This document shows positions 1 through 64,000 of a stretch of 64,000 nt of DNA, piece after piece. A model generated the notes under the pieces. The model had not been told where the DNA came from and did not search any database. It saw nothing but the letters and a program-made list of their open reading frames with translations. Made by a program: the position numbers and the translations under genes. The stretch's first letter is position 1; every line of letters begins with the position of its first letter. The DNA is from an uncultured Bifidobacteriaceae bacterium (lineage in GTDB: Bacteria; Actinomycetota; Acidimicrobiia; IMCC26256; PALSA-555). Location of the stretch: contig CAZHKE010000008.1 of NCBI GenBank assembly GCA_964532485.1, positions 745 to 64,744 of the forward strand, written 5' to 3'.

Positions 1-513
1 ACCGATCAGGATCGGCGGGTGCGGCTGCTGCACCGGGCGCGGCTCCGCGGTGTAGCCCGTGACCACGTAGTACTCACCCTGGAAGTCGAACTGCCCGCCC
101 GTGAAGCAGCTCTTGATGATTGACAGCGCCTCCTCGAGCCGTTGGATGCGCACGCCGGGCCGGTCGTAGGGGATCCCGAGCGCCTGGTAGTCGGCGGTCA
201 TCCACCCGGCACCGATGCCGAGCTCGACCCGCCCGTCGGACAGCAGGTCGATGGTGGCGGTCTCCTTGGCGGTGATCGCCGGGTGCTTGTAGTCGTTGGC
301 GAGCACGAGGTGCCCGACGCGCAGGGTGGTGGTCGCCTCCGCGGCCATCGCGATCCCCACCATCGGTGCGACGGGCGTGCCGACGAAGTGGTCGGGCGCG
401 AACAACGTCGAGTACCCGAGGTCCTCCATCTTGCGCGCCCGCTCCTGCCACTCGTTCGGTGCGGCCGCGCTCGAGCACTGGACGCCGAATCGGAACTTGC
501 GATCGTGGGCCAT
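1..513 (-). CDS. LLM-class (luciferase-like) F420-dependent oxidoreductase, C-terminal part cut by window edge
   Basis: Not in the ORF track because it runs off the window. Reverse strand from ATG (complement of 511-513) reads MAHDRKFRFGVQCSSAAAPNEWQERARKMEDLGYSTLFAPDHFVGTPVAPM..., paralogous to the adjacent 534..1472 product. Track ORF 74..547(-) is a different Arg-rich frame. Confidence 0.8.
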   Translation of the reverse strand, partial: MAHDRKFRFGVQCSSAAAPNEWQERARKMEDLGYSTLFAPDHFVGTPVAPMVGIAMAAEATTTLRVGHLVLANDYKHPAITAKETATIDLLSDGRVELGIGAGWMTADYQALGIPYDRPGVRIQRLEEALSIIKSCFTGGQFDFQGEYYVVTGYTAEPRPVQQPHPPILIG

Positions 514-533
514 GGGAGGAGGCTAGGTGACGG

Positions 534-1472
534 CTACGTGCCCGCAAGACGAGCCACGACGGGCGCGAACGCGTCGATCTGGTCGTGGGTGATGACGTGG
601 TACGTCATGTCCCAGCGCTCCCGGCGGCGCTCGAGCGTCTCGGTCATCGAGTCGACCGTGCCCACGAGGGCGACGGGCGAATCGAGGACCTCCTCGGGCT
701 CGGTGTCAAAGGCCGGTGCCATCGCCGTCGCCATGCCCATCGGGTCGTCGGTGAAGTGGACGAAGCCGGCGAACGCCTGGATCTCGATCTCGTCGTAGCG
801 CCGGCCGGCGGCAGCACGCACCCATGCGAGCTTCTCGTCGGTGCTGACCGGGTTCATGTTCGGCGCCTGCCCGGGATCGCCGGCCTGGCCGCTGCGGAGG
901 TTGCCGTTGATGCCGATGACGTCGGCCTCCTCGGCCGCGAGGGTCAGCACCTTCTTGCCGCCGCCGCCGATGACGAGCGGCATCGGGCGCTGCACCGGCT
1001 TGGGCATGCCGTCGAGCTCGGTCACCTGGTAGTGCTCGCCGCGGAACGTGAACGGGCCGTCGGCGGTGAGGCCCCTGAAGATCGCGATCGCCTCGGCGAG
1101 GCGCGCGATGCGGACGCTCGGCTTGTCGAGCGGCAGGCCCGCCTTCTCGTAGTCGACGGTCATCCACCCGGCGCCGAGCCCGAGCTCGAGCCGGCCGTCG
1201 GAGAGCAGGTCGAGCGTCGCCGCGTCGCGGGTCATCACCACCGGGTGCCGGTAGTCGTTGCCGAGCACGAGGCAGCCGACGCGCAACGTCGTCGTCGCCT
1301 CGGCGGCGAACGCCATCGCGGGGAACGGCCCGAACGGGTGGTCGACGAAGTGGTCGGGCACGTACAGCGTGGAATAGCCGAGCGCCTCGGCCTTGCGTGC
1401 TGTCTCGCGGTACTCCGATGCCGACGACGCGCCGGGGGCCATCACCCCGAACCGGAACGCGCGGTCAGCCAT
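534..1472 (-). CDS. LLM-class F420-dependent oxidoreductase
   Basis: 312 aa; FRFGVMAPG...GYSTLYVPDHFVDHP...ELGLGAGW pattern of luciferase-like monooxygenase family; ATG at 1472. Confidence 0.85.
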   Translation of the reverse strand: MADRAFRFGVMAPGASSASEYRETARKAEALGYSTLYVPDHFVDHPFGPFPAMAFAAEATTTLRVGCLVLGNDYRHPVVMTRDAATLDLLSDGRLELGLGAGWMTVDYEKAGLPLDKPSVRIARLAEAIAIFRGLTADGPFTFRGEHYQVTELDGMPKPVQRPMPLVIGGGGKKVLTLAAEEADVIGINGNLRSGQAGDPGQAPNMNPVSTDEKLAWVRAAAGRRYDEIEIQAFAGFVHFTDDPMGMATAMAPAFDTEPEEVLDSPVALVGTVDSMTETLERRRERWDMTYHVITHDQIDAFAPVVARLAGT

Positions 1473-1495
1473 GGCGGCGCACGCTAGTCAGTCCA

Positions 1496-1538
1496 CTGGT
1501 TGCGTCCCTCACCCGCGCATTCAAAGGTGGGGGACGCA
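1496..1538 (+). repeat. 43-bp palindromic (hairpin) repeat, copy 1, forward orientation
   Basis: CTGGTTGCGTCCCTCACCCGCGCATTCAAAGGTGGGGGACGCA; stem GCGTCCCTCACC / GGTGGGGGACGC; same 43-mer family as 1557, 19544, 20547, 37880, 60099. Confidence 0.9.
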
Positions 1539-1556
1539 CGTCGATGCTCTCGGTCC

Positions 1557-1599
1557 TGCGTCCCTCACCCCGCAATGCGCGGGTGAGGGACGCAACCAG
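1557..1599 (-). repeat. 43-bp palindromic repeat, copy 2, reverse orientation
   Basis: Reverse complement reads CTGGTTGCGTCCCTCACCCGCGCATTGCGGGGTGAGGGACGCA. It is separated from copy 1 by 18 bp and ends 1 nt before the dut stop codon. Confidence 0.9.
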
Positions 1600-1600
1600 A

Positions 1601-2038
1601 TCAGCGGCCCGTCGAGCCGAAGCCGAACGCGTCGCGCGACGTCGCATCGAGGGCGGCGACCTCGTGCCAGTCGACCTCGGTGTCGACGGCGGTGATCACC
1701 AGCTGTGCGATGCGATCGCCGCGGTGCACCGTGTACGCCTCGGTCGGGTCGGTGTTGACGAGCAGCACCTTGAGCTCCCCGCGGTACTGCGCGTCGATCA
1801 GCCCAGGCGTGTTGAGGCACGTGACGCCGTGCTCGAGCGCGAGCCCCGAGCGCGGCACCACGAGCCCAGCGTGGCCCGCCGGGATCGCCACCGCGACTCC
1901 GGTGGGCACGAGCGCCCGTCCGCCGCCGGGGGCGAGCGTGACGTCCGTCCGGGCGTGCAGATCGTACCCGGCGTCGTGCTCGTGCTGCTGGACCGGCAGC
2001 TGCGCCTCGGGGACGAGCCGGGTGACGTCGATGCGCAT
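1601..2038 (-). CDS. dut: dUTP diphosphatase
   Basis: 145 aa; AGYDL...PRSGLA...GLIDAQYRGEL...GDRIAQLV...FGSTG motifs of trimeric dUTPase. Confidence 0.95.
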   Translation of the reverse strand: MRIDVTRLVPEAQLPVQQHEHDAGYDLHARTDVTLAPGGGRALVPTGVAVAIPAGHAGLVVPRSGLALEHGVTCLNTPGLIDAQYRGELKVLLVNTDPTEAYTVHRGDRIAQLVITAVDTEVDWHEVAALDATSRDAFGFGSTGR

Positions 2039-2084
2039 CCCGGGATACTGCCGCGAACCGCGGCGCGGACCGCGCCTCGGGGAC

Positions 2085-2672
2085 TCAAGCGGCGAAGTCG
2101 CCCACCAGCTCCTCGCGCTGCGCCTCGTCGAGCGTCACGTCTGCCTGCCACTCCGGATGGTCCACGACGATCCGCACGGGCGCGGCTGCGTCGGCGAACG
2201 CCGCCTGCTGCTCGGCCGTGAAGGGTCCGAACTTCAGGTAGTGGACCGCCGACGTCATGTCGTCGCGGGTCAGTCGCTCGGCGTTCTGCTCTCGAGCAGG
2301 CATGACATCGCTGCCGATGACGATCTTCACGAAGTCCTCGACGTTGGTGAGCTTCGGCAACCAGTACCGCAGCGCCTCGTCGTCGGTGATCTCGATGAAC
2401 AGCGTGCACGACAGCTCGCCGTCCTCGGGGATCAGCTCGTTGTACGTCGCGATCTCGTGCGCGATCTGCTCGTCGCGCAGCATGCGCTCGGCGCGCGCCA
2501 TCTCCTGGATCTGGAAGCGCATCGTCGACGCGTTCTCGAACACGACCGACATGATGTCGCCGAGCGCGATCCGGCGTCGCTTCTTCGCCGCGATGATCTC
2601 GGCGCGGAACTCGTCGCGCTCGCGCTCGTACTCGCGAAGATCCTTGATGTCGGCGTGCGTGAGCTTGCGCAT
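2085..2672 (-). CDS. DUF3501 family protein
   Basis: Internal ATG at 2672 ([22 protein letters not shown]...), 10 nt after the stop of the upstream Fe-S gene. The track ORF start at 2825 would overlap that gene. Sequence pattern and position after a CCG-type Fe-S protein and rubrerythrin fit DUF3501. Confidence 0.7.
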
Positions 2673-2682
2673 CGACTCGTCC

Positions 2683-3987
2683 CTACTGCTCGTCGTCGTC
2701 GAGCCCGTAGGCGCGCGCGAGCACCTGCACCGGGTGCACCGGCAGCTTCGACGTCGCCTCCCGGATCGCCGTGTTCGCGAGGTGGCAGTCGCCGGCCACG
2801 AGCTCGGTCTCGGCCTCCTCGACACGCTCCATCAGCGGCTTGGCGATCTTGTGGGCCATCTCGACGTTCTGGGCTCGAAGCCCCCACGTGCCGTCGATCG
2901 CCGAGCAGCGCTCGACCATCTCGACCCTCGCACCCGTCAGCGCCATCAAGTCGCGGCTCTTGGGACCGATCTGCTGGGCCCGGTAATGACACGCGGCGTG
3001 CCACGTGATCGTCTCGTACGTGACCCCGTCGAACCGGGTGTCGAGTGGCTCGTCGCGGTGACGCGCCATGAGGTACTCGGCGACGTCGAACGTGTGCTCC
3101 GCGACCAGACGCGCGTCGTCGGTGCCCAGGAAGTCGGGGTACTCGTTCTTCAGCACGTACGCGCACGTCGGCTGCGGCACGAGCACATCGGCCCCTGCCT
3201 TCACCGCTTCGACCAGCATGGCGACGTTCGTCTTCGCGGCATCCTCGAACCGCGGCACGTCACCCGCGTCGAGCCACGGCATGCCGCAGCACACCTGCCC
3301 CTCGGGCAGCTCGCACGCGATGCCGTTGCGCTCGCACACCCCGACCGTCGCCTTCCCGATGTCGGGCTGCTGGTACTCGACGAGGCACGTCGGGAACAGC
3401 GCCACCCGCTCCGCGGCTGGCTCGGCGCGGACCGCCGACTCGTGGCGGGCGAACCACTTCGAGAAGCGCACCCTGGCGAAGCTCGGCAACAACCGGTCGC
3501 GCGCGATCCCCGTCGACTTCTCCATGAGGAACCGGACCGGCTTGACGTCGTTCGTCTTGTTGACGAGGCCCGACAGCGCGGTCGCGACCTTCCCTTGCAG
3601 GTCGGTGCGCGCCAGAAGCCGCGCGCCTCGCTGCACCTCACCCTTCTTGGCCTGGAGCGCGAGCGATCGCAACATCAGCCGCGGGAAGTCGACCTTCCAC
3701 TCCTGCTGCTGATCGGGCGTGTACGGACAGGCGACGTAGCAGAGCTTGCACTGGTAGCACTCGTCGACGACCTGCTTGTGCTCCGCGTCCGTGAGCACGG
3801 ACACGTCCTCGGCGTCCTCGTCCTCGTCGATCATTCGGAACAGGTCCTTGAACGACGGGCAGAACTTCACGCAGATGCGGCAGTCCGAGCAGATCTGGAA
3901 CGTCCGGTCGCGTTCGGCGCGCGCGTCCTGCTCGTCCCAGTAGCCGGGCTGGAGCGGGTCGTAGAGATGCTCGGTCGCGGTGGCCAC
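2683..3987 (-). CDS. (Fe-S)-binding protein, heterodisulfide-reductase/GlpC-like with CCG domains
   Basis: 434 aa; two ferredoxin-type motifs ([24 protein letters not shown]) and Cys-rich CCG-type segments (QVCCGMPW); GTG start with AGGAAGGG upstream. Confidence 0.85.
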
Positions 3988-4017
3988 GGGTCATCCCTTC
4001 CTGGGGAGAGTGCCAAC

Positions 4018-4045
4018 GGCCCCGGAGCAGCGTCGCCCCGGGGCC
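4018..4045 (-). terminator. GC-rich stem-loop downstream of rubrerythrin
   Basis: GGCCCCGG / CCGGGGCC 8-bp stem with about 12-nt loop, 23 nt after the rubrerythrin stop; no U-tract. Confidence 0.35.
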
Positions 4046-4067
4046 GCCCATGTCGAGCCGCGTCGTG

Positions 4068-4487
4068 TCAGCTGACCGACTCGAGTCCCTGGGTGAAGCG
4101 ACCGGCGTGGCTCTTCTCGGCCCGCGCCAGCGTCTCGAGCCACTCGGAGACCTCGTCGAAGCCCTCGTCGCGCGCGGTCTTCGCGAAGCCCGGGTACATC
4201 TCGGTGTACTCATAGGTCTCGCCGGCGACCGCGGACTTGAGGTTCTCGGTCGTGGCGCCGACCGGCTCACCGGTCACCGGGTCGCCGACCTCGGCCAGGA
4301 AGTCGAAGTGGCCGAACGCGTGACCCGTCTCACCCTCGGCGACGGAGCGGAACAGCGCCGCCACATCGGGGTAGCCCTCCACGTCGGCCTTCTGCGCGAA
4401 GTAGAGGTACCGGCGGTTCGCCTGGCTCTCCCCCGCGAAGGCTTCCTTGAGGTTGCCCTCGGTCTTGCTTCCTTCCAGCTTTGGCAT
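4068..4487 (-). CDS. rubrerythrin-family diiron protein (no rubredoxin domain)
   Basis: Start at internal ATG 4487 ([31 protein letters not shown]...) preceded by GAAGGAG. E...ExxH diiron motifs ([16 protein letters not shown]). The track ORF start at 4682 would overlap the Fur-family gene (4532..4972) and is an Arg-rich extension. Confidence 0.9.
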
Positions 4488-4504
4488 CGTGTGCTCCTTC
4501 TTTC

Positions 4505-4535
4505 CTCGTCGGATCAGGCTTGCTCGTCGGATCAG
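4505..4535. repeat. 13-bp direct repeat (period 18) in the fur-rubrerythrin gap
   Basis: CTCGTCGGATCAG at 4505-4517 and 4523-4535 (minus strand CTGATCCGACGAG x2). The second copy includes the stop codon of the Fur-family gene. Confidence 0.8.
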
Positions 4536-4972
4536 CGGGCGACGGCCTCGCCCGCGGCCGCGCACTCGTCGCAGACTCCGCGGAACTGGACCTCCACGTC
4601 GTCCACCTGGAAGCCCCGGCGCGCGCTCGCCGGCACCCGGAGCTCCCCGACGTCGACGATGACGTCGCGCACCTTCTTGCATCGGGTGCAGATGAGGTGG
4701 TGGTGCCGGTCATCGACGTTGGGGTCGACACGGACGCTGCCCGTGCCGAGGTCGAGGAGCGTGACCTCGCCCATCAGCTCGAGGTCGTGGACCGTCTGGT
4801 ACACGGTCTTGCGCGAGATGGTGGGCATCTCGGCCCGGGCCGCCTCGTACAGCGACTCGACGGTGGGGTGCTCGTCGTTGCCGTGGAGCAGGCGGAAGAT
4901 CACCTGGCGCTGGGGGGTCACCCGCAGGCCCTCGGCCCGGAATCGCTCGGTGAGCTCGTCGACCGGTGTCAC
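4532..4972 (-). CDS. Fur-family transcriptional regulator (PerR/Fur-like)
   Basis: 146 aa; LRVTPQRQVIFRLL wHTH, HHHLIC..C and C-terminal CDEC metal-site motifs; directly upstream of rubrerythrin. Confidence 0.9.
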   Translation of the reverse strand: MTPVDELTERFRAEGLRVTPQRQVIFRLLHGNDEHPTVESLYEAARAEMPTISRKTVYQTVHDLELMGEVTLLDLGTGSVRVDPNVDDRHHHLICTRCKKVRDVIVDVGELRVPASARRGFQVDDVEVQFRGVCDECAAAGEAVAR

Positions 4973-4978
4973 GAGGGA

Positions 4979-5000
4979 ACCTTATCAACAATGATTGTCG
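4979..5000 (-). promoter_or_regulatory. Putative Fur-type 7-1-7 operator plus -10 element of a leaderless fur transcript
   Basis: AT-rich island in GC-rich DNA. Minus strand reads CGACAAT-C-ATTGTTG (4986-5000), followed by TAAGGT (complement of 4979-4984) 6 nt before the GTG start. Confidence 0.45.
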
Positions 5001-5028
5001 TCTAGCAACCCCTGTCGCTCTGGCGGGG

Positions 5029-6003
5029 CTACTGCTGGAGCGCGCCCTGGCCGAGCTGCTCCCGCAAGGCCGCCTCGAACTCGGCGACGGAAGCGCCGGC
5101 GTGGCGCTCCCGCAGGCTCTCGAGCACCGGGTAGCCGGCGTCGCGCTCGGCGTCCCACTCGTCGGCGAACCGGCCCGACGCGATGTCGTCGAGCAGCTCG
5201 CGCATGCGCGTCGCCAGATCGATCTCCGCGAAGGCCTCGCGCCGCGACAGCTGCCCGTACTGGCTCGTCGGCGAGTGGAAGCCGAACTGGTACGCGTAGC
5301 CCTTCTCGCGCACCAGGCGCATGGTGCGCTCGGTCTCCCCCGAGAGGAGCGTCTCGACGATGATCGCCTCGAGCGGGATGCCGTGCTCGAGCAGGCACTC
5401 GATGTAGGTGGTCGTCATGTGCGTCATCACCGGGGCGCGCACCTGCTCCTCCGCGAGGTCGAGGATCGCCTCCTGACGCGGCGTGAGCTCGATCGCCCCC
5501 TGGCGCAGCCCACCGATGGCCTTGGCGACCGCGAGCGTGCGGTCCTTCGCGCGGCCCGTCACGTCGCGGTGGGCGCCGACGGCCGTGATGAAGCCGATGC
5601 CCTCCTCGTAGCAAGCACGCACCTCGGGGCCGAGCATGCGCGGGGCGACCATGCCGATGTCGCCGTCCGGGTCGAAGCGGTCGAACGCGAGCGTGTAGCC
5701 ACTCGCGACGATCGTCAGACCCTCGGCGGGTCGCTGCAGGTCGAGCAGCGGGATGACGTCGTCGGGCACCAGCACGCACGCGATGTCGGCATCGCCGGCG
5801 TCCGCGATCTCACCGGGCGTGAAGCCGTCGTCGGCAGCCTGCTCGCGAGACGCATCGGCCCGCACGCAGATCTGCACGTCGAAGCCCGAGTCGCGCAGGT
5901 TCAGCGCCCAGGAGCGGCCCTGGTTGCCATAGCCGACGATCGCGACCGAGGAGCCTTCGATCGCGGCGAGGTCGGCGTCGTCGTCGTGGAAGATCGTCGC
6001 CAT
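5029..6003 (-). CDS. ketol-acid reductoisomerase-like protein (divergent class I KARI paralog)
   Basis: 324 aa; VAIVGYGNQGRSWALNLRDSG Rossmann motif, MVAPRMLGPEVR, knotted C-terminal domain with LDLAEEQ and SPTSQYG; no ilvBN neighbours. Confidence 0.75.
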   Translation of the reverse strand: MATIFHDDDADLAAIEGSSVAIVGYGNQGRSWALNLRDSGFDVQICVRADASREQAADDGFTPGEIADAGDADIACVLVPDDVIPLLDLQRPAEGLTIVASGYTLAFDRFDPDGDIGMVAPRMLGPEVRACYEEGIGFITAVGAHRDVTGRAKDRTLAVAKAIGGLRQGAIELTPRQEAILDLAEEQVRAPVMTHMTTTYIECLLEHGIPLEAIIVETLLSGETERTMRLVREKGYAYQFGFHSPTSQYGQLSRREAFAEIDLATRMRELLDDIASGRFADEWDAERDAGYPVLESLRERHAGASVAEFEAALREQLGQGALQQ

Positions 6004-6064
6004 GGCGCCGAGGGTACGCGGCTGACGCGTGCCACGTCACTTCGCCGTCACTAGGGTGCGCGCC

Positions 6065-6241
6065 ATGTCGAACCGCACCCGGGGCTTCGTCTTGGTGGTC
6101 GTGGCGCTGCTCGCGCTCGCCGCGAACATCATCGACGCCACCAACGACGGCGCGTCCGTCTGGAACATCATCGCGATCCTCTGCTTCGCGATCGTGCTGT
6201 TCGCGGGCTTCGAGCTGGTGGCCAAGTCACCACCGTCGTGA
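6065..6241 (+). CDS. small membrane protein (two predicted TM helices)
   Basis: MSNRTRGFVLVVVALLALAANII...WNIIAILCFAIVLFAGF; its stop overlaps the GTG of the next gene (GTGA). Confidence 0.5.
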   Translation: MSNRTRGFVLVVVALLALAANIIDATNDGASVWNIIAILCFAIVLFAGFELVAKSPPS

Positions 6242-7737
6242 CCCGCGTCGCGCCCGACCTGCTCGTGGGCGACATCGTCCGCCATGCCGCCCGGGTGACA
6301 CCGCACGAGCTGGCTGCCACGCTCGGCGACGCCGAGACGACGTTCGGCGCGCTCGACGATCGGTCGAACCAGGTCGCGCGTGCGCTCGCCGCGCGCGGGA
6401 TCGGCGTCGGCGACCGGGTCGCTTGGTGGGGCGAGACCTCGCTCGATGCGATGCCGATCTTCAACGCGCTCGCCCGGGTGGGCGCTGCCTTCATGCCGGT
6501 GAACGCACGGCTCGGCGCCGACGAGGCCAGCGAGGTGCTCGAGTACGCGAAGCCGAAGCTGCTCGTCGCCGACGAGCCCCACGCGGCGCTCGCGAGGGAC
6601 ATCGACCAGGCGGCGCTCACCCACGACGAGCTCTTCACGGCCGCGGACCGGGAGGGGCCGGTCGACGCCGGCAACCCCGACGGGCTCACGGAGCGCACCA
6701 CGCACGTGGTGTTCTTCACGAGCGGCAGCACCGGCCGACCGAAGGGCGTCGTGCTCTCACACCGGACGAGCTGGCTCCGCTCGTTCCAGGGCAACCTCAC
6801 CGACCACTCGGGCGGGACCGTGTGCATGTTCCCCCTGTTCCACATGTCGGGCTGGTCGATGACGGTCAACGCATGGCAGACGCGGTGCCCGGTGCACTTC
6901 GCGACGACACCCGACGCGCCGACGCTCCTGGGGACGGCGGAGCGGCGGTGCGCGACGCGCCTGTACCACATCCCGGCGGTGTGGCAGCGCGTGCTCGAGC
7001 ACGATCGCTCCGGCTACGACCTCTCGGCCGTGCGCGAGTGCGACACCGGCACGTCGGCGACGCCGCCCGAGCTGCTCGCGGCGATCAAGGACGCGTTCCC
7101 CGGGACCGTGACGCGGATCTACTACGGCAGCACGGAGGTCGGCCTGGCGGCGATGCTCGCCGACGGCGACATCGCGCGGAAGCCCGGCTCGGTCGGACCC
7201 GCGGCCGTCGGCGTCTCACTCGCGCTGATCGACGGCGACGAGCGCCAGGGCGAGGTCTGCGTGCGCAGCCCGTTCTTGATGGACGGCTACTTCGAGCATC
7301 CCGGTGCGAACGCCGAGGCGCTCGCACCGATCGAGGCCGGCGGCCCCCCCTGGTACCACACCGGCGACCTCGGTGTGCTCGACGAGGAGGGCTACCTGTC
7401 GATCGTCGGGCGCGCGCGCGACGTCATGCGCACCGGCGGCGAGACCGTCGCGCCTGCTGAGGTCGAGGCTGCGCTGGCCGACTTCCCCGACCTCGACGAG
7501 GTCGCGGTCGTCGGCCTCCCGAGCACCGAGTGGGGTGAGGTCGTCACCGCGGTGGTCGTGCCGCGACCCGGCGCGGCGGTCCCCGACGTCGAGGCGCTGC
7601 AGACCCACTGCGAGGGCCGCCTGGCGCGGTTCAAGCAACCGCGGCGCGTCGAGGTGGTCGAGGCACTCCCCCGCACCGCCGCCACCGGCCAGATCCAACG
7701 CACCCTGCTCGTGGAGCGCCTCGTCGCCGAGGGCTGA
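6238..7737 (+). CDS. AMP-dependent acyl-CoA synthetase/ligase
   Basis: 499 aa; FFTSGSTGRPKGV AMP-binding motif, YHTGDLG, C-terminal FKQPRRVE. Confidence 0.9.
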   Translation: MTRVAPDLLVGDIVRHAARVTPHELAATLGDAETTFGALDDRSNQVARALAARGIGVGDRVAWWGETSLDAMPIFNALARVGAAFMPVNARLGADEASEVLEYAKPKLLVADEPHAALARDIDQAALTHDELFTAADREGPVDAGNPDGLTERTTHVVFFTSGSTGRPKGVVLSHRTSWLRSFQGNLTDHSGGTVCMFPLFHMSGWSMTVNAWQTRCPVHFATTPDAPTLLGTAERRCATRLYHIPAVWQRVLEHDRSGYDLSAVRECDTGTSATPPELLAAIKDAFPGTVTRIYYGSTEVGLAAMLADGDIARKPGSVGPAAVGVSLALIDGDERQGEVCVRSPFLMDGYFEHPGANAEALAPIEAGGPPWYHTGDLGVLDEEGYLSIVGRARDVMRTGGETVAPAEVEAALADFPDLDEVAVVGLPSTEWGEVVTAVVVPRPGAAVPDVEALQTHCEGRLARFKQPRRVEVVEALPRTAATGQIQRTLLVERLVAEG

Positions 7738-7755
7738 CGTCGGGATCGCACGAAT

Positions 7756-7771
7756 CTGACGCTTGCGTCAG
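7756..7771. promoter_or_regulatory. Perfect 7-2-7 palindrome upstream of the ABC transporter operon
   Basis: CTGACGC-TT-GCGTCAG, 19 nt after the ligase stop and 61 nt before the binding-protein start; could be an operator or a small terminator. Confidence 0.3.
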
Positions 7772-7831
7772 CCTCGGGCCGTGGGGGATGCTCCGCCCGT
7801 CCAACGAGACACGAGTCAACCAGGGGGGAAC

Positions 7832-9142
7832 ATGAGGGTTCGTCGGCTCGGTTCGGTCTTGGCCGCCATCGGTTGCACGCTCGCCATCGGCACCGCCGGC
7901 GTGGCGTGGGCCGGTGGCAACCCCGACACCGACTTCTCCAAGCTCAAGCCCATCAAGGAACCGGCCAACTGCAAGGAGGGCGATGGCGTCACCGACGACA
8001 CCATCAAGGCCGGGTTCATCACGATCACGAGCGGACCGCAGGCCCAGAGCTTCGCCCCCAGCACCGAGCAGGGCGTCCAGGCGCGGATCGACGAGGCGAA
8101 CAGCTCGGGTGAGCTCGGCGACCGCATGATCGAGCTCGTCACCAAGGACGACCAGGGCAACCAGGCCAACAACCTCACGGCCGCGCAGCAGCTCGTCGAA
8201 GAGGAGGGCGTCTTCGGCATCATCGAGATCTCGAACGCGGCGGACGGCAGCGCCGAGTACCTCTACGACGAGAAGATCCCGGTCGCGGGCTGGCACATCG
8301 GCCAGAAGGAGTGGGGCATCTACCCCAACATGTTCTCCTGGCGGAACTCGGTGCCACCCGATCCCGAGACCACGTTCACGAGCCGCGCCGGTGACGTGAT
8401 GAAGGAGCTCGGCGCCAAGAAGATCGCGCTCGTCGGCAGCAACATTGCGTCGAGCGCAGTCTTCATCGACCAGACGAAGCAGGCGATCGACAAGACGAAG
8501 GGTCTCGAGGTCGTCTACGAGACGACCGACGTCACGCCCGAGCAGCAGGACTTCACCGGCATCGCCGACCAGATCAAGTCGAGTGGCGCCGACGGCGTCT
8601 ACACCGGCCTCGCCGGCCTCCAGGCCAACGCGCTGAGCCAGGCCATCAAGCAGGCCGGCGTCGACCTCGAGGCGATCGTGTTCCCCGGCGGGTACGACGA
8701 CCGCGTCGTCAGCCTCCCCGGCTACGAGGGCGCGTACCTCGGCACCGAGTTCAAGCCGCTCGAGGTGGGCGCGCCCGGCCTGACGAAGTACACGGACGCG
8801 ATGGAGGCGGCCGGCTTCGAGCCGGAGCGCTTCTTCGCCATCCAGGGCTACTTCGGTGCCGACGCGTTCATCCAGGGCATCAAGGCCGCGGGTGTCGACT
8901 GCCCGACGCGCAAGGCGTTCATCAACAACCTGCGGCTCGAGGAGGGCTACGACGCGGGCGGCGCGTTCGTCCCGGTCGACTACGCCGAGATCTTCGGCCG
9001 GCCCTTCTACTGCGTCTACTACGTGCAGATCCAGAGCGGCGCGTTCGTACCGGTGAACGACGGCGAACCGATCTGCGCGACGAAGCTCTTCGAGGACGAC
9101 AAGACGAAGAAGCTCTCGAAGGCCGAGCAGGCCAAGGGCTGA
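7832..9142 (+). CDS. ABC transporter substrate-binding protein (branched-chain amino acid / LivJ-like)
   Basis: ATG at 7832 after GGGGGGAA; signal peptide MRVRRLGSVLAAIGCTLAIGTAGVAWA; Peripla_BP_6-like body; followed by Liv-type permease and ATPases. Confidence 0.85.
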   Translation: MRVRRLGSVLAAIGCTLAIGTAGVAWAGGNPDTDFSKLKPIKEPANCKEGDGVTDDTIKAGFITITSGPQAQSFAPSTEQGVQARIDEANSSGELGDRMIELVTKDDQGNQANNLTAAQQLVEEEGVFGIIEISNAADGSAEYLYDEKIPVAGWHIGQKEWGIYPNMFSWRNSVPPDPETTFTSRAGDVMKELGAKKIALVGSNIASSAVFIDQTKQAIDKTKGLEVVYETTDVTPEQQDFTGIADQIKSSGADGVYTGLAGLQANALSQAIKQAGVDLEAIVFPGGYDDRVVSLPGYEGAYLGTEFKPLEVGAPGLTKYTDAMEAAGFEPERFFAIQGYFGADAFIQGIKAAGVDCPTRKAFINNLRLEEGYDAGGAFVPVDYAEIFGRPFYCVYYVQIQSGAFVPVNDGEPICATKLFEDDKTKKLSKAEQAKG

Positions 9143-9165
9143 GACGAGCGACCCCCATCGTCGTC

Positions 9166-9200
9166 ATGGGCCGGGTCACGCTGTCGGTGACCCGGCCCAT
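9166..9200 (+). terminator. Perfect 14-bp intercistronic stem-loop after the binding-protein gene
   Basis: ATGGGCCGGGTCAC-gctgtcg-GTGACCCGGCCCAT between binding-protein stop (9142) and permease start (9224); no U-tract, so possibly an attenuator or mRNA-stabilising hairpin. Confidence 0.45.
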
Positions 9201-9223
9201 GCCCTAGCCGCCACGGAAGGCTC

Positions 9224-11368
9224 ATGGGTCCGTTCATCGTCACCGGGCTCGTGCTCGGCAGCATCTACGCGGTCTCGGTGCTGGGCCTCGTCCTCACGTA
9301 CAACGCGTCCCGCGTGTTCAACTTCGCGCACGGCGCGATCGCGTACTTCGCCGCGGTCACCTACTACTGGCTGACGAGGTTCGAGGGGTGGTCGGTGCCC
9401 GCGGCGGCGGTCGCGGTCATCTTCGTGGTGGGGCCGCTCGTCGGCTTGATCCTGTGGCGACTCGTCTTCCGACGTCTGACCGACTCCCCGCCGGTCGTGC
9501 GATTCGTGTCGACGGTCGGGCTCTGGGTCGCGATCCCCGCGTTCGCCAAGCTGCTCTACGGGACGACTGTCGTCGGCGGTGAGGTGCTCGCGCCGGGCTT
9601 CGGTGGCGAGCCGCCGGGTGAGTTCGACCTCCTCGGCGTGACCGTGAACTGGAACCAGGCATCGGTCGTCATCGGCGCAGCGGTCGTCGCGCTCGCGTTC
9701 GGGATCATGCTGCGCTACACGCCGTTCGGACTGTCCACGCGCGCCGCGGTCGACTCCCCGCGCGTCGCGAGCATCGCCGGCATCAATCCCCCGGTGGTCA
9801 GCGCGATCTCCTGGATGCTGGGCTGCGGGCTCGCGGCGTTGGCGGGTGTGCTGCTGAGCCCGACCCTCGGGCTCGGCGAGGTCCAGTTCACCCTGTTGCT
9901 GGTCGTGTCGTTCGCGGCGGCCGTGGTGGGTCGACTGCGGAGCCTGCCCCTTGCGTTCGCCGGCGCGCTGCTCATCGGTCTGCTCCAGGGCCTGTCGGAG
10001 AAGTACACCAACGACTGGTTCTCGGACTCGACGTCGACGTTCGCTGACACGCTCAAGACCGGCTTCAAGCCGAGCATCCCCTTCATCGTGATGCTCGCGT
10101 TCCTGCTCGCCTACCAGGGCCTGCGACGTGAGCAGTTCGAGGTCGACCTGCGCGCCGGACCCGCCGAGGCCGAGATCGTGCCCGCGACCCGGCTGACCGG
10201 ATGGCGCGCCGCGATCGGGCCACTCGCGGTCGCGGTGGCGCTGTTCTCGGTGCCGTTGTGGCTCAACGACTTCTGGGTCGGGGTCGTGAGCCAGGGTGTC
10301 GCGCTCGCGGTCCTGTTCCTCACGTTCACGGTCGTCATCGGTGAGGGCGGGATGCTGTCGCTGGCGCAGATCGCGTTGGCGGGCATCGGCGCGTTCACGG
10401 CGGCCAAGCTCGCGACCGATGCCGGGTGGCCGGTATGGCTGGCGTTGCTGGCGGGCGCGCTCTTGACCGTCCCCATCGGGCTGCTCGTCGCCGCGCTGAG
10501 CATGCGACTCGGCGACCTGTACCTCGCGCTGGCGACGCTCGCGTTCGCGCAGCTCGTGACGTACCTCCTGTTCCAGCGACAGGACTTCGACAACTTCAGC
10601 AGCGGTGTGGAGATCGCGCGACCGGAGTTCTTCGGGATCGACTTCGACGATCGGGTCAGCTTCTACCTCTTGTTGGCGACGGTGTTCTGTGTCGTCGCGC
10701 TCGTCGTCGTGAGCCTGCGCCGATCGACGTCGGGGATGGTGCTGGCCGCGATGCGCTCGAGCGAGCAGGCGTCCGCCACGATCGGGATCAGCGTCGTGCG
10801 TTCCAAGCTGATCGTCTTCGGGGTGAGCGCGTTCATCGCCGGGCTCGGTGGGGGACTGTACGCCGTCAGCTTCGGTCGGGCGACCGTGCAATCGTTCAGC
10901 GTGCTCGTCGGGATCGTGTGGCTCGCGATCGTCGTGACGTGGGGCATCCGGTCGGTGGTCGGTGCGTTGATGGCCGCGATCCTGTACGTCGTCGTCTCCC
11001 CGCCGACGAACAAGCTGAGCTTCATCCTGGTGATCATCGTGGTGTTCTTCATGATGGGGATGACGGCACGGCTGATCGGGTCGCGCGCCATCTACACGCC
11101 TCGCGGCATGGCGTTGGCGGCCCTCCTCTACATCGCGGGCATCGCCGCGATCGTGCTCGTCCTCCCGATCGACGTGAAGGAGGAGATCGATCTCGGCACG
11201 GCATGGGACTACATCCCGACTCTGCTGTTCGGTCTCGGCGCGGTGTTCCTCGCCCGCCAGCCTCGGGGCGTGCTGTTCGACGTGATGAACCGGATCCGCC
11301 TGCGCCAGCTGCGGCGTGACGCCCGTACCGCCGAGTCCGCGCCTCTCGCGCAGGAGGCTGCGCCGTGA
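9224..11368 (+). CDS. fused LivH-LivM type branched-chain amino acid ABC permease
   Basis: 714 aa. N-terminal half MGPFIVTGLVLGSIYAVSVLGLVLTY... is LivH-like. Second half (...GEGGMLSLAQIALAGIGAFTAA...) is LivM-like. Confidence 0.85.
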   Translation: MGPFIVTGLVLGSIYAVSVLGLVLTYNASRVFNFAHGAIAYFAAVTYYWLTRFEGWSVPAAAVAVIFVVGPLVGLILWRLVFRRLTDSPPVVRFVSTVGLWVAIPAFAKLLYGTTVVGGEVLAPGFGGEPPGEFDLLGVTVNWNQASVVIGAAVVALAFGIMLRYTPFGLSTRAAVDSPRVASIAGINPPVVSAISWMLGCGLAALAGVLLSPTLGLGEVQFTLLLVVSFAAAVVGRLRSLPLAFAGALLIGLLQGLSEKYTNDWFSDSTSTFADTLKTGFKPSIPFIVMLAFLLAYQGLRREQFEVDLRAGPAEAEIVPATRLTGWRAAIGPLAVAVALFSVPLWLNDFWVGVVSQGVALAVLFLTFTVVIGEGGMLSLAQIALAGIGAFTAAKLATDAGWPVWLALLAGALLTVPIGLLVAALSMRLGDLYLALATLAFAQLVTYLLFQRQDFDNFSSGVEIARPEFFGIDFDDRVSFYLLLATVFCVVALVVVSLRRSTSGMVLAAMRSSEQASATIGISVVRSKLIVFGVSAFIAGLGGGLYAVSFGRATVQSFSVLVGIVWLAIVVTWGIRSVVGALMAAILYVVVSPPTNKLSFILVIIVVFFMMGMTARLIGSRAIYTPRGMALAALLYIAGIAAIVLVLPIDVKEEIDLGTAWDYIPTLLFGLGAVFLARQPRGVLFDVMNRIRLRQLRRDARTAESAPLAQEAAP

Positions 11369-12153
11369 GCGGTCCCCTGCTCGACGCCCGCGGCATCACG
11401 GTGCAGTACGGGGGCGTCGTGGCCCTCGATGCCGTCGACTTCGCCGCGGACGAGCGCGCCGTGACCGGGCTGGTGGGCCCGAACGGCGCGGGGAAGACGA
11501 CGCTCTTCGGCGTGCTGTCGGGCCTCGTGCGACCACGATCCGGGCGCGTGCTGCTCGGCGACGTCGACATCACCGGAGCCAGCCCGCAGCGGCGCGCCCG
11601 GTCGGGCCTCGCGCGCACGTTCCAACGGCTCGAGCTCTTCGGTGAGATGACGGTGCGCGAGCACCTCGTCGTCGCGCACCGTGTTCGCGAGCGGCGCGAC
11701 CGCTGGCTGCTTCGCGACCTCGTGGGGCTCGGGAGCCGACCGACCGCCGACGAGGCTGACGTCGTCGAGAGCACGCTGTCGCTCCTCGCGCTCGACGGTG
11801 TCGCCGACCAGCCGGTCGCCCTCCTCCCCCTCGGCACGGCGCGGATCGTCGAGCTCGCCCGGGCGCTGGCAACCGAGCCACGCGTGGTGCTCCTCGACGA
11901 GCCGATGTCGGGCCTCGACGTGCAGGAGACCGGCCGGATCGCCGAGGCCCTGCGCGTCGCCCGAGACGAGCGCGGCGTCGCGTTCGTCATCGTCGAGCAC
12001 GACATCGAGCTCGTGCTCGAGCTCTCGACCCAGATCACCGTCCTCGACTTCGGGAGGGTGATCGCCCGCGGTGCACCGGAGCAGATCCGGTCGAGCGCGT
12101 CGGTGCAGGCGGCATACCTCGGGACCGACACCGCGAACGGGGGCGCGACATGA
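11365..12153 (+). CDS. ABC transporter ATP-binding protein (LivG-like)
   Basis: Walker A GPNGAGKTT; GTGA overlap with permease stop. Confidence 0.9.
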   Translation: MSGPLLDARGITVQYGGVVALDAVDFAADERAVTGLVGPNGAGKTTLFGVLSGLVRPRSGRVLLGDVDITGASPQRRARSGLARTFQRLELFGEMTVREHLVVAHRVRERRDRWLLRDLVGLGSRPTADEADVVESTLSLLALDGVADQPVALLPLGTARIVELARALATEPRVVLLDEPMSGLDVQETGRIAEALRVARDERGVAFVIVEHDIELVLELSTQITVLDFGRVIARGAPEQIRSSASVQAAYLGTDTANGGAT

Positions 12154-12887
12154 GCACGGCGACGCCACCGGTGCTCGAAGTCCCGATCCTCCAGGTGCGG
12201 GGGCTCGAGGTGCGCTACGGCGAGGCGCGGGCGCTCTTCGGCGTCGATCTCGAGGTCGCCGAGGGACAGGTCGTCGCGGTCCTGGGGCCGAACGGCGCGG
12301 GGAAGAGCTCGCTCGCCGCCGCGATCACCGGCCGGGTGGCGCCGTCGGCCGGCACCGTCCAGGTCGGCGGCGCCGACGTCACCGGGCGTGCTGCGTCGCG
12401 GATCAGTCGGCTCGGCGTCGCGTACGTACCGGAGGAGCGGGCGATCTTCCCGCACCTGTCGGTGCACGACAACCTCCGCGTCCTGCTGCGCCACGCCGTC
12501 CCGAAGAGCGAGCGCTCGATCGCGCTCGATCGGTCGTTCGAGCTGTTCCCGGTGCTCCGGGAGCGGCGGCGCCAGCAGGCCGGGACGCTCTCGGGTGGCG
12601 AGCAGCAGATGCTGAGCCTGGCTCGTGTGCTCGCCGCGCCGCCGCGCCTCCTCGTGGCCGACGAGATGTCGCTCGGCCTCGCGCCCCGCCTCGTCGAGCT
12701 CGTCTTCGAGTCGCTCGGCGCCGCCCGAGCCGAAGGCGTGACCGTGCTGCTCATCGAGCAGTACGTGGAGCGTGCACTCGAGCTCGCCGACGAGGCCGTC
12801 ATCCTGCGGCGCGGCCGCGTCGCCTGGCACGGTCCGGCGAGCGAGGCCGGCGACGAGCTGGTCGCCGGCTACCTCGGCTCGGAGTAG
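12150..12887 (+). CDS. ABC transporter ATP-binding protein (LivF-like)
   Basis: Walker A GPNGAGKSS, signature LSGGEQQML; ATGA overlap with the previous gene. Confidence 0.9.
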   Translation: MSTATPPVLEVPILQVRGLEVRYGEARALFGVDLEVAEGQVVAVLGPNGAGKSSLAAAITGRVAPSAGTVQVGGADVTGRAASRISRLGVAYVPEERAIFPHLSVHDNLRVLLRHAVPKSERSIALDRSFELFPVLRERRRQQAGTLSGGEQQMLSLARVLAAPPRLLVADEMSLGLAPRLVELVFESLGAARAEGVTVLLIEQYVERALELADEAVILRRGRVAWHGPASEAGDELVAGYLGSE

Positions 12888-12888
12888 C

Positions 12889-14514
12889 TCACCCCTCGCG
12901 GAGCCGCCGGCGGAGCACGAACTTCTGGATCTTCCCCGACGGCGTGCGTGGGAAGTCGTCGATGCCGCGGACCTCTTCGGGCCACTTCTGCTTGGCGAGC
13001 CCGGCCGCCGCGAGCTGCTCGCGCACCGCGGCGAGGTCGGGCGCGTCACCCGTGTCCGGCTGCATGCGGATGAACGCACACCCGTGCTCGCCGAGCCGCT
13101 CGTCGGGTGCGGCGACCACGGCGGCCTCGGCGACACCGGGGATGCGAACCAGCTGCTCCTCCACCTCGAGCGCGCTGATGTTCTCGCCACCGCGGATGAT
13201 GATGTCCTTCTTGCGGTCGACGATCGTCAGGTAGCCCTCTTCGTCGACCACGCCCACATCACCCGTCCCGAACCAGCCGTCGTCGTCGAAGCACTCCCGC
13301 GTGAGGCGCGGGTCGGTGTACCCGATGAAGCAGTCGGGGCCGCGGCTCCAGATCTCGCCCGGCTCCCCCGGCCCGACGACGCTCCCGTCCTCGTCGCGCA
13401 GCTCCATCTCGACGCCGAGCATCGGGACGCCGTCGGTCGTGAGGCGCTTCTCGCGCGGCGCGTCGTGCATGCAGCCGGTGATCGAGGGGTGCTCGGTCGA
13501 CCCGAAGCTGCGGACCGTCGAGATGCCGAGCCGCTCGGCGCGCTCACCGACCGCCGCCGGTACCGGTGATCCGCCGAGCCCCACACGCGCCATCTTCGCC
13601 GCGTGCGCGTCCGTGAAGTCAGGGTGGTCGAGGAGACTCGTGAGGAAGTACGTGGAACCGCTGCCGCTCGACACGTCGTCCTCGAGCATCGCCGCGAGCA
13701 CGCGTCCCGGGTCCCACACGTCGATCAGATAGAGCGACTGGCGCTTGAACACGGGGATGAGGAGCGCGGCGAGCAGGCCGATGCCGTGACCGACCGGTGC
13801 GCCGACGAGGAGCGGACGCCCGCGATTCGCGTCGAGGTTCGCGAGCTGGCGGATCTCGAAGTTGATGGTGCGGTGCGAATGCACGACGCCCTTCGGGTCG
13901 GCCGTCGTGCCGGACGTGTACGCCACGAGCGCGGGCGCGGACGGATCGGTCGGGAGGGGACCGTCGATCGGGTCTGCATCCTCGAGCTCGGTGAACGGCT
14001 GCGCCCAGCCCGGCACCGAGTCGCCGACGACCCACACGTGCTCGAGCGCGGGCGCCGACGCGCGAAGCGTCTCGAGGCTCGCGAGGTAGTCGATGTGTCC
14101 GAACCGGTCGGCCGTCACGAGGTAGCGCGCCCCCGACTGGCCCAGGATGAACTCCACCTCCTTGGGACCGTAGAAATGGACGATCGGCACCGGGATCGCG
14201 CCCAGGAACGCGATCGCCCAGAACAACGAGCCGGCTTCCGGCCAGTTCGGGATCTGGAACGCGACCGGCTCGCCCGGTCGGACGCCCGCAGCACGAAGAC
14301 CTCCGGCGACCCGGCGGGCGCGGTCGGCGGCCTCGGAGAACGTGCCCCGCCACGGCCGGACGTCGGAGCGGAACGAGACGACGCTGTCGGGTGCCTCGGC
14401 GAAGCCGGCGGCGAGGATGGTGCCGAGGGTCTCGTCGGTCCACGATCCGTCGGCGCAGTAGCGCTGCGCCCGCACGGCGTCGTCGCCCCGCGGTGTGAAC
14501 TCGTCGAGCGGCAT
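12889..14514 (-). CDS. AMP-dependent acyl-CoA synthetase
   Basis: Start at internal ATG 14514 (MPLDEFTPRGDDAVRAQRY...); YTSGTTADPKGV motif; the track ORF extension to 15171 overlaps the TetR gene antisense. Confidence 0.85.
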   Translation of the reverse strand: MPLDEFTPRGDDAVRAQRYCADGSWTDETLGTILAAGFAEAPDSVVSFRSDVRPWRGTFSEAADRARRVAGGLRAAGVRPGEPVAFQIPNWPEAGSLFWAIAFLGAIPVPIVHFYGPKEVEFILGQSGARYLVTADRFGHIDYLASLETLRASAPALEHVWVVGDSVPGWAQPFTELEDADPIDGPLPTDPSAPALVAYTSGTTADPKGVVHSHRTINFEIRQLANLDANRGRPLLVGAPVGHGIGLLAALLIPVFKRQSLYLIDVWDPGRVLAAMLEDDVSSGSGSTYFLTSLLDHPDFTDAHAAKMARVGLGGSPVPAAVGERAERLGISTVRSFGSTEHPSITGCMHDAPREKRLTTDGVPMLGVEMELRDEDGSVVGPGEPGEIWSRGPDCFIGYTDPRLTRECFDDDGWFGTGDVGVVDEEGYLTIVDRKKDIIIRGGENISALEVEEQLVRIPGVAEAAVVAAPDERLGEHGCAFIRMQPDTGDAPDLAAVREQLAAAGLAKQKWPEEVRGIDDFPRTPSGKIQKFVLRRRLREG

Positions 14515-14568
14515 CGGCCGCAACCTATCGGCCTGCGCCGGCCCCGGTGCTTGCGCACGCCGAGGTGT

Positions 14569-14583
14569 CAGAATATCGTTCTG
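14569..14583. promoter_or_regulatory. Candidate TetR operator overlapping a -10 box
   Basis: CAGAA-TATCG-TTCTG inverted repeat, AT-rich. It contains TATCGT 7 nt before the TetR ATG (leaderless layout) in the divergent gap with the ligase gene. Confidence 0.35.
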
Positions 14584-14586
14584 CTG

Positions 14587-15360
14587 ATGCGGAACACCGT
14601 TCCCACCCGTTCGGCGGTGCTCGCCGGCCCACGAGCCGCGCGCATCGACGACGAGCCGGTCGAGCAGGCTCTCGCGGCCAGGACGCTGCGCGACCGCTCC
14701 GGCGCCTACGCCGACGAGATCCGTCGGCTCCTCGATGCGACCTACGCCGTCATGCGGCGCACCGGCGACCTCGACCCCCGCGTCAGCGACATCGTGCGCG
14801 AGTCGGGACTGTCCAACCAGGCGTTCTACCGGCACTTCCGCAGCAAGGACGAGCTGCTGGTCGCGCTCCTCGCCGACGGGCAGCGCAAGCTCGTCGACAC
14901 GCTTCGTGCGCACATGGACGACGTGGCGCCCGGTGTGGCCCGCGTGCGCGCGTGGGTCGAGGTGGTGCTGGCGCAGGCCCAGCACCGGGCCGCGGCGGCG
15001 AACACGCGCCCGTTCGCCATCAACGGCCTCCGGCTGGCCGACCGTTTCCCTGCCGAGTGGAGCGCGTCGCGCGACGAGCTGCTCGCGCCGCTGCGCTCCG
15101 CGCTGGTCGAAGCGGGCGCCGACCCGGCCGATGCGCCGCTCGTGTACCACCTCGCGATGGGGACGATGCAAGAGGCGCTCGTCCGGCGTCTCGCACCGAC
15201 CGGCGAGGACGTCGCACGCGTCGTCGACACCGCGTTCGCGCTCGTGTCACGCACGCGCGGTGCTGCAGCGACCGAAGGGAGCGAGAGCACTCGCCAGCGA
15301 GCGAGCGACCCGAGGGGCGGCGGCGGGTACTCAGCCGCCGAGCGAGTGAGCGAGCAGTGA
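14587..15360 (+). CDS. TetR family transcriptional regulator
   Basis: ATG at 14587; HTH SDIVRESGLSNQAFYRHFRSKDELL. Confidence 0.9.
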   Translation: MRNTVPTRSAVLAGPRAARIDDEPVEQALAARTLRDRSGAYADEIRRLLDATYAVMRRTGDLDPRVSDIVRESGLSNQAFYRHFRSKDELLVALLADGQRKLVDTLRAHMDDVAPGVARVRAWVEVVLAQAQHRAAAANTRPFAINGLRLADRFPAEWSASRDELLAPLRSALVEAGADPADAPLVYHLAMGTMQEALVRRLAPTGEDVARVVDTAFALVSRTRGAAATEGSESTRQRASDPRGGGGYSAAERVSEQ

Positions 15361-15944
15361 CGGAGCGGGAGCTGCTGATCACGGGCATCGGCGGTCAGGG
15401 CGTGCAGCTGGCGGCGCAGGTCGTCGCCCGCGCGGCGACGCTCGAAGGGCGCGACGTCATGTTCTTCGGCGTCTACGGCGGAATGATGCGCGGTGGGCCG
15501 ACCGACAGCACCGTCGTCGTCGCCGACGGACCGATCGCGAGCCCGCCGGTCGTGTCGCGATCGTGGTCGGCGATCGCGATGCACGACGAGCACTGGGCAC
15601 CGCTGGTGCCGCGGCTGCGCGAGGGCGCGGTCGTGCTCGTGAACGAGGAGACGTTCGTCACAGCATTGGACGCGTCGCTGACCGTCCACCGGGTCGCGGC
15701 CACGGAGATCGCCGCCGAGCTCGGCAACCGGCTCGGCGGCTCCATGGTGATGGTCGGCGCCTACGCGGGCGTCACCGGCCTCGTCGGCATCGACGCCCTC
15801 GTGGACGCGATGCGCGCGTCGATCCCGTCCTACCGCGTGCAGCACGCAGACGCGAACGAGCGCGCGCTGCGCGCCGGGTGGGACCTGCTCCCTCGCGGCA
15901 CGTCACCGGCGTGGTCGCCCGACACGGTCGGCGCCGACGCATGA
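15357..15944 (+). CDS. 2-oxoacid:ferredoxin oxidoreductase gamma subunit
   Basis: GTG at 15357 (GTGA overlap with TetR stop); VTERELLITGIGGQGVQLAAQVVA... typical gamma N-terminus. Confidence 0.85.
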   Translation: MTERELLITGIGGQGVQLAAQVVARAATLEGRDVMFFGVYGGMMRGGPTDSTVVVADGPIASPPVVSRSWSAIAMHDEHWAPLVPRLREGAVVLVNEETFVTALDASLTVHRVAATEIAAELGNRLGGSMVMVGAYAGVTGLVGIDALVDAMRASIPSYRVQHADANERALRAGWDLLPRGTSPAWSPDTVGADA

Positions 15945-16225
15945 GCGGCGATCGGCCGAACGCGGCGACGGTGCGGTCACGGGGGACGGTCACGATCGCG
16001 ACCGATCGGTGCAAGGGCTGCGAGCTCTGCATCCCCGCGTGCCCACCCGACGTGCTCACGATGTCGACCGAGGTGAACCGGCTCGGGTTCCGCTATCCCG
16101 AGCTGCACCCGGGATGCACCGGGTGCGGGGCCTGCCTGCTCGTGTGCCCCGACTTCGTGTTCGACGTGTTCCGGTTCGAGCAGCCGGTCGAGCACGCCGT
16201 TGCACCGCGGGGCGGTGGGAGATGA
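15941..16225 (+). CDS. 2-oxoacid:ferredoxin oxidoreductase delta subunit (2x[4Fe-4S] ferredoxin)
   Basis: CKGCELCIPACP and CTGCGACLLVCP motifs; ATGA overlap. Confidence 0.85.
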   Translation: MSGDRPNAATVRSRGTVTIATDRCKGCELCIPACPPDVLTMSTEVNRLGFRYPELHPGCTGCGACLLVCPDFVFDVFRFEQPVEHAVAPRGGGR

Positions 16226-17364
16226 CCGAGCGGGTGCTCATGGAGGGCTCCGAGGCGCTCGTGCGCGCGTCGCTGCTCTCGGGTTGCAGGTTCTTCGCGG
16301 GCTATCCGATGACGCCGTTCACCGAGATCCTCGAGCACTTCGCCGAGCTCATGCCCGAGCACGGCGGCACGTGCATCAACGCCGAGTCGGAGCTCGAGGC
16401 GGTGGGCATGGCATGGGGCGCGGCCGCCACCGGGGCGCGCGCTGCCACCGGCTCGACCGGGCAGGGCCTGTCGCTGATGCAGGAGTCACTGTCGGAGGCG
16501 ACGCTCGCCGAGGTGCCCATCGTCGTCTTCAACATGGCCCGCAGCCAGGGTGACTACTTCCAGGCGACGCGAGGCGGGGGCCACGGTGACTACCGCAACC
16601 TCGTGCTCGCGCCCCAGGACGTGCGCGAGGGCATCGAGCTCGTGCAGCTCGCGTTCCATCTCGCCGACAAGTGGCGCAACCCGGCGCTCGTGTACGGCGA
16701 CTACCTGCTCGCGCACACCCAGGAGTCGGTGGCGGTGGAGCCCTCGGCGCTGCCGGAGCTGCCGGCGAAGGACTGGGCCGTCGACGGCTCGCGCACCGGC
16801 TCGCGCCGGTCGGGCGCGGTCACGCCGCTCGGGCTCGGCAAGCTCGGCCAGCGCGACCTCGGGCAGGAGGGCAAGGCGCAGTACATCGCGACGAAGATGC
16901 CGCTGCTCGAGCGCGAGGTGCGCGTCGAGACCGGGTTCCTCGACGACGCCGAGACGGTGATCGTGGCGTTCGGTTCGCCGGCGCGGTTCGTCAAGCACGC
17001 GATCGCTCGGCTGCGCGCCGAGGGCCACCGCATCGGGTACGTCCGTCCGATCACCCTGTGGCCCTTCCCCTACGACATCGTCCGAACAGCCGCCGCGAGC
17101 GCCCGGGCGGTCGGCTCGTTCGAGATCTCGTCGGGACAGCTCGTCGACGACGTCCGCATCGGTGCAGCCGGGCTCGCACCGGTGACGTTCATCGGCGGCG
17201 TGTCGTCCGACCACTCGGGGTTCGGGGTCGGGCGGTTGCTCGACGTCGAGGAGGTGTCGGCGCGGATCCTGGCGTTGCACGAGGGCCGCGAGCAGCCGGT
17301 CGTCCCGGGCTACGGAGAGTTCACGTACCAGCTCGCCGAGCACCAGGAGGTGGCCGCGCCATGA
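16222..17364 (+). CDS. 2-oxoacid:ferredoxin oxidoreductase alpha subunit
   Basis: MTERVLMEGSEALVRASLLSGCRFFAGYPMTPFTEI...; ATGA overlap. Confidence 0.9.
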   Translation: MTERVLMEGSEALVRASLLSGCRFFAGYPMTPFTEILEHFAELMPEHGGTCINAESELEAVGMAWGAAATGARAATGSTGQGLSLMQESLSEATLAEVPIVVFNMARSQGDYFQATRGGGHGDYRNLVLAPQDVREGIELVQLAFHLADKWRNPALVYGDYLLAHTQESVAVEPSALPELPAKDWAVDGSRTGSRRSGAVTPLGLGKLGQRDLGQEGKAQYIATKMPLLEREVRVETGFLDDAETVIVAFGSPARFVKHAIARLRAEGHRIGYVRPITLWPFPYDIVRTAAASARAVGSFEISSGQLVDDVRIGAAGLAPVTFIGGVSSDHSGFGVGRLLDVEEVSARILALHEGREQPVVPGYGEFTYQLAEHQEVAAP

Positions 17365-18281
17365 GCGATCGACCCGTGTCCGGCGGGGCGGCCGGGCCGA
17401 GCGGGGCGGCCGGCCCCGTGCTCGACACGTCGGCACCGCCGTCGCAGCCGGCGCGACTCGTCGAGGCGCACAGGCCCGAGCTGCTGCTGACCGAGGAGCA
17501 CTCGCTGTGCCCGGGATGCGGTGAACCGCTCGCGGTGCGTGTCTTCCTCGACGCCATCAGCGAGCTCGGCCTGGCATCGCAGGCGATCGCGGTCGCCGGC
17601 ATCGGCTGCTACACCATGTTCAGCGGCACCATGGACGTCGACCTGGTGCAGGCGCTGCACGGGCGCGCACCTTCGGTCGCGACGGGCGTCAAGCGGATGC
17701 TGCCCGACGCGCTCGTGTTCACGCTCCAGGGCGACGGCGACATGGTGAACGAGGGCCTGCAGGAGGTGCTGCACACCGCGGCGCGAGGTGAGCGGGTGAC
17801 GTGCATCCTGTTGAACAACGGAGTGTTCGGCGAGACCGGCGGTCACATGACGGCGACGAGCGTCATCGGGCAGCGCACGAAGAACACCCTCGATGGGCGC
17901 GACGCACGAGAGCACGGGTACCCGATCCTGATCGGCGACCTGATCTCCCGGCTGGAGGGCGCGGCGTACGTCGCCCGCGGATCCGTCCACAACGCGGGCG
18001 GCGTGGCGCGCACGAAGCGAATGTGCCGTCGCGCGTTCGAGACGCAGGCGGCCGGCGAGGGGTTCTCGTTCGTCGAGGTGCTGACGATGTGCCCGACCGG
18101 ATGGTTCGTACCGACCGCCGACGGGCCCGACGAGCTCCAGCGGACGCTCGCCGAGGTCCACGTCGTCGGAGAGCTGAAGGTCGACGGGCGCATCCGCACC
18201 ACCCAGGAGCTGCACGCCGAAAGCCTCGCGAAGCAGCGCGAGGTGGAGGCTCAGCTCGCGGCGGGTGGACTTCACGAGTAG
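17361..18281 (+). CDS. 2-oxoacid:ferredoxin oxidoreductase beta subunit (TPP-binding)
   Basis: CPGCGE...GIGCY...QGDGD...NNGVFGETGG motifs; about 35-aa Gly/Ala/Pro-rich N-terminal and coiled C-terminal extensions. Confidence 0.9.
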   Translation: MSDRPVSGGAAGPSGAAGPVLDTSAPPSQPARLVEAHRPELLLTEEHSLCPGCGEPLAVRVFLDAISELGLASQAIAVAGIGCYTMFSGTMDVDLVQALHGRAPSVATGVKRMLPDALVFTLQGDGDMVNEGLQEVLHTAARGERVTCILLNNGVFGETGGHMTATSVIGQRTKNTLDGRDAREHGYPILIGDLISRLEGAAYVARGSVHNAGGVARTKRMCRRAFETQAAGEGFSFVEVLTMCPTGWFVPTADGPDELQRTLAEVHVVGELKVDGRIRTTQELHAESLAKQREVEAQLAAGGLHE

Positions 18282-18328
18282 CGGCGAGCCGAGCCGGCGA
18301 GACGAGCTCGCGGAGCGAGCGAACGACC

Positions 18329-18351
18329 GCGGGCCGGGTACCCCGGCCCGC
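18329..18351 (+). terminator. GC-rich hairpin after the oxidoreductase operon
   Basis: GCGGGCCGGG-tac-CCCGGCCCGC, 10-bp stem, 47 nt after the beta-subunit stop; no U-tract. Confidence 0.35.
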
Positions 18352-18370
18352 AGAGAGCGAGCGAGACAAG

Positions 18371-19537
18371 ATGGACTTCTCGTACCCCGCGGAGGCCGAG
18401 GCGTTCCGCGGCGAGTTCAGGGCTTGGCTCGACCGTGAGCTTCCCGGCGACCTGCGCGGAGCCGGCGAGTCGTTGAGCGCGTCGGCCGACTCGCCGGAGC
18501 TGGCGCGCCGGCGGGAGTGGAACCGAGCGTTGGCCGATGCCCGCTACGCCGCGATCGGATGGCCGGAGGAGTACGGCGGGCGCGGCGCGGGCGTCCTCGA
18601 GCAGGTGGTGTGGGCCGAGGAGATGGACCGGGCGCAGGCGCCCGGGCCGATCAACGTGCTCGGCATCCCCAACGTGGCGCCGGCGATCATGACCTATGGC
18701 AGCCACGAGCAGCAGCGCACGCTCCTCCCGGCGATGCTGCGAGGCGACGACATCTGGTGTCAGGGGTTCTCCGAGCCGGATGCGGGGTCCGACCTCGCGT
18801 CGCTGCGGTGCCGAGCCGTGCTCGACGGCGACAGCTGGGTCGTCACGGGCCAGAAGATCTGGACGACGCTGGGACACCTGGCGACGTGGTGCGAGCTGCT
18901 GGTGCGGACCGACCCCGACGCGCCCAAGCACAAGGGCATCTCGTGCCTGCTCGTCGACATGACGCTGCCGGGGATCACGGTGCGACCGCTCGTGACGATC
19001 ACCGGCGCGCACGAGTTCAACGAGGTGTTCTTCGACGAGGTGCGCGTGCCCGCAGACTCGTTGCTCGGGCCTGTCGACGAGGGGTGGCGCGTCGCGATGA
19101 CGACGCTGTCGCACGAGCGTGGCGGTGTCGCGAAGCTGCATCTCGGGACGCGCCGGAAGGTCGCGCGCCTGCTCGACGCGGCGCGGTCGGCGCCGATGGG
19201 TGACGGGCGGGTGGCGGCCGAGGACCCGGTCCTGCGCCAGCAGCTGGCGCGCGTCTACCTCGAGGCGGAGCTGCTGAAGATGGTCGCAGATCGCGCGATC
19301 TCGGGCGAGCTGCACGGGCGCGCGCTCGGTCCGGAGTCGAGCATCGCGAAGCTCGTGTGGAGCGAGACGGAGCAGCACATCGCCGAGGTCGCGGCCGCGG
19401 TGCTGGGACCCGAAGCCGACGGCGGCGCCTGGGGCACCGATCGCGTCGGAGCGAGGTCGCACACCATCGCGGGCGGCACCACCCAGATCAACAAGAACAT
19501 CATCGCCCAGCGTGTCCTCGGACTCCCGCGCGGGTAG
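18371..19537 (+). CDS. acyl-CoA dehydrogenase
   Basis: ATG at 18371 (MDFSYPAEAEAFRGEFRAWL...); FSEPDAGSDLASL, C-terminal GGTTQINKNIIAQRVLGLP. Confidence 0.9.
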   Translation: MDFSYPAEAEAFRGEFRAWLDRELPGDLRGAGESLSASADSPELARRREWNRALADARYAAIGWPEEYGGRGAGVLEQVVWAEEMDRAQAPGPINVLGIPNVAPAIMTYGSHEQQRTLLPAMLRGDDIWCQGFSEPDAGSDLASLRCRAVLDGDSWVVTGQKIWTTLGHLATWCELLVRTDPDAPKHKGISCLLVDMTLPGITVRPLVTITGAHEFNEVFFDEVRVPADSLLGPVDEGWRVAMTTLSHERGGVAKLHLGTRRKVARLLDAARSAPMGDGRVAAEDPVLRQQLARVYLEAELLKMVADRAISGELHGRALGPESSIAKLVWSETEQHIAEVAAAVLGPEADGGAWGTDRVGARSHTIAGGTTQINKNIIAQRVLGLPRG

Positions 19538-19543
19538 CTCCCT

Positions 19544-19586
19544 CTGGTTGCGTCCCTCACCCGCGTATCCAGGGGTGAGAGACGCA
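19544..19586 (+). repeat. 43-bp palindromic repeat, copy 3, forward
   Basis: CTGGTTGCGTCCCTCACCCGCGTATCCAGGGGTGAGAGACGCA, begins 6 nt after the ACAD stop. Confidence 0.9.
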
Positions 19587-19626
19587 TGTCGGAGGACTCG
19601 TCACGACACCGAGCGCGGGCGTCAGT

Positions 19627-20592
19627 GTGGTCGTGGCTTCACCGCATGCGGGCGGCAGGCTCTCGTCCCTCGCTCGTCACCAGCACGGGGTGTTCACCCG
19701 CGCCCAGGCCGTCTCCGCAGGACTCACCCTCGGCGCGATCGAGGGGCGAGTCCGCTGGGGTCAGTGGATTGCCGTCGACCACGGCGTCTACCGCGCCGCG
19801 GAGACGCCCACGTCGTGGTCGCAACGTCTCCTCGCCGCGTGCCTGGCCGGACCGGCGGTTGCCTCGCATCGGAGCGCCGCCGCGCTCTGGGGCTTCCCCG
19901 ACTTCGGCGAGCGCGAGGTCGAGATCACCGCGATGCGGCATCGCCGACGCAAGAGCCCCGACGTGATCTGGCACGAGAGCGTCCGCCTCGATTCCGACGA
20001 GGTGACGAAGATCGATGCCATCCCGGTGACGACTCCGACCCGCACGATCATCGACCTCGGCGCGGTGGTTCCAGAGCAGAGCGTCCTGTACGCCTTGGAC
20101 GACGCCGTCCGGCGCAAGCTCACGTCGGTGGAGCGCCTGCAGCGCGAGCTCGAGCGGTGGGGCAATCGACGCCGGGGAAGCGGGATCGTGCGCCGGGCAG
20201 CGGCACGTCGGCGACTGGAGCCCGTGCCGGAGAGCGCACTGGAGACGGAGTTCGAGAGCTTGGTCGATCGGTCGGGGCTGCCGACGCCCTCGCGCCAGTG
20301 GGTCGTCCGCGACCCAGACGGCGACTTCGTCGCTCGCGTCGATTTCGCCTACCCCGCCGCACGGCTGGCCATCGAGATCCAGAGCATTCGCTTCCACGCC
20401 GGCCCCGACGAGTGGCGCGCCTGGATGGCACGCGAAGCGGAGCTGGTCGCTGCGGGATGGCGCGTGCTGCAGGTCACCGCACGCGATCTCCGAGCCCGTC
20501 CGGACCAGCTCGTGAAGAGACTCATCCGGGCGCTTGATCACGGTCCTGCGTCCCTGACCCACGAATACGCGGGTGACGGACGCAACCGATGA
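19627..20592 (+). CDS. AbiEi-type wHTH + DUF559 (Vsr/PD-(D/E)XK-like endonuclease fold) protein
   Basis: 321 aa. N-terminus ...ARHQHGVFTRAQAVSAGLTLGAIEGRVRWGQWIAVDHGVYR. C-terminus ...SALETEFESLVDRSGLPTP...VDFAYPAARLAIEIQS...GWRVLQVTARDL. The last 15 codons lie in repeat copy 4. Confidence 0.8.
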   Translation: MVVASPHAGGRLSSLARHQHGVFTRAQAVSAGLTLGAIEGRVRWGQWIAVDHGVYRAAETPTSWSQRLLAACLAGPAVASHRSAAALWGFPDFGEREVEITAMRHRRRKSPDVIWHESVRLDSDEVTKIDAIPVTTPTRTIIDLGAVVPEQSVLYALDDAVRRKLTSVERLQRELERWGNRRRGSGIVRRAAARRRLEPVPESALETEFESLVDRSGLPTPSRQWVVRDPDGDFVARVDFAYPAARLAIEIQSIRFHAGPDEWRAWMAREAELVAAGWRVLQVTARDLRARPDQLVKRLIRALDHGPASLTHEYAGDGRNR

Positions 20593-23500
20593 GGAGGTCG
20601 GCGGCGAACAGGAGCACCGCGAGCCAGCCCAGCTCGGGGGCATCCGCGGCCTTGGCGATGACCAGCGCGAGCGGGGCGCCGGCGGTCAGCAGCAGCCGGG
20701 CGCCGCGCACACGCGCCGCCACCACCGTCGCCACGGCCACGAGCGCGCCGATCCACCATCGCGACACCAGCGCCGACGCGAGACCGGCCACCGCCGCGCT
20801 CACCCCCGCCGCGCGCCAGTCCAGCGGCGGCACGCCCGGCACGCCCTCGTACCCGAGTGGCGACGAGAGCTCGGGATCCTCGACCACGACGGGGATCACG
20901 GCCCGGCGGGTCGCGACCACCACACCGAGACAGACGAGGATCGCGAGCACCGACAGCGCCATCGCGATCCACACGACGTTCTGCGGCGTCCACCGCAACG
21001 TCACGTCGTACGTCCCCGCCTCGCCCGGATCGATCAGCCACCCGTTCGCGTAGCCGTTCACCAGGCGCGGCTCCCCCAACGACCTCCCGTCGAGCTCGGC
21101 CTTCCAGCCGTCGCTCAGGCTCTGCCCGAGAACGAGCCAGAACGGCTGGCCGTCGCTGTGCACACGCAGGTCGTACGTCGTCGCGCCCTCGTCGGTCACC
21201 TGCACGCGCGCGCCCGCCGCCGGGCTGCTCTCGGCGAACGTCGCCACCGGCGTCGCCACGCCGCTCGCACCGGACGTGAGCACGAGCCGGTCGACGTCGA
21301 TGCCCGTGACGACCCCCGTCCGAGCCCGCACGAGGTGCGATCCCGCGTCCAGCGCCACCGGTCCGTTGCAGGCCTCCAACCCCGACTCGGCCGTCATCCG
21401 CACCGGCAGCGGCGTGCTGTCGACGCTGACGAGGTCGTCGCGGCACACCTGGTGCAGCGGCGCCGACACCGGGGCCTGCGGAACGCCCGACATGCCCAGC
21501 TCGGCGATCCCCACCGGCGCGGCCACGGGCGTCAGCGTGCGGTCGTCGACCGACGGGACGACCCGGGCGCTCTCGACGACGAACCGCAGCCTCGTCGCGG
21601 TCACCGGCCCGAACCGGAACGGCACCTCCTGGCTGGAGCCCTCCCCCGGAGTATCCGCGATCGCGGGGAGCTCGACGGTCGCGACCGGCGCGCCATCCGC
21701 CTCGACGCGCACGCGCGTCGGCACCGAGCGCAGCCCGTCGGTGACGAGCCGGATCGTCGCGCCCTCGACCGTCGTCGGACCGTCGAGCTCGGCCTCGAGC
21801 CACTCCCCGCGGTCGATCGAGAACGGCGAGTCCCACGCGGTGGCGTCGTCGCCGTCGAACGCGCGCGACGCCCGCGCGCCGGCGTCTCCCGCGCGGTGGC
21901 CCGACGCGCGGAACACGACGCCGGGTGTCGTCGTCCCCAGCACCCTGTCGAGCACGTCGTCGGGAGCGTTCGCCGCGACCCGAGCGGCGCCCGACACCTC
22001 GAAACCGCGCTCGCCGCCCCCACCGCCCGCGCCGCCCGAACCGATCGCGGGCTTCGGGAGCTCGAACTCGCGCACGAGCGCCTGCTCCTCGTCGAACCCG
22101 CCGCGCTCGGCGGGGTCGTAGCGCGACCGCGAGAACACGAATCCCAGGGCTCGCTCCCCCGCAGACGCGCCCGCTCGCCGCAGCAGCCTCGTCGGGACCC
22201 GGACGACCTCGTCGACCAGCGCCTCTCCTTCACCGTCGCGGGTCAGACCGATGTCGGCGAAGCCGGCGCTCGCGCGCGTGCTGCCACGACTCTCGAGCGG
22301 CTCGATGGTGAGCGTGCGCACCTGCTGCGCGGGCACCGGCACGTGCTGCCCCTCCGGCGCGCGCGACGACTCGTCGAGCGCGACGTCGAACGGCACACGG
22401 TCGTCGAGCTGCACGCGAGCCTTCGTGATCAACCGCGACGCGTCGGAAGGCTGCGTGAACGTGATCCCGTCGGTGCGCACGGAATCATCCAGCTCGAGCA
22501 CCAACCGGTCGCCGTCGAGCTCGCGGCCACCCGCGGTCCTCCACGCGGTGCGCACGTCACCGTCGAACGCCAGCGCGGGTCGCTCGGACGGCAGGTACGC
22601 GTCCTTGTCGCCGTATGCCGTCGCGTCAACACGACCCCCACGCTGCTCGACGACCGTCCGGTCGCGGTCCGACTGATCCTCGACGATCTCGAAGCGGAAG
22701 TCGTCGGCGTCCTCGGCGATCGCCTGCTGCCCGGAGCGCTCCGTGAGGCCCACGTCGTCACGCAGGCGGTTCCAGCGACGGGCCCGACGACGGTTCGTGT
22801 CGGTCACCATGAGCTCGGCCTCGTCGTCGATCGCTCGGGCGAGCTCCTGGTCGTCGAGCGACGCGCCGTAGAGGACGACGCCGTCGCCACCGACGAACCC
22901 CGCCGCGGCGGCGTCCACGACGCCCTCCCCGTCGCCTTCGAGCACGAGCGGCGCCTCGACCGACGCGGCCGACACGATCGGCCGAGCGTCGGTCACGTCG
23001 AACAGCGCGACGTTCGGCGGCCACGCCGAGCCCTGGCTCCGCAGCTCGCTCTCGTCGCGAAGCGGCAGCACGATCGACGCGAAGTTGGGGTCGGTCGACC
23101 CGAACGCCGTGGGCTCCTGGAGCCCGGGTGCCAATGGATCCGTCAACCAGCGCCACACGTCGCGCGGCCGAGGAGTGTCGTAGCGCTCGTACTCGAGGTC
23201 GTTGCGCGCCACGACGGTACCCACGCCGAGCAGTCGCAGCACGGGCGCGAGCGAGTCGGGCTCGACCGTCCCGTGCTGGAAGCGCCGGTCGAGCGCCGCG
23301 AGGAGGTCGACGGAACCGCGCGTCCCGAACGGCATCAGCTCGCGCGCGACCCACGGTCGATCGGTGAGCCCAGGGGTCACGGGGTCGACCGTGTTCCCCC
23401 ACCGGTAGGCGGCGAACAGCGAACCCGGCAGCTCGAGCGCGCGCGTCCCGTCGTCGCCTGCGTCGAGCGCGTCGGCCACCTCGTGCCAGTACTGCGGAAT

Positions 23501-24775
23501 GTCCTCGGCGCGCTCGATCCGCTCCGAGAGGTACCCGTGGCGCCAGACCGGGAGGAACGCCAGCGCCACGACGGCGACGACCACCGCCGCGGCACCCAGC
23601 TGGAAGGCCCGCCGCCGGGACAGGGCGGCGACGCCGCCTGCGATCAGCCCTGCGAGACCCAGGACGATGACCGGCCCGACGCGCGGCGTGTTGCGCAGGG
23701 CAGCGCCGGCTGCCGACCTGCCGGCAAACGACTTGAAGACGTCGCCGACGATGCTCGGGTCCTCGTACGGCCACGCGCCGACACCGACGATCGTGCCGAC
23801 GACCACGAGTGAGCCGAGGAAGACTCGGTGCTTCCACCGGACGAAGGCTGCCGCGACGAGCCCCGCGACGGGCACGAGGAGCGTCAACGCCGCCAGCGCC
23901 CGCGAGTCGGCGTAGTCGGGTGCCTGGTCGAGCCAGCTCCCGACCCGGTCGCCGCCCGAGAGGAACCAGTTGCCGAAGCCGCGCAGGAGGTCGGCCGGAC
24001 GCGAGGCGTCCGCCACCTGCTCGAGCGTCTCGGTGACGTCGAGCACCGGGATCCCGTACCGGGCCTGCGTCCGGAGACCGGCCATCCACCACAGCGAGAC
24101 GGCGATGCTGAGCAGCGCGACCCGCCCGGCGACGGCGAGCGCCCGGCGCCACTCGAGGTCGCGCTGCGCGCACGTGATGACGAGCCACAGGAGTGGGGCG
24201 ATGCCCACGAAGACCAGCGATGACGCGTTGGTGCTGCCGATGAGCAGGATGACGAGCGCGAACAGCGCCGGATCACGCCAGCCACCGCGCCGCGCGGCGC
24301 GGATCGTCAACCCGATCAGCCACGGGAGCCCCGCCCACGGGAGCAAGAGCACCGAGAGTCGAGCCGTGAACGCGAGCTGGTACGGCGTGAGCAGGTAGAC
24401 GATCGCGCCGACGACCGCGCCGACCCGCTTCGTACCGAACATCGTGAAGAGCCACAGCGCGCCTGCCGCGGCCGCGAACGAGATCGAGCCGAGGAACAGC
24501 CGTTGCGCGACCCAGTCGGGCACGCCGAGCTGGTCCATCACCCAGTAGTAGGGACCCAGGGGGAACAGGTAGCCGACGTTCTGGTGCGGGACCGTGCCGG
24601 TGCCGATGTGCGAGTCCCACAAGTAGACCGCGCGCGACAGCAATCGACCGGGGTCGAGGTACAGGTACTGCTTCGTGTCCCCGCTCACCTTGCCCGGCGA
24701 GGAGAGCAGGAACGGGATGTACGCGAGCGCGGCGAGGGCGAGAAGGTCGACGCGACGAACACGCGGACTGCTCAC
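20522..24775 (-). CDS. aftD: AftD-family alpha-(1->3)-arabinofuranosyltransferase-like giant GT-C protein (paralog 1)
   Basis: 1417 aa. N-terminal multi-TM GT-C domain with PGKVSGDTKQYLYLDPGRLL...NVGYLFPLGPYYW...GVPDWVAQRLF, as in mycobacterial AftD/DUF3367. Large soluble region with discoidin-like AFDGDVRTAW and AFDGDDATAW motifs. C-terminal TM helices. Confidence 0.9.
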   Translation of the reverse strand: MSSPRVRRVDLLALAALAYIPFLLSSPGKVSGDTKQYLYLDPGRLLSRAVYLWDSHIGTGTVPHQNVGYLFPLGPYYWVMDQLGVPDWVAQRLFLGSISFAAAAGALWLFTMFGTKRVGAVVGAIVYLLTPYQLAFTARLSVLLLPWAGLPWLIGLTIRAARRGGWRDPALFALVILLIGSTNASSLVFVGIAPLLWLVITCAQRDLEWRRALAVAGRVALLSIAVSLWWMAGLRTQARYGIPVLDVTETLEQVADASRPADLLRGFGNWFLSGGDRVGSWLDQAPDYADSRALAALTLLVPVAGLVAAAFVRWKHRVFLGSLVVVGTIVGVGAWPYEDPSIVGDVFKSFAGRSAAGAALRNTPRVGPVIVLGLAGLIAGGVAALSRRRAFQLGAAAVVVAVVALAFLPVWRHGYLSERIERAEDIPQYWHEVADALDAGDDGTRALELPGSLFAAYRWGNTVDPVTPGLTDRPWVARELMPFGTRGSVDLLAALDRRFQHGTVEPDSLAPVLRLLGVGTVVARNDLEYERYDTPRPRDVWRWLTDPLAPGLQEPTAFGSTDPNFASIVLPLRDESELRSQGSAWPPNVALFDVTDARPIVSAASVEAPLVLEGDGEGVVDAAAAGFVGGDGVVLYGASLDDQELARAIDDEAELMVTDTNRRRARRWNRLRDDVGLTERSGQQAIAEDADDFRFEIVEDQSDRDRTVVEQRGGRVDATAYGDKDAYLPSERPALAFDGDVRTAWRTAGGRELDGDRLVLELDDSVRTDGITFTQPSDASRLITKARVQLDDRVPFDVALDESSRAPEGQHVPVPAQQVRTLTIEPLESRGSTRASAGFADIGLTRDGEGEALVDEVVRVPTRLLRRAGASAGERALGFVFSRSRYDPAERGGFDEEQALVREFELPKPAIGSGGAGGGGGERGFEVSGAARVAANAPDDVLDRVLGTTTPGVVFRASGHRAGDAGARASRAFDGDDATAWDSPFSIDRGEWLEAELDGPTTVEGATIRLVTDGLRSVPTRVRVEADGAPVATVELPAIADTPGEGSSQEVPFRFGPVTATRLRFVVESARVVPSVDDRTLTPVAAPVGIAELGMSGVPQAPVSAPLHQVCRDDLVSVDSTPLPVRMTAESGLEACNGPVALDAGSHLVRARTGVVTGIDVDRLVLTSGASGVATPVATFAESSPAAGARVQVTDEGATTYDLRVHSDGQPFWLVLGQSLSDGWKAELDGRSLGEPRLVNGYANGWLIDPGEAGTYDVTLRWTPQNVVWIAMALSVLAILVCLGVVVATRRAVIPVVVEDPELSSPLGYEGVPGVPPLDWRAAGVSAAVAGLASALVSRWWIGALVAVATVVAARVRGARLLLTAGAPLALVIAKAADAPELGWLAVLLFAADLLIGCVRHPRIRGSGTQDRDQAPG
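20547..20589 (-). repeat. 43-bp palindromic repeat, copy 4, reverse
   Basis: Reverse complement TCGGTTGCGTCCGTCACCCGCGTATTCGTGGGTCAGGGACGCA; lies inside the 3' ends of both convergent ORFs. Confidence 0.9.
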
Positions 24776-26334
24776 GACGCCCGGAAGACCGTGAGACCCA
24801 TCAGCTCGAAGAAGTCGTCGTCGGGGAGCACGGGCGTCGACGGCTCACGACTGTTCGCGAACGCCGTCGCCATCAGCTCGCACACTCCCTGGACGTTGTT
24901 GTAGCCACCCGAGCTCACGTACCAGACGGTCGAGTCGCCGGCCCGGTCGAGCATCTCCTGTGCGAACGCGACCGGGTCTTGACGGGCGATGCGGTCCTGG
25001 TAGTCGACCCAGTCGACGCGCTCGGGCTGCCCGGCGTCGGGGAACGTCGCGTGCCGGAGCGGCTCGCCCTCGAGCAGGCGGCTGACGTCGGGTCCGAGCT
25101 GGTCGGGGCAGTACACGACGAGGTCGTCGGGCTGCGCACGGGCCTTGATGATGTCGGCGACCTGCGCGGCCTGGGTGCGGTCCTCGGTGACGTTGCGCGC
25201 CGCGCTCGCGAAGCTCAGCAGGATCGTGATCACGAGGACCATGGTTCGGACGCGCCGGTCCGCGAACGCCGTCACGCCGTACGCGATCGCGAGCACGAGC
25301 AGTGGGTACATGACCGATGCGTAGCGGCCGTCGAACGTGCTGCCCGCGATCCACGACACGGTCGACCCGAACAGCAGGATCGCCACCGCCGCCCCGAGCT
25401 CCCACCGCACCGCGGGACGGGTGCGCAGGTCGAGCTCGATGCGCCGCTCGTCGAGCGGGGCCGCGAAGAGCGCGAGGAGCGGCAGCACCAGCAGTGGCAG
25501 CAGCAGGACGAACGCCTCGGCGCTCTCGTCGCCGCCCGCGAAGCTCACGGTGCCCTCGGCGAACGCGAACCAGGGCACCACGGGATCGCCCCAGGGCGTG
25601 CCGGTGTGCGCGAGCTGGTAGGTCAGCGTCGACAGCCAGGGGATCAGCGTCAAGCCGCCGGCTGCGATCGCGGCGATGATGCGGGGCGAGGCGCGGCGCG
25701 TCTCGGCGCTCCCCTTCCACCACGCGACGAGCAGGGCGACACCCACGACTGCCAGGACGTAGAAGCACCAGTACTGGGTGTAGACGAGCAGGGCGGTCAC
25801 GAGCGCGACGACCGTCAACCGGCCGAGCGTGGGGCGGTCGAGCGCGCGCCGGAGCGCAAGGTATCCCCAGAGCACCAGGAACATCACCAGCGCGTACATG
25901 CGCGACTCGGTGGCGTACCGGATCGCGTACGGAGACGCGGCGAGGATCATCACCGTCCACCACGCGACCGCGCGTCCACCGATCCGCTTCCCGGCCCAGT
26001 AGGCGAGCGGCAGCGACGCCACCGAGATCAGCCCCGAGAAGGCGCGCACCGCGATGTCGCTCGAGCCGAAGAGCTCGATCCAGAAGTGGAGCAGCGCGTA
26101 GTAGAGGGGCGGCGCGCCGTCGTGACGCAGCGCTTCGCCGAGCTCCGAGATCGGGAGCTTGGCGATGTTGACCGACAGCGCCTCGTCGAACCACAGGTCA
26201 GCGGTCGTGACGAACCGCAGGATGACGCCGACGACGACCACGAGCCCGACGAGGACGACGTCGAGCGCGACTCGGCGATCGGCCGGCGCCTCGGCTGCTT
26301 CGTCGCGCGCGGGAGCCGCCGTGGACGCCGTCAT
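24772..26334 (-). CDS. GT-C fold membrane glycosyltransferase (PMT_2 / GT39-83-like)
   Basis: 520 aa; polytopic; first-loop LWFDEALSVN...DGAPPLYYALLHFW motif; its stop overlaps the AftD paralog GTG (GTGA). Confidence 0.8.
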   Translation of the reverse strand: MTASTAAPARDEAAEAPADRRVALDVVLVGLVVVVGVILRFVTTADLWFDEALSVNIAKLPISELGEALRHDGAPPLYYALLHFWIELFGSSDIAVRAFSGLISVASLPLAYWAGKRIGGRAVAWWTVMILAASPYAIRYATESRMYALVMFLVLWGYLALRRALDRPTLGRLTVVALVTALLVYTQYWCFYVLAVVGVALLVAWWKGSAETRRASPRIIAAIAAGGLTLIPWLSTLTYQLAHTGTPWGDPVVPWFAFAEGTVSFAGGDESAEAFVLLLPLLVLPLLALFAAPLDERRIELDLRTRPAVRWELGAAVAILLFGSTVSWIAGSTFDGRYASVMYPLLVLAIAYGVTAFADRRVRTMVLVITILLSFASAARNVTEDRTQAAQVADIIKARAQPDDLVVYCPDQLGPDVSRLLEGEPLRHATFPDAGQPERVDWVDYQDRIARQDPVAFAQEMLDRAGDSTVWYVSSGGYNNVQGVCELMATAFANSREPSTPVLPDDDFFELMGLTVFRAS

Positions 26335-26393
26335 GACCCGCCCACGCTAGGCCGCGAGGATGCCGGGCTCGTGGTCGTCGGGACTTCCCGAGA

Positions 26394-27488
26394 TCAGAGG
26401 GTGGCGGTCTTGGCGAGCTCGGCCGCCTTGGAGAGCAGGCCGGGCACGATCGCGCCGAACGCCTCGATCTTCGGGTTGTCGAGCTGCCCGTGCTTCAGGC
26501 GCGAGTACTGCCCCTCGAGCACGATCGCGAGCTTGAAGCCGGCGAGGATCTCGTAGTACACGATCTCGTCGGTCGGTCGCCCGCTGACGTCGGTGTAGTG
26601 CTCGAGCAGCTCGGTGCGCGTCGGCATCCCCTCCATCGGGACGTAGCCCGCGCTCGACGGGTCCTCACCCTCGGTCGGCCATCCCTGGATCACCCACCCG
26701 AGATCGAGCAGCGGGTCGCCGATCGTCGTCATCTCCCAGTCGACGATCGCGGCCAGCTTCGCCGGTGCGCCGTGAGCGAACATGACGTTCGCGAACTGGT
26801 AGTCGCCGTGGATGATGCCCGGCTCGTATCGGCTCGGCTTGTTGTCGCGCAGCCACTGCGCGACGACATCGACGCCGTCGAGGTCGCGAACCTTCATCTT
26901 CTCGTAGTGCGACTCCCAGCGGTCGGCCTGTCGCTCGAGGAACCCGTCGGGCTTCCCGAACCCCTCGAGTCCCTTCGCGCGCCAGTCGACGCGCGAGAGG
27001 CGCGCGATGCCGTCGACGAGCTGCAAGCCGAGGCCCTTGCGTGCGTCCAGGTCCTCGTCGAACGGTGCCGGCCACATGTCGCCCATGCCCATGGGCGACC
27101 AGCCGTCGATGTGGCCCATCAGGTAGAAGGACGCGCCGATCACCGAGGGGTTGTCGCACCCGGCGATCGCCTCCGGGTGCGGGACGTCGGTTCCGTTCAG
27201 AGCCTCCAGCACACGGAACTCGCGCATCATCGTCTTGTTGCGCCCCTCGGGGACCTTGCGCGGCGGGCGTCGCAGCGCCATGACCGCGTCGCCCCGCTTG
27301 ATCTCGAAGATCTCGTTCGACGAGCCGCCGCTGATGAACGTCGTCTCGACCGGCTCTCCCTTGCCCGGCAGGTCGCGCTCGTCCATCCAGCGCGCGAGCG
27401 CGTCGGGATCGACGAGCCCGGCGGTGCGCGCGGTCTCGTCGACGTCCTCCCACAGCTGCTTGCCGGTCTCTGCGTTGCCGATGGTCAT
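26394..27488 (-). CDS. phosphotransferase (APH/choline-kinase fold) family protein
   Basis: 364 aa; catalytic loop IIHGDYQFANVMF and IVDWEMTTIGDP; immediately downstream of an ACAD gene. Confidence 0.85.
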   Translation of the reverse strand: MTIGNAETGKQLWEDVDETARTAGLVDPDALARWMDERDLPGKGEPVETTFISGGSSNEIFEIKRGDAVMALRRPPRKVPEGRNKTMMREFRVLEALNGTDVPHPEAIAGCDNPSVIGASFYLMGHIDGWSPMGMGDMWPAPFDEDLDARKGLGLQLVDGIARLSRVDWRAKGLEGFGKPDGFLERQADRWESHYEKMKVRDLDGVDVVAQWLRDNKPSRYEPGIIHGDYQFANVMFAHGAPAKLAAIVDWEMTTIGDPLLDLGWVIQGWPTEGEDPSSAGYVPMEGMPTRTELLEHYTDVSGRPTDEIVYYEILAGFKLAIVLEGQYSRLKHGQLDNPKIEAFGAIVPGLLSKAAELAKTATL

Positions 27489-27504
27489 CGAGTCGTCCTC
27501 GTTG

Positions 27505-28806
27505 TCAGTGCTGTGCGACTTCGTGCTCGAGCAGGTTCGCGAACTTCTTGCGGGCCGCCTCCTGACGCGGCGGAAGATGCGCGCTCGGGAACAGGCCCTC
27601 GGACGGCGAGTGCTCCTTGAGCACCGAGCGGGCGATGGTCACCTTGTGCACCTCAGTCGGCCCGTCGGCGATCCCCATCACCGGCGCCATCGAGTACATG
27701 CCAATGAGCGGCATCTCGTTCGATGTCCCGAGTGAACCGTGGAGGTGCAGCGCCGCATACACGATGTCGTGCAGCACCTTCGGTGTCAGCACCTTCACGA
27801 CGGCGATCTCGCGGCGGGCCTTCGCGCCGCCGACCTGGTCGATCTTCCACGCCGCCTGCATGACGAGCAGCCGGAACGACTCGAGCTGGATGTAGCAGTC
27901 GGCGATCTTCTCCTGCACCATCTGCTTCTTCGCCAGCACCTCGCCCTGGGTGTGACGGCTCAGCACGCGCTCGCACATCATGTCGAACGCCTTCTTGCAC
28001 GCGGCGATCGTTCGCATGGCGTGATGGATGCGGCCACCGCCGAGCCGGGTCTGCGCGATGGCGAACGCTTGCCCTTCACCGCCGAGCAGGTTGTCGGCCG
28101 GGACGCGGACGTTGTCGTAGCGGACGTACGCGTGCGAGCCCTCGCCCGGCGCCTCACCGGCGAGGCCGACGTTGCGGATGATCTCGATGCCGGGCGTGTC
28201 GGTCGGCACGAGGAACATCGACGTGCCCTGGTACACCGGCACGTCCGGGTCGGTGACCGCCATCACGATCGCGAACGCCGCATAGCGCAGGTTGGACGAG
28301 AACCACTTCTCCCCGTCGATCACATACTGGTCACCGTCGCGCCACGCCCGGCACTTGAACTCCTGCGGGTCCGACCCTGCCTGCGGCTCGGTCATCGAGT
28401 AGCACGAGACGATGTCGCCGTCGAGCAGCGGCTGGAGGTACCGCTCCTTCTGCGCGTCGGTGCCGTAGTGGGCGAGGATCTCGGCGTTGCCGGAGTCGGG
28501 CGCCTGGCAGCCGAACACCATCGGCGCGAAGTTCGAGCGGCCGAGGATCTCGTTCATGAGCGCCAGCTTCAGCTGGCCGTATCCGAGCCCGCCGAGGTCA
28601 GGACCGAGGTGGCACGCCCAGAGGCCGCGGTCCTTCACCTGCTGCTGCAGCGGGCGGATCACCTGCTCGTGCACCGGGTGCGAGCGGTCGTAGACGATGT
28701 GCGAGCTGAACGCGAGGTCGAGCGGCTCGCACTCCTCTCGGACGAACTCGTCGATCCAATCGAGCTGCTCCTGGAACTCGGGCTCGGTCGAGAAGTCCCA
28801 CGCCAT
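27505..28806 (-). CDS. acyl-CoA dehydrogenase family protein (ACAD10/11- or LvaC-like context)
   Basis: 433 aa; MTEPQAGSDP motif. Near the C-terminus it has IADGPTEVHK where MCAD-type enzymes carry the YEG catalytic-Glu motif. Confidence 0.85.
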   Translation of the reverse strand: MAWDFSTEPEFQEQLDWIDEFVREECEPLDLAFSSHIVYDRSHPVHEQVIRPLQQQVKDRGLWACHLGPDLGGLGYGQLKLALMNEILGRSNFAPMVFGCQAPDSGNAEILAHYGTDAQKERYLQPLLDGDIVSCYSMTEPQAGSDPQEFKCRAWRDGDQYVIDGEKWFSSNLRYAAFAIVMAVTDPDVPVYQGTSMFLVPTDTPGIEIIRNVGLAGEAPGEGSHAYVRYDNVRVPADNLLGGEGQAFAIAQTRLGGGRIHHAMRTIAACKKAFDMMCERVLSRHTQGEVLAKKQMVQEKIADCYIQLESFRLLVMQAAWKIDQVGGAKARREIAVVKVLTPKVLHDIVYAALHLHGSLGTSNEMPLIGMYSMAPVMGIADGPTEVHKVTIARSVLKEHSPSEGLFPSAHLPPRQEAARKKFANLLEHEVAQH

Positions 28807-28839
28807 CTGGTCGTCTCCTGCTTGTCGGTCGCTCGTGTA

Positions 28840-30366
28840 TCAGCCGACGACGACGGCGTCATGACGGACGCCCCGGTCACCGGTCGGGAGGTCGATCTCG
28901 GTCGGCGTCAGCCGGACGGTCCTGCCGACCAGCTCCTGCGCCTCGGCCTCGAACAGCTCATGATCGTCGCTCAGGCGCGCGTACGCACGCCCGCCCGGGA
29001 CGTCGCACACCAGCACGCCCCACTCGGGTTCTCCGTCGCGCCCGTGCACCACGGAGTACGCCGCGACGGTGGCGTCGCCCTCGTGACGCTCGACGAGCGC
29101 GACCGGCGCGTCTGCGTCGAGCCTGGCCTGCACCTCGGCCTGGGCCGGGGGCGCGACCTCACCGGGCTCGGTGCTGTACAGGCCGTAGACGTGCTTCGTC
29201 ATGTGCATGCCGACACCGCTCACGAGCCCGTACGACCCCGGATCGTCGCGCAGCACACCGGCCATCGTCGCGATCGAGTGGGTCATGTAGTTGCTGCCCG
29301 CGCCTCCGTGGTACGGCAGCCCGCCCGTGACGGTGAGTGGCCGCGGATCGTCGTCGTCGATGCCGAGCGCGTCTTTCGCGAAGTTCACCGAGCTGCCGAA
29401 GCAGCTGTACAGGTCGAGATGTGCGACGTCGTCGACGCCCACCCCGCCACCACGCAGTGCCTCGGCGCTCGCCGCGGCCATCGCGGGAGAACGCCAGAGG
29501 TCGCGGTGCTCACCCACGTAGGTCGGATCCGTCGCGTAGCACCAACCGCGCAGGTACACGCGGTGCTCATCGGGGACGCCGAGCGCGTCGGCGCGCCCGT
29601 GGCTCGCGATCACGACTGCCGCGGCCATGTCGACGTCCATGATCGACACCATGTACTTGGTGTACGGATAGCCGACCATGCGGTTGTCGGGCCGCGGCTC
29701 GATCACCATGTCGGGGTTTCGTTCTACTCGGAACCATGCGTCGGGGTTGTGCGCGGCGATCTTCGTCATCGGCGCGAGGAGCCGGCCGAGGCGGATCCGG
29801 TACTCGGGCAGCGGGACACCCAGATGCGCCCGCCGCGCGTTGTCGAAGACGGCGAACGTGAGCCACGCTTGCATCAGCTCGTGCGACAGCTCTGCCGGGT
29901 GGAACGGTGCCTCCCACGGGTACGGGCGCTTCTGGTCGGGCTTGTACGAGTACGTCGCGCGCTCCCCGCGCTTCTTGTACGCGCGCTGCGTCGCAAGCGC
30001 CTCGGCACCGATGACCATCGCGAGGTCGCTCTCACCGGAGAGGATGCGCGCGGCCGAGTCCTGCACCAGCACCTGTGGCGTCGTGCCGCCGATGCCGGAG
30101 TAGCAGCCGCGCCAGGGGGAAGCGCCGATGCGGTCGGCGAGTCGCTGTGGCGGGTCGTCGTACTGCCATGTCTGGCAGAACACGACGTCGAGGGCATCGA
30201 GATCCTCCAGGACCTTGGCGCCGACGCTGCTGTCACCCGCCGCCGCTCGCGCCACGTGCTCCCACATCTCGAGCGGCTCGGGCGCACCCTCGTCGCCGAC
30301 GTCGTCGGGGTGCCACGTGTGATGGCCGACACCGATGATGCACGGCGTGCGGGGATCGACTGGCAC
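28840..30366 (-). CDS. thiolase-like protein with C-terminal OB-fold (DUF35-like) extension
   Basis: 508 aa; SCP-x/Ltp-type thiolase body (LDLYSCFGSS, GGLPYHGGAGSNY) plus about 110 extra residues (ATVAAYSVVHGRDGEPEWGVLVCDVPGGRAYARL...VGRTVRL). Confidence 0.75.
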   Translation of the reverse strand: MPVDPRTPCIIGVGHHTWHPDDVGDEGAPEPLEMWEHVARAAAGDSSVGAKVLEDLDALDVVFCQTWQYDDPPQRLADRIGASPWRGCYSGIGGTTPQVLVQDSAARILSGESDLAMVIGAEALATQRAYKKRGERATYSYKPDQKRPYPWEAPFHPAELSHELMQAWLTFAVFDNARRAHLGVPLPEYRIRLGRLLAPMTKIAAHNPDAWFRVERNPDMVIEPRPDNRMVGYPYTKYMVSIMDVDMAAAVVIASHGRADALGVPDEHRVYLRGWCYATDPTYVGEHRDLWRSPAMAAASAEALRGGGVGVDDVAHLDLYSCFGSSVNFAKDALGIDDDDPRPLTVTGGLPYHGGAGSNYMTHSIATMAGVLRDDPGSYGLVSGVGMHMTKHVYGLYSTEPGEVAPPAQAEVQARLDADAPVALVERHEGDATVAAYSVVHGRDGEPEWGVLVCDVPGGRAYARLSDDHELFEAEAQELVGRTVRLTPTEIDLPTGDRGVRHDAVVVG

Positions 30367-30393
30367 TACTCCGGCTCGCTCATCGGCGCGGGC

Positions 30394-31341
30394 TCACTTT
30401 GCCTGCCACCTGGGCGGGCGCTTCTCGGCGAACGCCTTGGGTCCTTCCTTGGCGTCCTCGGTCTGGAAGATCGCACTCGAGATCTTGCTCTCCACCTCGA
30501 ACGCCGTCCGCAGGCCCTTGCCCAGGCCTTCGAGCACCTCGGCTGCCGCGGCGATCGCCGACTTGGCACTCGCCGGGTCGCTGCCGTCGACGGTCGCGAG
30601 GACCTGCTGCAGCGCACGCACTGCCTTGCGCACCTGCTTGATCTCGTGCTCGTCGTGGTAGAGCCCCTGCAACGCGCTCTGCTTCGTCGCCTGCACCGCG
30701 AGCGGCGCGTTGGCGATCATGCGGTCGGCGAACTCGCGAGCCTTGTCGAGGAGCTGCTCGCGCGGCACGACCCCGTTGAGCAGGCCCATCTCGTACGCCC
30801 GTTCGGCGGGGATCAAGTCGGCACAGAGCAGGAACTCCATCGCCAGCGGCCACGGGATCTGGCGCGGCAGGCGCACCGTCGTGCCGCCCCCGGCGAAGAG
30901 CCCCCGCTTGGGCTCCATGACCGCGAACCTCGCCTCGGGGCACGCGACGCGGATGTCGCAACCGCCCAGCATCTCCATGCCACCGGCGGTGCAGAAGCCG
31001 TTGACCGCGGCGACGATCGGCTTGTGGAGCGGGACGTTGCGCAGCACCGCCTTCGTGCCGTCGTCGAGGCGGTAGCCGTCGATCTCCTCGAGCCCCTCTT
31101 CGGCGATGCGCTGCTGGAACTTCGTGATCTCGGGGATGTAGGTCTTCAGGTCCGCCCCGGCGAAGAAGCCCTTGTCGACACCGGTGATGATCGCCACCCA
31201 CGCCTGGTCGTCGGCGCCGAAGCGCTCCCAGGCCTCGCGGAGCGCCTTGAAGTGCTCCATGTCGGCGGCGTTGCGCGCCTCGGGACGGTCGATGGTGATC
31301 AGGACGACGTGCTCGGAGTCCTGCTCGAAGTGGATCGGCAT
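30394..31341 (-). CDS. enoyl-CoA hydratase/isomerase (crotonase) family protein
   Basis: Start at internal ATG 31341 (MPIHFEQDSEHVVLITIDRPEARNA...); FFAGADLK, GFCTAGGMEML; helical insertion before the C-terminal EGPKAFAEKRPP. Confidence 0.85.
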   Translation of the reverse strand: MPIHFEQDSEHVVLITIDRPEARNAADMEHFKALREAWERFGADDQAWVAIITGVDKGFFAGADLKTYIPEITKFQQRIAEEGLEEIDGYRLDDGTKAVLRNVPLHKPIVAAVNGFCTAGGMEMLGGCDIRVACPEARFAVMEPKRGLFAGGGTTVRLPRQIPWPLAMEFLLCADLIPAERAYEMGLLNGVVPREQLLDKAREFADRMIANAPLAVQATKQSALQGLYHDEHEIKQVRKAVRALQQVLATVDGSDPASAKSAIAAAAEVLEGLGKGLRTAFEVESKISSAIFQTEDAKEGPKAFAEKRPPRWQAK

Positions 31342-31459
31342 CGAGTGCGTGTCCCCCGGTCTTCTCCGACGACTGCCCCAAACCTTCTTGGGGGCCCCCT
31401 GGGGCGTCGAACCTGACACCATAGTCAGGTTCCGGTGCCCGGCTCTTGGGGGAGCAACG

Positions 31460-31945
31460 TTGCGAGAGCACCGCTTCGCGATGGACATGCCCCACTCGGC
31501 GGCACGAATCTGGGCCCTCTTCCAGGACTACGACCGCTGGACCGACTACGCGCCCATGGTCAAGCGCGTCGACGTGCTGTGGCCCGGCGACGAGGACCAC
31601 AACGGCCGTCTGCGACGCGTCATCTACAAGATGCCGCTCGGACGTGAAGGATCGGCGCTCGAGCTCGTGCACGATGTCACGCCCGAGCGCGGCTACACGT
31701 TCACGATGATCTCGCGCACTCCAGGCGACGACCAGACCGGTTCGGTGCGCCTCGAGCCTCTCGGGCCCAACCAGACCCGCTTCTCCTTCGAAGAGCGCTA
31801 CAACCTCACGAAGGCGCCGTACAAGTGGTTCGAGGGCCGCATCTACGGGTTCATCAACAAGCAGAACGAGGACAGCATGCGGCGCGCGTCGGAGTGGCTC
31901 ACCGCGCACCCGGACTACCGCGCCGACCTCGTCGAGCAGGCGTGA
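31460..31945 (+). CDS. SRPBCC (polyketide cyclase/dehydrase-like) family protein
   Basis: TTG at 31460 after GGGGGAG (alternative ATG at 31481); ...HSAARIWALFQDYDRWTDYAPMV... Confidence 0.65.
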   Translation: MREHRFAMDMPHSAARIWALFQDYDRWTDYAPMVKRVDVLWPGDEDHNGRLRRVIYKMPLGREGSALELVHDVTPERGYTFTMISRTPGDDQTGSVRLEPLGPNQTRFSFEERYNLTKAPYKWFEGRIYGFINKQNEDSMRRASEWLTAHPDYRADLVEQA

Positions 31946-31973
31946 GGCACCGGGAAGATAGGTTCCACCCCCC

Positions 31974-32954
31974 ATGAACACTGCACACCGCGCACTGGTG
32001 ACGGCGCCGTTCCGCGGCGAGGGGCTCGACACGCTGCGCAGCCTCGCCGACGTCGTCCTCGACCCGTGGATCGACCACACGCCGCTCCGGCTCCTCGACG
32101 GCGAGAAGCTCGCCGCGATGATCCAGGAGGTCGAGGCCGACATCTTGATCGTCGAGTCCGACTTCGTGACCGACCCGGTCTACGGCCTCCCGCTCGTCGC
32201 GATCGGCTCGTGCCGAGGCGACCCCAACAACATCGACGTGGCCAAGGCGACGGCCAACGGCATCCCGGTGCTGCGCGCTCCCGGGCGCAATGCCGATGCC
32301 GTCGCCGAGATCACCGTCGCGTTGCTGTTCGCGACGAACCGCGGCGTCGTCCCCGCCGACGCGGACGTCCGGGCCGCCGACGTCTACCGCGACGGCACGA
32401 TCCCCTATCAGCGCTACCGCGCGTGGCAGCTCGCCGGCCGAACGGCAGGCCTCGTCGGCCTGGGTGCCGTCGGCCGGGCGGTCAGATGGCGCCTCGAAGG
32501 CCTCGGGATGCGCGTCATCGCGTGCGACCCGTACGCCGACGAGGCGAAGCACTCGCTCGACGACCTGCTCGCCGAGTCGGACGTCGTCTCCCTGCACGCC
32601 GCGGTCACGCCCGAGACGGAGGGGCTCATCGGCGCCGAGCAGTTCGCACGCATGAAGGACGGCGCGATCTTCGTCAACTCGGCTCGTGCGCAGCTGCACG
32701 ACACCGACGCGCTCGTCGCCGCGCTCCGAGCAGGCAAGCTCGCCGGCGCAGGGCTCGACCACTTCGTGGGCGAGCACCTGCCCGTCGACCACCCCTTGAT
32801 CCAGATGAGCAACGTCGTGCTCACGCCGCACATCGGCGGCGCCACCTACGACACCGAAGCGAACCACTCCCGGCTCATCGCCGACGGCCTGAGGATGCTG
32901 CTCGACGGCGGACACCCCGACAACATCGTGAACCCGGAGGTCCTCGATGGCTGA
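31974..32954 (+). CDS. D-isomer specific 2-hydroxyacid dehydrogenase (PGDH-like)
   Basis: 326 aa; GLVGLGAVGRAV NAD motif, VSLH...T..LI, TPHIGG. Confidence 0.85.
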   Translation: MNTAHRALVTAPFRGEGLDTLRSLADVVLDPWIDHTPLRLLDGEKLAAMIQEVEADILIVESDFVTDPVYGLPLVAIGSCRGDPNNIDVAKATANGIPVLRAPGRNADAVAEITVALLFATNRGVVPADADVRAADVYRDGTIPYQRYRAWQLAGRTAGLVGLGAVGRAVRWRLEGLGMRVIACDPYADEAKHSLDDLLAESDVVSLHAAVTPETEGLIGAEQFARMKDGAIFVNSARAQLHDTDALVAALRAGKLAGAGLDHFVGEHLPVDHPLIQMSNVVLTPHIGGATYDTEANHSRLIADGLRMLLDGGHPDNIVNPEVLDG

Positions 32955-33756
32955 CCAGCCGCGCAGCGAGCCGACCAGTCGTGAGGAGACGAGCGAGCGC
33001 GGCGGCGGTACCCGCCGCCACAACGAGTCGACCAGTCGTGAGGAGACGAGCGACCGCGGCGGCGGTACCCGCCGCCACAGCGAGTCGACCAGTCGTGACG
33101 AGCCGACACTCACCGCGGGCGAGACGAAGGAGCAGGTGCTCTGGACGGCGCAGGAGATGCTGCGCTCCGGGCTCGTCGAGGGCACGGCAGGCAACATCGG
33201 CGCGCGCCTTCCCGACGGCAACGCGGTGCTGACACCGTCGTCGATCGACTACCTCGAGATGACGCTCGACGACCTCGTGGTCTGCGACCTCGACGGCAGC
33301 GTGCTCGAAGGCGAGCGCGGGCCCACGACCGAGAAGGCGCTCCATCTCTCCGCGCTGCGGCGGAATCCCGAGATCCACGCGACGATGCACTGCCACGCGA
33401 AGCACGCCACGATGTTCGCCCTCGTGCGCGAGCCGATCCCGGCGGTGATCGAGGAGTTCGACGTGTTCGTGGGCGGCGACGTCGAGGTCGCCGACTACAA
33501 GACCACCGGCACCGACGAGCTCGCCGAGGAGGTCGCCAAGCGGGTCGAGGACCGCGCGTGCGTGCTCATGGCGAACCATGGGCTCTTCGCCGTCGGGCGC
33601 ACGCCGAAGGACGTGCTGCACATCGCGTCCCTCGTCGAGCGGACCGCTGAGATCGTGTGGGGTGCACGGGCGCTCGGCGAGGTCGTGCCGTTGCCCGAAG
33701 ACGTCGGCAGGCAGTTCCAGGGCTACTACCGATACGGACGAACCGGGAAGTTCTGA
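32947..33756 (+). CDS. class II aldolase/adducin family protein with repeat-encoded N-terminal extension
   Basis: ATG overlaps the previous stop (ATGGCTGA). Core GLVEGTAGNIGARLPD...HCHAKHATMFA...ANHGLFAVG. The first 50-odd residues come from the 57-bp tandem repeat. An alternative GTG (VLWTAQEML) after GAAGGAG exists downstream of the repeat. Confidence 0.8.
   Translation: MADQPRSEPTSREETSERGGGTRRHNESTSREETSDRGGGTRRHSESTSRDEPTLTAGETKEQVLWTAQEMLRSGLVEGTAGNIGARLPDGNAVLTPSSIDYLEMTLDDLVVCDLDGSVLEGERGPTTEKALHLSALRRNPEIHATMHCHAKHATMFALVREPIPAVIEEFDVFVGGDVEVADYKTTGTDELAEEVAKRVEDRACVLMANHGLFAVGRTPKDVLHIASLVERTAEIVWGARALGEVVPLPEDVGRQFQGYYRYGRTGKF
32968..33102 (+). repeat. 57-bp tandem repeat, about 2.4 copies, inside the 5' end of the aldolase ORF
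   Basis: Units 32968-33024 and 33025-33081 differ at 3 of 57 nt; a partial third unit runs to 33102. Each unit contains GGCGGCGG-tac-CCGCCGCC and encodes E(P/S)TSREETS(E/D)RGGGTRRH(N/S). Confidence 0.9.
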
Positions 33757-33772
33757 GCGTTAGATTCCGCGC

Positions 33773-35230
33773 GTGCGGTTCACGGTGATCGGCCACAGCA
33801 CACTGTTCGTGGAGACGAGCGGACCGACGCTGCTCGTCGATCCCTGGTTCGCCGGGTCGTGTTACTGGCGCTCGTGGTGGCACTTTCCCCCGAACGACGA
33901 CACCGACCCGGCGTGGCTCACACCCGACTTCCTCTACGTCACGCACGACCACTTCGACCACTTCCACTACCCGAGCATCCGCCGCCTCGACCGCCGCACG
34001 AAGGTGCTCGTGCCGCGGTTCGGCGTCGACTTCATGGACGGCGAGTTCCGTCGGCTCGGCTTCGACGACGTGACCGAGCTGCCCCACGGCACGATCCACG
34101 AGCTCGGCGACGGCGTGCGCGTGGCGTCGTACCAGTACGGCTTCGACGACACCGCGTTGATCATCGCCGACGGCGACACCGTGATCTGGGACCTCAACGA
34201 CTGCAAGATCCGCGGCCGACCGCTGCGCAAGATCGTCGACCGGTTCGGCCGGCCCGCGGTGGCACTGAAGAGCCACTCCTTCGCGCAGGGCTACCCGAAC
34301 TGCTACGAGGCCGAGGACCCGGCCGACCTCGGGCGGATCACGCGCGAGACGTTCATCGACGACTTCTGCGAGGCGATCGACGAGATCGAGCCGCGCCTCG
34401 CCGTGCCGTTCGCCAGCATGGTCGGGTTCCTGCATCCCGAATCAGCGCGGTGCAACGACTTCCTCGTGACGCCCCCCGAGGTGCAGGCCGCGTACTCGAC
34501 TCGCCGACCCGACTCGCCGACCGACGTCGTCACGATGGCGCCGGGCGACTCCTGGGACAGCGAGACCGGCTTCACGCGGGCCGACTTCGACTGGTACGCC
34601 GATCGTGACGCACACCTCGCCGAGCTCGCCGACATCGCGCAGCCTGCGATCGCGCGCTCGCGTCACGAAGAGTCCGAGCGGACGCTCACGTTCGCCGAGT
34701 TCGAGGCGTTCTTCGTCAGGTTCGTCAAGGCACTCCCGCCACTCTCGGGCCGCCTCGCCGTCAAGCGCCCGATCGTGTTCACGCTCTGGCACGAGTCGGA
34801 GTCACCGTGCTGGGTCGTCGATGTGCGCAAGAAGCGCGTCTACGAGGCCGACCAGCCACCCGCGGACCGGGCAAACATCATCGAGATCGACCGTGGCGTG
34901 CTCGCCGACGCGATCGCGAGCTCGATCGTCCACTACGTGCAGATCTCCATGCGCTTCCACACCGTGATCAGCCCGGGGCGCACCGGCGACGACCTCGCCT
35001 TCTGGGGACTGCTCACCGTGTACGAGCTCGGGTACCTGCCCGTGCACCGCCTGTTGCGCCCGCGGATGCTCCGGGCGGCCTGGCGACGCCGCGCCGAGGT
35101 GACCCAGGCCGCGCGTGCCGCGCTCGGCGGCGGCGGATCGTTCGTCGACCGGATGTCGGGTCAGCTCGCGACGCACGGCGACGACGATGCACCGGTCGAG
35201 GCAACGACTGGCTCGGGCCCAGCCGGCTGA
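33773..35230 (+). CDS. MBL-fold metallo-hydrolase with large C-terminal domain of unknown function
   Basis: 485 aa; GTG start; VTHDHFDHFH (HxHxDH) motif in the N-terminal about 200 aa. Confidence 0.75.
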   Translation: MRFTVIGHSTLFVETSGPTLLVDPWFAGSCYWRSWWHFPPNDDTDPAWLTPDFLYVTHDHFDHFHYPSIRRLDRRTKVLVPRFGVDFMDGEFRRLGFDDVTELPHGTIHELGDGVRVASYQYGFDDTALIIADGDTVIWDLNDCKIRGRPLRKIVDRFGRPAVALKSHSFAQGYPNCYEAEDPADLGRITRETFIDDFCEAIDEIEPRLAVPFASMVGFLHPESARCNDFLVTPPEVQAAYSTRRPDSPTDVVTMAPGDSWDSETGFTRADFDWYADRDAHLAELADIAQPAIARSRHEESERTLTFAEFEAFFVRFVKALPPLSGRLAVKRPIVFTLWHESESPCWVVDVRKKRVYEADQPPADRANIIEIDRGVLADAIASSIVHYVQISMRFHTVISPGRTGDDLAFWGLLTVYELGYLPVHRLLRPRMLRAAWRRRAEVTQAARAALGGGGSFVDRMSGQLATHGDDDAPVEATTGSGPAG

Positions 35231-35263
35231 GCGGCTCTTCGTCCGCCAGGCGCCGTGGGTTCG

Positions 35264-35740
35264 TCAGGCGACCGGGCGCACTATCTCCTCGAGCAGCGCG
35301 TCGTTGAACCCGCGCGACATGGCGGTCGTCGCTTCGAGCTCGTAGCGGTCGCCCGTGACCTTGTGCTCGATGACGATCTGCGTCGACAGCTTGCCGTCGG
35401 ACGTGCCGACCGCGAGATCCTTGCGGTTCCACCCCGCGAGCTCACTGAGGATCTTCAGACCACCCCAGCCAGCCTTCGTCTCGAACGCATAGAGCTTGTC
35501 GGCGGTCAGCGCCAGCAACGTCTGCCGATTCGTCTTGAACACGGCGCCGCTGGTGTTCAAGCCGCCGGCCTTCTTGTTGGCCGCCTTCTTCATGAGCGTC
35601 CCGGCGAGCCCGCTGACCTGCATCACGCCGGCCGAGCCCCAGGTACCGGCGGGCTGCACGACCCCCACGGCCACGACCGGCTCGGGGACCTTCTCCTGCG
35701 CCTTCTGCTTCATCGAGTCGGCGTTGTCGATCATGCCCAT
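35264..35740 (-). CDS. hypothetical protein
   Basis: 158 aa; GAGGAG 6 nt before the ATG; coding-like composition; no motif I can name. Confidence 0.55.
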   Translation of the reverse strand: MGMIDNADSMKQKAQEKVPEPVVAVGVVQPAGTWGSAGVMQVSGLAGTLMKKAANKKAGGLNTSGAVFKTNRQTLLALTADKLYAFETKAGWGGLKILSELAGWNRKDLAVGTSDGKLSTQIVIEHKVTGDRYELEATTAMSRGFNDALLEEIVRPVA

Positions 35741-35806
35741 CGCACGCTCCTCTCACCATCCGAGTCGGGGAGACCTCGCAGCGCCGAGCCACCCTCACCT
35801 GTCCCG

Positions 35807-35866
35807 GCGGGCAGATCATGCCCGCATATACCCTGACCCGCCATGCCCGCTGACGCCGATGCCCGC
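35807..35866. promoter_or_regulatory. Candidate operator array in the divergent gap upstream of the PaaK-like gene
   Basis: GCGGGCA-gatca-TGCCCGC palindrome (35807-35825) plus two more TGCCCGC half-sites at 35844-35850 and 35860-35866. Confidence 0.3.
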
Positions 35867-35874
35867 GGGGCACG

Positions 35875-37197
35875 ATGACGCTCGACCCGACCCGGCGCCA
35901 CTTCTCCCCCGAGATCGAGGCGATGCCCCGCGCCGAGATCGACGCGCTGCGCGAGGAGAAGCTGCTCGGCGATCTCGTGCCGTGGTCGTACGAGCGGTCG
36001 GGGCTGATCCGGGAGACCTGGGACGCAGCCGGCGTGAAGCCGTCCGACATCCAGTCGATGGACGACTACCACGAGAAGGCACCGTTCATCGACAAGGACG
36101 CGATCCGCTCGTACCGCGACCGGCACGGCGACCCGTACGGCGGCCTGCTGTGCCTCGACCCGGCCGACCCGTCGATGAAGGGCATCTTCTCCGCGATCTT
36201 CTCGACGTCGGGCACGACCGGTGACCCGACGCCGGCGCCGTACGCCGGGCGCGGCCCCAGCATGCTGGTGCGCGAGTTCTGGGAGCTCGGCGCTCGCCCC
36301 GGTGACCACTTCCTGCACTGCCTGTTCACGTTCCGCGGGCCGGGCATCCACGACACGATCCGCGGCATCGGCGCGACGCCGGTCTTCGTCGACCACCAGC
36401 CCGGTGACGTCGAGCAGCTCTTCCGCTTCAGCCGCGAGCTGCGCCCGACCGGGTGGTACACGCTCTCGGGACCGCTGATCATGATGATCGAGGAGGCAGC
36501 CTCGCGCCTCGGCGTCGACCTCGACGACGTGTGCTCGTCGTACAAGGGCGTCATCTTCGCGGGCGAGCCGCTCGGGCCGCGCGCGCGTCAGCGCGTCGAG
36601 GAGTGGGGGCTCGAGCTGTTCATCCAGACGAGCCTCGGCGACGTGGGCGCCGCCACCGAGTGCCAGGAGCACGACGGCTGCCACATGTGGGAGGACTGCG
36701 CATACATCGAGTGCCTCGACCCCGAGGGAACGAAGCCGGTCGCCGCGAGTGAGCGCGGCGAGCTCGTCTCGACGACGCTCGTCGACAAGATCGCGCCCCT
36801 GCTCCGGTACCGCTCCGACGACCTGGTGCGCGTCTCGCGCGAGGAGTGCAGATGCGGGCGCACGCACGGTCGTGTGTGGCCGCTGGGCCGCAAGGGCGAC
36901 GAGCTGGTCGTCGACGGGGTGTCGGTGTTGCCCGGCGACGTGTGGGGAGCGGTCGAGAGCATCGACGAGACGAACGGACTGTTCCAGCTGATCCGTCCCG
37001 CGCGCGAGGTCGACACGCTCCGCCTGCGCGTCGGGTACTCCTCGGAGGGGCGGGGCGGTCTGCCCGCGCTGCGGGGCCGCGTCGAGGACGCCGTCGAGGA
37101 GGCCGTCGGGGTGCGGCCCGAGATCGATCTCGTCGAGCGCGACATCCTCCTTCGGCAGGGTCCGCCGCACAAGATCCCGCGGGTGACGAAGGCATGA
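35875..37197 (+). CDS. phenylacetate-CoA ligase (PaaK)/coenzyme F390 synthetase family adenylate-forming enzyme
   Basis: 440 aa; P-loop FSTSGTTGDPT, GELVSTTLVDKIAPLLRYRSDDL. Confidence 0.85.
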   Translation: MTLDPTRRHFSPEIEAMPRAEIDALREEKLLGDLVPWSYERSGLIRETWDAAGVKPSDIQSMDDYHEKAPFIDKDAIRSYRDRHGDPYGGLLCLDPADPSMKGIFSAIFSTSGTTGDPTPAPYAGRGPSMLVREFWELGARPGDHFLHCLFTFRGPGIHDTIRGIGATPVFVDHQPGDVEQLFRFSRELRPTGWYTLSGPLIMMIEEAASRLGVDLDDVCSSYKGVIFAGEPLGPRARQRVEEWGLELFIQTSLGDVGAATECQEHDGCHMWEDCAYIECLDPEGTKPVAASERGELVSTTLVDKIAPLLRYRSDDLVRVSREECRCGRTHGRVWPLGRKGDELVVDGVSVLPGDVWGAVESIDETNGLFQLIRPAREVDTLRLRVGYSSEGRGGLPALRGRVEDAVEEAVGVRPEIDLVERDILLRQGPPHKIPRVTKA

Positions 37198-37207
37198 GGA
37201 TTGAAGC

Positions 37208-37879
37208 GTGACCTTTGCGAGGGAGTTCGAGGCGCCACCCGAGGTGTGGGGCGTGGGGCGTGTCGTCGTCGGCCATGAGATCGTGCCGTGGCCCGTCAGC
37301 GAGGCCGACGTCGTCGACGAGACCGACATCGTCGAGCAGCACTACCGAGCGCTCGGACTCGGCGACGACGACCTCGTGCTCGTGGTCGCGCTGCTGTCGC
37401 AGGCCATCCACGCGGTGCCACTCGAGGCCGGCGCAGGACGCGTCGGCGCGCTCTACTCGTCAGCCGACGCGACCCGCTTCGACGCCTTCCGCACCGCGTC
37501 GCTGATCCGACAGCTCGAGGCGAAGGTCGTGATCGGCGTCGACGCGGAGATCGTCACCGGGCTCGACGACCTCGCGCGAGACCTCGCAGACGTGTTCGGC
37601 AGCGTCGCGGCCGTCGTGGCGGCGGACGAGGTCGCGTACGCGCGGCTCTCGGACGCGGCGCTCCCGACCGGGCGCTACCTGAGGCTCGGCCCGACGAGCG
37701 CCGTCGCGGTGCCGGGTGACGACGCGCTCACGTACGACGCGTCTCGCTGGCAGGTCGAGGAGGAGGACGGAGCGCTCGTGCTCACCAACCTCGTCGAGCG
37801 CTACACCCCGTGCGACCGCTTCCCCACCGGCATCCGCGGCGGCGTCCCCGAACCCGGGAGGATCCTGCTCTCTCCGTGA
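37208..37879 (+). CDS. truncated PaaK-like paralog lacking the adenylation P-loop
   Basis: 223 aa, GTG start 11 nt after the PaaK-like stop. It aligns by eye with the middle of the upstream protein (...DGALVLTNLVERYTPCDRFPTGIRG versus ...GELVSTTLVDKIAPLLRYRSDD). It has no SSGTTG-type motif and no C-terminal domain. Confidence 0.55.
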   Translation: MTFAREFEAPPEVWGVGRVVVGHEIVPWPVSEADVVDETDIVEQHYRALGLGDDDLVLVVALLSQAIHAVPLEAGAGRVGALYSSADATRFDAFRTASLIRQLEAKVVIGVDAEIVTGLDDLARDLADVFGSVAAVVAADEVAYARLSDAALPTGRYLRLGPTSAVAVPGDDALTYDASRWQVEEEDGALVLTNLVERYTPCDRFPTGIRGGVPEPGRILLSP

Positions 37880-37922
37880 TGCGTCTCTCACCCCTGTATG
37901 CGCGGGTGACGGACGCATCCAG
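37880..37922 (-). repeat. 43-bp palindromic repeat, copy 5, reverse
   Basis: Reverse complement CTGGATGCGTCCGTCACCCGCGCATACAGGGGTGAGAGACGCA. It starts at the nucleotide after the TGA of 37208..37879 and ends 9 nt before the convergent methyltransferase stop. Confidence 0.9.
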
Positions 37923-37931
37923 AGAGAGCGG

Positions 37932-38597
37932 TCAGCGCTTGCGGAGGACCGTGACGCCGTCGCCGAGCGGGAGGATCGCCGACTCGACGCGGTCGTCGCG
38001 GGCGACCAGGTCATTGAACGCACGGATCGCCAGCGTGTTCTCGTCCTGCGCCGACTCGTCGATCACGGCACCGCCCCACAGCGTGTTGTCGATCAGCAGC
38101 AGCCCGTCGGCGCGCACCCGCGGCAGCAGCTCCTCGAAGTAGTCGGCGTAGCTCGGCTTGTCGGCGTCGATGAACACGAAGTCGATGGGCTCGTCCGTCG
38201 GCAGCGCGCGCAGCGTCTCGATCGCGGGCGCGATGACGAGGTCGATCCGATCGTCGACGCCGGCACGCTTCCACGCCTCACGCCCGAGCGACGTCCACTC
38301 CTCGCTCACGTCGCAGCACAGCAGCCGGCCGCCGTCGACGAGGCCGCGCGCGATGGAGAGCGCCGAGTAGCCGGTGAACGTGCCGACCTCGACCGCGCGC
38401 CTCGCCCCGATCGCTCGCACCAGGAGCTGCATGAACGCGCCCTGCTCGGGAGAGATCTGCATCATCGCGAGGTCGGAGACCCGCGACCTCGTCTCCTCGA
38501 TCAGCCAGCGCTGCACGTCGTCGGGCGGCGTGCCGTGATCGACGACGTACTCGGCGATCTCGGCGCCGAGGAAGAACGATTTCGGGTCGTCAGGCAT
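37932..38597 (-). CDS. class I SAM-dependent O-methyltransferase (caffeoyl-CoA/catechol OMT-like)
   Basis: 221 aa; VEVGTFTGYSAL, FIDADK; its ATG overlaps the AftD paralog 2 stop (ATGCCTGA). Confidence 0.85.
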   Translation of the reverse strand: MPDDPKSFFLGAEIAEYVVDHGTPPDDVQRWLIEETRSRVSDLAMMQISPEQGAFMQLLVRAIGARRAVEVGTFTGYSALSIARGLVDGGRLLCCDVSEEWTSLGREAWKRAGVDDRIDLVIAPAIETLRALPTDEPIDFVFIDADKPSYADYFEELLPRVRADGLLLIDNTLWGGAVIDESAQDENTLAIRAFNDLVARDDRVESAILPLGDGVTVLRKR

Positions 38598-41500
38598 CGT
38601 CGGAGGCTACCGATCGCCGTCGCCGCCGGATCCACTGCACGACCACGTCGGCTCCGAGCAGCCAGACGGCCAGCCAGGCGAGATCGCCGACGTCCTCGAA
38701 CCGAGACGGCCAGCTCGCGATCGTCGGGTAGCCGTTGCGAGCCTGCTGCACGACGACGTAGCCGGCGGCGAGCGCGAACGCCGCGACGCTGCCGATCGTG
38801 AGCACGATCCGGCCACGCGGCCACCGCAGCGCGGCCGCGGCCGCGAGCCCGACGACGACGCCGACCCACGGGCGGGATGCGATGCCGGCGACGAGCCCGA
38901 CGCTGATCACCGCCGCGACCGTCACGCCGACGGACGGTGCAGCGCCGCGCGACGACAGGGGCGACCGGAGTGCAGGGGTCTCGACATCCGGGCTGGGCGC
39001 GTGCGCATAAGCGGTGACGAGCACGGGCCGGCGGCGCAGCGCGAGGACGAGGCACACCAGCACCGCGAGCACCGAGATGCCGATCGCCCACCAGACCAGG
39101 CCCTGGGGTGTCCAGCGCAGCCGGATCGTCAGCTCGCCCGCGCCCCGCGGCGTGATCCGCCAGCCGTTCGCGTAGCCGTTCACGAGCGTGCGGTCACCGA
39201 CCCTCGCGGCACCGTCGACGTCGAGCTCCCACCCCTTGTTCTCGCTCTGCCCCAGCACCAGCCAGAACGGGCGGCCGGTCGTCGAGAGCTTCGCGTCGAC
39301 GCGCGTCGGCCCCTCGTCGTCGACGCGTGCACGCGCGCCCGATGCCCGGTCTTCCGGCCCGAGGAGCCCGGGCGCGAGCGGGCCGCCGCCGACCTCGGAG
39401 CCGAGGACGAGCCGATCGAGGTCGACCCCGCTCACCGCCCCCGACTGCGTCCGCACCACGTGGCTCCCAGCGGTGAGGTCCATCGTCGCCGGATCGCAGG
39501 CCTCGACCGCGAGCGTCCTTCCCGCCTCCGCGGCGGCGACGTCGCCGCTGACTCGCACGCCGGCGGGCCTGTCGTCGATCGAGACCATCTGCTCGCATCG
39601 GTCGGGCAGCGTCGCCGGGTCCGCCGGCGTCGGGACGCCGGCCATCCCGACCGAGGCGATCGCGACGGGCAGCACCCGGTCGCGACCCGTGCGCGCGTCT
39701 CGCGTCGTGACCGGACCGACCTCGTCGACCTGCACGCGGAAGCTGCTCCCGGTGACGGGCTCGAACGAGACCGGCACGGTCGCCACCGGGCTCTCGGGAC
39801 CGGGGTTCGCGATCGGTGGGACGTCGATCGTGCGGGCCGGCTGCCCGTCGACGTCGAGTCGCAGCCGCGTCGGGACCGAGTGCCGGCCGTCGGCGACGAC
39901 GCGCAGGTCGAGCCCCGACACGGTGACGGGCGCGCTCAGCCGTACGCCGACCCACTGGCCGGTCTGGTCACCGGCGGGCGCCGTCCAGGCCGTGTCGGCG
40001 TCGCCGTCGAACGCACGCGACGCGCGGGCGCCCGCGTCGCCGCGCAGGTGGCCGGATGCCTCGAACACCGCACCGGATGCGGTCGTCCCGAGCACGTCGT
40101 CGAGCGTGGCGTCGTCCGCGTTCGGGTCGAGGCGCGCCTGTCCCGCGAGGGAGAACGATCGCGCCGTTGGCAGCTCGAACCGGCGCACCATCGTCGGCTC
40201 CTCGGCGTGACGTCGCGTCGAGGCGGGCTCGTACCCGAGGCGCGACATCAGGAGTACGAGCGTGTGGTCGATCGACGCGTCACCGGCGGCGCGGAGCAGC
40301 CGCGTGGGCATGCGGACGATGTCGCGCGCGTGCGGCACGACGTCGTCACCGATCTCGACCTCGCTGAAGCCGACCCCGTTGACACCGCCGTAGCTCGCGA
40401 GCTCGCCCGTGCTCGTGTCGAGCACCTCGATCTCGACGTGGCCGATCGGGCGCGGATCGAAGCGCACGACCTGGCCCGCAGGCGTGCGTGACGCGTCGTC
40501 GAGGTCGACGTCGATCGACTCGCCGCCGCCGAGGTGCAATCGCACCTTCGTGACGAAACGGTCGCCCGGCGGGTCCTGCGGCTGGACGAGCGTGATCCGA
40601 TCGGCGGACCCGGCGGGATCGACGTCGATGATCAGCCGCTCGCCCGCGGGGTCGTCTTCACCACCGACGCGCCAGGCGGTCGTCGGGTCGCCATCGAGCG
40701 CGTTGCTCGGCCGTTGATCGGGCGCGTAGATCGACCGCTCGCCATATGCCGTCGCGGTGACGCGCGCGTCGCCGCGCTCCTCCACCACGGTCCGATCCCG
40801 GTCGTCGCTGCCGGGGAAGACGTCGAGGCGCTTGTCTTCCGGGTCAACGGAGCGGGGGTCCTCCTCGATCGGCGACTCCCCCGCCCGTTCCGTGCGCCCG
40901 GTGACGTCACGGATCGCGCCCCAGCGGCGCGCCCGACGCCGGTTCGTGTCGGAGACGACGAGGTCGGCGTTGTCGTCGAGTGCCTGTCGGAGGCCGGTGG
41001 GGTCGTCGGCGAACGACGCGGAGTAGAGGACGACCTCGGTGCCGTCGATGAGCCCCGCGGCCGCGAGGTCGACCAGCCCCTCGCCGTCGCCCGCGACGAG
41101 CACCGGCTGCCGGGTCGTCGCGGTGTGCAAGATCGACGGCACGTCGGTCACCCCGAAGAGCGCGACCTCGGGCGGCCAGGATGCGTCGCGTGGCGTCGCG
41201 AGCTCGAGCTCGTCGAGGACCGGGAACCTCGTCGCCGGGTTCGGCGCTCCCGGCCCGTAGCCGCGGGGCGCTTCGAGCCCGGGTGCGCGCGGATCGGTCA
41301 GCGCGGCCCAGAGCAGGCGTGGCCGTGGCGTGTCGGAGCGCTCCCACTCGAGGTCGGATCGCAGCAGGACCGTGCCGCTGCTGAGCAACCGCGCGATCGG
41401 CGCGAGCGAGTCGGGCTCGAACGTCCCCTCCTGCATGCGGTGATCGAGGGCGATCGCCAGGTTCGCGGCGGCGGGTGACCCGAAGTACGGGATCAGCTCG

Positions 41501-42987
41501 CGCGCGACCCAGGGCCGGTCCAGGAGGCCCGGCGTGATCGGGTCCGACGTGGTGCCCCACCGGTACGCAGCGCCCGGCGACCCCGGGATCTCCAGGACGC
41601 GCGTGCTCGACGACTCACGGTCGAGCGCGGCGATCGCGTCCTGCCAGTACCGCGGGACGTCGCCGCGGCTGTTGCGTTCGGCGATGTAGCCGTCGCGCCA
41701 CACGGGGACGAGCACCAAGAGCGTCAGTCCGACGACCCCCACGGCCGCGACCGTGCGCCAACGCCGGGCCCAGCGGGCGGCGAGGGCGTCGAGCCCCGCG
41801 GCCAGCAGCACCGCGACGGCGAGCGCGACGAGGGGGACGGCGCGAGGCGTGCTGCGCATCGCGAGCCCGGCCGTGGATCCCGTCGCCCACGACTTGAAGA
41901 GCGCGCCCAACGGCGACGGGTGGTCGTAGGGGAACGCGCCGACCGCCGCGACCGTCCCGATCACGAGCAGCACGACGAAGTACGCGCGATGGCGCCAGCG
42001 CGTGACGGCCGCGGCGCCGAGGGCGAGCAGCGGCAGCAGGAAGCTCGCTCCGAGCAACCAGGCCTTCTGGGTGAAGTCGACGGCCTGCGGGATCCACGGC
42101 CCGACCGCGTCGCCGCCGTAGAAGAACCAGTTGCCGAGGCCGCGCAGCACCTCGGTCGGCGAGGAGCCCTCCGCGACGGTTCGGACGGTCTCGCTGACGT
42201 CGAGGTAGTTGATGCCGTAGCCGCCCTGGAGCACGAGACCGGCGATCCACCACAGCGAGGTGACGAAGCAGAGCACGCCGATCCGTGCCGCGACGCCGAG
42301 GGCGCGCCGGACGTCGGACTCCCCGTTGACGACCGCGAACACCAGCCACAGCACCGGGGCGAGGCCGACGAGCAGCAGCGATGTCGCGTTCGTGCTCCCG
42401 ACGGTGAGCGTGAGGAGCGCGAACAACGCGGGATCGCGCCAGCCACCCCGCCGGAGCGCGCGCGCCGTCAGCGCGATCATCCACGGCAATCCGGCCCAGG
42501 GCAGGAGGATCGCCGAGATCCGGCCCGTGTACGCGAGCTGGTACGGCGTGAGCATGTACACGAACGCGGCGGCGAGTGCGGTCCAGCGGCTCTGCCAGCG
42601 CAGGGTGCGAAGCAGGAAGAGGACGCCCGCGCCGGCCGCGAACACGATCGAGCCGAGCCAGAGACGCTGGGCCACCCAGTCGGGGATGCCGAGCGTGTCG
42701 AAGAGCCAGAAGAACGGCCCCATCGGGAACAGGTAGCCGATGTTCTGGTGCGTCAGCGTGCCCGCGCCGTAGCCGGAGTCCCAGAGGTAGGGCGCGTCCG
42801 CGAGCAGCCGGCCCGGATCGAGGTACAGGTACTGCTTCGTGTCGGCGCTGACTCGCCCCGGCGCCGAGAGGAGGAACGGGACGTACGCGACGAGCGCGAG
42901 GAGCAGCGCGCCCGGGAGCCAGCGGCGCCGATCGGGCCGCGCGTCCACCGCCTCCCTTGCGGTCGTGCCCGTCGCGGCCTTGGTCAC
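38590..42987 (-). CDS. aftD: AftD-family arabinofuranosyltransferase-like giant GT-C protein (paralog 2)
   Basis: GTG at 42987 overlaps the GT4 stop (GTGA), giving 1465 aa. PGRVSADTKQYLYLDPGRLL...NIGYLFPMGPFFW...GIPDWVAQRLW; discoidin-like ALDGDPTTAW and AFDGDADTAW. The track ORF extension to 43791 overlaps the GT4 gene out of frame. Confidence 0.9.
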   Translation of the reverse strand: MTKAATGTTAREAVDARPDRRRWLPGALLLALVAYVPFLLSAPGRVSADTKQYLYLDPGRLLADAPYLWDSGYGAGTLTHQNIGYLFPMGPFFWLFDTLGIPDWVAQRLWLGSIVFAAGAGVLFLLRTLRWQSRWTALAAAFVYMLTPYQLAYTGRISAILLPWAGLPWMIALTARALRRGGWRDPALFALLTLTVGSTNATSLLLVGLAPVLWLVFAVVNGESDVRRALGVAARIGVLCFVTSLWWIAGLVLQGGYGINYLDVSETVRTVAEGSSPTEVLRGLGNWFFYGGDAVGPWIPQAVDFTQKAWLLGASFLLPLLALGAAAVTRWRHRAYFVVLLVIGTVAAVGAFPYDHPSPLGALFKSWATGSTAGLAMRSTPRAVPLVALAVAVLLAAGLDALAARWARRWRTVAAVGVVGLTLLVLVPVWRDGYIAERNSRGDVPRYWQDAIAALDRESSSTRVLEIPGSPGAAYRWGTTSDPITPGLLDRPWVARELIPYFGSPAAANLAIALDHRMQEGTFEPDSLAPIARLLSSGTVLLRSDLEWERSDTPRPRLLWAALTDPRAPGLEAPRGYGPGAPNPATRFPVLDELELATPRDASWPPEVALFGVTDVPSILHTATTRQPVLVAGDGEGLVDLAAAGLIDGTEVVLYSASFADDPTGLRQALDDNADLVVSDTNRRRARRWGAIRDVTGRTERAGESPIEEDPRSVDPEDKRLDVFPGSDDRDRTVVEERGDARVTATAYGERSIYAPDQRPSNALDGDPTTAWRVGGEDDPAGERLIIDVDPAGSADRITLVQPQDPPGDRFVTKVRLHLGGGESIDVDLDDASRTPAGQVVRFDPRPIGHVEIEVLDTSTGELASYGGVNGVGFSEVEIGDDVVPHARDIVRMPTRLLRAAGDASIDHTLVLLMSRLGYEPASTRRHAEEPTMVRRFELPTARSFSLAGQARLDPNADDATLDDVLGTTASGAVFEASGHLRGDAGARASRAFDGDADTAWTAPAGDQTGQWVGVRLSAPVTVSGLDLRVVADGRHSVPTRLRLDVDGQPARTIDVPPIANPGPESPVATVPVSFEPVTGSSFRVQVDEVGPVTTRDARTGRDRVLPVAIASVGMAGVPTPADPATLPDRCEQMVSIDDRPAGVRVSGDVAAAEAGRTLAVEACDPATMDLTAGSHVVRTQSGAVSGVDLDRLVLGSEVGGGPLAPGLLGPEDRASGARARVDDEGPTRVDAKLSTTGRPFWLVLGQSENKGWELDVDGAARVGDRTLVNGYANGWRITPRGAGELTIRLRWTPQGLVWWAIGISVLAVLVCLVLALRRRPVLVTAYAHAPSPDVETPALRSPLSSRGAAPSVGVTVAAVISVGLVAGIASRPWVGVVVGLAAAAALRWPRGRIVLTIGSVAAFALAAGYVVVQQARNGYPTIASWPSRFEDVGDLAWLAVWLLGADVVVQWIRRRRRSVASDDA

Positions 42988-44132
42988 GCGCGCCGGCGGG
43001 CGTCGGCGGCGAGCGCCTCGAGAGTCCCGAGCGCGGTCGCGTCCCAGGTGCACTGCGCGGCACGGGCGACCGCACCCGCACCGAGCCGATCGCGCGTCGC
43101 GATGTCGGTCAGCACGCGTTCGAGCGCGTCGGGGAAGTCGGCGATCCGGCCGACCAGCAGACCGCTCTCGCCGTCGCGCACGGCGTCGCGATGTCCGGCG
43201 ATGTCGGTCGCGACCGCGGGCGTGCCGCACGCTGCCGCCTCCGTCAGCGTCATCCCCCACCCCTCGCGCGCCGAGGTGCTCGCGACGACCCACGTGCGAC
43301 GGTAGAGATCGACCAGCTCGGCGTCGTCGACGCGACCCGGCAGTGAGATCCAATCCTCGGCGCCACGCTCTCGGATGAGGCTCTCGAGCCTCTCTCGCTC
43401 GTAGCCCTCCCCGACGATGACGGCGACGAGCTCGGGCACCCGCGGCTTCAGCGCCGTGAGCGCGTCGACGAGGAGATGGAACCGCTTCACCGGCACGAGG
43501 CGGCCGACGGCGAGGACGAGCGGGCGCTCGGCCTTGCTCCCCGCTGGGGTGAACGAGGCGTCGACCCCGGGGTGGACGACCTGGACGCGATCGGCGGCGA
43601 AGTGCATGTCGTGCACGAGCTCGCGCTTGGACGACTCCGACAACGTCACGATGGATGTGCCGCGATAGAGAGGAGGTGCGAGGCGCGACTCGATGAACCT
43701 GCCGACGCGGGCGAGGTCCGGCGACAGGGTCATGTCCCACATCTCGGCGTGGAGATGGTGCAGGAACACGACGCGAGGGCACCGCGCCCACAGCGGCGAG
43801 AAGAAGGGCATGCCGTTCCAGATCTCGACGAGGCCGTCAGCGGGTCCGTGCAGTCCGGTGAGCTCCGCCAGCGCGGCGCGGGGGAACACCATGTAGCGCC
43901 CCGCGCGGCGCACCACGCGGTAGCCGCTCCGACGAGTCACCGCCGGGTGGTCGGCCGCGAACGACGTGCGCATCGTGATGTCGAGGCCCGCACCCGCCCA
44001 CCGCGAGGCGATCTCGTGCGCGTGCAGCTCGGAGCCACCGGCTTCGGGGTCATCGAGGTCGCGCCACATCAGGATGTGGATGCGCCGCAGCCCGGCCGCG
44101 GCCGCGACGTCACCGAGCTTGTTCGTGGTCAT
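42984..44132 (-). CDS. glycosyltransferase family 4
   Basis: 382 aa; GT-B with EGWGMTLTEAAACGTPAVATDIAGHRDAV (E-x7-E) motif. Confidence 0.9.
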   Translation of the reverse strand: MTTNKLGDVAAAAGLRRIHILMWRDLDDPEAGGSELHAHEIASRWAGAGLDITMRTSFAADHPAVTRRSGYRVVRRAGRYMVFPRAALAELTGLHGPADGLVEIWNGMPFFSPLWARCPRVVFLHHLHAEMWDMTLSPDLARVGRFIESRLAPPLYRGTSIVTLSESSKRELVHDMHFAADRVQVVHPGVDASFTPAGSKAERPLVLAVGRLVPVKRFHLLVDALTALKPRVPELVAVIVGEGYERERLESLIRERGAEDWISLPGRVDDAELVDLYRRTWVVASTSAREGWGMTLTEAAACGTPAVATDIAGHRDAVRDGESGLLVGRIADFPDALERVLTDIATRDRLGAGAVARAAQCTWDATALGTLEALAADARRRA

Positions 44133-45556
44133 GTCGCGACCGGCTCGGGTGTGCGGTCGCCGCTCGGGTCGCGGGCGGTGTCGTCACCGTCGTCGCCCGG
44201 GTCGGGAGCCGGACCACCCTCGGCGGGCACCTCGCCGCCCGACGGGGACGCGCCGCGCGGCGGGAACCATCGATCGAGCAGCGCGGCCAACGGCACGGCG
44301 GCGGCGATCACGATGGCGATCTCGGCCGGGACGCGATACCGAGTTCCGCCGAACGCGATCATCGCGGCGAGCGTGCACGCGATCGCCATGCCGATGAGCG
44401 GATAGATGATCGTGCGCCGCTTGCGGAGCATCACGAGACCGATGATGGCGAGGACGAACAGCACGTAGAACTGTGCGAGCGCGACCTTGGTGAGAACGAG
44501 CGGGTTGCGACCCTGCTCGAAGCTGTCCCAGTCCAGCTTCTGGAAGGGGTCGTACACCTCCCACATACGACCCACGCGCGCGGCCACGACCACCGGGAAC
44601 CGTCCGAGGTTGTCTCCGAGGTAGTCGAGCCCCTCTTGGCGGAAGTGCTTCGCCTGGTCGGACTCGTCGCCCTCGATCTTCCAGCGGTTGTCCATGCATC
44701 TGAGGTCCCACCAGCCGACCCGGTCGCCGTAGAACGTCGAGTCGCAGTAGGTGTTGCCGAACGTGAAGTCGCCGCCGGTCGACAGCGTGACCGGGTTGTT
44801 GAAGCGCGCCATGTTGAAGACGACCCACGGCAGGATCGGCACGGCGGCGAGCACGAGGATCGCGACGCCGCGTCGGACCCGGTCGCGGCTCGTGAGGCTG
44901 CGCGCGCCGATCACGAGCGGCAGTGCGACGATCGGGAAGTAGACGACGAGCTCGGCCCGCGTGAGGGCGGCCAAACCGGCCGAGAACCCGAACAGCATCG
45001 CGTTGCGCATCGTCGGTTCGCGCCAGAAGCGGTAGGCGAACCAGATCACCAGCGCGCACAGGAGCGCGGTGATCGTCTCGGACATCACGAGCGCGTCGTT
45101 GATGAACAGGTTCGCGTACACGACCGCGATGAACGCGGCGATGATCCCCACGCGCCGGCCGGCGACGGCGCGGCCCGCGAAGCCCACGACGCCGCACGTG
45201 ATCGAGCCGAGGATCGTGCCCGCGACGACATGCTCGCGGAACGTCTGGAACCCGAGTGCCGAGGGGATCGAGAGGAACAGCGTGTACAGCGGCGGGTGCT
45301 CCGCGCCCGGGCGCACGCCCGTGCCCCGCAGCGCCCACGACCACGGATCGAGGAACCACAGCCCGTCGGCAAGGGCATTCGCCTGGTAGTGGTAGTAGCC
45401 CGCGTCCCCACCGATCTGGTCGGTGAGGACCGAGATCGGCTGGTCCCACTTCCAGCCGATCGCGTAGCCCAGGCGCACGGCCAGCCCGAGCGCGACGGCG
45501 CCGAGCATCCAGTAGCAGAACGTGCGCAGGTTGTCTCGCGGAGACTCCACGCGCAT
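44129..45556 (-). CDS. GT-C fold membrane glycosyltransferase (ArnT/PMT-like)
   Basis: 475 aa; polytopic; GGDAGYYHYQANALADG first-loop motif; ATGA overlap with the GT4 start. Confidence 0.75.
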   Translation of the reverse strand: MRVESPRDNLRTFCYWMLGAVALGLAVRLGYAIGWKWDQPISVLTDQIGGDAGYYHYQANALADGLWFLDPWSWALRGTGVRPGAEHPPLYTLFLSIPSALGFQTFREHVVAGTILGSITCGVVGFAGRAVAGRRVGIIAAFIAVVYANLFINDALVMSETITALLCALVIWFAYRFWREPTMRNAMLFGFSAGLAALTRAELVVYFPIVALPLVIGARSLTSRDRVRRGVAILVLAAVPILPWVVFNMARFNNPVTLSTGGDFTFGNTYCDSTFYGDRVGWWDLRCMDNRWKIEGDESDQAKHFRQEGLDYLGDNLGRFPVVVAARVGRMWEVYDPFQKLDWDSFEQGRNPLVLTKVALAQFYVLFVLAIIGLVMLRKRRTIIYPLIGMAIACTLAAMIAFGGTRYRVPAEIAIVIAAAVPLAALLDRWFPPRGASPSGGEVPAEGGPAPDPGDDGDDTARDPSGDRTPEPVAT

Positions 45557-45565
45557 CGGGCGATT

Positions 45566-45973
45566 CTATGCGGTGCCCTCGTCGGGCCTCAGTGCGGGCG
45601 CCTCCTCGCCGTCCTGTCCCGCACCCCGCTCCTCGGCCTCTTCGGCGCGCACCCGCTCGATGGCGAGCTCCTCGGCGAGGGTGCGCACGCGGACCTCGAG
45701 TCGTGAGAGCTCCCAGGAGAAGTGGACGACGACGGCGAAGAGGAAGCCGATGGCGAGCAGGAAGAAGAAGGCCGGCGCGTAGTCGAAGCCGAGCCAGTGC
45801 GCGACGTCGTCGAGCAGCGACGGGACGACCGCCAGCGGGAGCAGCACGACGGCGATCCCCAGCCACAGCAGCGCGTACTTGCTGCGCAGCTGCCGGAGTG
45901 CCACGAGCCTGACGATGAACAGGGTCGCGGCGAGCGCGAGGACGACGACGAGGACGTGTGCCGACGTGCTCAT
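45566..45973 (-). CDS. DUF2304 family small membrane protein
   Basis: Start at internal ATG 45973 overlapping the GT2 stop (ATGA); LRSKYALLWLGIAVVLL...FFFLLAIGFLF... then a coiled C-terminus. Confidence 0.75.
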   Translation of the reverse strand: MSTSAHVLVVVLALAATLFIVRLVALRQLRSKYALLWLGIAVVLLPLAVVPSLLDDVAHWLGFDYAPAFFFLLAIGFLFAVVVHFSWELSRLEVRVRTLAEELAIERVRAEEAEERGAGQDGEEAPALRPDEGTA

Positions 45974-46809
45974 GGCGGGCTGACCTCCTGCGAGTCGAAC
46001 CCCCAACCCGTCGGGACGGCGAGGAGCTCGGCTCGACGGCGCGACCGGGGGAAGATCGCGGAGCTCACGATGCCGACCAGCAGCCGCAGGTAGTTGACGG
46101 CGAGCACGAAGCCGCGCGCCGACGGCACACCGCCGGCCCGCGGGCGCATGCGCACCGGGACCTCGACGATGCGCCCGCCGAGGTCGTGGATCATGAGCAG
46201 CGCCTCGACCGTGTCGGCCAGGTACTCGACCGGGTACTGGCGCGAGAGAACCTCGATCGCGGGACGCGAGAAGCCGCGATAGCCCGAGGTCACGTCGGTG
46301 AACGTCTGCCCCGTCCGCATCCGCACGAGCCGCGCGAGCGATCGCATCGCGCGCCGCCGTGTCCGCCCGACCTCGTAGTCGGGAGCCCCCTCGGCGAAGC
46401 GGCTGCCGATCACGAGGTCGGCACCGTCATCGACTGCCGCGACGAGTGCGCTGATCCCGTCGGCGTCGTGCTGTCCGTCGGCATCCACGACCACCGCGCA
46501 CGCGAACTCCCCCTCGGCGGCGTAGCGAAGCCCGGCGCGCACGGCACCGCCCACGCCGAGGTTGAACGGCAGGCACACGACGTGCGCGCCCTCCTCGCGG
46601 GCTACGGCGGTGGTGCGGTCCCGCGACCCGTCGTCGACCACCGCGACCTGGACCGAGGGCTGGGCCCGGCGGAGCTCGGCCAACGTGGCCGGGAGCGCGT
46701 CCTCCTCGTCGTAGGCCGGGACGATCACCAGCGTGCCGGCAGCACGCCGGCTCGAGGACGACGCGCCGGGAGCACGCTGGGACGAGCGGGACGTGCCCGG
46801 GGAATCCAT
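45970..46809 (-). CDS. GT2 polyprenyl-phosphate glycosyltransferase (GtrB/PpgS-like)
   Basis: Start at ATG 46809 (MDSPGTS...); LVIVPAYDEE...VVDDGSRDRT...VVVDADGQHD...IGSRF. Confidence 0.85.
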   Translation of the reverse strand: MDSPGTSRSSQRAPGASSSSRRAAGTLVIVPAYDEEDALPATLAELRRAQPSVQVAVVDDGSRDRTTAVAREEGAHVVCLPFNLGVGGAVRAGLRYAAEGEFACAVVVDADGQHDADGISALVAAVDDGADLVIGSRFAEGAPDYEVGRTRRRAMRSLARLVRMRTGQTFTDVTSGYRGFSRPAIEVLSRQYPVEYLADTVEALLMIHDLGGRIVEVPVRMRPRAGGVPSARGFVLAVNYLRLLVGIVSSAIFPRSRRRAELLAVPTGWGFDSQEVSPP

Positions 46810-46886
46810 CGGTCGAGACGGTAATCTCGCCCGCTCGCCCGGACGCGAGATCACGCTCGCAGACCAGGAGAACCACGCTGTCCGCT

Positions 46887-48584
46887 GTGCCCGCGCTGAC
46901 CGGCCGTCAGCGCACGATCGTCGCGGTCGGCATCCTCGCTCTCGTCGTCGCCCTGCCACTCGTGGGGCTCTTCGGGCGACCGGGGCCGCCGATGGAGGAG
47001 GGCTTCATGCTCACCTTCGGCGAGAGCTTCCTGCGCGGCGACGTGCCCAACCGCGACTTCCTCCACCTCTACGGGCCCGGAGGCGTGTGGGTGCTCGCAG
47101 GCGCGTTCGAGCTGTTCGGGGTGTCGCTCGTCGTCGAGCGCCTCGTGGGCTTGCTCCAGCTCCTCGGGATCATCGGCGGCGTGTTCCTGCTGGCGTGGCC
47201 CTGGGGGCGGAAGGTCGCGCTGACCGGCGCCGCGATCACCGCGTTCGTGATCATCCCGCCGATCGGCCTGACCGCGCTCGCATGGAACGGCGGCATCGCG
47301 CTGGGGGTGCTCGGGTTGGCTGCAGCGCTGGGCGCCATGCGCGCGAGCACGGCGCGCGCGCAATCGATCCTCGCGATCCTCGGAGGCGCGTCGCTCGGCG
47401 CCGCCCTCCTGTACCGACCGGACCTCGTGCTCGCGGCGCTGCTCGCGGGCTTCTTCCTCGTCCGCCTGTCCGACGGCCGGGTGCGCATCCGGCTGCTCGT
47501 CGCGTTCGGCGCCGTCCTGAGCCTCTACCTCGTCCACTTCGCGATGGCAGGGATCGGCGACTCGATCCAGGGCATGGTGATCGATCCGGTGTTCAACCTG
47601 CGCGGGGGGCGCAGGCTGCCGTTGCCACCGAGCCTCGACGGCTACGACGCCTTCCTCGTGCGGCTCGTCGACGACGAGGCGATCTCGTGGCCGATCCCCC
47701 ACCTCGACGGACCCGTGCAGCTGACGGTGTGGTTCGCGCTGCTCGTCGGCACGCTGATCGCGCTCACGCTGGGCGCCGTGCACCTGCGCCGGCGCGAGCC
47801 CAACGCCTTCCGGGGAATCGTGCTCGCCGTCGTCGCCGCGTTCTCGATCGGCATCCTTCCCCAAGCCTTGCAGCGGCCGGACCCGACGCACCTCGCCTGG
47901 GTGAGCTGCGTCCCGTTCGGCTTCCTCCCGGTGCTCGCCTACGAGCTCGTGCGACGCCGGCGACCGACGTCCTCGCCCCTGCGTCTCTACGTCGCGAGCG
48001 CGGTGCCGGTCGTCGTGATCCTCGCGCTGCTCGTGCCGACCTTCCTCGTCCGCGACTACGCCGACGTGTCGCTCGAGACGTTCGGGCTCTCCAAGAAGTC
48101 GCACGAGATCGAGAACAAGGGGCGACGCTTCTACTACGGCAACGCCGAAGCCGCGAACGAGCTCGCGGAGCTCCTCCCCGTGGCGAACGACATCGCGCGC
48201 CCCGGTGATCGTCTCGTCGTCGGCACGGGCGACTTCCGCAAGACACCGCTCAGTGAGGCGTTCCTCTACTACCTGCTGCCGCAGACGCGGCCGGGGACGT
48301 ACTACATCGAGATGGACCCTGGCGTCGCGAACGCCGACGACTCACAGCTCGCCGACGACCTCGAGCACGCCGACCTCGTGATCCGGTCGCGCGTCTGGGA
48401 CGACTTCGAGGAGCCGAACGATTCGACGAAGCTGGGCTCGGCGCGGCCCAACCGTGTGTTGCGGAACCGGTTCTGCACGGTGCTCGACCTCCGGCTCTAC
48501 GAGCTGCTCGAGCGCTGCGACCGCGTCGAGGAGCGAGCAGCCGGTGCCGAACGGGATCGCGGAGAGGGTCCCGCGTCGATCTAG
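46887..48584 (+). CDS. polytopic membrane protein with C-terminal soluble domain (possible GT-C type)
   Basis: 565 aa; GTG start; about 10 hydrophobic segments then a charged C-terminal domain; divergent from the GT2 operon and followed by ppm1. Confidence 0.6.
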   Translation: MPALTGRQRTIVAVGILALVVALPLVGLFGRPGPPMEEGFMLTFGESFLRGDVPNRDFLHLYGPGGVWVLAGAFELFGVSLVVERLVGLLQLLGIIGGVFLLAWPWGRKVALTGAAITAFVIIPPIGLTALAWNGGIALGVLGLAAALGAMRASTARAQSILAILGGASLGAALLYRPDLVLAALLAGFFLVRLSDGRVRIRLLVAFGAVLSLYLVHFAMAGIGDSIQGMVIDPVFNLRGGRRLPLPPSLDGYDAFLVRLVDDEAISWPIPHLDGPVQLTVWFALLVGTLIALTLGAVHLRRREPNAFRGIVLAVVAAFSIGILPQALQRPDPTHLAWVSCVPFGFLPVLAYELVRRRRPTSSPLRLYVASAVPVVVILALLVPTFLVRDYADVSLETFGLSKKSHEIENKGRRFYYGNAEAANELAELLPVANDIARPGDRLVVGTGDFRKTPLSEAFLYYLLPQTRPGTYYIEMDPGVANADDSQLADDLEHADLVIRSRVWDDFEEPNDSTKLGSARPNRVLRNRFCTVLDLRLYELLERCDRVEERAAGAERDRGEGPASI

Positions 48585-48593
48585 TCTCCGCGG

Positions 48594-49355
48594 ATGCGGA
48601 CGCTCGTGTGCATCCCCACCTACCTGGAGGTGGAGAACATCGAGGATGCGCTGACGCGGGTCCGCACCTGCGCGCCGACCGTCGACGTGCTCGTCATCGA
48701 CGACACCAGCCCTGATGGCACCGCGGACCTCGCGGAGAAGGTGGGTCGGGAGCTCGGCCAGATCGACGTGCTCCGCCGACCGCACAAGAAGGGACTCGGC
48801 GAGGCGTACCGCGCCGGCTTCGCGGTCGGGATCGAACGTGGCTACGACGTGCTCGTCCAGATGGACGCCGACCTCTCCCACGACGCACGGGCGCTGCCGT
48901 CGCTCCTCGCACGAGTCGAGGAGGGAGCGGATCTCTCGATCGGTTCGCGCTACATCCCGGGCGGCTCCGTGCCGCACTGGCCCTGGCACCGCCGCGCGCT
49001 CTCCAGGTGGGGCAACTGGTACTCGGGCTTCATGCTGGCGTGCGGCGTGCGTGACATGACCTCGGGGTACCGCGCCTACCGCCGCGAGACGCTCGAAGCC
49101 GTCGACTACGCGGGAACCCGCGCCGTGGGCTACGGCTTCCAGATCGAGCTCGCCTACCGCGTCTCGCGCTGGGGCGGGAAGGTCGCCGAGACCCCGATCA
49201 CGTTCACCGATCGCGAGCGCGGGCATTCGAAGATGTCGCCCGCGGTGGCGTTCGAGGAGCTCTGGCTCGTCACCTGGTGGTCACTGCGCGACCGCCCCTG
49301 GTGGCGCAAGTCCCGGAAGAAGTCCGGCGCGGCGGCGAACGAGCCGAGCGAGTGA
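48594..49355 (+). CDS. ppm1: polyprenol monophosphomannose synthase
   Basis: 253 aa; VCIPTYLEVENI...VIDDTSPDGT...KKGLGEAYRAGF...QMDADLSHD...IGSRYIPGG...GYGFQIE...ETPITFTDRERGHSKMS. Confidence 0.9.
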   Translation: MRTLVCIPTYLEVENIEDALTRVRTCAPTVDVLVIDDTSPDGTADLAEKVGRELGQIDVLRRPHKKGLGEAYRAGFAVGIERGYDVLVQMDADLSHDARALPSLLARVEEGADLSIGSRYIPGGSVPHWPWHRRALSRWGNWYSGFMLACGVRDMTSGYRAYRRETLEAVDYAGTRAVGYGFQIELAYRVSRWGGKVAETPITFTDRERGHSKMSPAVAFEELWLVTWWSLRDRPWWRKSRKKSGAAANEPSE

Positions 49356-49389
49356 GCTCGCCGGAGCAGCCGAGCGGCTGCGACCGGTG

Positions 49390-50502
49390 TCAGGGCACCC
49401 AGGATCCGAAGAATGCGAGCAGCGCGTAGCCGAAGAGGCCGGCGCCGGAGAGCACGAGGACGGGTCGCTCCACCTCGGGTCGGCGCGTCACCGCGGCGAC
49501 GGCGACGATGAACGGGAACGTGCTGAGGCAGTAGCGCTCGAACGAGTCGAGGTTCGACGCGGAGAGCCCGAGCACGAGCGCGAGCGCGCAGTACGCGAAG
49601 TACGAGCGCGGCAGCGTCCGCCAGACCACGACCAGCAACGCCAGGAACACCGCGGCCCACAAGAGGTGCAGGCCCGAGCCGAAGCGATCGCCACCGCTGA
49701 CGGTGGCCTCGATCGCGCGCCATACGCGCGTGAACGGATCCACGAACCCGCCGCGCAAGGTGGCGGTGTTCTGCACCGACAACGGCTCGAACGCGTCGCC
49801 GAACCGGATGCCGACGTAGGCGAGGTAGATGCCCATGCCGGCGGCGGGCGCGACGACCGTCAACCCGCGCTCCACCCGTTCTCGGGTCGACGCCTCCCGC
49901 CACCGTGTCAGGGCCTCGACGAGCAGCGGCAGCACGAGCAAGATGGCGACGGGTCGCGCGAGTCCCGCAAGCAGCGCGAAGACCGCCGCAAGCGCCCAGC
50001 GTCGACTCCTGATGCCGAGGAAGACACCGACGGTCAGCGCCATCGCCAGGCTCTCGGCGTACCCGAGCACCAGCGCCACTGCCGGCGACAGCACCAGCGC
50101 GAACCATGTCGCGCGCACGGCGAGCGCCTCGTCACCGGTGTCGACGATCGCCAGCCGATGCAGCAGCGCGGCGAAGACGAGCGCGCCGACGTTGGCGATG
50201 ACGATCACCGCCACGTCCTCGTGCCCGAGGAAGACGAACCCGAGGACACGGGACAGCGCGGGGAGCAGCGGGAAGAAGCGCAGCGCGCTCTCGTGCACGC
50301 CCGTGTACCCGAACTCCGAGATCACGCGGTACCAGCCGCCATCCCAGGCGAACAGCCCCTGTGCCAGCGGGATCGGCCGTGGGAGGCTCGAGACGTCCTG
50401 GTGCAAGAAGCGGGCGGTCGCCAACGCGCCGATCACGACCGCCCGCGAGATGATCCACGGCACGACGGCGACCCGAAGGTCGCGCCGCAGGAGCTCCGTC
50501 AC
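49390..50502 (-). CDS. PIG-V-like mannosyltransferase family membrane protein
   Basis: GTG at 50502 overlaps the LLM stop (GTGA); polytopic; LFAWDGGWYRVISEFGY...ALRFFPLLPALSRVL pattern. Confidence 0.6.
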   Translation of the reverse strand: MTELLRRDLRVAVVPWIISRAVVIGALATARFLHQDVSSLPRPIPLAQGLFAWDGGWYRVISEFGYTGVHESALRFFPLLPALSRVLGFVFLGHEDVAVIVIANVGALVFAALLHRLAIVDTGDEALAVRATWFALVLSPAVALVLGYAESLAMALTVGVFLGIRSRRWALAAVFALLAGLARPVAILLVLPLLVEALTRWREASTRERVERGLTVVAPAAGMGIYLAYVGIRFGDAFEPLSVQNTATLRGGFVDPFTRVWRAIEATVSGGDRFGSGLHLLWAAVFLALLVVVWRTLPRSYFAYCALALVLGLSASNLDSFERYCLSTFPFIVAVAAVTRRPEVERPVLVLSGAGLFGYALLAFFGSWVP

Positions 50503-51479
50503 ATCGACACGTTCGGGATGACCTCGGCTGCGAAGCGCTCGAGGCTCTCGGAGGACGGGAAGTCGCGGAACCACAGCACGAACTCGCGACAACCAGCGTC
50601 GACGAACGCCTGCACCTTGTCGGTCACGACCTCGACCGTGCCGACGAGGTTCTCGCGCTCATACGTGCTGCTGTCGCCGCGTCCCCGGAGGTGTCCCCCG
50701 TCGGGGCCGTCGAGCCACGCCCGGAGGTCGCGCTCGGTGTCGAAGATCCGGCAGTCGGGTCCGTGCGTGCGCACGATCGTGTCGAAGTCTCGCCCGATCG
50801 CGTCGCAGTGCCCGCGGAGCACCTCCGACTTGTGGACGAACTGCTCGAGGCCGACCTGCCAGTTGGTCGCGTCGGCGTGCTGCGCGGCGATGCGCAGCGT
50901 CACCTTCTCGCCGCCCCCGCCGACCCAGAGCTCGGGCAGCTGCTGGACGGGCTTCGGGTCGCAGTAGGCACCGTCGAGGCGGACGAACGCACCGTCGAGG
51001 GTCACGGTCTCCTCGCTCCAGAGGCGCCGGATGGCGACGATGGTCTCCTCGAGGATCGCCAGCCGCTCCCCCGCGGACGGGTACGGGTAGCCGTACGCCT
51101 CGTACTCGCGCTCGTACCATCCGGCACCGAGCCCGAGGATCAGGCGACCGCCCGACATCACGTCGACGCCGGCCGCCTCCTTGGCGAGCAGGCCGGCGTT
51201 GCGGTACGCGGCGCACGTGACGAGCTGCCCGAGCCGAATCGTGCTCGTGCGCTGCGAGAGCGCGGCGAGCGTGGTGAACGCCTCGAAGACGTGCGTCGGC
51301 TCGCGGCGCGGGACGGTCTCGACGTGGTCGTAGACCCAGAGGTGGTCGTAGCCGGCGGCCTCGGCGATCGCGGCGAGCTCGACGGTGCGGGCCCAGGCGT
51401 CGGTGCCCGTCCACCCGGAGTACTCGAGCTTCCAGCCCTGAGGTGCGAACGCGCCGTAGCGGAGCCCCGTGTCACGCAC
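50499..51479 (-). CDS. LLM-class F420-dependent oxidoreductase
   Basis: 326 aa; GYDHLWVYDHV...LGLGAGWYEREY...; GTG start overlaps the methyltransferase stop (GTGCGTGA). Confidence 0.8.
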   Translation of the reverse strand: MRDTGLRYGAFAPQGWKLEYSGWTGTDAWARTVELAAIAEAAGYDHLWVYDHVETVPRREPTHVFEAFTTLAALSQRTSTIRLGQLVTCAAYRNAGLLAKEAAGVDVMSGGRLILGLGAGWYEREYEAYGYPYPSAGERLAILEETIVAIRRLWSEETVTLDGAFVRLDGAYCDPKPVQQLPELWVGGGGEKVTLRIAAQHADATNWQVGLEQFVHKSEVLRGHCDAIGRDFDTIVRTHGPDCRIFDTERDLRAWLDGPDGGHLRGRGDSSTYERENLVGTVEVVTDKVQAFVDAGCREFVLWFRDFPSSESLERFAAEVIPNVSM

Positions 51480-52245
51480 GACCGGTACCGTCCCCCGTCT
51501 CGCCGAGCTTGGTCACGTGGATGACGCAGTTCCAGCACAGGAGCTCGCGCGCGACCGGGATGCGCGTCAGGAACGACGCCCAGGTCCAGTACCTCGGCTC
51601 GGCCTGGTCGACGCGCAGGTCGGGGTGCGCTCGGACGAGCCGCAGCGTCGGCCCGACGTGGACCGGGAACAGGCCCTCGCCGTAGCGGTTCTTCGGGACG
51701 CCATGACGCTTCTCGTACAGGCGCGGCCCCAGCTTCGTGCCCAGATAGTGGTACGGCGTCATCTCGTGGCCGCCCCAGGGGGAGTACCAGTTCGTCCACG
51801 AGACGTAGCCCCAGCCGCCGGGGCGCAGCACCCGCGCGAGCTCGCCCACGACGGCTCGGGTGTCGGGGGTGTGCTCGAGCATGTTGGAGCAGAACACGGC
51901 GTCGACGCTGGCGTCCGCGAGGGGAAGCCGCTGCGCGTCGCCGATGACGGCATCGCCGGGAGGTGTGCCGGAGAGGCGCAGCTCGGCGAGCGAGTGCTCG
52001 AGCGGGACCACGTCGGCGCCACGGACGCGGAACGCCTCGGTGTAGAACCCCGGGCCGCACGCGAGGTCGACGACGCGCCGACCCGCGACGCGACCGTGCC
52101 GCGCCTCGAGCCCTTCGACCGTCTCGGCCGCGAGCATCGTGTAGAAGGGCGCCGGATCCTCCCGCTCCCGGCGGAACCGGCGCAGGAGCTCGCGGACCCT
52201 CGCGGGACCGCGCAGCCGTTGGGATTCGTCGAGCGTCGTCGTCAA
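51472..52245 (-). CDS. class I SAM-dependent methyltransferase
   Basis: 257 aa; VVDLACGPGFY, DAVFCSNMLEH, SWTNWYSPWGGHE; TTG start is uncertain. Confidence 0.8.
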   Translation of the reverse strand: MTTTLDESQRLRGPARVRELLRRFRREREDPAPFYTMLAAETVEGLEARHGRVAGRRVVDLACGPGFYTEAFRVRGADVVPLEHSLAELRLSGTPPGDAVIGDAQRLPLADASVDAVFCSNMLEHTPDTRAVVGELARVLRPGGWGYVSWTNWYSPWGGHEMTPYHYLGTKLGPRLYEKRHGVPKNRYGEGLFPVHVGPTLRLVRAHPDLRVDQAEPRYWTWASFLTRIPVARELLCWNCVIHVTKLGETGDGTGRA

Positions 52246-52255
52246 TTGGGGGGCG

Positions 52256-52723
52256 TCACCCCGCCGGCGCGACGGAGGAGTCCTTGAAGTCCCACCACTG
52301 GATCTCGACCATCATGGGCAGCAGGTACTTCACGTAGAAGCTCGTGATCGCGAGCACATCGTGGTCGTCGACCTTCTTGTCGATGATGTCGACCCGCTCG
52401 TCGCGCTTCTGGTGCTCCTTCGCCCGATCGAGCATCTCGTCGAGCTCGGCCTCGCTGGCGACGGACATGCCGAAATGGTCGAGCCGCGGGGCGACCATCG
52501 GTTGGTCGTCCGAGACGAGGAACACGAACTGCTCGTACGTGTAGCAGGACAGCACGAGGCGCCGCCCGTCCTCGGTCATCTGGGGCAGCTCCTCCCAGCC
52601 GAAGACGTCGCCGTAGAAGCGCGTGATCTCCTCGCGGCTCTCCGGGGTGAGAAGGTCGCTCGGGAGGCTCATCGCCACGTGGTTGAAGCGTGGCCGGCGA
52701 GGGCGTGCGATCTGACTGCTCAT
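52256..52723 (-). CDS. VOC (glyoxalase/bleomycin-resistance/dioxygenase) family protein
   Basis: Start at ATG 52723 overlapping the ADH stop (ATGA); FNHVAMSLP...FGWEE...DHFGMSV. Confidence 0.75.
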   Translation of the reverse strand: MSSQIARPRRPRFNHVAMSLPSDLLTPESREEITRFYGDVFGWEELPQMTEDGRRLVLSCYTYEQFVFLVSDDQPMVAPRLDHFGMSVASEAELDEMLDRAKEHQKRDERVDIIDKKVDDHDVLAITSFYVKYLLPMMVEIQWWDFKDSSVAPAG

Positions 52724-53769
52724 GGCGTTCCCTTCCACGGTACGACCAGCACCTTCGCCGCCAGGTCACCACCCGCGAGGCTCTCGAGGGCCCCGTAGAG
52801 ACCGTCGAGGCCGACATCGTCGCGCTCCAGGAGCACGGACGTCGGGAAGTCGGGCCTGGCCAGGAGCTCGAGCGCCCGGTCGAAGCCGTCCGCGTCGTAG
52901 ACGAAGGAGCCCCGGATCTCGAGCTCGTTGAGGAGGATGCGGTTCGGGTCGAAGCGGGGTGGGTGGATGCCAGCCCCCACGAGGACCAGCGTGCCGCCGC
53001 GCCGCAGCTGCCCCAACGCCGATTCCATCGCCGCGCGATGACCCGAGCACTCGAGGGCGACGTCGAACGGCTCGGCGACGATGTCGCCGGGCGAGGGCGG
53101 GGTGACCAGGGCGTCGGGCTCGACCGCGTGCGCGCCCAGCGCCTCGGCGACCGCACGGCGACGCGGGTGGGGCTCGCTCACCACGACGTCGGCGACGCCG
53201 CGCGCTCGCGCCGCGGCGATGCTCAGCGCGCCGATCGGGCCCGCGCCCGTGATCAAGACCCTCTGGTCGGCAGCGACGCGACCCTGGGTGAGGCCGTGCA
53301 GCGCGACGGCAAGCGGCTCGACGAGCGCGGCGTCGCGGATGTCGATCTCGTCGGGGATCCGGAGGAGCGCGTCCTCGTGCACCCGCACGAACTCCGCGAA
53401 CGCGCCGTCCTTGTGCACCGACATCCCGGGAGTGTTGCGCGCCGAGCACAGCGAGGGACGACCGGCCCGACAGAACTCGCACTCGCCACAACGGGGTGTC
53501 GGTCCGCCGACGACCTCGTCACCGACCCGCCAGCGCGCGACATCGGACCCGACCGCGATCACGCGCCCGGAGAACTCGTGTCCCTCGACCGAGCCGGGTC
53601 GTCCCCAGCCCTCGAGCACGAAGTGCAGGTCGCTGCCGCAGATGCCGCAGTGGCTCACCTCGAGCAGCACGTCGCGCTCACCGAGCTCGGGCACCGGCAC
53701 CTCTTCGACCGCGAGCTCGCGTTGCCCGTGATACACGGCGGCTCGCATCTTCGTCGGCAGCTCTGTCAT
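52720..53769 (-). CDS. zinc-dependent medium-chain alcohol/polyol dehydrogenase
   Basis: 349 aa; CGICGSDLH, GHEFSG, CGECEFC structural-zinc motif, ITGAGPIG. Confidence 0.9.
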   Translation of the reverse strand: MTELPTKMRAAVYHGQRELAVEEVPVPELGERDVLLEVSHCGICGSDLHFVLEGWGRPGSVEGHEFSGRVIAVGSDVARWRVGDEVVGGPTPRCGECEFCRAGRPSLCSARNTPGMSVHKDGAFAEFVRVHEDALLRIPDEIDIRDAALVEPLAVALHGLTQGRVAADQRVLITGAGPIGALSIAAARARGVADVVVSEPHPRRRAVAEALGAHAVEPDALVTPPSPGDIVAEPFDVALECSGHRAAMESALGQLRRGGTLVLVGAGIHPPRFDPNRILLNELEIRGSFVYDADGFDRALELLARPDFPTSVLLERDDVGLDGLYGALESLAGGDLAAKVLVVPWKGTP

Positions 53770-53930
53770 GGTCGGTCCACGTCCTCGTCAGGCGCACGCA
53801 GGGTGGGTCTGGGTGTCGAGCGTGTCGGACTCCTCTGCCAGCGCCCGCAGGGAGTCCATCGTCGCACCCGGCGCCCATCCATGCGGGGGGCGAGCGTAAT
53901 AGGGTCGTAGGCGTTCCAGAGGGGGGATCC

Positions 53931-54935
53931 ATGCGCGCACGCGTCGCGGTGATCGTGGCAGCGCTCTGCGTCGGTGCCACGATGCTCGTCGCCGCTCCGG
54001 CGACTGCCCACGAAGACGACGTCCCGACCAAGCAGGTCCGGATCGTCGACCTCAACCTGCTGCACGGGGTCTTCTGCCCGCAGGAGACGAACGGGTGCCA
54101 GTCGCCCGACCGGGTCGCACTCCTCATGCAGCAGCTCGAGGACGCCGAGTGCCCCGAGATCGTGGGCCTCCAGGAGATCAACACGAACCTGGCCATGCTG
54201 ATCGACAAGGCGCTGCCGAAGACGTGCGACGGCCACTACGAGGTCGTGTTCTCGAAGAAGCCGGCGACGCTCGACACCGAGCGGGTGCTGACGACGCTGC
54301 CCGTGAAGTCGACGAAGGTCCAGAAGCTCACGGGTGCGTTCCGCACCGCGTCGAGGGCCGTGCTGCGGTCGCCGATCGGTCCTCTGGTGCTCGTCGTGAC
54401 GCACCAAGACGGTGACCCCGAGGACAAGCCGCCGTCACCGCCGTGCGAGCGGACGTGCCCGCCGGTGTGCCGCGGCAAGGTCGACGGCCTCGCATGCCAG
54501 ACGGTGCTCGCCTCGGAGCTCGCCGACGACGCCGGCGGCCCGAAGGCGATCCGGGTGCTCATGGGCGACTTCAACTTCACGGCCACGAACCGGCGCTACC
54601 AGATGCTGATCGACGACGGCTGGACCGACGCGTACCTCGCGGCCGGCAACCCGGAGTGCGACCCGGCGACGGGCGCGGGCTGCACCGGCGGGCGCATCGA
54701 CGACGCCGTCGAGGCGCTCAAGGACCCGAGCGCCAAGAACTCCGAGCGGATCGACTTCATCTTCGTGAAGTCGGGCCAGAACTGCCCGGTGCAGTTCGAC
54801 TCGCCCGACGACGCCAACAGCAACGGCCTCGGCACTGCCCTGTTCGGTGACGAGGCGGCCACCGACGGCCCTGGTGGCATGGTGTGGACGTCCGACCACA
54901 CTGGTGTCAGCGCCGACATCTCCTGCGGCGCGTAG
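53931..54935 (+). CDS. secreted endonuclease/exonuclease/phosphatase (EEP) family protein
   Basis: ATG at 53931 after GAGGGGGGA; signal peptide MRARVAVIVAALCVGATMLVAAPATA; IVGLQE, MGDFNF, SDHTGV motifs; Cys-rich. Confidence 0.8.
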   Translation: MRARVAVIVAALCVGATMLVAAPATAHEDDVPTKQVRIVDLNLLHGVFCPQETNGCQSPDRVALLMQQLEDAECPEIVGLQEINTNLAMLIDKALPKTCDGHYEVVFSKKPATLDTERVLTTLPVKSTKVQKLTGAFRTASRAVLRSPIGPLVLVVTHQDGDPEDKPPSPPCERTCPPVCRGKVDGLACQTVLASELADDAGGPKAIRVLMGDFNFTATNRRYQMLIDDGWTDAYLAAGNPECDPATGAGCTGGRIDDAVEALKDPSAKNSERIDFIFVKSGQNCPVQFDSPDDANSNGLGTALFGDEAATDGPGGMVWTSDHTGVSADISCGA

Positions 54936-54954
54936 CTACGGAGGAGACGAGACC

Positions 54955-56622
54955 TTGTCGCACGACGTCGTGATCCGCGGAGGGACGGTCGTCGACGGCG
55001 CCGGGGCGCCGGGCCGGCGTGCCGACGTGGCCATCGACGGTGACCGCATCGCCGAGATCGGTGACGGGCTCACCGGCGCGCGCGAGCTCGACGCGTCGGG
55101 GCAGGTCGTGTCCCCCGGCTTCATCGACATCCACACCCACTACGACGCGCAGGTCTTCTGGGACCCGGCCCTCACCCCGTCCTCCTGGCACGGGGTCACC
55201 TCCGTCGTCGCCGGCAACTGCGGCTTCTCGATCGCTCCGTGTCGCCCCGAGCACCGCGAGCTCATCGGGCGCACGCTGCAGCACGTCGAGGACATGAGCC
55301 TGCCCACGTTGCAGGCAGGCATCCCCTGGGACTTCGAGTCGTTCCCGGAGTACCTGTCCTCGGTCGCGCGACGCGGCACGACGCTCAACTTCACCGCGTA
55401 CATCGGCCACACCGCGCTGCGCCTCTTCGTGATGGGCGACGCGGGGTACGAGCGCGAGCAGCCGACCGATGCCGAGCTCCAGCAGATGGCCGCGCTCGTG
55501 GGCGACGCAGTGCAGGCGGGCGCGGCGGGGTTCGCGTCGAGCTCCGCGCCGACCCACAACGGCGACGGTGGTCGCCCGGTGCCGTCGCGCCTCGCGAGCG
55601 CGGCGGAGCTCGAGGCGCTCCTCGGGCCGCTGCGGGACCTCGACGCAGGGGTGGGCGCGTTCACGCCGGGCGAGCGCGTCTCGCACGCCGACGTCTACGA
55701 GCTCCAGCGTCGGATCGGGCGTCCGTTCACGTGGACCGCGCTGCTCACCTTCCAGGGGTCGTCGTTCGCGACCGACCGCGCCGCCAAGAACGCGACCGAG
55801 CGAGCCGCAGGCGTCGACGTGTGGCCGCAGATCACGTGCCGACCGCTGACGTTCCAGATGACGATGGCCGACCCGTTCACGTTCAACATGCAACCGGCGT
55901 TCAAGGCGCTGATGGACCGCCCCGTCGAGGAGAGGCTGGCCGCGTATCGCGACTCGGAGTGGCGGCGCCACGCGCAGGAAGAGCTCGACCACGCGCCGCT
56001 GTTCCGCGTGAACTGGGACCGGCTCACGGTCGCGGAATGCCCGGGGCAGCCCGAGCTCGAGGGGCGAAGCCTGGCCGACCTCGCGGCCGAGCGGGGCGAG
56101 GAGCCGCTCACCACGATGCTCGCGATCGCGGGAGAAGACCTCTCGGCACGCTTCGGCAGCGTGCTCGCGAACAACGATCCGGAGCAGATCGAGAAGCTGC
56201 TCCAGCAGGACGGGCTGCTGATCGGGCTGTCCGATGCCGGCGCCCACGTGTCGCAGCTCTGCGACGCCTGCCTGCCCACGGACCTGCTCGGCAACTGGGT
56301 GCGCGAGCGCGAGGTGCTGACGCTCGAGCGCGCAGTCCACAAGCTCACGGGTGAGCCGGCAGCCGTGTTCGGCTTCGACGACCGGGGTGAGCTCGTACCC
56401 GGCAAGCTCGCCGACGTGACCGTGTTCGATCCGGCCACCGTCGGGCCCGGCAAGCTGCGCCGCGTGCAGGACTTCCCCGCGGACGGCGAACGGCTCGTCG
56501 CCGACGATCCGTCGGGCGTGACACACGTGCTCGTCAACGGCACACCGATCCGTGCCGACGGTGAGCCCGAAGCCGACGGCGTCGCGGCGCGACCCGGACG
56601 CTTGCTCCGGAACGCCGGGTGA
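54955..56622 (+). CDS. N-acyl-D-amino-acid deacylase (D-aminoacylase) family amidohydrolase
   Basis: TTG at 54955, 8 nt after GGAGGAG; VVIRGGTVVDGAG...SPGFIDIHTHYD...GVTSVVAGNCG. Confidence 0.85.
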   Translation: MSHDVVIRGGTVVDGAGAPGRRADVAIDGDRIAEIGDGLTGARELDASGQVVSPGFIDIHTHYDAQVFWDPALTPSSWHGVTSVVAGNCGFSIAPCRPEHRELIGRTLQHVEDMSLPTLQAGIPWDFESFPEYLSSVARRGTTLNFTAYIGHTALRLFVMGDAGYEREQPTDAELQQMAALVGDAVQAGAAGFASSSAPTHNGDGGRPVPSRLASAAELEALLGPLRDLDAGVGAFTPGERVSHADVYELQRRIGRPFTWTALLTFQGSSFATDRAAKNATERAAGVDVWPQITCRPLTFQMTMADPFTFNMQPAFKALMDRPVEERLAAYRDSEWRRHAQEELDHAPLFRVNWDRLTVAECPGQPELEGRSLADLAAERGEEPLTTMLAIAGEDLSARFGSVLANNDPEQIEKLLQQDGLLIGLSDAGAHVSQLCDACLPTDLLGNWVREREVLTLERAVHKLTGEPAAVFGFDDRGELVPGKLADVTVFDPATVGPGKLRRVQDFPADGERLVADDPSGVTHVLVNGTPIRADGEPEADGVAARPGRLLRNAG

Positions 56623-58226
56623 CCGCGGCGTCGACCGCCGCGTCATCCGACCTCGACGACATCACTCCCCCGACCGATCGGCGGAGCCGGCCCGCGATCG
56701 TCGCCCCGGTCGTCGTGCTCGCCATCGCCGCGGTCGTCGTCATCGTGGCCTCGAGCGGCACGACGTTCTTCTTCGACGAGTGGATCTGGATCATGCAGCG
56801 GCGCTCGTTCGGCGCCACGAGCCTGCTCGAACCGTTCAACAACCACCTCATGGCGCTGCCGATCGCCACCTACCAGCTGCTGTACCGGCTCGTCGGGCTC
56901 GACTCACCGGTGCCGTATCGGATCGTGCTGCTCGCCGGCCACCTCGCGACGTGCGGCCTGCTGTACGTCTACCTGCGCCGACGCATCGGCTGGGCGCTCG
57001 CCCTCGCGGGTGCCGCGGCGCTGGCCTTCTTCGGGTACACGTGGCCCGTCATCATCTGGCCGATCTCGCTCGGCTGGGTGTACGCCACCACTGCCGGCAT
57101 CGGCGCGCTGCTGCTCGTCGACCGCGACACCCGAAGGTCCGACGCGGGCGCGATGGTCGCACTGCTCGTCGGCATCGCGTCGAGCGGCATCGCGGTGCCG
57201 TTCGTGATCGGCATGGGTGTCGAGCTCACGCTACGTCGGACCTGGCGCCGCATCTACGTCGCGATCGCGCCGCTCGTCGTGTTCGGCGCGTGGTACCTCG
57301 CCTATGGCACCGGCACCTCCGACAGTGGCTCGGCCGGGGATGTCGTCGAGTTCGGTGAGAAGCTGCTGGCGCAGACGTTCGGGACGCTCCTCGGCGTCGA
57401 TGATCGCGGCACGGCCGCGCACGTCGTGCTCGCGGTCGGGTTCGTGGCGATCGTCGTGCTGTGGCTCGCGTTGGGGCGTCCGCACGGGCCGAGACTCGTG
57501 GGCAACGCGGCCGCGCTGGCGTCGTTCACCCTCCTGCTCAGCTACTCGCGCGCGACCAGCGGGCTGACGCAGTGGCACTCGTACGCGGCGGGGGTGTTCG
57601 TGCTGCTGACGCTCGGCGAGCTGATCGCGGGCCGGACGGTCGGTGTCGTCCCCACGGCCGCGGTGCTGGGGGTCGTGGCGTGGTCGATCGTGTGGAACCT
57701 CGGTGAGCTGGCCGACGGCGCCGACCTGCAGCGACGGCGTGCGGAGGAGATGCGGGCGCAGCTGGCCGCGGTCGAGCTCGCGGGACGATCCGTCGACCAG
57801 GACGTGAGGGTCGGGCGCTTCCTGCTCGAGACCCGGGCCGGACCGTGGCTCGACGTGGCCGCCGAGTATGGATCCCCGGCGTACTCGCTCGACGAGCTGC
57901 GCGACGCTCCGTTGCATGCTCGGCGGGCGGCCGAGCACATCCTGGTCGACGCCACCGACCTCTCGGTCGACGGGACGAGGGCGCCCGGCGTCTGCAGCGC
58001 AGACCCCGACAGCGAGCTCCCGACGGGCCCGCTCGAGGTGACGCTGCAGGGAACCCCGACCGGCGGCGAGGTCCGCGCCGGAGTGCTGACCTCGGGACGG
58101 CCGGTCGGGATCGTCGAACCGGGTCAGCGTGTGAGCCTCCTGCTCCCCGGGCTCGCGCAGGGCGCTCGGTGGCGCCTCGAGCTCGACGACAGCGCCGTGC
58201 TCTGCGCGGTCACGCCGGCTTCCTGA
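56619..58226 (+). CDS. polytopic membrane protein with C-terminal soluble domain (uncharacterised, GT-C-like layout)
   Basis: 535 aa; GTG overlaps the deacylase stop (GTGA); first loop FFFDEWIWIMQRR; about 10 TM segments. Confidence 0.6.
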   Translation: MTAASTAASSDLDDITPPTDRRSRPAIVAPVVVLAIAAVVVIVASSGTTFFFDEWIWIMQRRSFGATSLLEPFNNHLMALPIATYQLLYRLVGLDSPVPYRIVLLAGHLATCGLLYVYLRRRIGWALALAGAAALAFFGYTWPVIIWPISLGWVYATTAGIGALLLVDRDTRRSDAGAMVALLVGIASSGIAVPFVIGMGVELTLRRTWRRIYVAIAPLVVFGAWYLAYGTGTSDSGSAGDVVEFGEKLLAQTFGTLLGVDDRGTAAHVVLAVGFVAIVVLWLALGRPHGPRLVGNAAALASFTLLLSYSRATSGLTQWHSYAAGVFVLLTLGELIAGRTVGVVPTAAVLGVVAWSIVWNLGELADGADLQRRRAEEMRAQLAAVELAGRSVDQDVRVGRFLLETRAGPWLDVAAEYGSPAYSLDELRDAPLHARRAAEHILVDATDLSVDGTRAPGVCSADPDSELPTGPLEVTLQGTPTGGEVRAGVLTSGRPVGIVEPGQRVSLLLPGLAQGARWRLELDDSAVLCAVTPAS

Positions 58227-58280
58227 GCAGCTGCACGCCGGACGCTGCACGGGGGTCGCGGGATCTGTGAGAGTTGGAAC

Positions 58281-60086
58281 ATGACGCTCACGTCAGATCG
58301 GTACCCGGACACCGGCGCCGGGATCGACGTCGTCACCGCCGAGGTCATCCGCTCCGCCATGGAGACGGTGTGCTTCGAGATGGCGACGTTCGTCTCCCGC
58401 ACCGCGACGACGCCCATCCTCAACCAGTCGAACGAGCGCAACGCGACGATCCTCGACGGGCGGGGGCGTCTCGCCGCGCTGTCGGTCGGGATCCCGCAGT
58501 TCATGCTGTCGTCGACGCTGCCCGTCCGCTTCTGCCTCGAGTTCCTGGAAGGCGAGCTGTACCCGGGGGACGTGCTGGTCGCGAACGACCCGTACCACGG
58601 CGGCGGGCACCTGCCCGACTTCAACGTGTTCTCACCGGTGTTCACCGACCCCGACTCCGAGGATGGGGGCGAGCTCCTGCTCGTCGCCTCGATCCAGTGC
58701 CACCACGGCGACACGGGCGGCGCGCTCGCGGGTGGCTACAACGTCTACGCGAAGGACATCTGGTCGGAGGGCACCCGCTACCCCCTGCTGAAGATCATCG
58801 AAGCGGGCAAGGAACGACGCGACGTCGTGCTCACGATGCGCGCCAACAACCGGCTGGCCGGCTTCATCGGCGACCTGCGCGCCCAGGTCGGAGCAGCACA
58901 GCTCGGCGCGGCCCGCTTGGGCGAGCTCATCTCGACCTACGGCGCCGACGCGGTGCGCGCCGCCGTCGACTGGACCATCGACGACACGCAACGACGGTTC
59001 AAGGAAGAGATCGCGCGGTGGCCCGACGGGACGTACGAGGCCGACGCGTACGTCGACTCCGACCCCGCGGGCAACACCGACATCCATGTGCACGTCGCGG
59101 TCACGGTCGACGGCGACGACCTGATCGTCGACTTCGCGGGCTCCGACGACCGTCCCGACATCAACGCGTGGTCGACGTTCGGGAACACGCGCGGGTACAC
59201 GATCGCTCAGCTGGCGAGCCTCGTCGACCCGAGCATCCCGAAGAACGAGGGGTTCTTCGACTGCATCGACCTGCGGGTTCCCGAGGGCACGTGTGTCAAC
59301 CCTGTCGAGGGGAAGCCGGTGAGCGCAGGGACGCACCACCCGGGCGTCGAGGTGGGCGACGCGATCGCGCTCGCGATGTCGCAGATCATCCCCGATCGCT
59401 GCGCGCCGCAGACGTACAAGTACGGCGCTCCCCGCCAGATGTGGGGCGATCTCGACCCGCGCACCGGCAAGCCGTTCTTCGACCACGGTGGCGAGGTCAA
59501 CGCGGGTTGGGTGAACGCGGTGAAGGGGGTCGACGGCTGGGGTGCCCTGGTGTCGTCCAACGGCAACCTCATCAAGGCGGCAGCGGAGATCAACGAGTCG
59601 CTGTTCCCGCACGTCCTGCGGTCGCGCAACTACCTCACCGACTCCGGCGGTGCGGGCCGCTGGCGCGGCGGGTGCGGCTCCGACTTCGTGAAGGAGGTGC
59701 GGACCCCGACGAGCGTCAACCAGTACGTCGTGAACCAGCACCACCTGCATCCCGGCATCGCGGGCGGCCGGCCCGGCAGCCCCGACTCGTGCGTGATCGC
59801 CGAGGGCACCGAGCGCGAGGTCGTCGTGGCGCCGACCGTCGCCGGCGTCGGCATGGACGCGGGCGACCGGCTCCGATACCGCTTCGGAGGCGGTGGCGGC
59901 TGGGGTGACCCGCTCGATCGCGACCCGCGGGCGGTGCTCGACGACGTGTGGGACGAGTACGTGTCGGTCGGCGCGGCGCGCGACGAGTACGGCGTCGTGA
60001 TCACCGGCTCCGTCGCCGACATGACCCTCGCCCTCGACGCCGACGCGACCGAGCAGCTCCGCGCGGAGATGCGAGCCGCCCGGTGA
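58281..60086 (+). CDS. hydantoinase B/oxoprolinase family protein
   Basis: 601 aa; DVVTAEVIRSAMETVCFEM...NDPYHGGGHLPD. Confidence 0.9.
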   Translation: MTLTSDRYPDTGAGIDVVTAEVIRSAMETVCFEMATFVSRTATTPILNQSNERNATILDGRGRLAALSVGIPQFMLSSTLPVRFCLEFLEGELYPGDVLVANDPYHGGGHLPDFNVFSPVFTDPDSEDGGELLLVASIQCHHGDTGGALAGGYNVYAKDIWSEGTRYPLLKIIEAGKERRDVVLTMRANNRLAGFIGDLRAQVGAAQLGAARLGELISTYGADAVRAAVDWTIDDTQRRFKEEIARWPDGTYEADAYVDSDPAGNTDIHVHVAVTVDGDDLIVDFAGSDDRPDINAWSTFGNTRGYTIAQLASLVDPSIPKNEGFFDCIDLRVPEGTCVNPVEGKPVSAGTHHPGVEVGDAIALAMSQIIPDRCAPQTYKYGAPRQMWGDLDPRTGKPFFDHGGEVNAGWVNAVKGVDGWGALVSSNGNLIKAAAEINESLFPHVLRSRNYLTDSGGAGRWRGGCGSDFVKEVRTPTSVNQYVVNQHHLHPGIAGGRPGSPDSCVIAEGTEREVVVAPTVAGVGMDAGDRLRYRFGGGGGWGDPLDRDPRAVLDDVWDEYVSVGAARDEYGVVITGSVADMTLALDADATEQLRAEMRAAR

Positions 60087-60098
60087 GCACGTCTGCAT

Positions 60099-60141
60099 CC
60101 TGGTTGCGTCTCTCACCCGCGTATTTCACGGTGAGGGACGC
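60099..60141 (+). repeat. 43-bp palindromic repeat, copy 6, forward
   Basis: CTGGTTGCGTCTCTCACCCGCGTATTTCACGGTGAGGGACGCA, between the hyuB-like stop (60086) and the hyuA-like GTG (60148). Confidence 0.9.
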
Positions 60142-60147
60142 ATCAAC

Positions 60148-62211
60148 GTGACCGGGTTCAGAATCGGCGTCGACGTCGGTGGCACCTTCACCGACCTCGT
60201 GCTCGTGCGGCCCGACGGGCAGGTCGTGCTGGAGAAGACGCCGACCACACCGGCCGACCAGTCCGACGGCGTGCTCGCCGGACTCGGTCGCCTCGCCGAC
60301 GCCGAGGGCATCTCGCTCGAGGCGCTGGCGCAGCGGACGTCGTCGATCGTCCACGGCACCACGGCCGGTGACAACACGATGATCCAGATGTCGGGCGCAC
60401 CGACCGGCCTGCTCGTCACGCAGGGCTTCCGCGACGAGATCGAGCTGCGCCGCTGCTACAAGGAGGACATCTGGGATCCGGCGTACCCGGCACCCGAGCC
60501 CATCGCACGCCGGCGCGTGCGGCTCGAGATCCCCGAGCGGCTCACCGCCGAGGGCGATGTCGACACCCCCCTCGACGAGCAGGCGGTGCGCGCCGCGACG
60601 CGGCGTCTGCGCGACTTCGGGGTCACGTCCATCGCCGTCGTCTTCTTGCACTCGTACGTCAACCCCGCCCACGAGCTACGAGCGCGGGCACTCATCCTCG
60701 ACGAGTACCCCGACGTGGAGCTCGTCTCGCTCTCGCACGAGGTGTACCCGAAGCCGCCGGAGTTCGAGCGGACGTCGACGACGCTGGTGAGCGCGTACGT
60801 CGGTCCACCGATCGTGCGCTACCTGTCACGGCTCGAATCGCGGCTGAAGGAGTCGGGGTACGCCAACGAGCTGCTCATCGCCACGTGTGCCGGCGGTGTC
60901 GCCACCCCCGACGCGATCGGTCAGCGGGCCGTCGCGACCATCGGCTCCGGCCCGACGGGTGGTGTCGTCGCGGCCGCCCGCGCCGCACGCGAGGCCGGCC
61001 TGGGCGACCTCGTCTCCGTCGACATGGGAGGCACGAGCTATGACGTCTGCCTCATCCGAGGCGGGCACCCGGAGCTGACGAGCGACTGGAACTGGCGGCA
61101 CCGCTACTGCATCGCGCTCCCGATGGTCGACATCCACGCCATCGGTGCCGGCGGCGGGTCGATCGCCCGCGTCGACCGCGGCGGGCTGCACGTCGGGCCC
61201 GAGTCGGCCGGCAGCGAGCCGGGGCCCGTCTGCTATGGGCTCGGCGGCACGCAGCCGACGGTGACGGACGCCGACCTCGTCCTCGGCCGGCTCGACCCGA
61301 GCGGCTTCTGGGGCGGCCGACGCACGTTGGACGTCGACGGTGCTCGTTCGGCGCTCGGGCGCCTGAGCGCCGAGCTCGGTGGTGATGTAGAAGACGCCGC
61401 GGTCGCCGTGGTCCGCCTCGTCGACGCGCACATGACCGATGCCGTGCGGCGCGTGCTCGCGCTGGCAGGCGCGGACGCCCGCCATCTCGCGCTGTGCGCG
61501 TTCGGCGGCATGGGCGCGGTGCACGCGACCACGCAGGCCGCCGCGCTCGGCATGGCCAAGGTCGTCGTGCCGCGTGCCGCGCCGGGTCTGTCGGCGCTCG
61601 GGTTGGTCAGCGCCGATCACGTCATCGACCTCACGCGCGCGCACATCTCCGACTGGCGGACGCTCGACCTCGCCCAGTTCAACGCCCTCGCCGACGACCT
61701 CGAGGCCGCCGGCCGGGCCGAGCTCGGTGCCGCCGGTGTGCCCGACGAACGGCTCCGGTTCGAATGGCGACTCAACCTCGTCTACCCCGGTCAGACGTTC
61801 GACAACGCACTCCCCCTCGAGCGTGAGCCGGGCGTGCCGATCACCGCCGCCGCGGTCGAGGCCACGGTCGAGGAGTTCCACCGGCGCAACGAGGAGGCCC
61901 GCCTCATCGAGGCGCGCTCCCAGGAGCCGATGGTGCGCGGCATCCGGCTGATCGCGACCGGGCTCGTCGAACGCCCCGCGCAGGTCGAGCTCGCGCCCTC
62001 GGATCGGGCGCCCGCGCCGATCGGGCGCCGCCGCGCGCACCTCGGCGGCGACTGGCACGACGCACCCGTGTACGACGGCCTCGTCCTCCGACCCGGTCCT
62101 GCGGTGACCGGCCCCGCGCTCGTCGCTTACCCGTTCACGACGCTCGCCCTGCGCCCCGGCGACGTCGCGCACGTCCTGCCGAGCGGCGACCTCCTCGTGG
62201 ACGTCGCCTGA
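60148..62211 (+). CDS. hydantoinase A/oxoprolinase family protein
   Basis: 687 aa; GTG start; FRIGVDVGGTFTDLVL N-terminus, DMGGTSYDV. Confidence 0.9.
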   Translation: MTGFRIGVDVGGTFTDLVLVRPDGQVVLEKTPTTPADQSDGVLAGLGRLADAEGISLEALAQRTSSIVHGTTAGDNTMIQMSGAPTGLLVTQGFRDEIELRRCYKEDIWDPAYPAPEPIARRRVRLEIPERLTAEGDVDTPLDEQAVRAATRRLRDFGVTSIAVVFLHSYVNPAHELRARALILDEYPDVELVSLSHEVYPKPPEFERTSTTLVSAYVGPPIVRYLSRLESRLKESGYANELLIATCAGGVATPDAIGQRAVATIGSGPTGGVVAAARAAREAGLGDLVSVDMGGTSYDVCLIRGGHPELTSDWNWRHRYCIALPMVDIHAIGAGGGSIARVDRGGLHVGPESAGSEPGPVCYGLGGTQPTVTDADLVLGRLDPSGFWGGRRTLDVDGARSALGRLSAELGGDVEDAAVAVVRLVDAHMTDAVRRVLALAGADARHLALCAFGGMGAVHATTQAAALGMAKVVVPRAAPGLSALGLVSADHVIDLTRAHISDWRTLDLAQFNALADDLEAAGRAELGAAGVPDERLRFEWRLNLVYPGQTFDNALPLEREPGVPITAAAVEATVEEFHRRNEEARLIEARSQEPMVRGIRLIATGLVERPAQVELAPSDRAPAPIGRRRAHLGGDWHDAPVYDGLVLRPGPAVTGPALVAYPFTTLALRPGDVAHVLPSGDLLVDVA

Positions 62212-62212
62212 C

Positions 62213-63916
62213 CTAGGGGCGCGGCAGCTCGTAGAGCAGGTCGGGGCCGTAGCGACCGACGAGCTCGAGCGGCGAGGCCGCATCCGGATCGCGCAGGCCG
62301 GACCAGGGGGTGCCGTCGACGCTGTCGTGCACGACGACGTAGCGCACGCCGACGCGACGCAGCAGATCGATCGCGTCCGCGTCGGGGAGCGCGCGCAGCG
62401 CGCGTGACTGCCGGAGATACGACCGCGGCAGGTAGCCCGAGTAGCCGTTGGGCGTGCGGCGGTGGTGCTCGGTCGCTCCGTAGAGGTTGCGCGGCTGCGC
62501 GAAGTACCCGATGTCGACCTGGTCGGACGTGTTGAGCGGCAGATAGGCCACGCCACCCGGCGGAAGCTCCGCGAGCGCTCGGTCGACCGCAGGCACCGTC
62601 GCCGTCGGCCGATCGAACCACGGATCGAACCCCTCGAGCAGCACGAGGAGCACGACGATGGTGCCGACCACCGCCGGCACGAGCCGAGCCCGCGTCGGGA
62701 ACCGGTCCGCGAGCCACCCCGCGAACGCCTTGACGCCGATCCCCGCGAGGAGCCCGAGCCCGAGCAACCCGATCATCCACGCGCGTGCGGTGGCTCGGAG
62801 CGCGTCGAACGGCGGCACCAGCTCGTACAGCAGACGATACGGCGCGTACTGTCGCCATCCGTCACTTGCGGTCCCAATGGCGAGCGCCGCCCCCACGATG
62901 ACGAGCCCGCCGCCCGCGATCGCGGCAGTGCGAATGCGACCGCGTCGACGCCAGGCGTGCACCGCACCGGCGACGCCGAATCCGAGGAGCACGATCCCCG
63001 GGAACACGGCATTGCGCATCGTGTCGCCGTCCTCGAGCCCGAGCAGGCCGCCCCACACGACGACATCAGGCTCGGTGTGCGTGAAGTTGGCGCCCAGGGG
63101 CCCGAAGTTGTCGAGCGTGAACTCGTAGCTCGGGTCGCGGCCCGCGACGACGAGGTTGGGGATCGCCAGCAGGGCCAGCAGCACACCCGCCACTGCGAGT
63201 GCGCCGACGGCGGCGACGAGGCCGCGCCGGTCGAGTGACCGCCATCGGACGAGCAGCACGAGCACTGCCGCGACCGCGGCGTAGGTCGCTGGATAGAACG
63301 ACACGGTTCCCTGCCACGCGATCACCGCCACGAGCGCGACGGCCGGCACGCCGAGCGACCGGCGTTCGCGCGCGCGGTCGGCGAGCCACCACGCGGCCGC
63401 GGCCGCGAGCGGGACCCCGGGGCGGACCGCGACATGGACGTGCCGGACCGAGAGCGCGCCGAACGGCCCGAACGCGTAGGCCGCACCGGCGACCATGGCG
63501 ACGAGCCTCGATCCGGAGACGAGGCGAGCGAACAGGTAGGCGGCGGCGGCAGACGCGGCGAGGCCGACGATGATCGTGACGTTGAGCACACCCATAGGCG
63601 TCATGCCGAGCCACCGCAGCGGGAACGTCGGGATGGCGACGCCCATCAGGGTGTCGGAGTACGCGAGCGACGTCTGCTCCGGGGCGAAGATGTTCGCGTC
63701 GTACGGGTTCATCCCGTGTGACAGGGCGTGCTGCACCCAGTCGATCGTCCACGCCTGGAAGAGCGTGTCGATGAGGTCGCGGGCGCGTGAGTTCAGGTGC
63801 AAGACCAGCGGCCACGTGAACGCGATCGCCGCGACGAGCGATCCGACGACGACCGCGGCGGCCTCCCGAAGGGCGCGGTGGCGCGCCGAAGTGGGTGCGA
63901 CCGCGGTCTCGGTCAC
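62213..63916 (-). CDS. polytopic membrane protein with C-terminal soluble domain (uncharacterised, GT-C-like layout)
   Basis: 567 aa; GTG overlaps the upstream ACAD stop (GTGA); many TM segments; C-terminal part ...GYSGYLPRSY...VRYVVVHD. Confidence 0.6.
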   Translation of the reverse strand: MTETAVAPTSARHRALREAAAVVVGSLVAAIAFTWPLVLHLNSRARDLIDTLFQAWTIDWVQHALSHGMNPYDANIFAPEQTSLAYSDTLMGVAIPTFPLRWLGMTPMGVLNVTIIVGLAASAAAAYLFARLVSGSRLVAMVAGAAYAFGPFGALSVRHVHVAVRPGVPLAAAAAWWLADRARERRSLGVPAVALVAVIAWQGTVSFYPATYAAVAAVLVLLVRWRSLDRRGLVAAVGALAVAGVLLALLAIPNLVVAGRDPSYEFTLDNFGPLGANFTHTEPDVVVWGGLLGLEDGDTMRNAVFPGIVLLGFGVAGAVHAWRRRGRIRTAAIAGGGLVIVGAALAIGTASDGWRQYAPYRLLYELVPPFDALRATARAWMIGLLGLGLLAGIGVKAFAGWLADRFPTRARLVPAVVGTIVVLLVLLEGFDPWFDRPTATVPAVDRALAELPPGGVAYLPLNTSDQVDIGYFAQPRNLYGATEHHRRTPNGYSGYLPRSYLRQSRALRALPDADAIDLLRRVGVRYVVVHDSVDGTPWSGLRDPDAASPLELVGRYGPDLLYELPRP

Positions 63917-64000
63917 GTGCGCGGCAGGCCGAGCACGCGCTCCGCGATGATGTTGCGCTGGATCTCGCTCGTGCCGCCCGGGATCGTCCCGGAGAACGAG
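63913..64000 (-). CDS. acyl-CoA dehydrogenase, C-terminal 29 codons only (5' part outside window)
   Basis: Reverse strand reads ...SFSGTIPGGTSEIQRNIIAERVLGLPRT*, the typical ACAD C-terminus. Confidence 0.75.
   Translation of the reverse strand, partial: SFSGTIPGGTSEIQRNIIAERVLGLPRT

What the first reader, a model, noticed from the sequence alone, without database searches (positions are those of the whole stretch)
19544..20589. Single wHTH-DUF559 gene bracketed by outward-facing inverted copies of a dispersed 43-bp hairpin repeat (REPtron / IS-MITE-like unit with a non-transposase protein)
Seen in the sequence:
- A forward copy of the 43-mer (19544-19586) and a reverse copy (20547-20589) bracket exactly one gene, 19627..20592. 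That gene has an AbiEi-type wHTH N-terminus and a DUF559 Vsr/PD-(D/E)XK-like C-terminus.
- The CTGGTT ends point outward, the same geometry as the gene-less doublet at 1496..1599.
- The two reverse copies share an identical extra inner flank, CGGTCC (1551-1556 and 20541-20546), and 8 of 10 nt match when the flank is extended further inward.
- The 1046-bp unit sits between two convergent housekeeping-type genes (an ACAD and an AftD paralog).

Established knowledge: REP elements are mobilised by RAYT (Y1/HUH) transposases whose genes are flanked by inverted REPs (REPtrons). The non-autonomous mobile units are inverted REP doublets (REPINs). IS elements likewise spawn MITEs.

Inference: here the enclosed protein is neither HUH nor DDE. 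DUF559 proteins, whose multi-copy presence in actinobacterial genomes I know of no accepted explanation for, may be the cognate nuclease or maintenance factor of this repeat family.
Basis: partly seen in the sequence, partly recalled or inferred. Interest (0 to 1): 0.72.

Follow-up and report, generated by a model that had tools for sequence, protein, structure and literature searches.

The report
Nuclease gene bracketed by private palindromes
A single gene for a DNA-binding nuclease sits between two copies of its own ~43-bp palindrome, and the same gene-plus-palindromes layout recurs across this very large, uncharacterised actinobacterial protein family, which gives the family a concrete, testable DNA target.

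Summary
A 43-bp palindrome at 19544-19586 (+) and 20547-20589 (-) brackets one gene, 19627-20592. Its product is an AbiEi-type winged-helix module fused to a Vsr/I-Bth0305I-like nuclease.

From the window alone this could be chance, but comparison shows it is a family rule:
- In 74 species-representative loci with homologues (29-61% identity), 68% have the same lineage-specific repeat on both flanks, against 3.6% of 589 neighbouring genes.
- Three cultured actinomycetes show it too.
- Geometry is fixed: the left palindrome ends about 40 nt before the start codon and the right one abuts the stop.
- Some lineages replace palindromes with 32-33-bp-periodic arrays of one arm, which points to double-stranded protein-binding sites.

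The gene is chromosomal and syntenic and under purifying selection (dN/dS 0.13-0.25). Its synonymous divergence is saturated whatever the flanks show. In Tsukamurella the palindrome-bounded cassette is inverted and 75% identical inside 98-99% identical flanks.

Best reading: a self-specifying cassette whose palindromes are its protein's binding sites and its ends.

The REPtron idea is partly supported. Gene and repeats belong together, and solo and doublet copies exist here. Dispersal is rare elsewhere, and repeat copying by the protein is untested.

The parts
18374..19537 (+). Acyl-CoA dehydrogenase gene, the left neighbour. Its TAG stop at 19535-19537 lies 6 nt before the left palindrome.
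   Evidence: Pfam Acyl-CoA_dh_N/M/1. Syntenic in all orthologous loci.
19544..19586 (+). Left copy of the 43-bp palindrome: CTGGTT tail, 14-bp arms TGCGTCCCTCACCC / GGGTGAGAGACGCA, 10-nt centre. Weaker dyad symmetry extends to about 19540-19596.
   Evidence: 1 mismatch to the consensus. nhmmer E=3e-19. Conserved in place in orthologues while the following spacer diverges. DNA fold -15.9 kcal/mol, z=-4.
19599..19604 (+). CGTCAC, at the position where many family members carry TGTCAC, the -26-like element of a PafBC-type promoter (tGTCgg-N10-tAnnnT). No -10-like hexamer follows here, so the assignment is weak in this window.
   Evidence: Positional enrichment in the family. Consensus taken from PMC8635444.
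19627..20592 (+). Gene for a 321-aa protein. Residues 10-186 are an AbiEi-like winged helix plus AbiEi C-terminal domain. Residues about 200-304 are a Vsr/DUF559/EDxHD-type nuclease, with D239, E250, H257 and R269 kept and Q252 and W266 substituted. Residues 305-321 are a disordered tail translated from the right palindrome.
   Evidence: dN/dS 0.13-0.25.
20547..20589 (-). Right copy of the palindrome (4 mismatches, tail TCGGTT). It lies inside the 3' ends of both convergent ORFs.
   Evidence: nhmmer E=6.5e-13. Conserved in orthologues. DNA fold -19 kcal/mol, z=-4.7.
20522..24775 (-). AftD-like arabinofuranosyltransferase paralogue, the right neighbour. Its last ~23 codons run through the right palindrome.
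   Evidence: Pfam GT-C_AftD E=5e-96. Synteny.
1496..1599 (.). Gene-less head-to-head doublet: copies at 1496-1538 (+) and 1557-1599 (-) with an 18-nt spacer. It sits between the dUTPase stop (1601-1603) and a luciferase-like monooxygenase gene.
   Evidence: Folds as one long hairpin, -52 kcal/mol. A doublet of the same architecture lies in a non-orthologous place in MAG CAVSWW01.
37880..37922 (-). Solo copy lying exactly between two convergent stop codons: a hypothetical gene ending at 37879 and an O-methyltransferase gene at 37932-38606.
60100..60142 (+). Solo copy between the hydantoinase B and hydantoinase A genes, that is, inside a likely operon.

Best explanation
The 1046-bp unit is a self-specifying single-gene cassette.

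Proposed mechanism:
- The protein joins a complete AbiEi-type DNA-binding module (winged helix plus AbiEi C-terminal domain) to a Vsr/I-Bth0305I-type nuclease.
- The two flanking palindromes are its own double-stranded binding sites. Each arm (TGCGTCCCTCACCC) is one half-site, so each palindrome takes a pair of protomers.
- The left site ends 40 nt before the start codon. There it would occlude the promoter, as AbiEi antitoxins do at their inverted repeats (autorepression).
- The right site abuts the stop codon. Together the two sites mark the ends of the cassette.
- The cassette is kept at one chromosomal locus for long periods. As a whole it can be inverted, lost or replaced by a diverged allele that brings its own matching palindromes.
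- The solo and doublet copies elsewhere in this genome are extra copies of the same binding site.

Shown:
- the architecture;
- the family-wide gene-repeat association and its fixed geometry;
- concerted evolution of the sites;
- purifying selection on the gene;
- cassette-bounded inversion and allele replacement.

Inferred:
- that the protein binds the sites;
- that binding represses the gene;
- that the nuclease acts at or near the sites;
- that expression is induced by DNA damage in part of the family.
For: Architecture:
- AbiEi models match residues 10-186 at E=2e-35.
- The AlphaFold model has pLDDT 87.
- Fold matches are the AbiEi antitoxin 6y8q and the I-Bth0305I nuclease domain 3r3p. 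A sequence profile matches 3hrl and 3r3p.
- AbiEi-family proteins bind inverted repeats in their own promoters (PMC7319586).

Association:
- 50 of 74 species-representative loci (68%) have the same repeat on both flanks, against 21 of 589 neighbouring genes; at the higher threshold the counts are 42 against 1.
- All 18 loci at 45% identity or more show it.
- Arthrobacter (two strains), Tsukamurella and Gordonia show it too.

Geometry:
- The left repeat ends a median 95 nt before the QHGVFT codon (interquartile range 86-113).
- The right repeat starts a median 5 nt before the end of the stop codon.

Binding-site character:
- L127, L162 and L126 carry two to five tandem copies of a single arm on each flank (period 32-33 bp in L127 and L162, 38-45 bp in L126), inverted between flanks.
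- Stem mismatches show no G.T excess.
- Dyad symmetry is kept through changes on both sides.

Co-evolution:
- Within-locus left-right identity is 0.84, against 0.715 between loci.
- L120 and L124 (ACAD 97% identical) differ at all four half-sites in concert.
- Four Tsukamurella alleles each have private arms around a shared centre.

Cassette behaviour:
- In two T. tyrosinosolvens strains the flanks are 98.4% and 99.4% identical. The palindrome-to-palindrome segment is inverted and only 75% identical, with breakpoints 3-8 nt outside the palindromes.
- Cassette dS is 0.89-1.07 in all pairs, whatever the flank dS (0.03-0.70). The window locus shows the same trend.
- L283, a close relative of L139, has an unrelated oxidase gene and no palindromes between the same two stop codons.

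Functionality: dN/dS is 0.13-0.25.
Against: - No binding, repression or cleavage has been tested.
- 32% of loci show no flank repeat at my threshold.
- Orientation of the two copies varies, with about 28% direct. Neither a transposon-end model nor a simple looping model predicts this.
- No sigma-70-type promoter was found at the window locus, and the -26-like motif there lacks a -10 partner.
- The window protein has Q252 and W266 at two catalytic positions, so it may only bind DNA.
- A downstream operator is not a known feature of AbiEi systems.
- The solo copies lie at gene 3' ends with the tail towards the stop codon. That pattern also fits an RNA-level or insertion-site explanation.
- In CAVSWW01 the dispersed copies and the orthologue's flanks are different variants.
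Confidence: 0.6

Rival explanations
1. REPtron analogue. The protein is the cognate enzyme of a dispersed REP/REPIN-like family. It recognises the folded palindrome, nicks it, and so copies or maintains solo and doublet copies around the genome. In effect it would be a non-HUH counterpart of RAYT transposases.
For: - The profile matches RAYTs as described in PMC5581495 and PMC3116915: one gene flanked by its own palindromes, chromosomal and syntenic, and almost absent from plasmids and phages.
- There are four extra copies in this 64-kb window, including a head-to-head doublet. A doublet of the same build lies at a non-orthologous site in CAVSWW01.
- Solo copies also occur in L135, L148, L149 and L200.
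- Solo copies sit in extragenic gaps, including inside an operon, as REPs do.
Against: - Dispersed copies are rare in most lineages.
- The fold is not HUH.
- Arrays of single arms and the lack of strand-specific wobble point to duplex recognition.
- The CAVSWW01 orthologue's flanks differ from that genome's dispersed variant.
- The lineage with the most dispersed copies has the most degenerate active site.
- The full source genome could not be counted.
Confidence: 0.2
2. Selfish mobile cassette. The palindromes are element ends and the nuclease is its mobility enzyme, either homing-type or cut-and-repair. The unit would spread or replace resident alleles by cleavage followed by recombinational repair.
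For: - The nuclease domain's closest solved relative is a homing endonuclease.
- The layout of a DNA-binding domain plus nuclease between inverted binding sites, sometimes in multiple arrays, resembles transposon ends.
- The cassette is bounded by the palindromes, inverted and replaced in Tsukamurella.
- Alleles are far older than their flanks.
- Several diverged paralogues with private repeats occur in one genome (L177/L195, L127/L133, L130/L140).
Against: - Synteny is long-lasting.
- No near-identical copies were seen, and contig counts per protein cluster are low.
- No target-site duplications were seen.
- About 28% of pairs are in direct orientation.
- LysE, next to the Tsukamurella cassette, is more diverged than the farther flank. 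Ordinary homologous recombination in the flanks can therefore explain the replacement.
- The family is rare on plasmids and phages.
Confidence: 0.12
3. RNA-level elements. The palindromes act as transcript hairpins (terminators, insulators or 3'-end stabilisers) that isolate a potentially toxic gene from its neighbours. Their similarity comes from gene conversion, not from recognition by the protein.
For: - They form stable stems.
- Arms stay complementary through changes on both sides.
- Copies lie just after stop codons with the tail towards the gene.
- The right copy sits where two convergent transcripts would end.
Against: - There is no U-tract or terminator consensus.
- One solo copy lies between the two hydantoinase subunit genes.
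- There is no excess of G.U-compatible mismatches on either strand.
- Tandem arrays of single arms cannot form hairpins.
- Arms change with the protein allele.
- No Rfam family matches.
Confidence: 0.05
4. Coincidence. ACAD and AftD each carry a copy of a dispersed 3'-end repeat, and an unrelated gene happens to lie between them.
For: From the window alone the probability is about 0.1 (my estimate). The tail-towards-stop rule would by itself produce outward-facing tails between convergent genes.
Against: - Family-wide enrichment: 68% against 3.6%.
- The same layout occurs between co-directional neighbours in Tsukamurella.
- Both palindromes are absent where the gene is absent.
- The two copies evolve in concert.
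Confidence: 0.03

Closest known systems
REPtrons: RAYT (REP-associated tyrosine transposase) genes flanked by REP/REPIN sequences
   Same: - One chromosomal, vertically inherited gene bracketed by copies of a lineage-specific imperfect palindrome.
- Solo and inverted-doublet copies lie in extragenic gaps.
- The repeat sequence changes together with the gene.
- The gene is rare on plasmids and phages.
   Different: - The protein is AbiEi-like plus a Vsr-like PD-(D/E)XK nuclease, not an HUH/Y1 enzyme.
- Dispersed copies are few or absent in most lineages.
- The orientation of the flanking copies is not fixed.
- Some lineages use periodic arrays of one arm, which implies duplex binding.
- Several paralogues with private repeats can share a genome.
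- Alleles are exchanged cassette-wise.
AbiEi antitoxins of type IV AbiE toxin-antitoxin / abortive-infection systems (S. agalactiae AbiEi, M. tuberculosis Rv2827c)
   Same: - The whole N-terminal two thirds has the AbiEi fold and sequence signature.
- AbiEi proteins bind pairs of inverted repeats just upstream of their own gene and autorepress. The left palindrome sits in that position.
   Different: - No AbiEii (DUF1814 nucleotidyltransferase) partner is present; a nuclease is fused instead.
- A second copy of the site lies at the 3' end of the gene.
- The sites bound an exchangeable cassette.
- Extra copies lie elsewhere in the genome.
Vsr / DUF559 / EDxHD nucleases, including homing endonuclease I-Bth0305I
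   Same: - The C-terminal domain has the same fold and keeps the D, E and H of the active site.
- I-Bth0305I likewise pairs the nuclease with a separate sequence-specific DNA-binding region and works as a dimer.
   Different: - The gene is not in an intron or intein.
- The presumed recognition sites flank the gene intact instead of being split by it.
- The D97-equivalent residue is W in the window's clade.
Insertion sequences and their MITE derivatives
   Same: - A DNA-binding domain plus catalytic domain is encoded between inverted terminal sites.
- A gene-less inverted doublet resembles a MITE.
- A promoter-proximal end could autoregulate.
   Different: - No DDE, HUH or serine/tyrosine recombinase is present.
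- No target-site duplication or near-identical multicopy set was seen.
- The position is stable over long evolutionary distances.
PafBC-dependent (RecA-NDp, -26 element) DNA-damage promoters of actinobacteria
   Same: - Many family members carry TGTCAC-N10-TAnnnT-like sequence ending 3-8 nt before the start codon.
- The N10 spacing is specifically enriched.
   Different: - The motif is only partial in the window locus.
- No expression data exist.
- The organisms are mostly uncultured Acidimicrobiia.

Membership tests
REPtron (RAYT + REP/REPIN) | Encoded protein is an HUH/Y1 (IS200-like) transposase | tested here: not met
   Fold and profile searches give AbiEi plus a Vsr-like nuclease only.
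REPtron (RAYT + REP/REPIN) | Gene flanked by inverted copies of the genome's REP sequence | tested here: met
   Conserved in orthologues.
REPtron (RAYT + REP/REPIN) | Large dispersed population (tens to hundreds) of the same REP/REPIN in the genome | tested here: inconclusive
   Six copies in 64 kb here, and at least five in CAVSWW01. Only 6 extra copies in about 811 kb of other loci.
REPtron (RAYT + REP/REPIN) | Vertical inheritance, with the repeat variant matching the resident gene | tested here: inconclusive
   Synteny and co-variation of the flanks are met. In CAVSWW01 the dispersed variant differs from the flank variant.
AbiE type IV toxin-antitoxin system | AbiEi antitoxin fold (winged helix plus C-terminal domain) | tested here: met
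   PADLOC AbiEi E=2e-35. 6y8q TM-score 0.62-0.65.
AbiE type IV toxin-antitoxin system | Adjacent AbiEii (DUF1814) nucleotidyltransferase toxin gene | tested here: not met
   The neighbours are ACAD and AftD. Homologous loci show no such partner.
AbiE type IV toxin-antitoxin system | Autorepression by binding inverted repeats in its own promoter | not testable with these tools
   The sequence feature is present: a palindrome 40 nt upstream, at a fixed distance family-wide. Binding is not testable here.
Vsr / EDxHD nuclease | Vsr-type fold | tested here: met
   3r3p TM-score 0.67-0.76. 3hrl and 3r3p by profile.
Vsr / EDxHD nuclease | Complete catalytic set (Vsr D51, F62-position E, H64/N, H69, D97 equivalents) | tested here: inconclusive
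   D239, E250 and H257 are kept; Q252 and W266 are substituted. Most family members keep all five.
Homing endonuclease gene | Located in an intron or intein, or free-standing next to a cleavable cognate site that is absent from its own allele | tested here: not met
   The gene is intergenic and both sites are intact on its own flanks. The cassette-less allele L283 carries another gene and no site.
Insertion sequence / MITE | Several near-identical copies, target-site duplication, terminal inverted repeats | tested here: not met
   No second copy of the gene in the window. Cluster and contig counts are low. No direct duplication at the ends. Inverted ends occur in only about 72% of pairs.
Intrinsic terminator | G+C-rich stem followed by a T-run | tested here: not met
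   No site found in 19300-20900.
PafBC-dependent promoter | tGTCgg-N10-tAnnnT upstream of the transcription start | tested here: inconclusive
   N10 spacing is enriched in the family: 13-14 loci against about 3 for other spacings. The window has only CGTCAC, without a -10 hexamer.

The most novel reading that the evidence does not exclude
AbiEi-Vsr ('DUF559') proteins of Actinomycetota form a previously unrecognised class of self-specifying genetic elements. Each allele encodes a nuclease that recognises a private palindrome marking the ends of its own cassette. Through cleavage at those sites, the element would drive its own inversion, replacement or homing and would seed solo and doublet copies. 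That would make it a non-HUH functional counterpart of RAYT/REPIN systems, and it would explain why these genes are multi-copy, hypervariable and site-faithful.
Probability: 0.25. Interest if true: 0.9.

Novelty: new variant of a known kind. Interest (0 to 1): 0.76.

Why it matters
Scale of the family:
- The AbiEi-DUF559 architecture is very large. A profile search finds 62,014 representatives of 50%-identity clusters at E<=1e-3, and 7,273 at E<=1e-30.
- The proteins are routinely annotated as 'very short patch repair endonuclease' or 'AbiEi antitoxin domain-containing protein'. In the papers I could search, no function and no DNA target is described for them.

What this work adds:
- Each gene carries its probable recognition sequence on both flanks, so the question of function becomes directly testable.
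- The binding site of any family member can be read from its locus.
- Cultured hosts are available (Tsukamurella tyrosinosolvens, Arthrobacter, Gordonia).
- Natural allele pairs with different arms provide ready-made specificity swaps.

Wider points if the model holds:
- It shows a hypervariable, cassette-wise exchanged locus in otherwise conserved chromosome regions.
- It suggests a possible link to the PafBC DNA-damage response.
- It may be a second, mechanistically different route to REP-like repeat families.
- For annotation, it warns that the C-terminal 15-20 residues of these proteins, and of neighbouring genes such as AftD here, are translated repeat.

Tried and rejected
- Exact-product look-up of the window protein found nothing.
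Only CAVSWW01 carried true copies.
They did yield the cassette-less loci L282-L284.
- Rfam gave no match in the window and NCBIfam gave none for the protein.
- Promoter and terminator consensus scans found nothing at the locus.
- I tested whether the high divergence of the gene is just a fast clock. It is not: dS is saturated regardless of flank dS. Lower GC3 (0.85 against 0.92) explains only part of the effect.
- I looked for conservation of the outward extension of the inverted repeat into the ACAD and AftD coding ends. I judged it to be low-complexity C/T-rich similarity, not part of the element.
- I looked for target-site duplications at the window unit and at the Tsukamurella breakpoints and found none.
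- I considered integron attC sites. Cassettes there carry one attC each and depend on an integrase, so the model does not fit.
- The supplement of the PafBC regulon paper held no mention of DUF559.
Full report
**1. What is in the window**

The window is 70.8% G+C. Its closest genome-level relative is an uncultured Acidimicrobiia MAG, CAVSWW01. That MAG is collinear with window 9411-30680 at about 81% DNA identity.

A profile of those copies adds the sixth, 20547-20589, at E=6.5e-13. That copy has 4 substitutions and no indel.

The six copies are 1496-1538+, 1557-1599-, 19544-19586+, 20547-20589-, 37880-37922- and 60100-60142+. Each is an imperfect palindrome:
- two 14-bp arms (TGCGTCCCTCACCC and its complement) around a 10-nt centre;
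- an asymmetric CTGGTT tail on one side;
- a loosely conserved NGTCSGA on the other side.

All 12 arm matches in the window belong to these six sites.

Copies 19544 and 20547 bracket one ORF, 19627-20592, with tails outward, as in the gene-less doublet at 1496-1599.

The ORF's stop codon follows the right copy directly. Its last 15 codons are therefore repeat sequence, and that tail is disordered in the structure model. The convergent AftD-like ORF also reads through the repeat to 20522.

**2. The protein**

Pfam gives sub-threshold AbiEi_4 (residues 11-57), AbiEi_1 (72-176) and REase_MTES_1575 (239-303). PADLOC AbiEi models match residues 10-186 at E=2e-35.

An AlphaFold model built from 31 homologues is confident (pLDDT 87, pTM 0.80). 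Foldseek matches are:
- the N-terminal 200 residues to the S. agalactiae AbiEi antitoxin (6y8q, target TM-score 0.62-0.65);
- the C-terminal 100 residues to the catalytic domain of homing endonuclease I-Bth0305I (3r3p, 0.67-0.76).

A sequence profile also finds 3hrl (DUF559) and 3r3p.

I mapped the active site using the I-Bth0305I paper (PMC3239194). The window protein keeps D239 (Vsr D51), E250 and H257 (Vsr H69). It has Q252 where the family has D; I-Bth0305I has N and Vsr has H at that position. It has W266 where the family has D (Vsr D97).
- W266 is confined to the window's immediate clade.
- Q252 is shared with the CAVSWW01 clade.

Catalytic competence of this particular protein is therefore uncertain. 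Most relatives have the full set.

There is no AbiEii partner gene. The neighbours are an acyl-CoA dehydrogenase (ACAD) and an AftD-like glycosyltransferase.

**3. The locus is old**

Metagenomic and MAG orthologues at 99, 82, 77 and 57-63% protein identity all lie in the same context: POR/TPP operon, ACAD, the gene, then convergent AftD and PMT_2. The ACAD-gene linkage persists even where ACAD is only 66-70% identical (L128, L134, L137, L139).

Both palindromes are present in every one of these loci. This unit is therefore not a recent insertion.

**4. The decisive comparison**

A profile of the orthologues retrieved 80 loci from species-representative genomes. They are 29-61% identical and come mostly from Acidimicrobiia and other Actinomycetota.

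For each locus I aligned the 350 nt upstream of the conserved N-terminus with the reverse complement of the region around the stop codon.

| Set | n | Score >28 | Score >40 |
|---|---|---|---|
| Homologue loci with enough flank | 74 | 50 (68%) | 42 (57%) |
| Other genes in the same loci, treated identically | 589 | 21 (3.6%) | 1 (0.17%) |
| Shifted windows in the same loci | 416 | 2.9% | 0 |

- A score of 28 is the 99th percentile of mismatched-pair background.
- Fisher P is 7e-40 at the lower threshold and 6e-45 at the higher one.
- All 18 loci at 45% identity or more are positive.

Three cultured actinomycetes found through the plasmid collection (two Arthrobacter, one Tsukamurella) show the same thing, as does a Gordonia MAG. 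In Tsukamurella the neighbours are co-directional, so the pattern does not depend on convergent genes.

The repeats are lineage-specific in sequence, usually 40-55 bp, and usually imperfect palindromes.

The geometry is tight across this diversity:
- The left repeat ends a median 95 nt before the QHGVFT codon (interquartile range 86-113), about 40 nt before the start codon.
- The right repeat begins a median 5 nt before the end of the stop codon.

**5. What kind of site**

Three loci replace palindromes by tandem arrays of a single arm on each flank, with the two flanks inverted relative to each other:
- L127: four units of 33 bp on the left and at least three on the right;
- L162: five units of 32-33 bp on each side;
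- L126: two units.

The L127 unit (GTGCGCTTCTCACCGTCGATC) resembles one arm of the window palindrome.

Arrays at about three helical turns cannot fold as hairpins. They are typical of proteins binding one face of duplex DNA.

Other observations point the same way:
- In palindromic loci, arm mismatches are distributed as expected at random among mismatch types. There is no excess of G.T on either strand.
- Arm complementarity is nevertheless maintained: 93% of cells are paired, and 4 of 14 positions change on both sides, beyond all 500 shuffles. A dyad-symmetric binding site predicts this as well as a hairpin does.
- AbiEi-family proteins are known to bind inverted repeats in their own promoters (PMC7319586).

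I therefore read each arm as a half-site for the winged-helix domain. This is inference; nothing here tests binding.

**6. Concerted evolution**

Across the nine syntenic loci, left and right copies of one locus are more alike (0.84) than left copies of different loci (0.715) or right copies of different loci (0.714). Yet the two positions separated before these lineages did.

L120 and L124 have 97% identical ACAD but differ at the same arm positions in all four half-sites (TTG/CTG against CTC/CCC, with matching changes in the partner arms).

Between the window and L006 the palindromes differ at 9-15% of positions. The spacer next to them is scrambled, and synonymous sites of the gene are saturated.

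**7. Evolutionary regime of the gene**

dN/dS is 0.13-0.25, so the protein is under purifying selection.

Its synonymous divergence is about 0.9-1.1 in every pair compared, whatever the flanks show:

| Pair | Flank dS | Gene dS |
|---|---|---|
| L004-L006 | ACAD 0.25 | 1.06 |
| L120-L124 | ACAD 0.50 | 1.02 |
| T. tyrosinosolvens L363-L365 | NmrA 0.03, LysE 0.12 | 1.05 |

Four Tsukamurella alleles are all 74-76% identical to one another in DNA, while their flanks range from 81 to 99%. Lower codon bias (GC3 0.85 against 0.92) cannot explain a 9- to 36-fold excess.

The alleles are much older than their surroundings. That means cassette-wise replacement or, less likely, locally raised mutation.

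**8. The unit is a discrete cassette**

In the two T. tyrosinosolvens strains the flanks are 98.4% and 99.4% identical. The segment from 7 nt before the left palindrome to 7 nt after the right one is inverted relative to the flanks and 75% identical. Its palindromes differ:
- TGCGGTGGATTCTCACCGCTCAGCGG...
- TGTGGAGGATCGACCTCGCTCAGCGG...

On one side, homology ends at the LysE stop codon.

Two orientations occur among five Tsukamurella genomes. Each allele has private arms around a shared centre, CCGCTCAGCGG.

Presence/absence is also seen. L283 is a close relative of L139 (ACAD 91%, ACAD2 96% identical). It has an unrelated FAD/BBE oxidase gene and no palindrome between the same two stop codons. 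L282 and L284 also lack the unit and have no hairpin after ACAD.

LysE, next to the Tsukamurella cassette, is somewhat more diverged than the farther flank. Replacement may therefore proceed by ordinary recombination in the flanks. The inversion itself needs the inverted palindromes or an enzyme acting on them.

**9. Dispersed copies**

In this window the four extra copies lie in ordinary extragenic gaps:
- the doublet lies between the dUTPase stop and a monooxygenase gene;
- one solo lies exactly between two convergent stops;
- one solo lies between the hydantoinase B and A genes, an unlikely place for a terminator.

Where an upstream gene exists, the CTGGTT tail faces its stop codon.

CAVSWW01 has at least five copies of the window's variant at non-orthologous places. 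One is a doublet with the same 18-nt spacer design. Yet its own orthologue is flanked by a different variant, GCGTAGGTCACCTTCGTGA.

Other lineages have occasional solo copies. L135 has two perfect palindromes between convergent genes, and L148, L149 and L200 have others. Overall I found only 6 extra copies in about 811 kb of related loci.

The family is almost absent from plasmids. Most of the 33 hits are true AbiEi antitoxins next to an AbiEii gene, or cover only the AbiEi part of the query. It is also almost absent from phages (one weak hit).

**10. A promoter lead**

Many loci carry TGTCAC/GTCAY at a fixed place between the left palindrome and the start codon. It occurs in 32 of 75 loci in a 34-nt window, against 15% expected.

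The bipartite form GTCnn-N10-nAnnnT is enriched at exactly N10: 13 loci, against about 3.6 for other spacings. It ends 3-8 nt before the start codon.

This matches the PafBC -26/-10 hybrid promoter consensus, tGTCgg(N10)tA(N3)T (PMC8635444). It suggests leaderless, DNA-damage-inducible expression in part of the family.

The window has CGTCAC at the right place (19599-19604) but no -10-like hexamer, so the lead is weak here.

**11. Interpretation**

The evidence fits best a self-specifying cassette. A DNA-binding nuclease sits between copies of its own binding site. The upstream site doubles as an operator, and the pair defines ends at which the cassette can be inverted or exchanged.

The specific REPtron/MITE mechanics are not shown:
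- single-strand hairpin recognition;
- mobilisation of a large dispersed family;
- a fixed outward geometry.

Parts of that picture are contradicted outside this lineage.

What the nuclease cuts is open. So is whether the system is selfish, defensive (Abi-like) or part of a damage response.

**12. Novelty**

Full-text searches found no description of flanking repeats or of a DNA target for these proteins. The terms searched were DUF559, MTES_1575, AbiEi_4 and the corresponding Pfam accessions. The search covers only the held library, so this is absence of evidence there and no more.

**13. Limits**

- The source genome was not available.
- Gene calls in related loci were made with a simple GC3 rule.
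- The repeat detection threshold misses short or diverged sites.
- All functional statements are inferences from sequence.

Noticed in passing
related loci L160, L164, L176, L159, L157 and others; window 19599-19604: A PafBC-type hybrid promoter motif (TGTCAC-N10-TAnnnT, ending 3-8 nt before the start codon) is positionally enriched upstream of AbiEi-DUF559 genes, with a sharp peak at N10 spacing. This suggests leaderless, DNA-damage-inducible expression. In the window it is only partial (CGTCAC, no -10 hexamer).
   Followed up: partly
L363 2352-3401 versus L365 (Tsukamurella tyrosinosolvens, two strains); also L369, L370, L367: The palindrome-bounded cassette is inverted and 75% identical inside 98-99% identical flanks. 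Four alleles in the genus are all about 75% identical to one another, with dS about 1 regardless of flank dS (0.03-0.70). It is a hypervariable, cassette-wise exchanged locus in a cultured organism.
   Followed up: yes
L127 1389-1545 and 2481-2586; L162 7473-7631 and 8661-8833; L126 5945-6020 and 6973-7050: Instead of palindromes, these homologues are flanked by tandem arrays of two to five copies of one arm, inverted between the two flanks. The period is 32-33 bp in L127 and L162 and 38-45 bp in L126.
   Followed up: partly
window 20522-20592: The two convergent ORFs (DUF559-type gene and AftD-like gene) overlap by about 70 nt, all of it repeat sequence. The annotated C-termini of both proteins are therefore translated palindrome; the peptide 'PASL..GERRN' recurs in orthologues for that reason.
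   Followed up: partly
window 38590-43791 (-) and 20522-24775 (-): The window holds two AftD-like GT-C arabinofuranosyltransferase paralogues, each with F5/8 type C and CBM_AftD domains. The gene block downstream of each ends at a copy of the palindrome (37880-37922 after the O-methyltransferase that follows the second paralogue).
   Followed up: partly
window 60100-60142: A solo palindrome sits between the hydantoinase/oxoprolinase B and A subunit genes, that is, inside a probable operon. A strong terminator would be unexpected there.
   Followed up: no
L283 5140-6579 versus L139 4285-5271: Between the same two convergent stop codons (ACAD and a second ACAD), one genome carries the DUF559 cassette. 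A close relative carries a FAD-binding/BBE oxidase gene without any palindrome. This intergenic slot takes different cargo.
   Followed up: partly
L115 5851-5960 (also L116-L118): The left palindrome of this orthologue is interrupted by an insertion of about 57 nt. The insertion itself contains a G+C-rich hairpin (GGCGAGGCGGGGTATCCCCGCCTCGC) and is flanked by a short AGGGA duplication.
   Followed up: no
L149 8188-8239, 9883-9934, 10863-10914; L148 8676-8699, 9077-9095: In these loci a third copy of the same palindrome brackets the neighbouring gene as well: Pup ligase in L149 and a small bacterial PH-domain-like gene in L148. This gives runs of copy-gene-copy-gene-copy.
   Followed up: no
window 19627-20592 versus neighbours: The gene's third-position G+C is 0.85, against 0.90-0.92 for its neighbours. 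The same holds in Tsukamurella (0.82-0.90 against 0.89-0.97). This is consistent with low expression or a different evolutionary history.
   Followed up: partly
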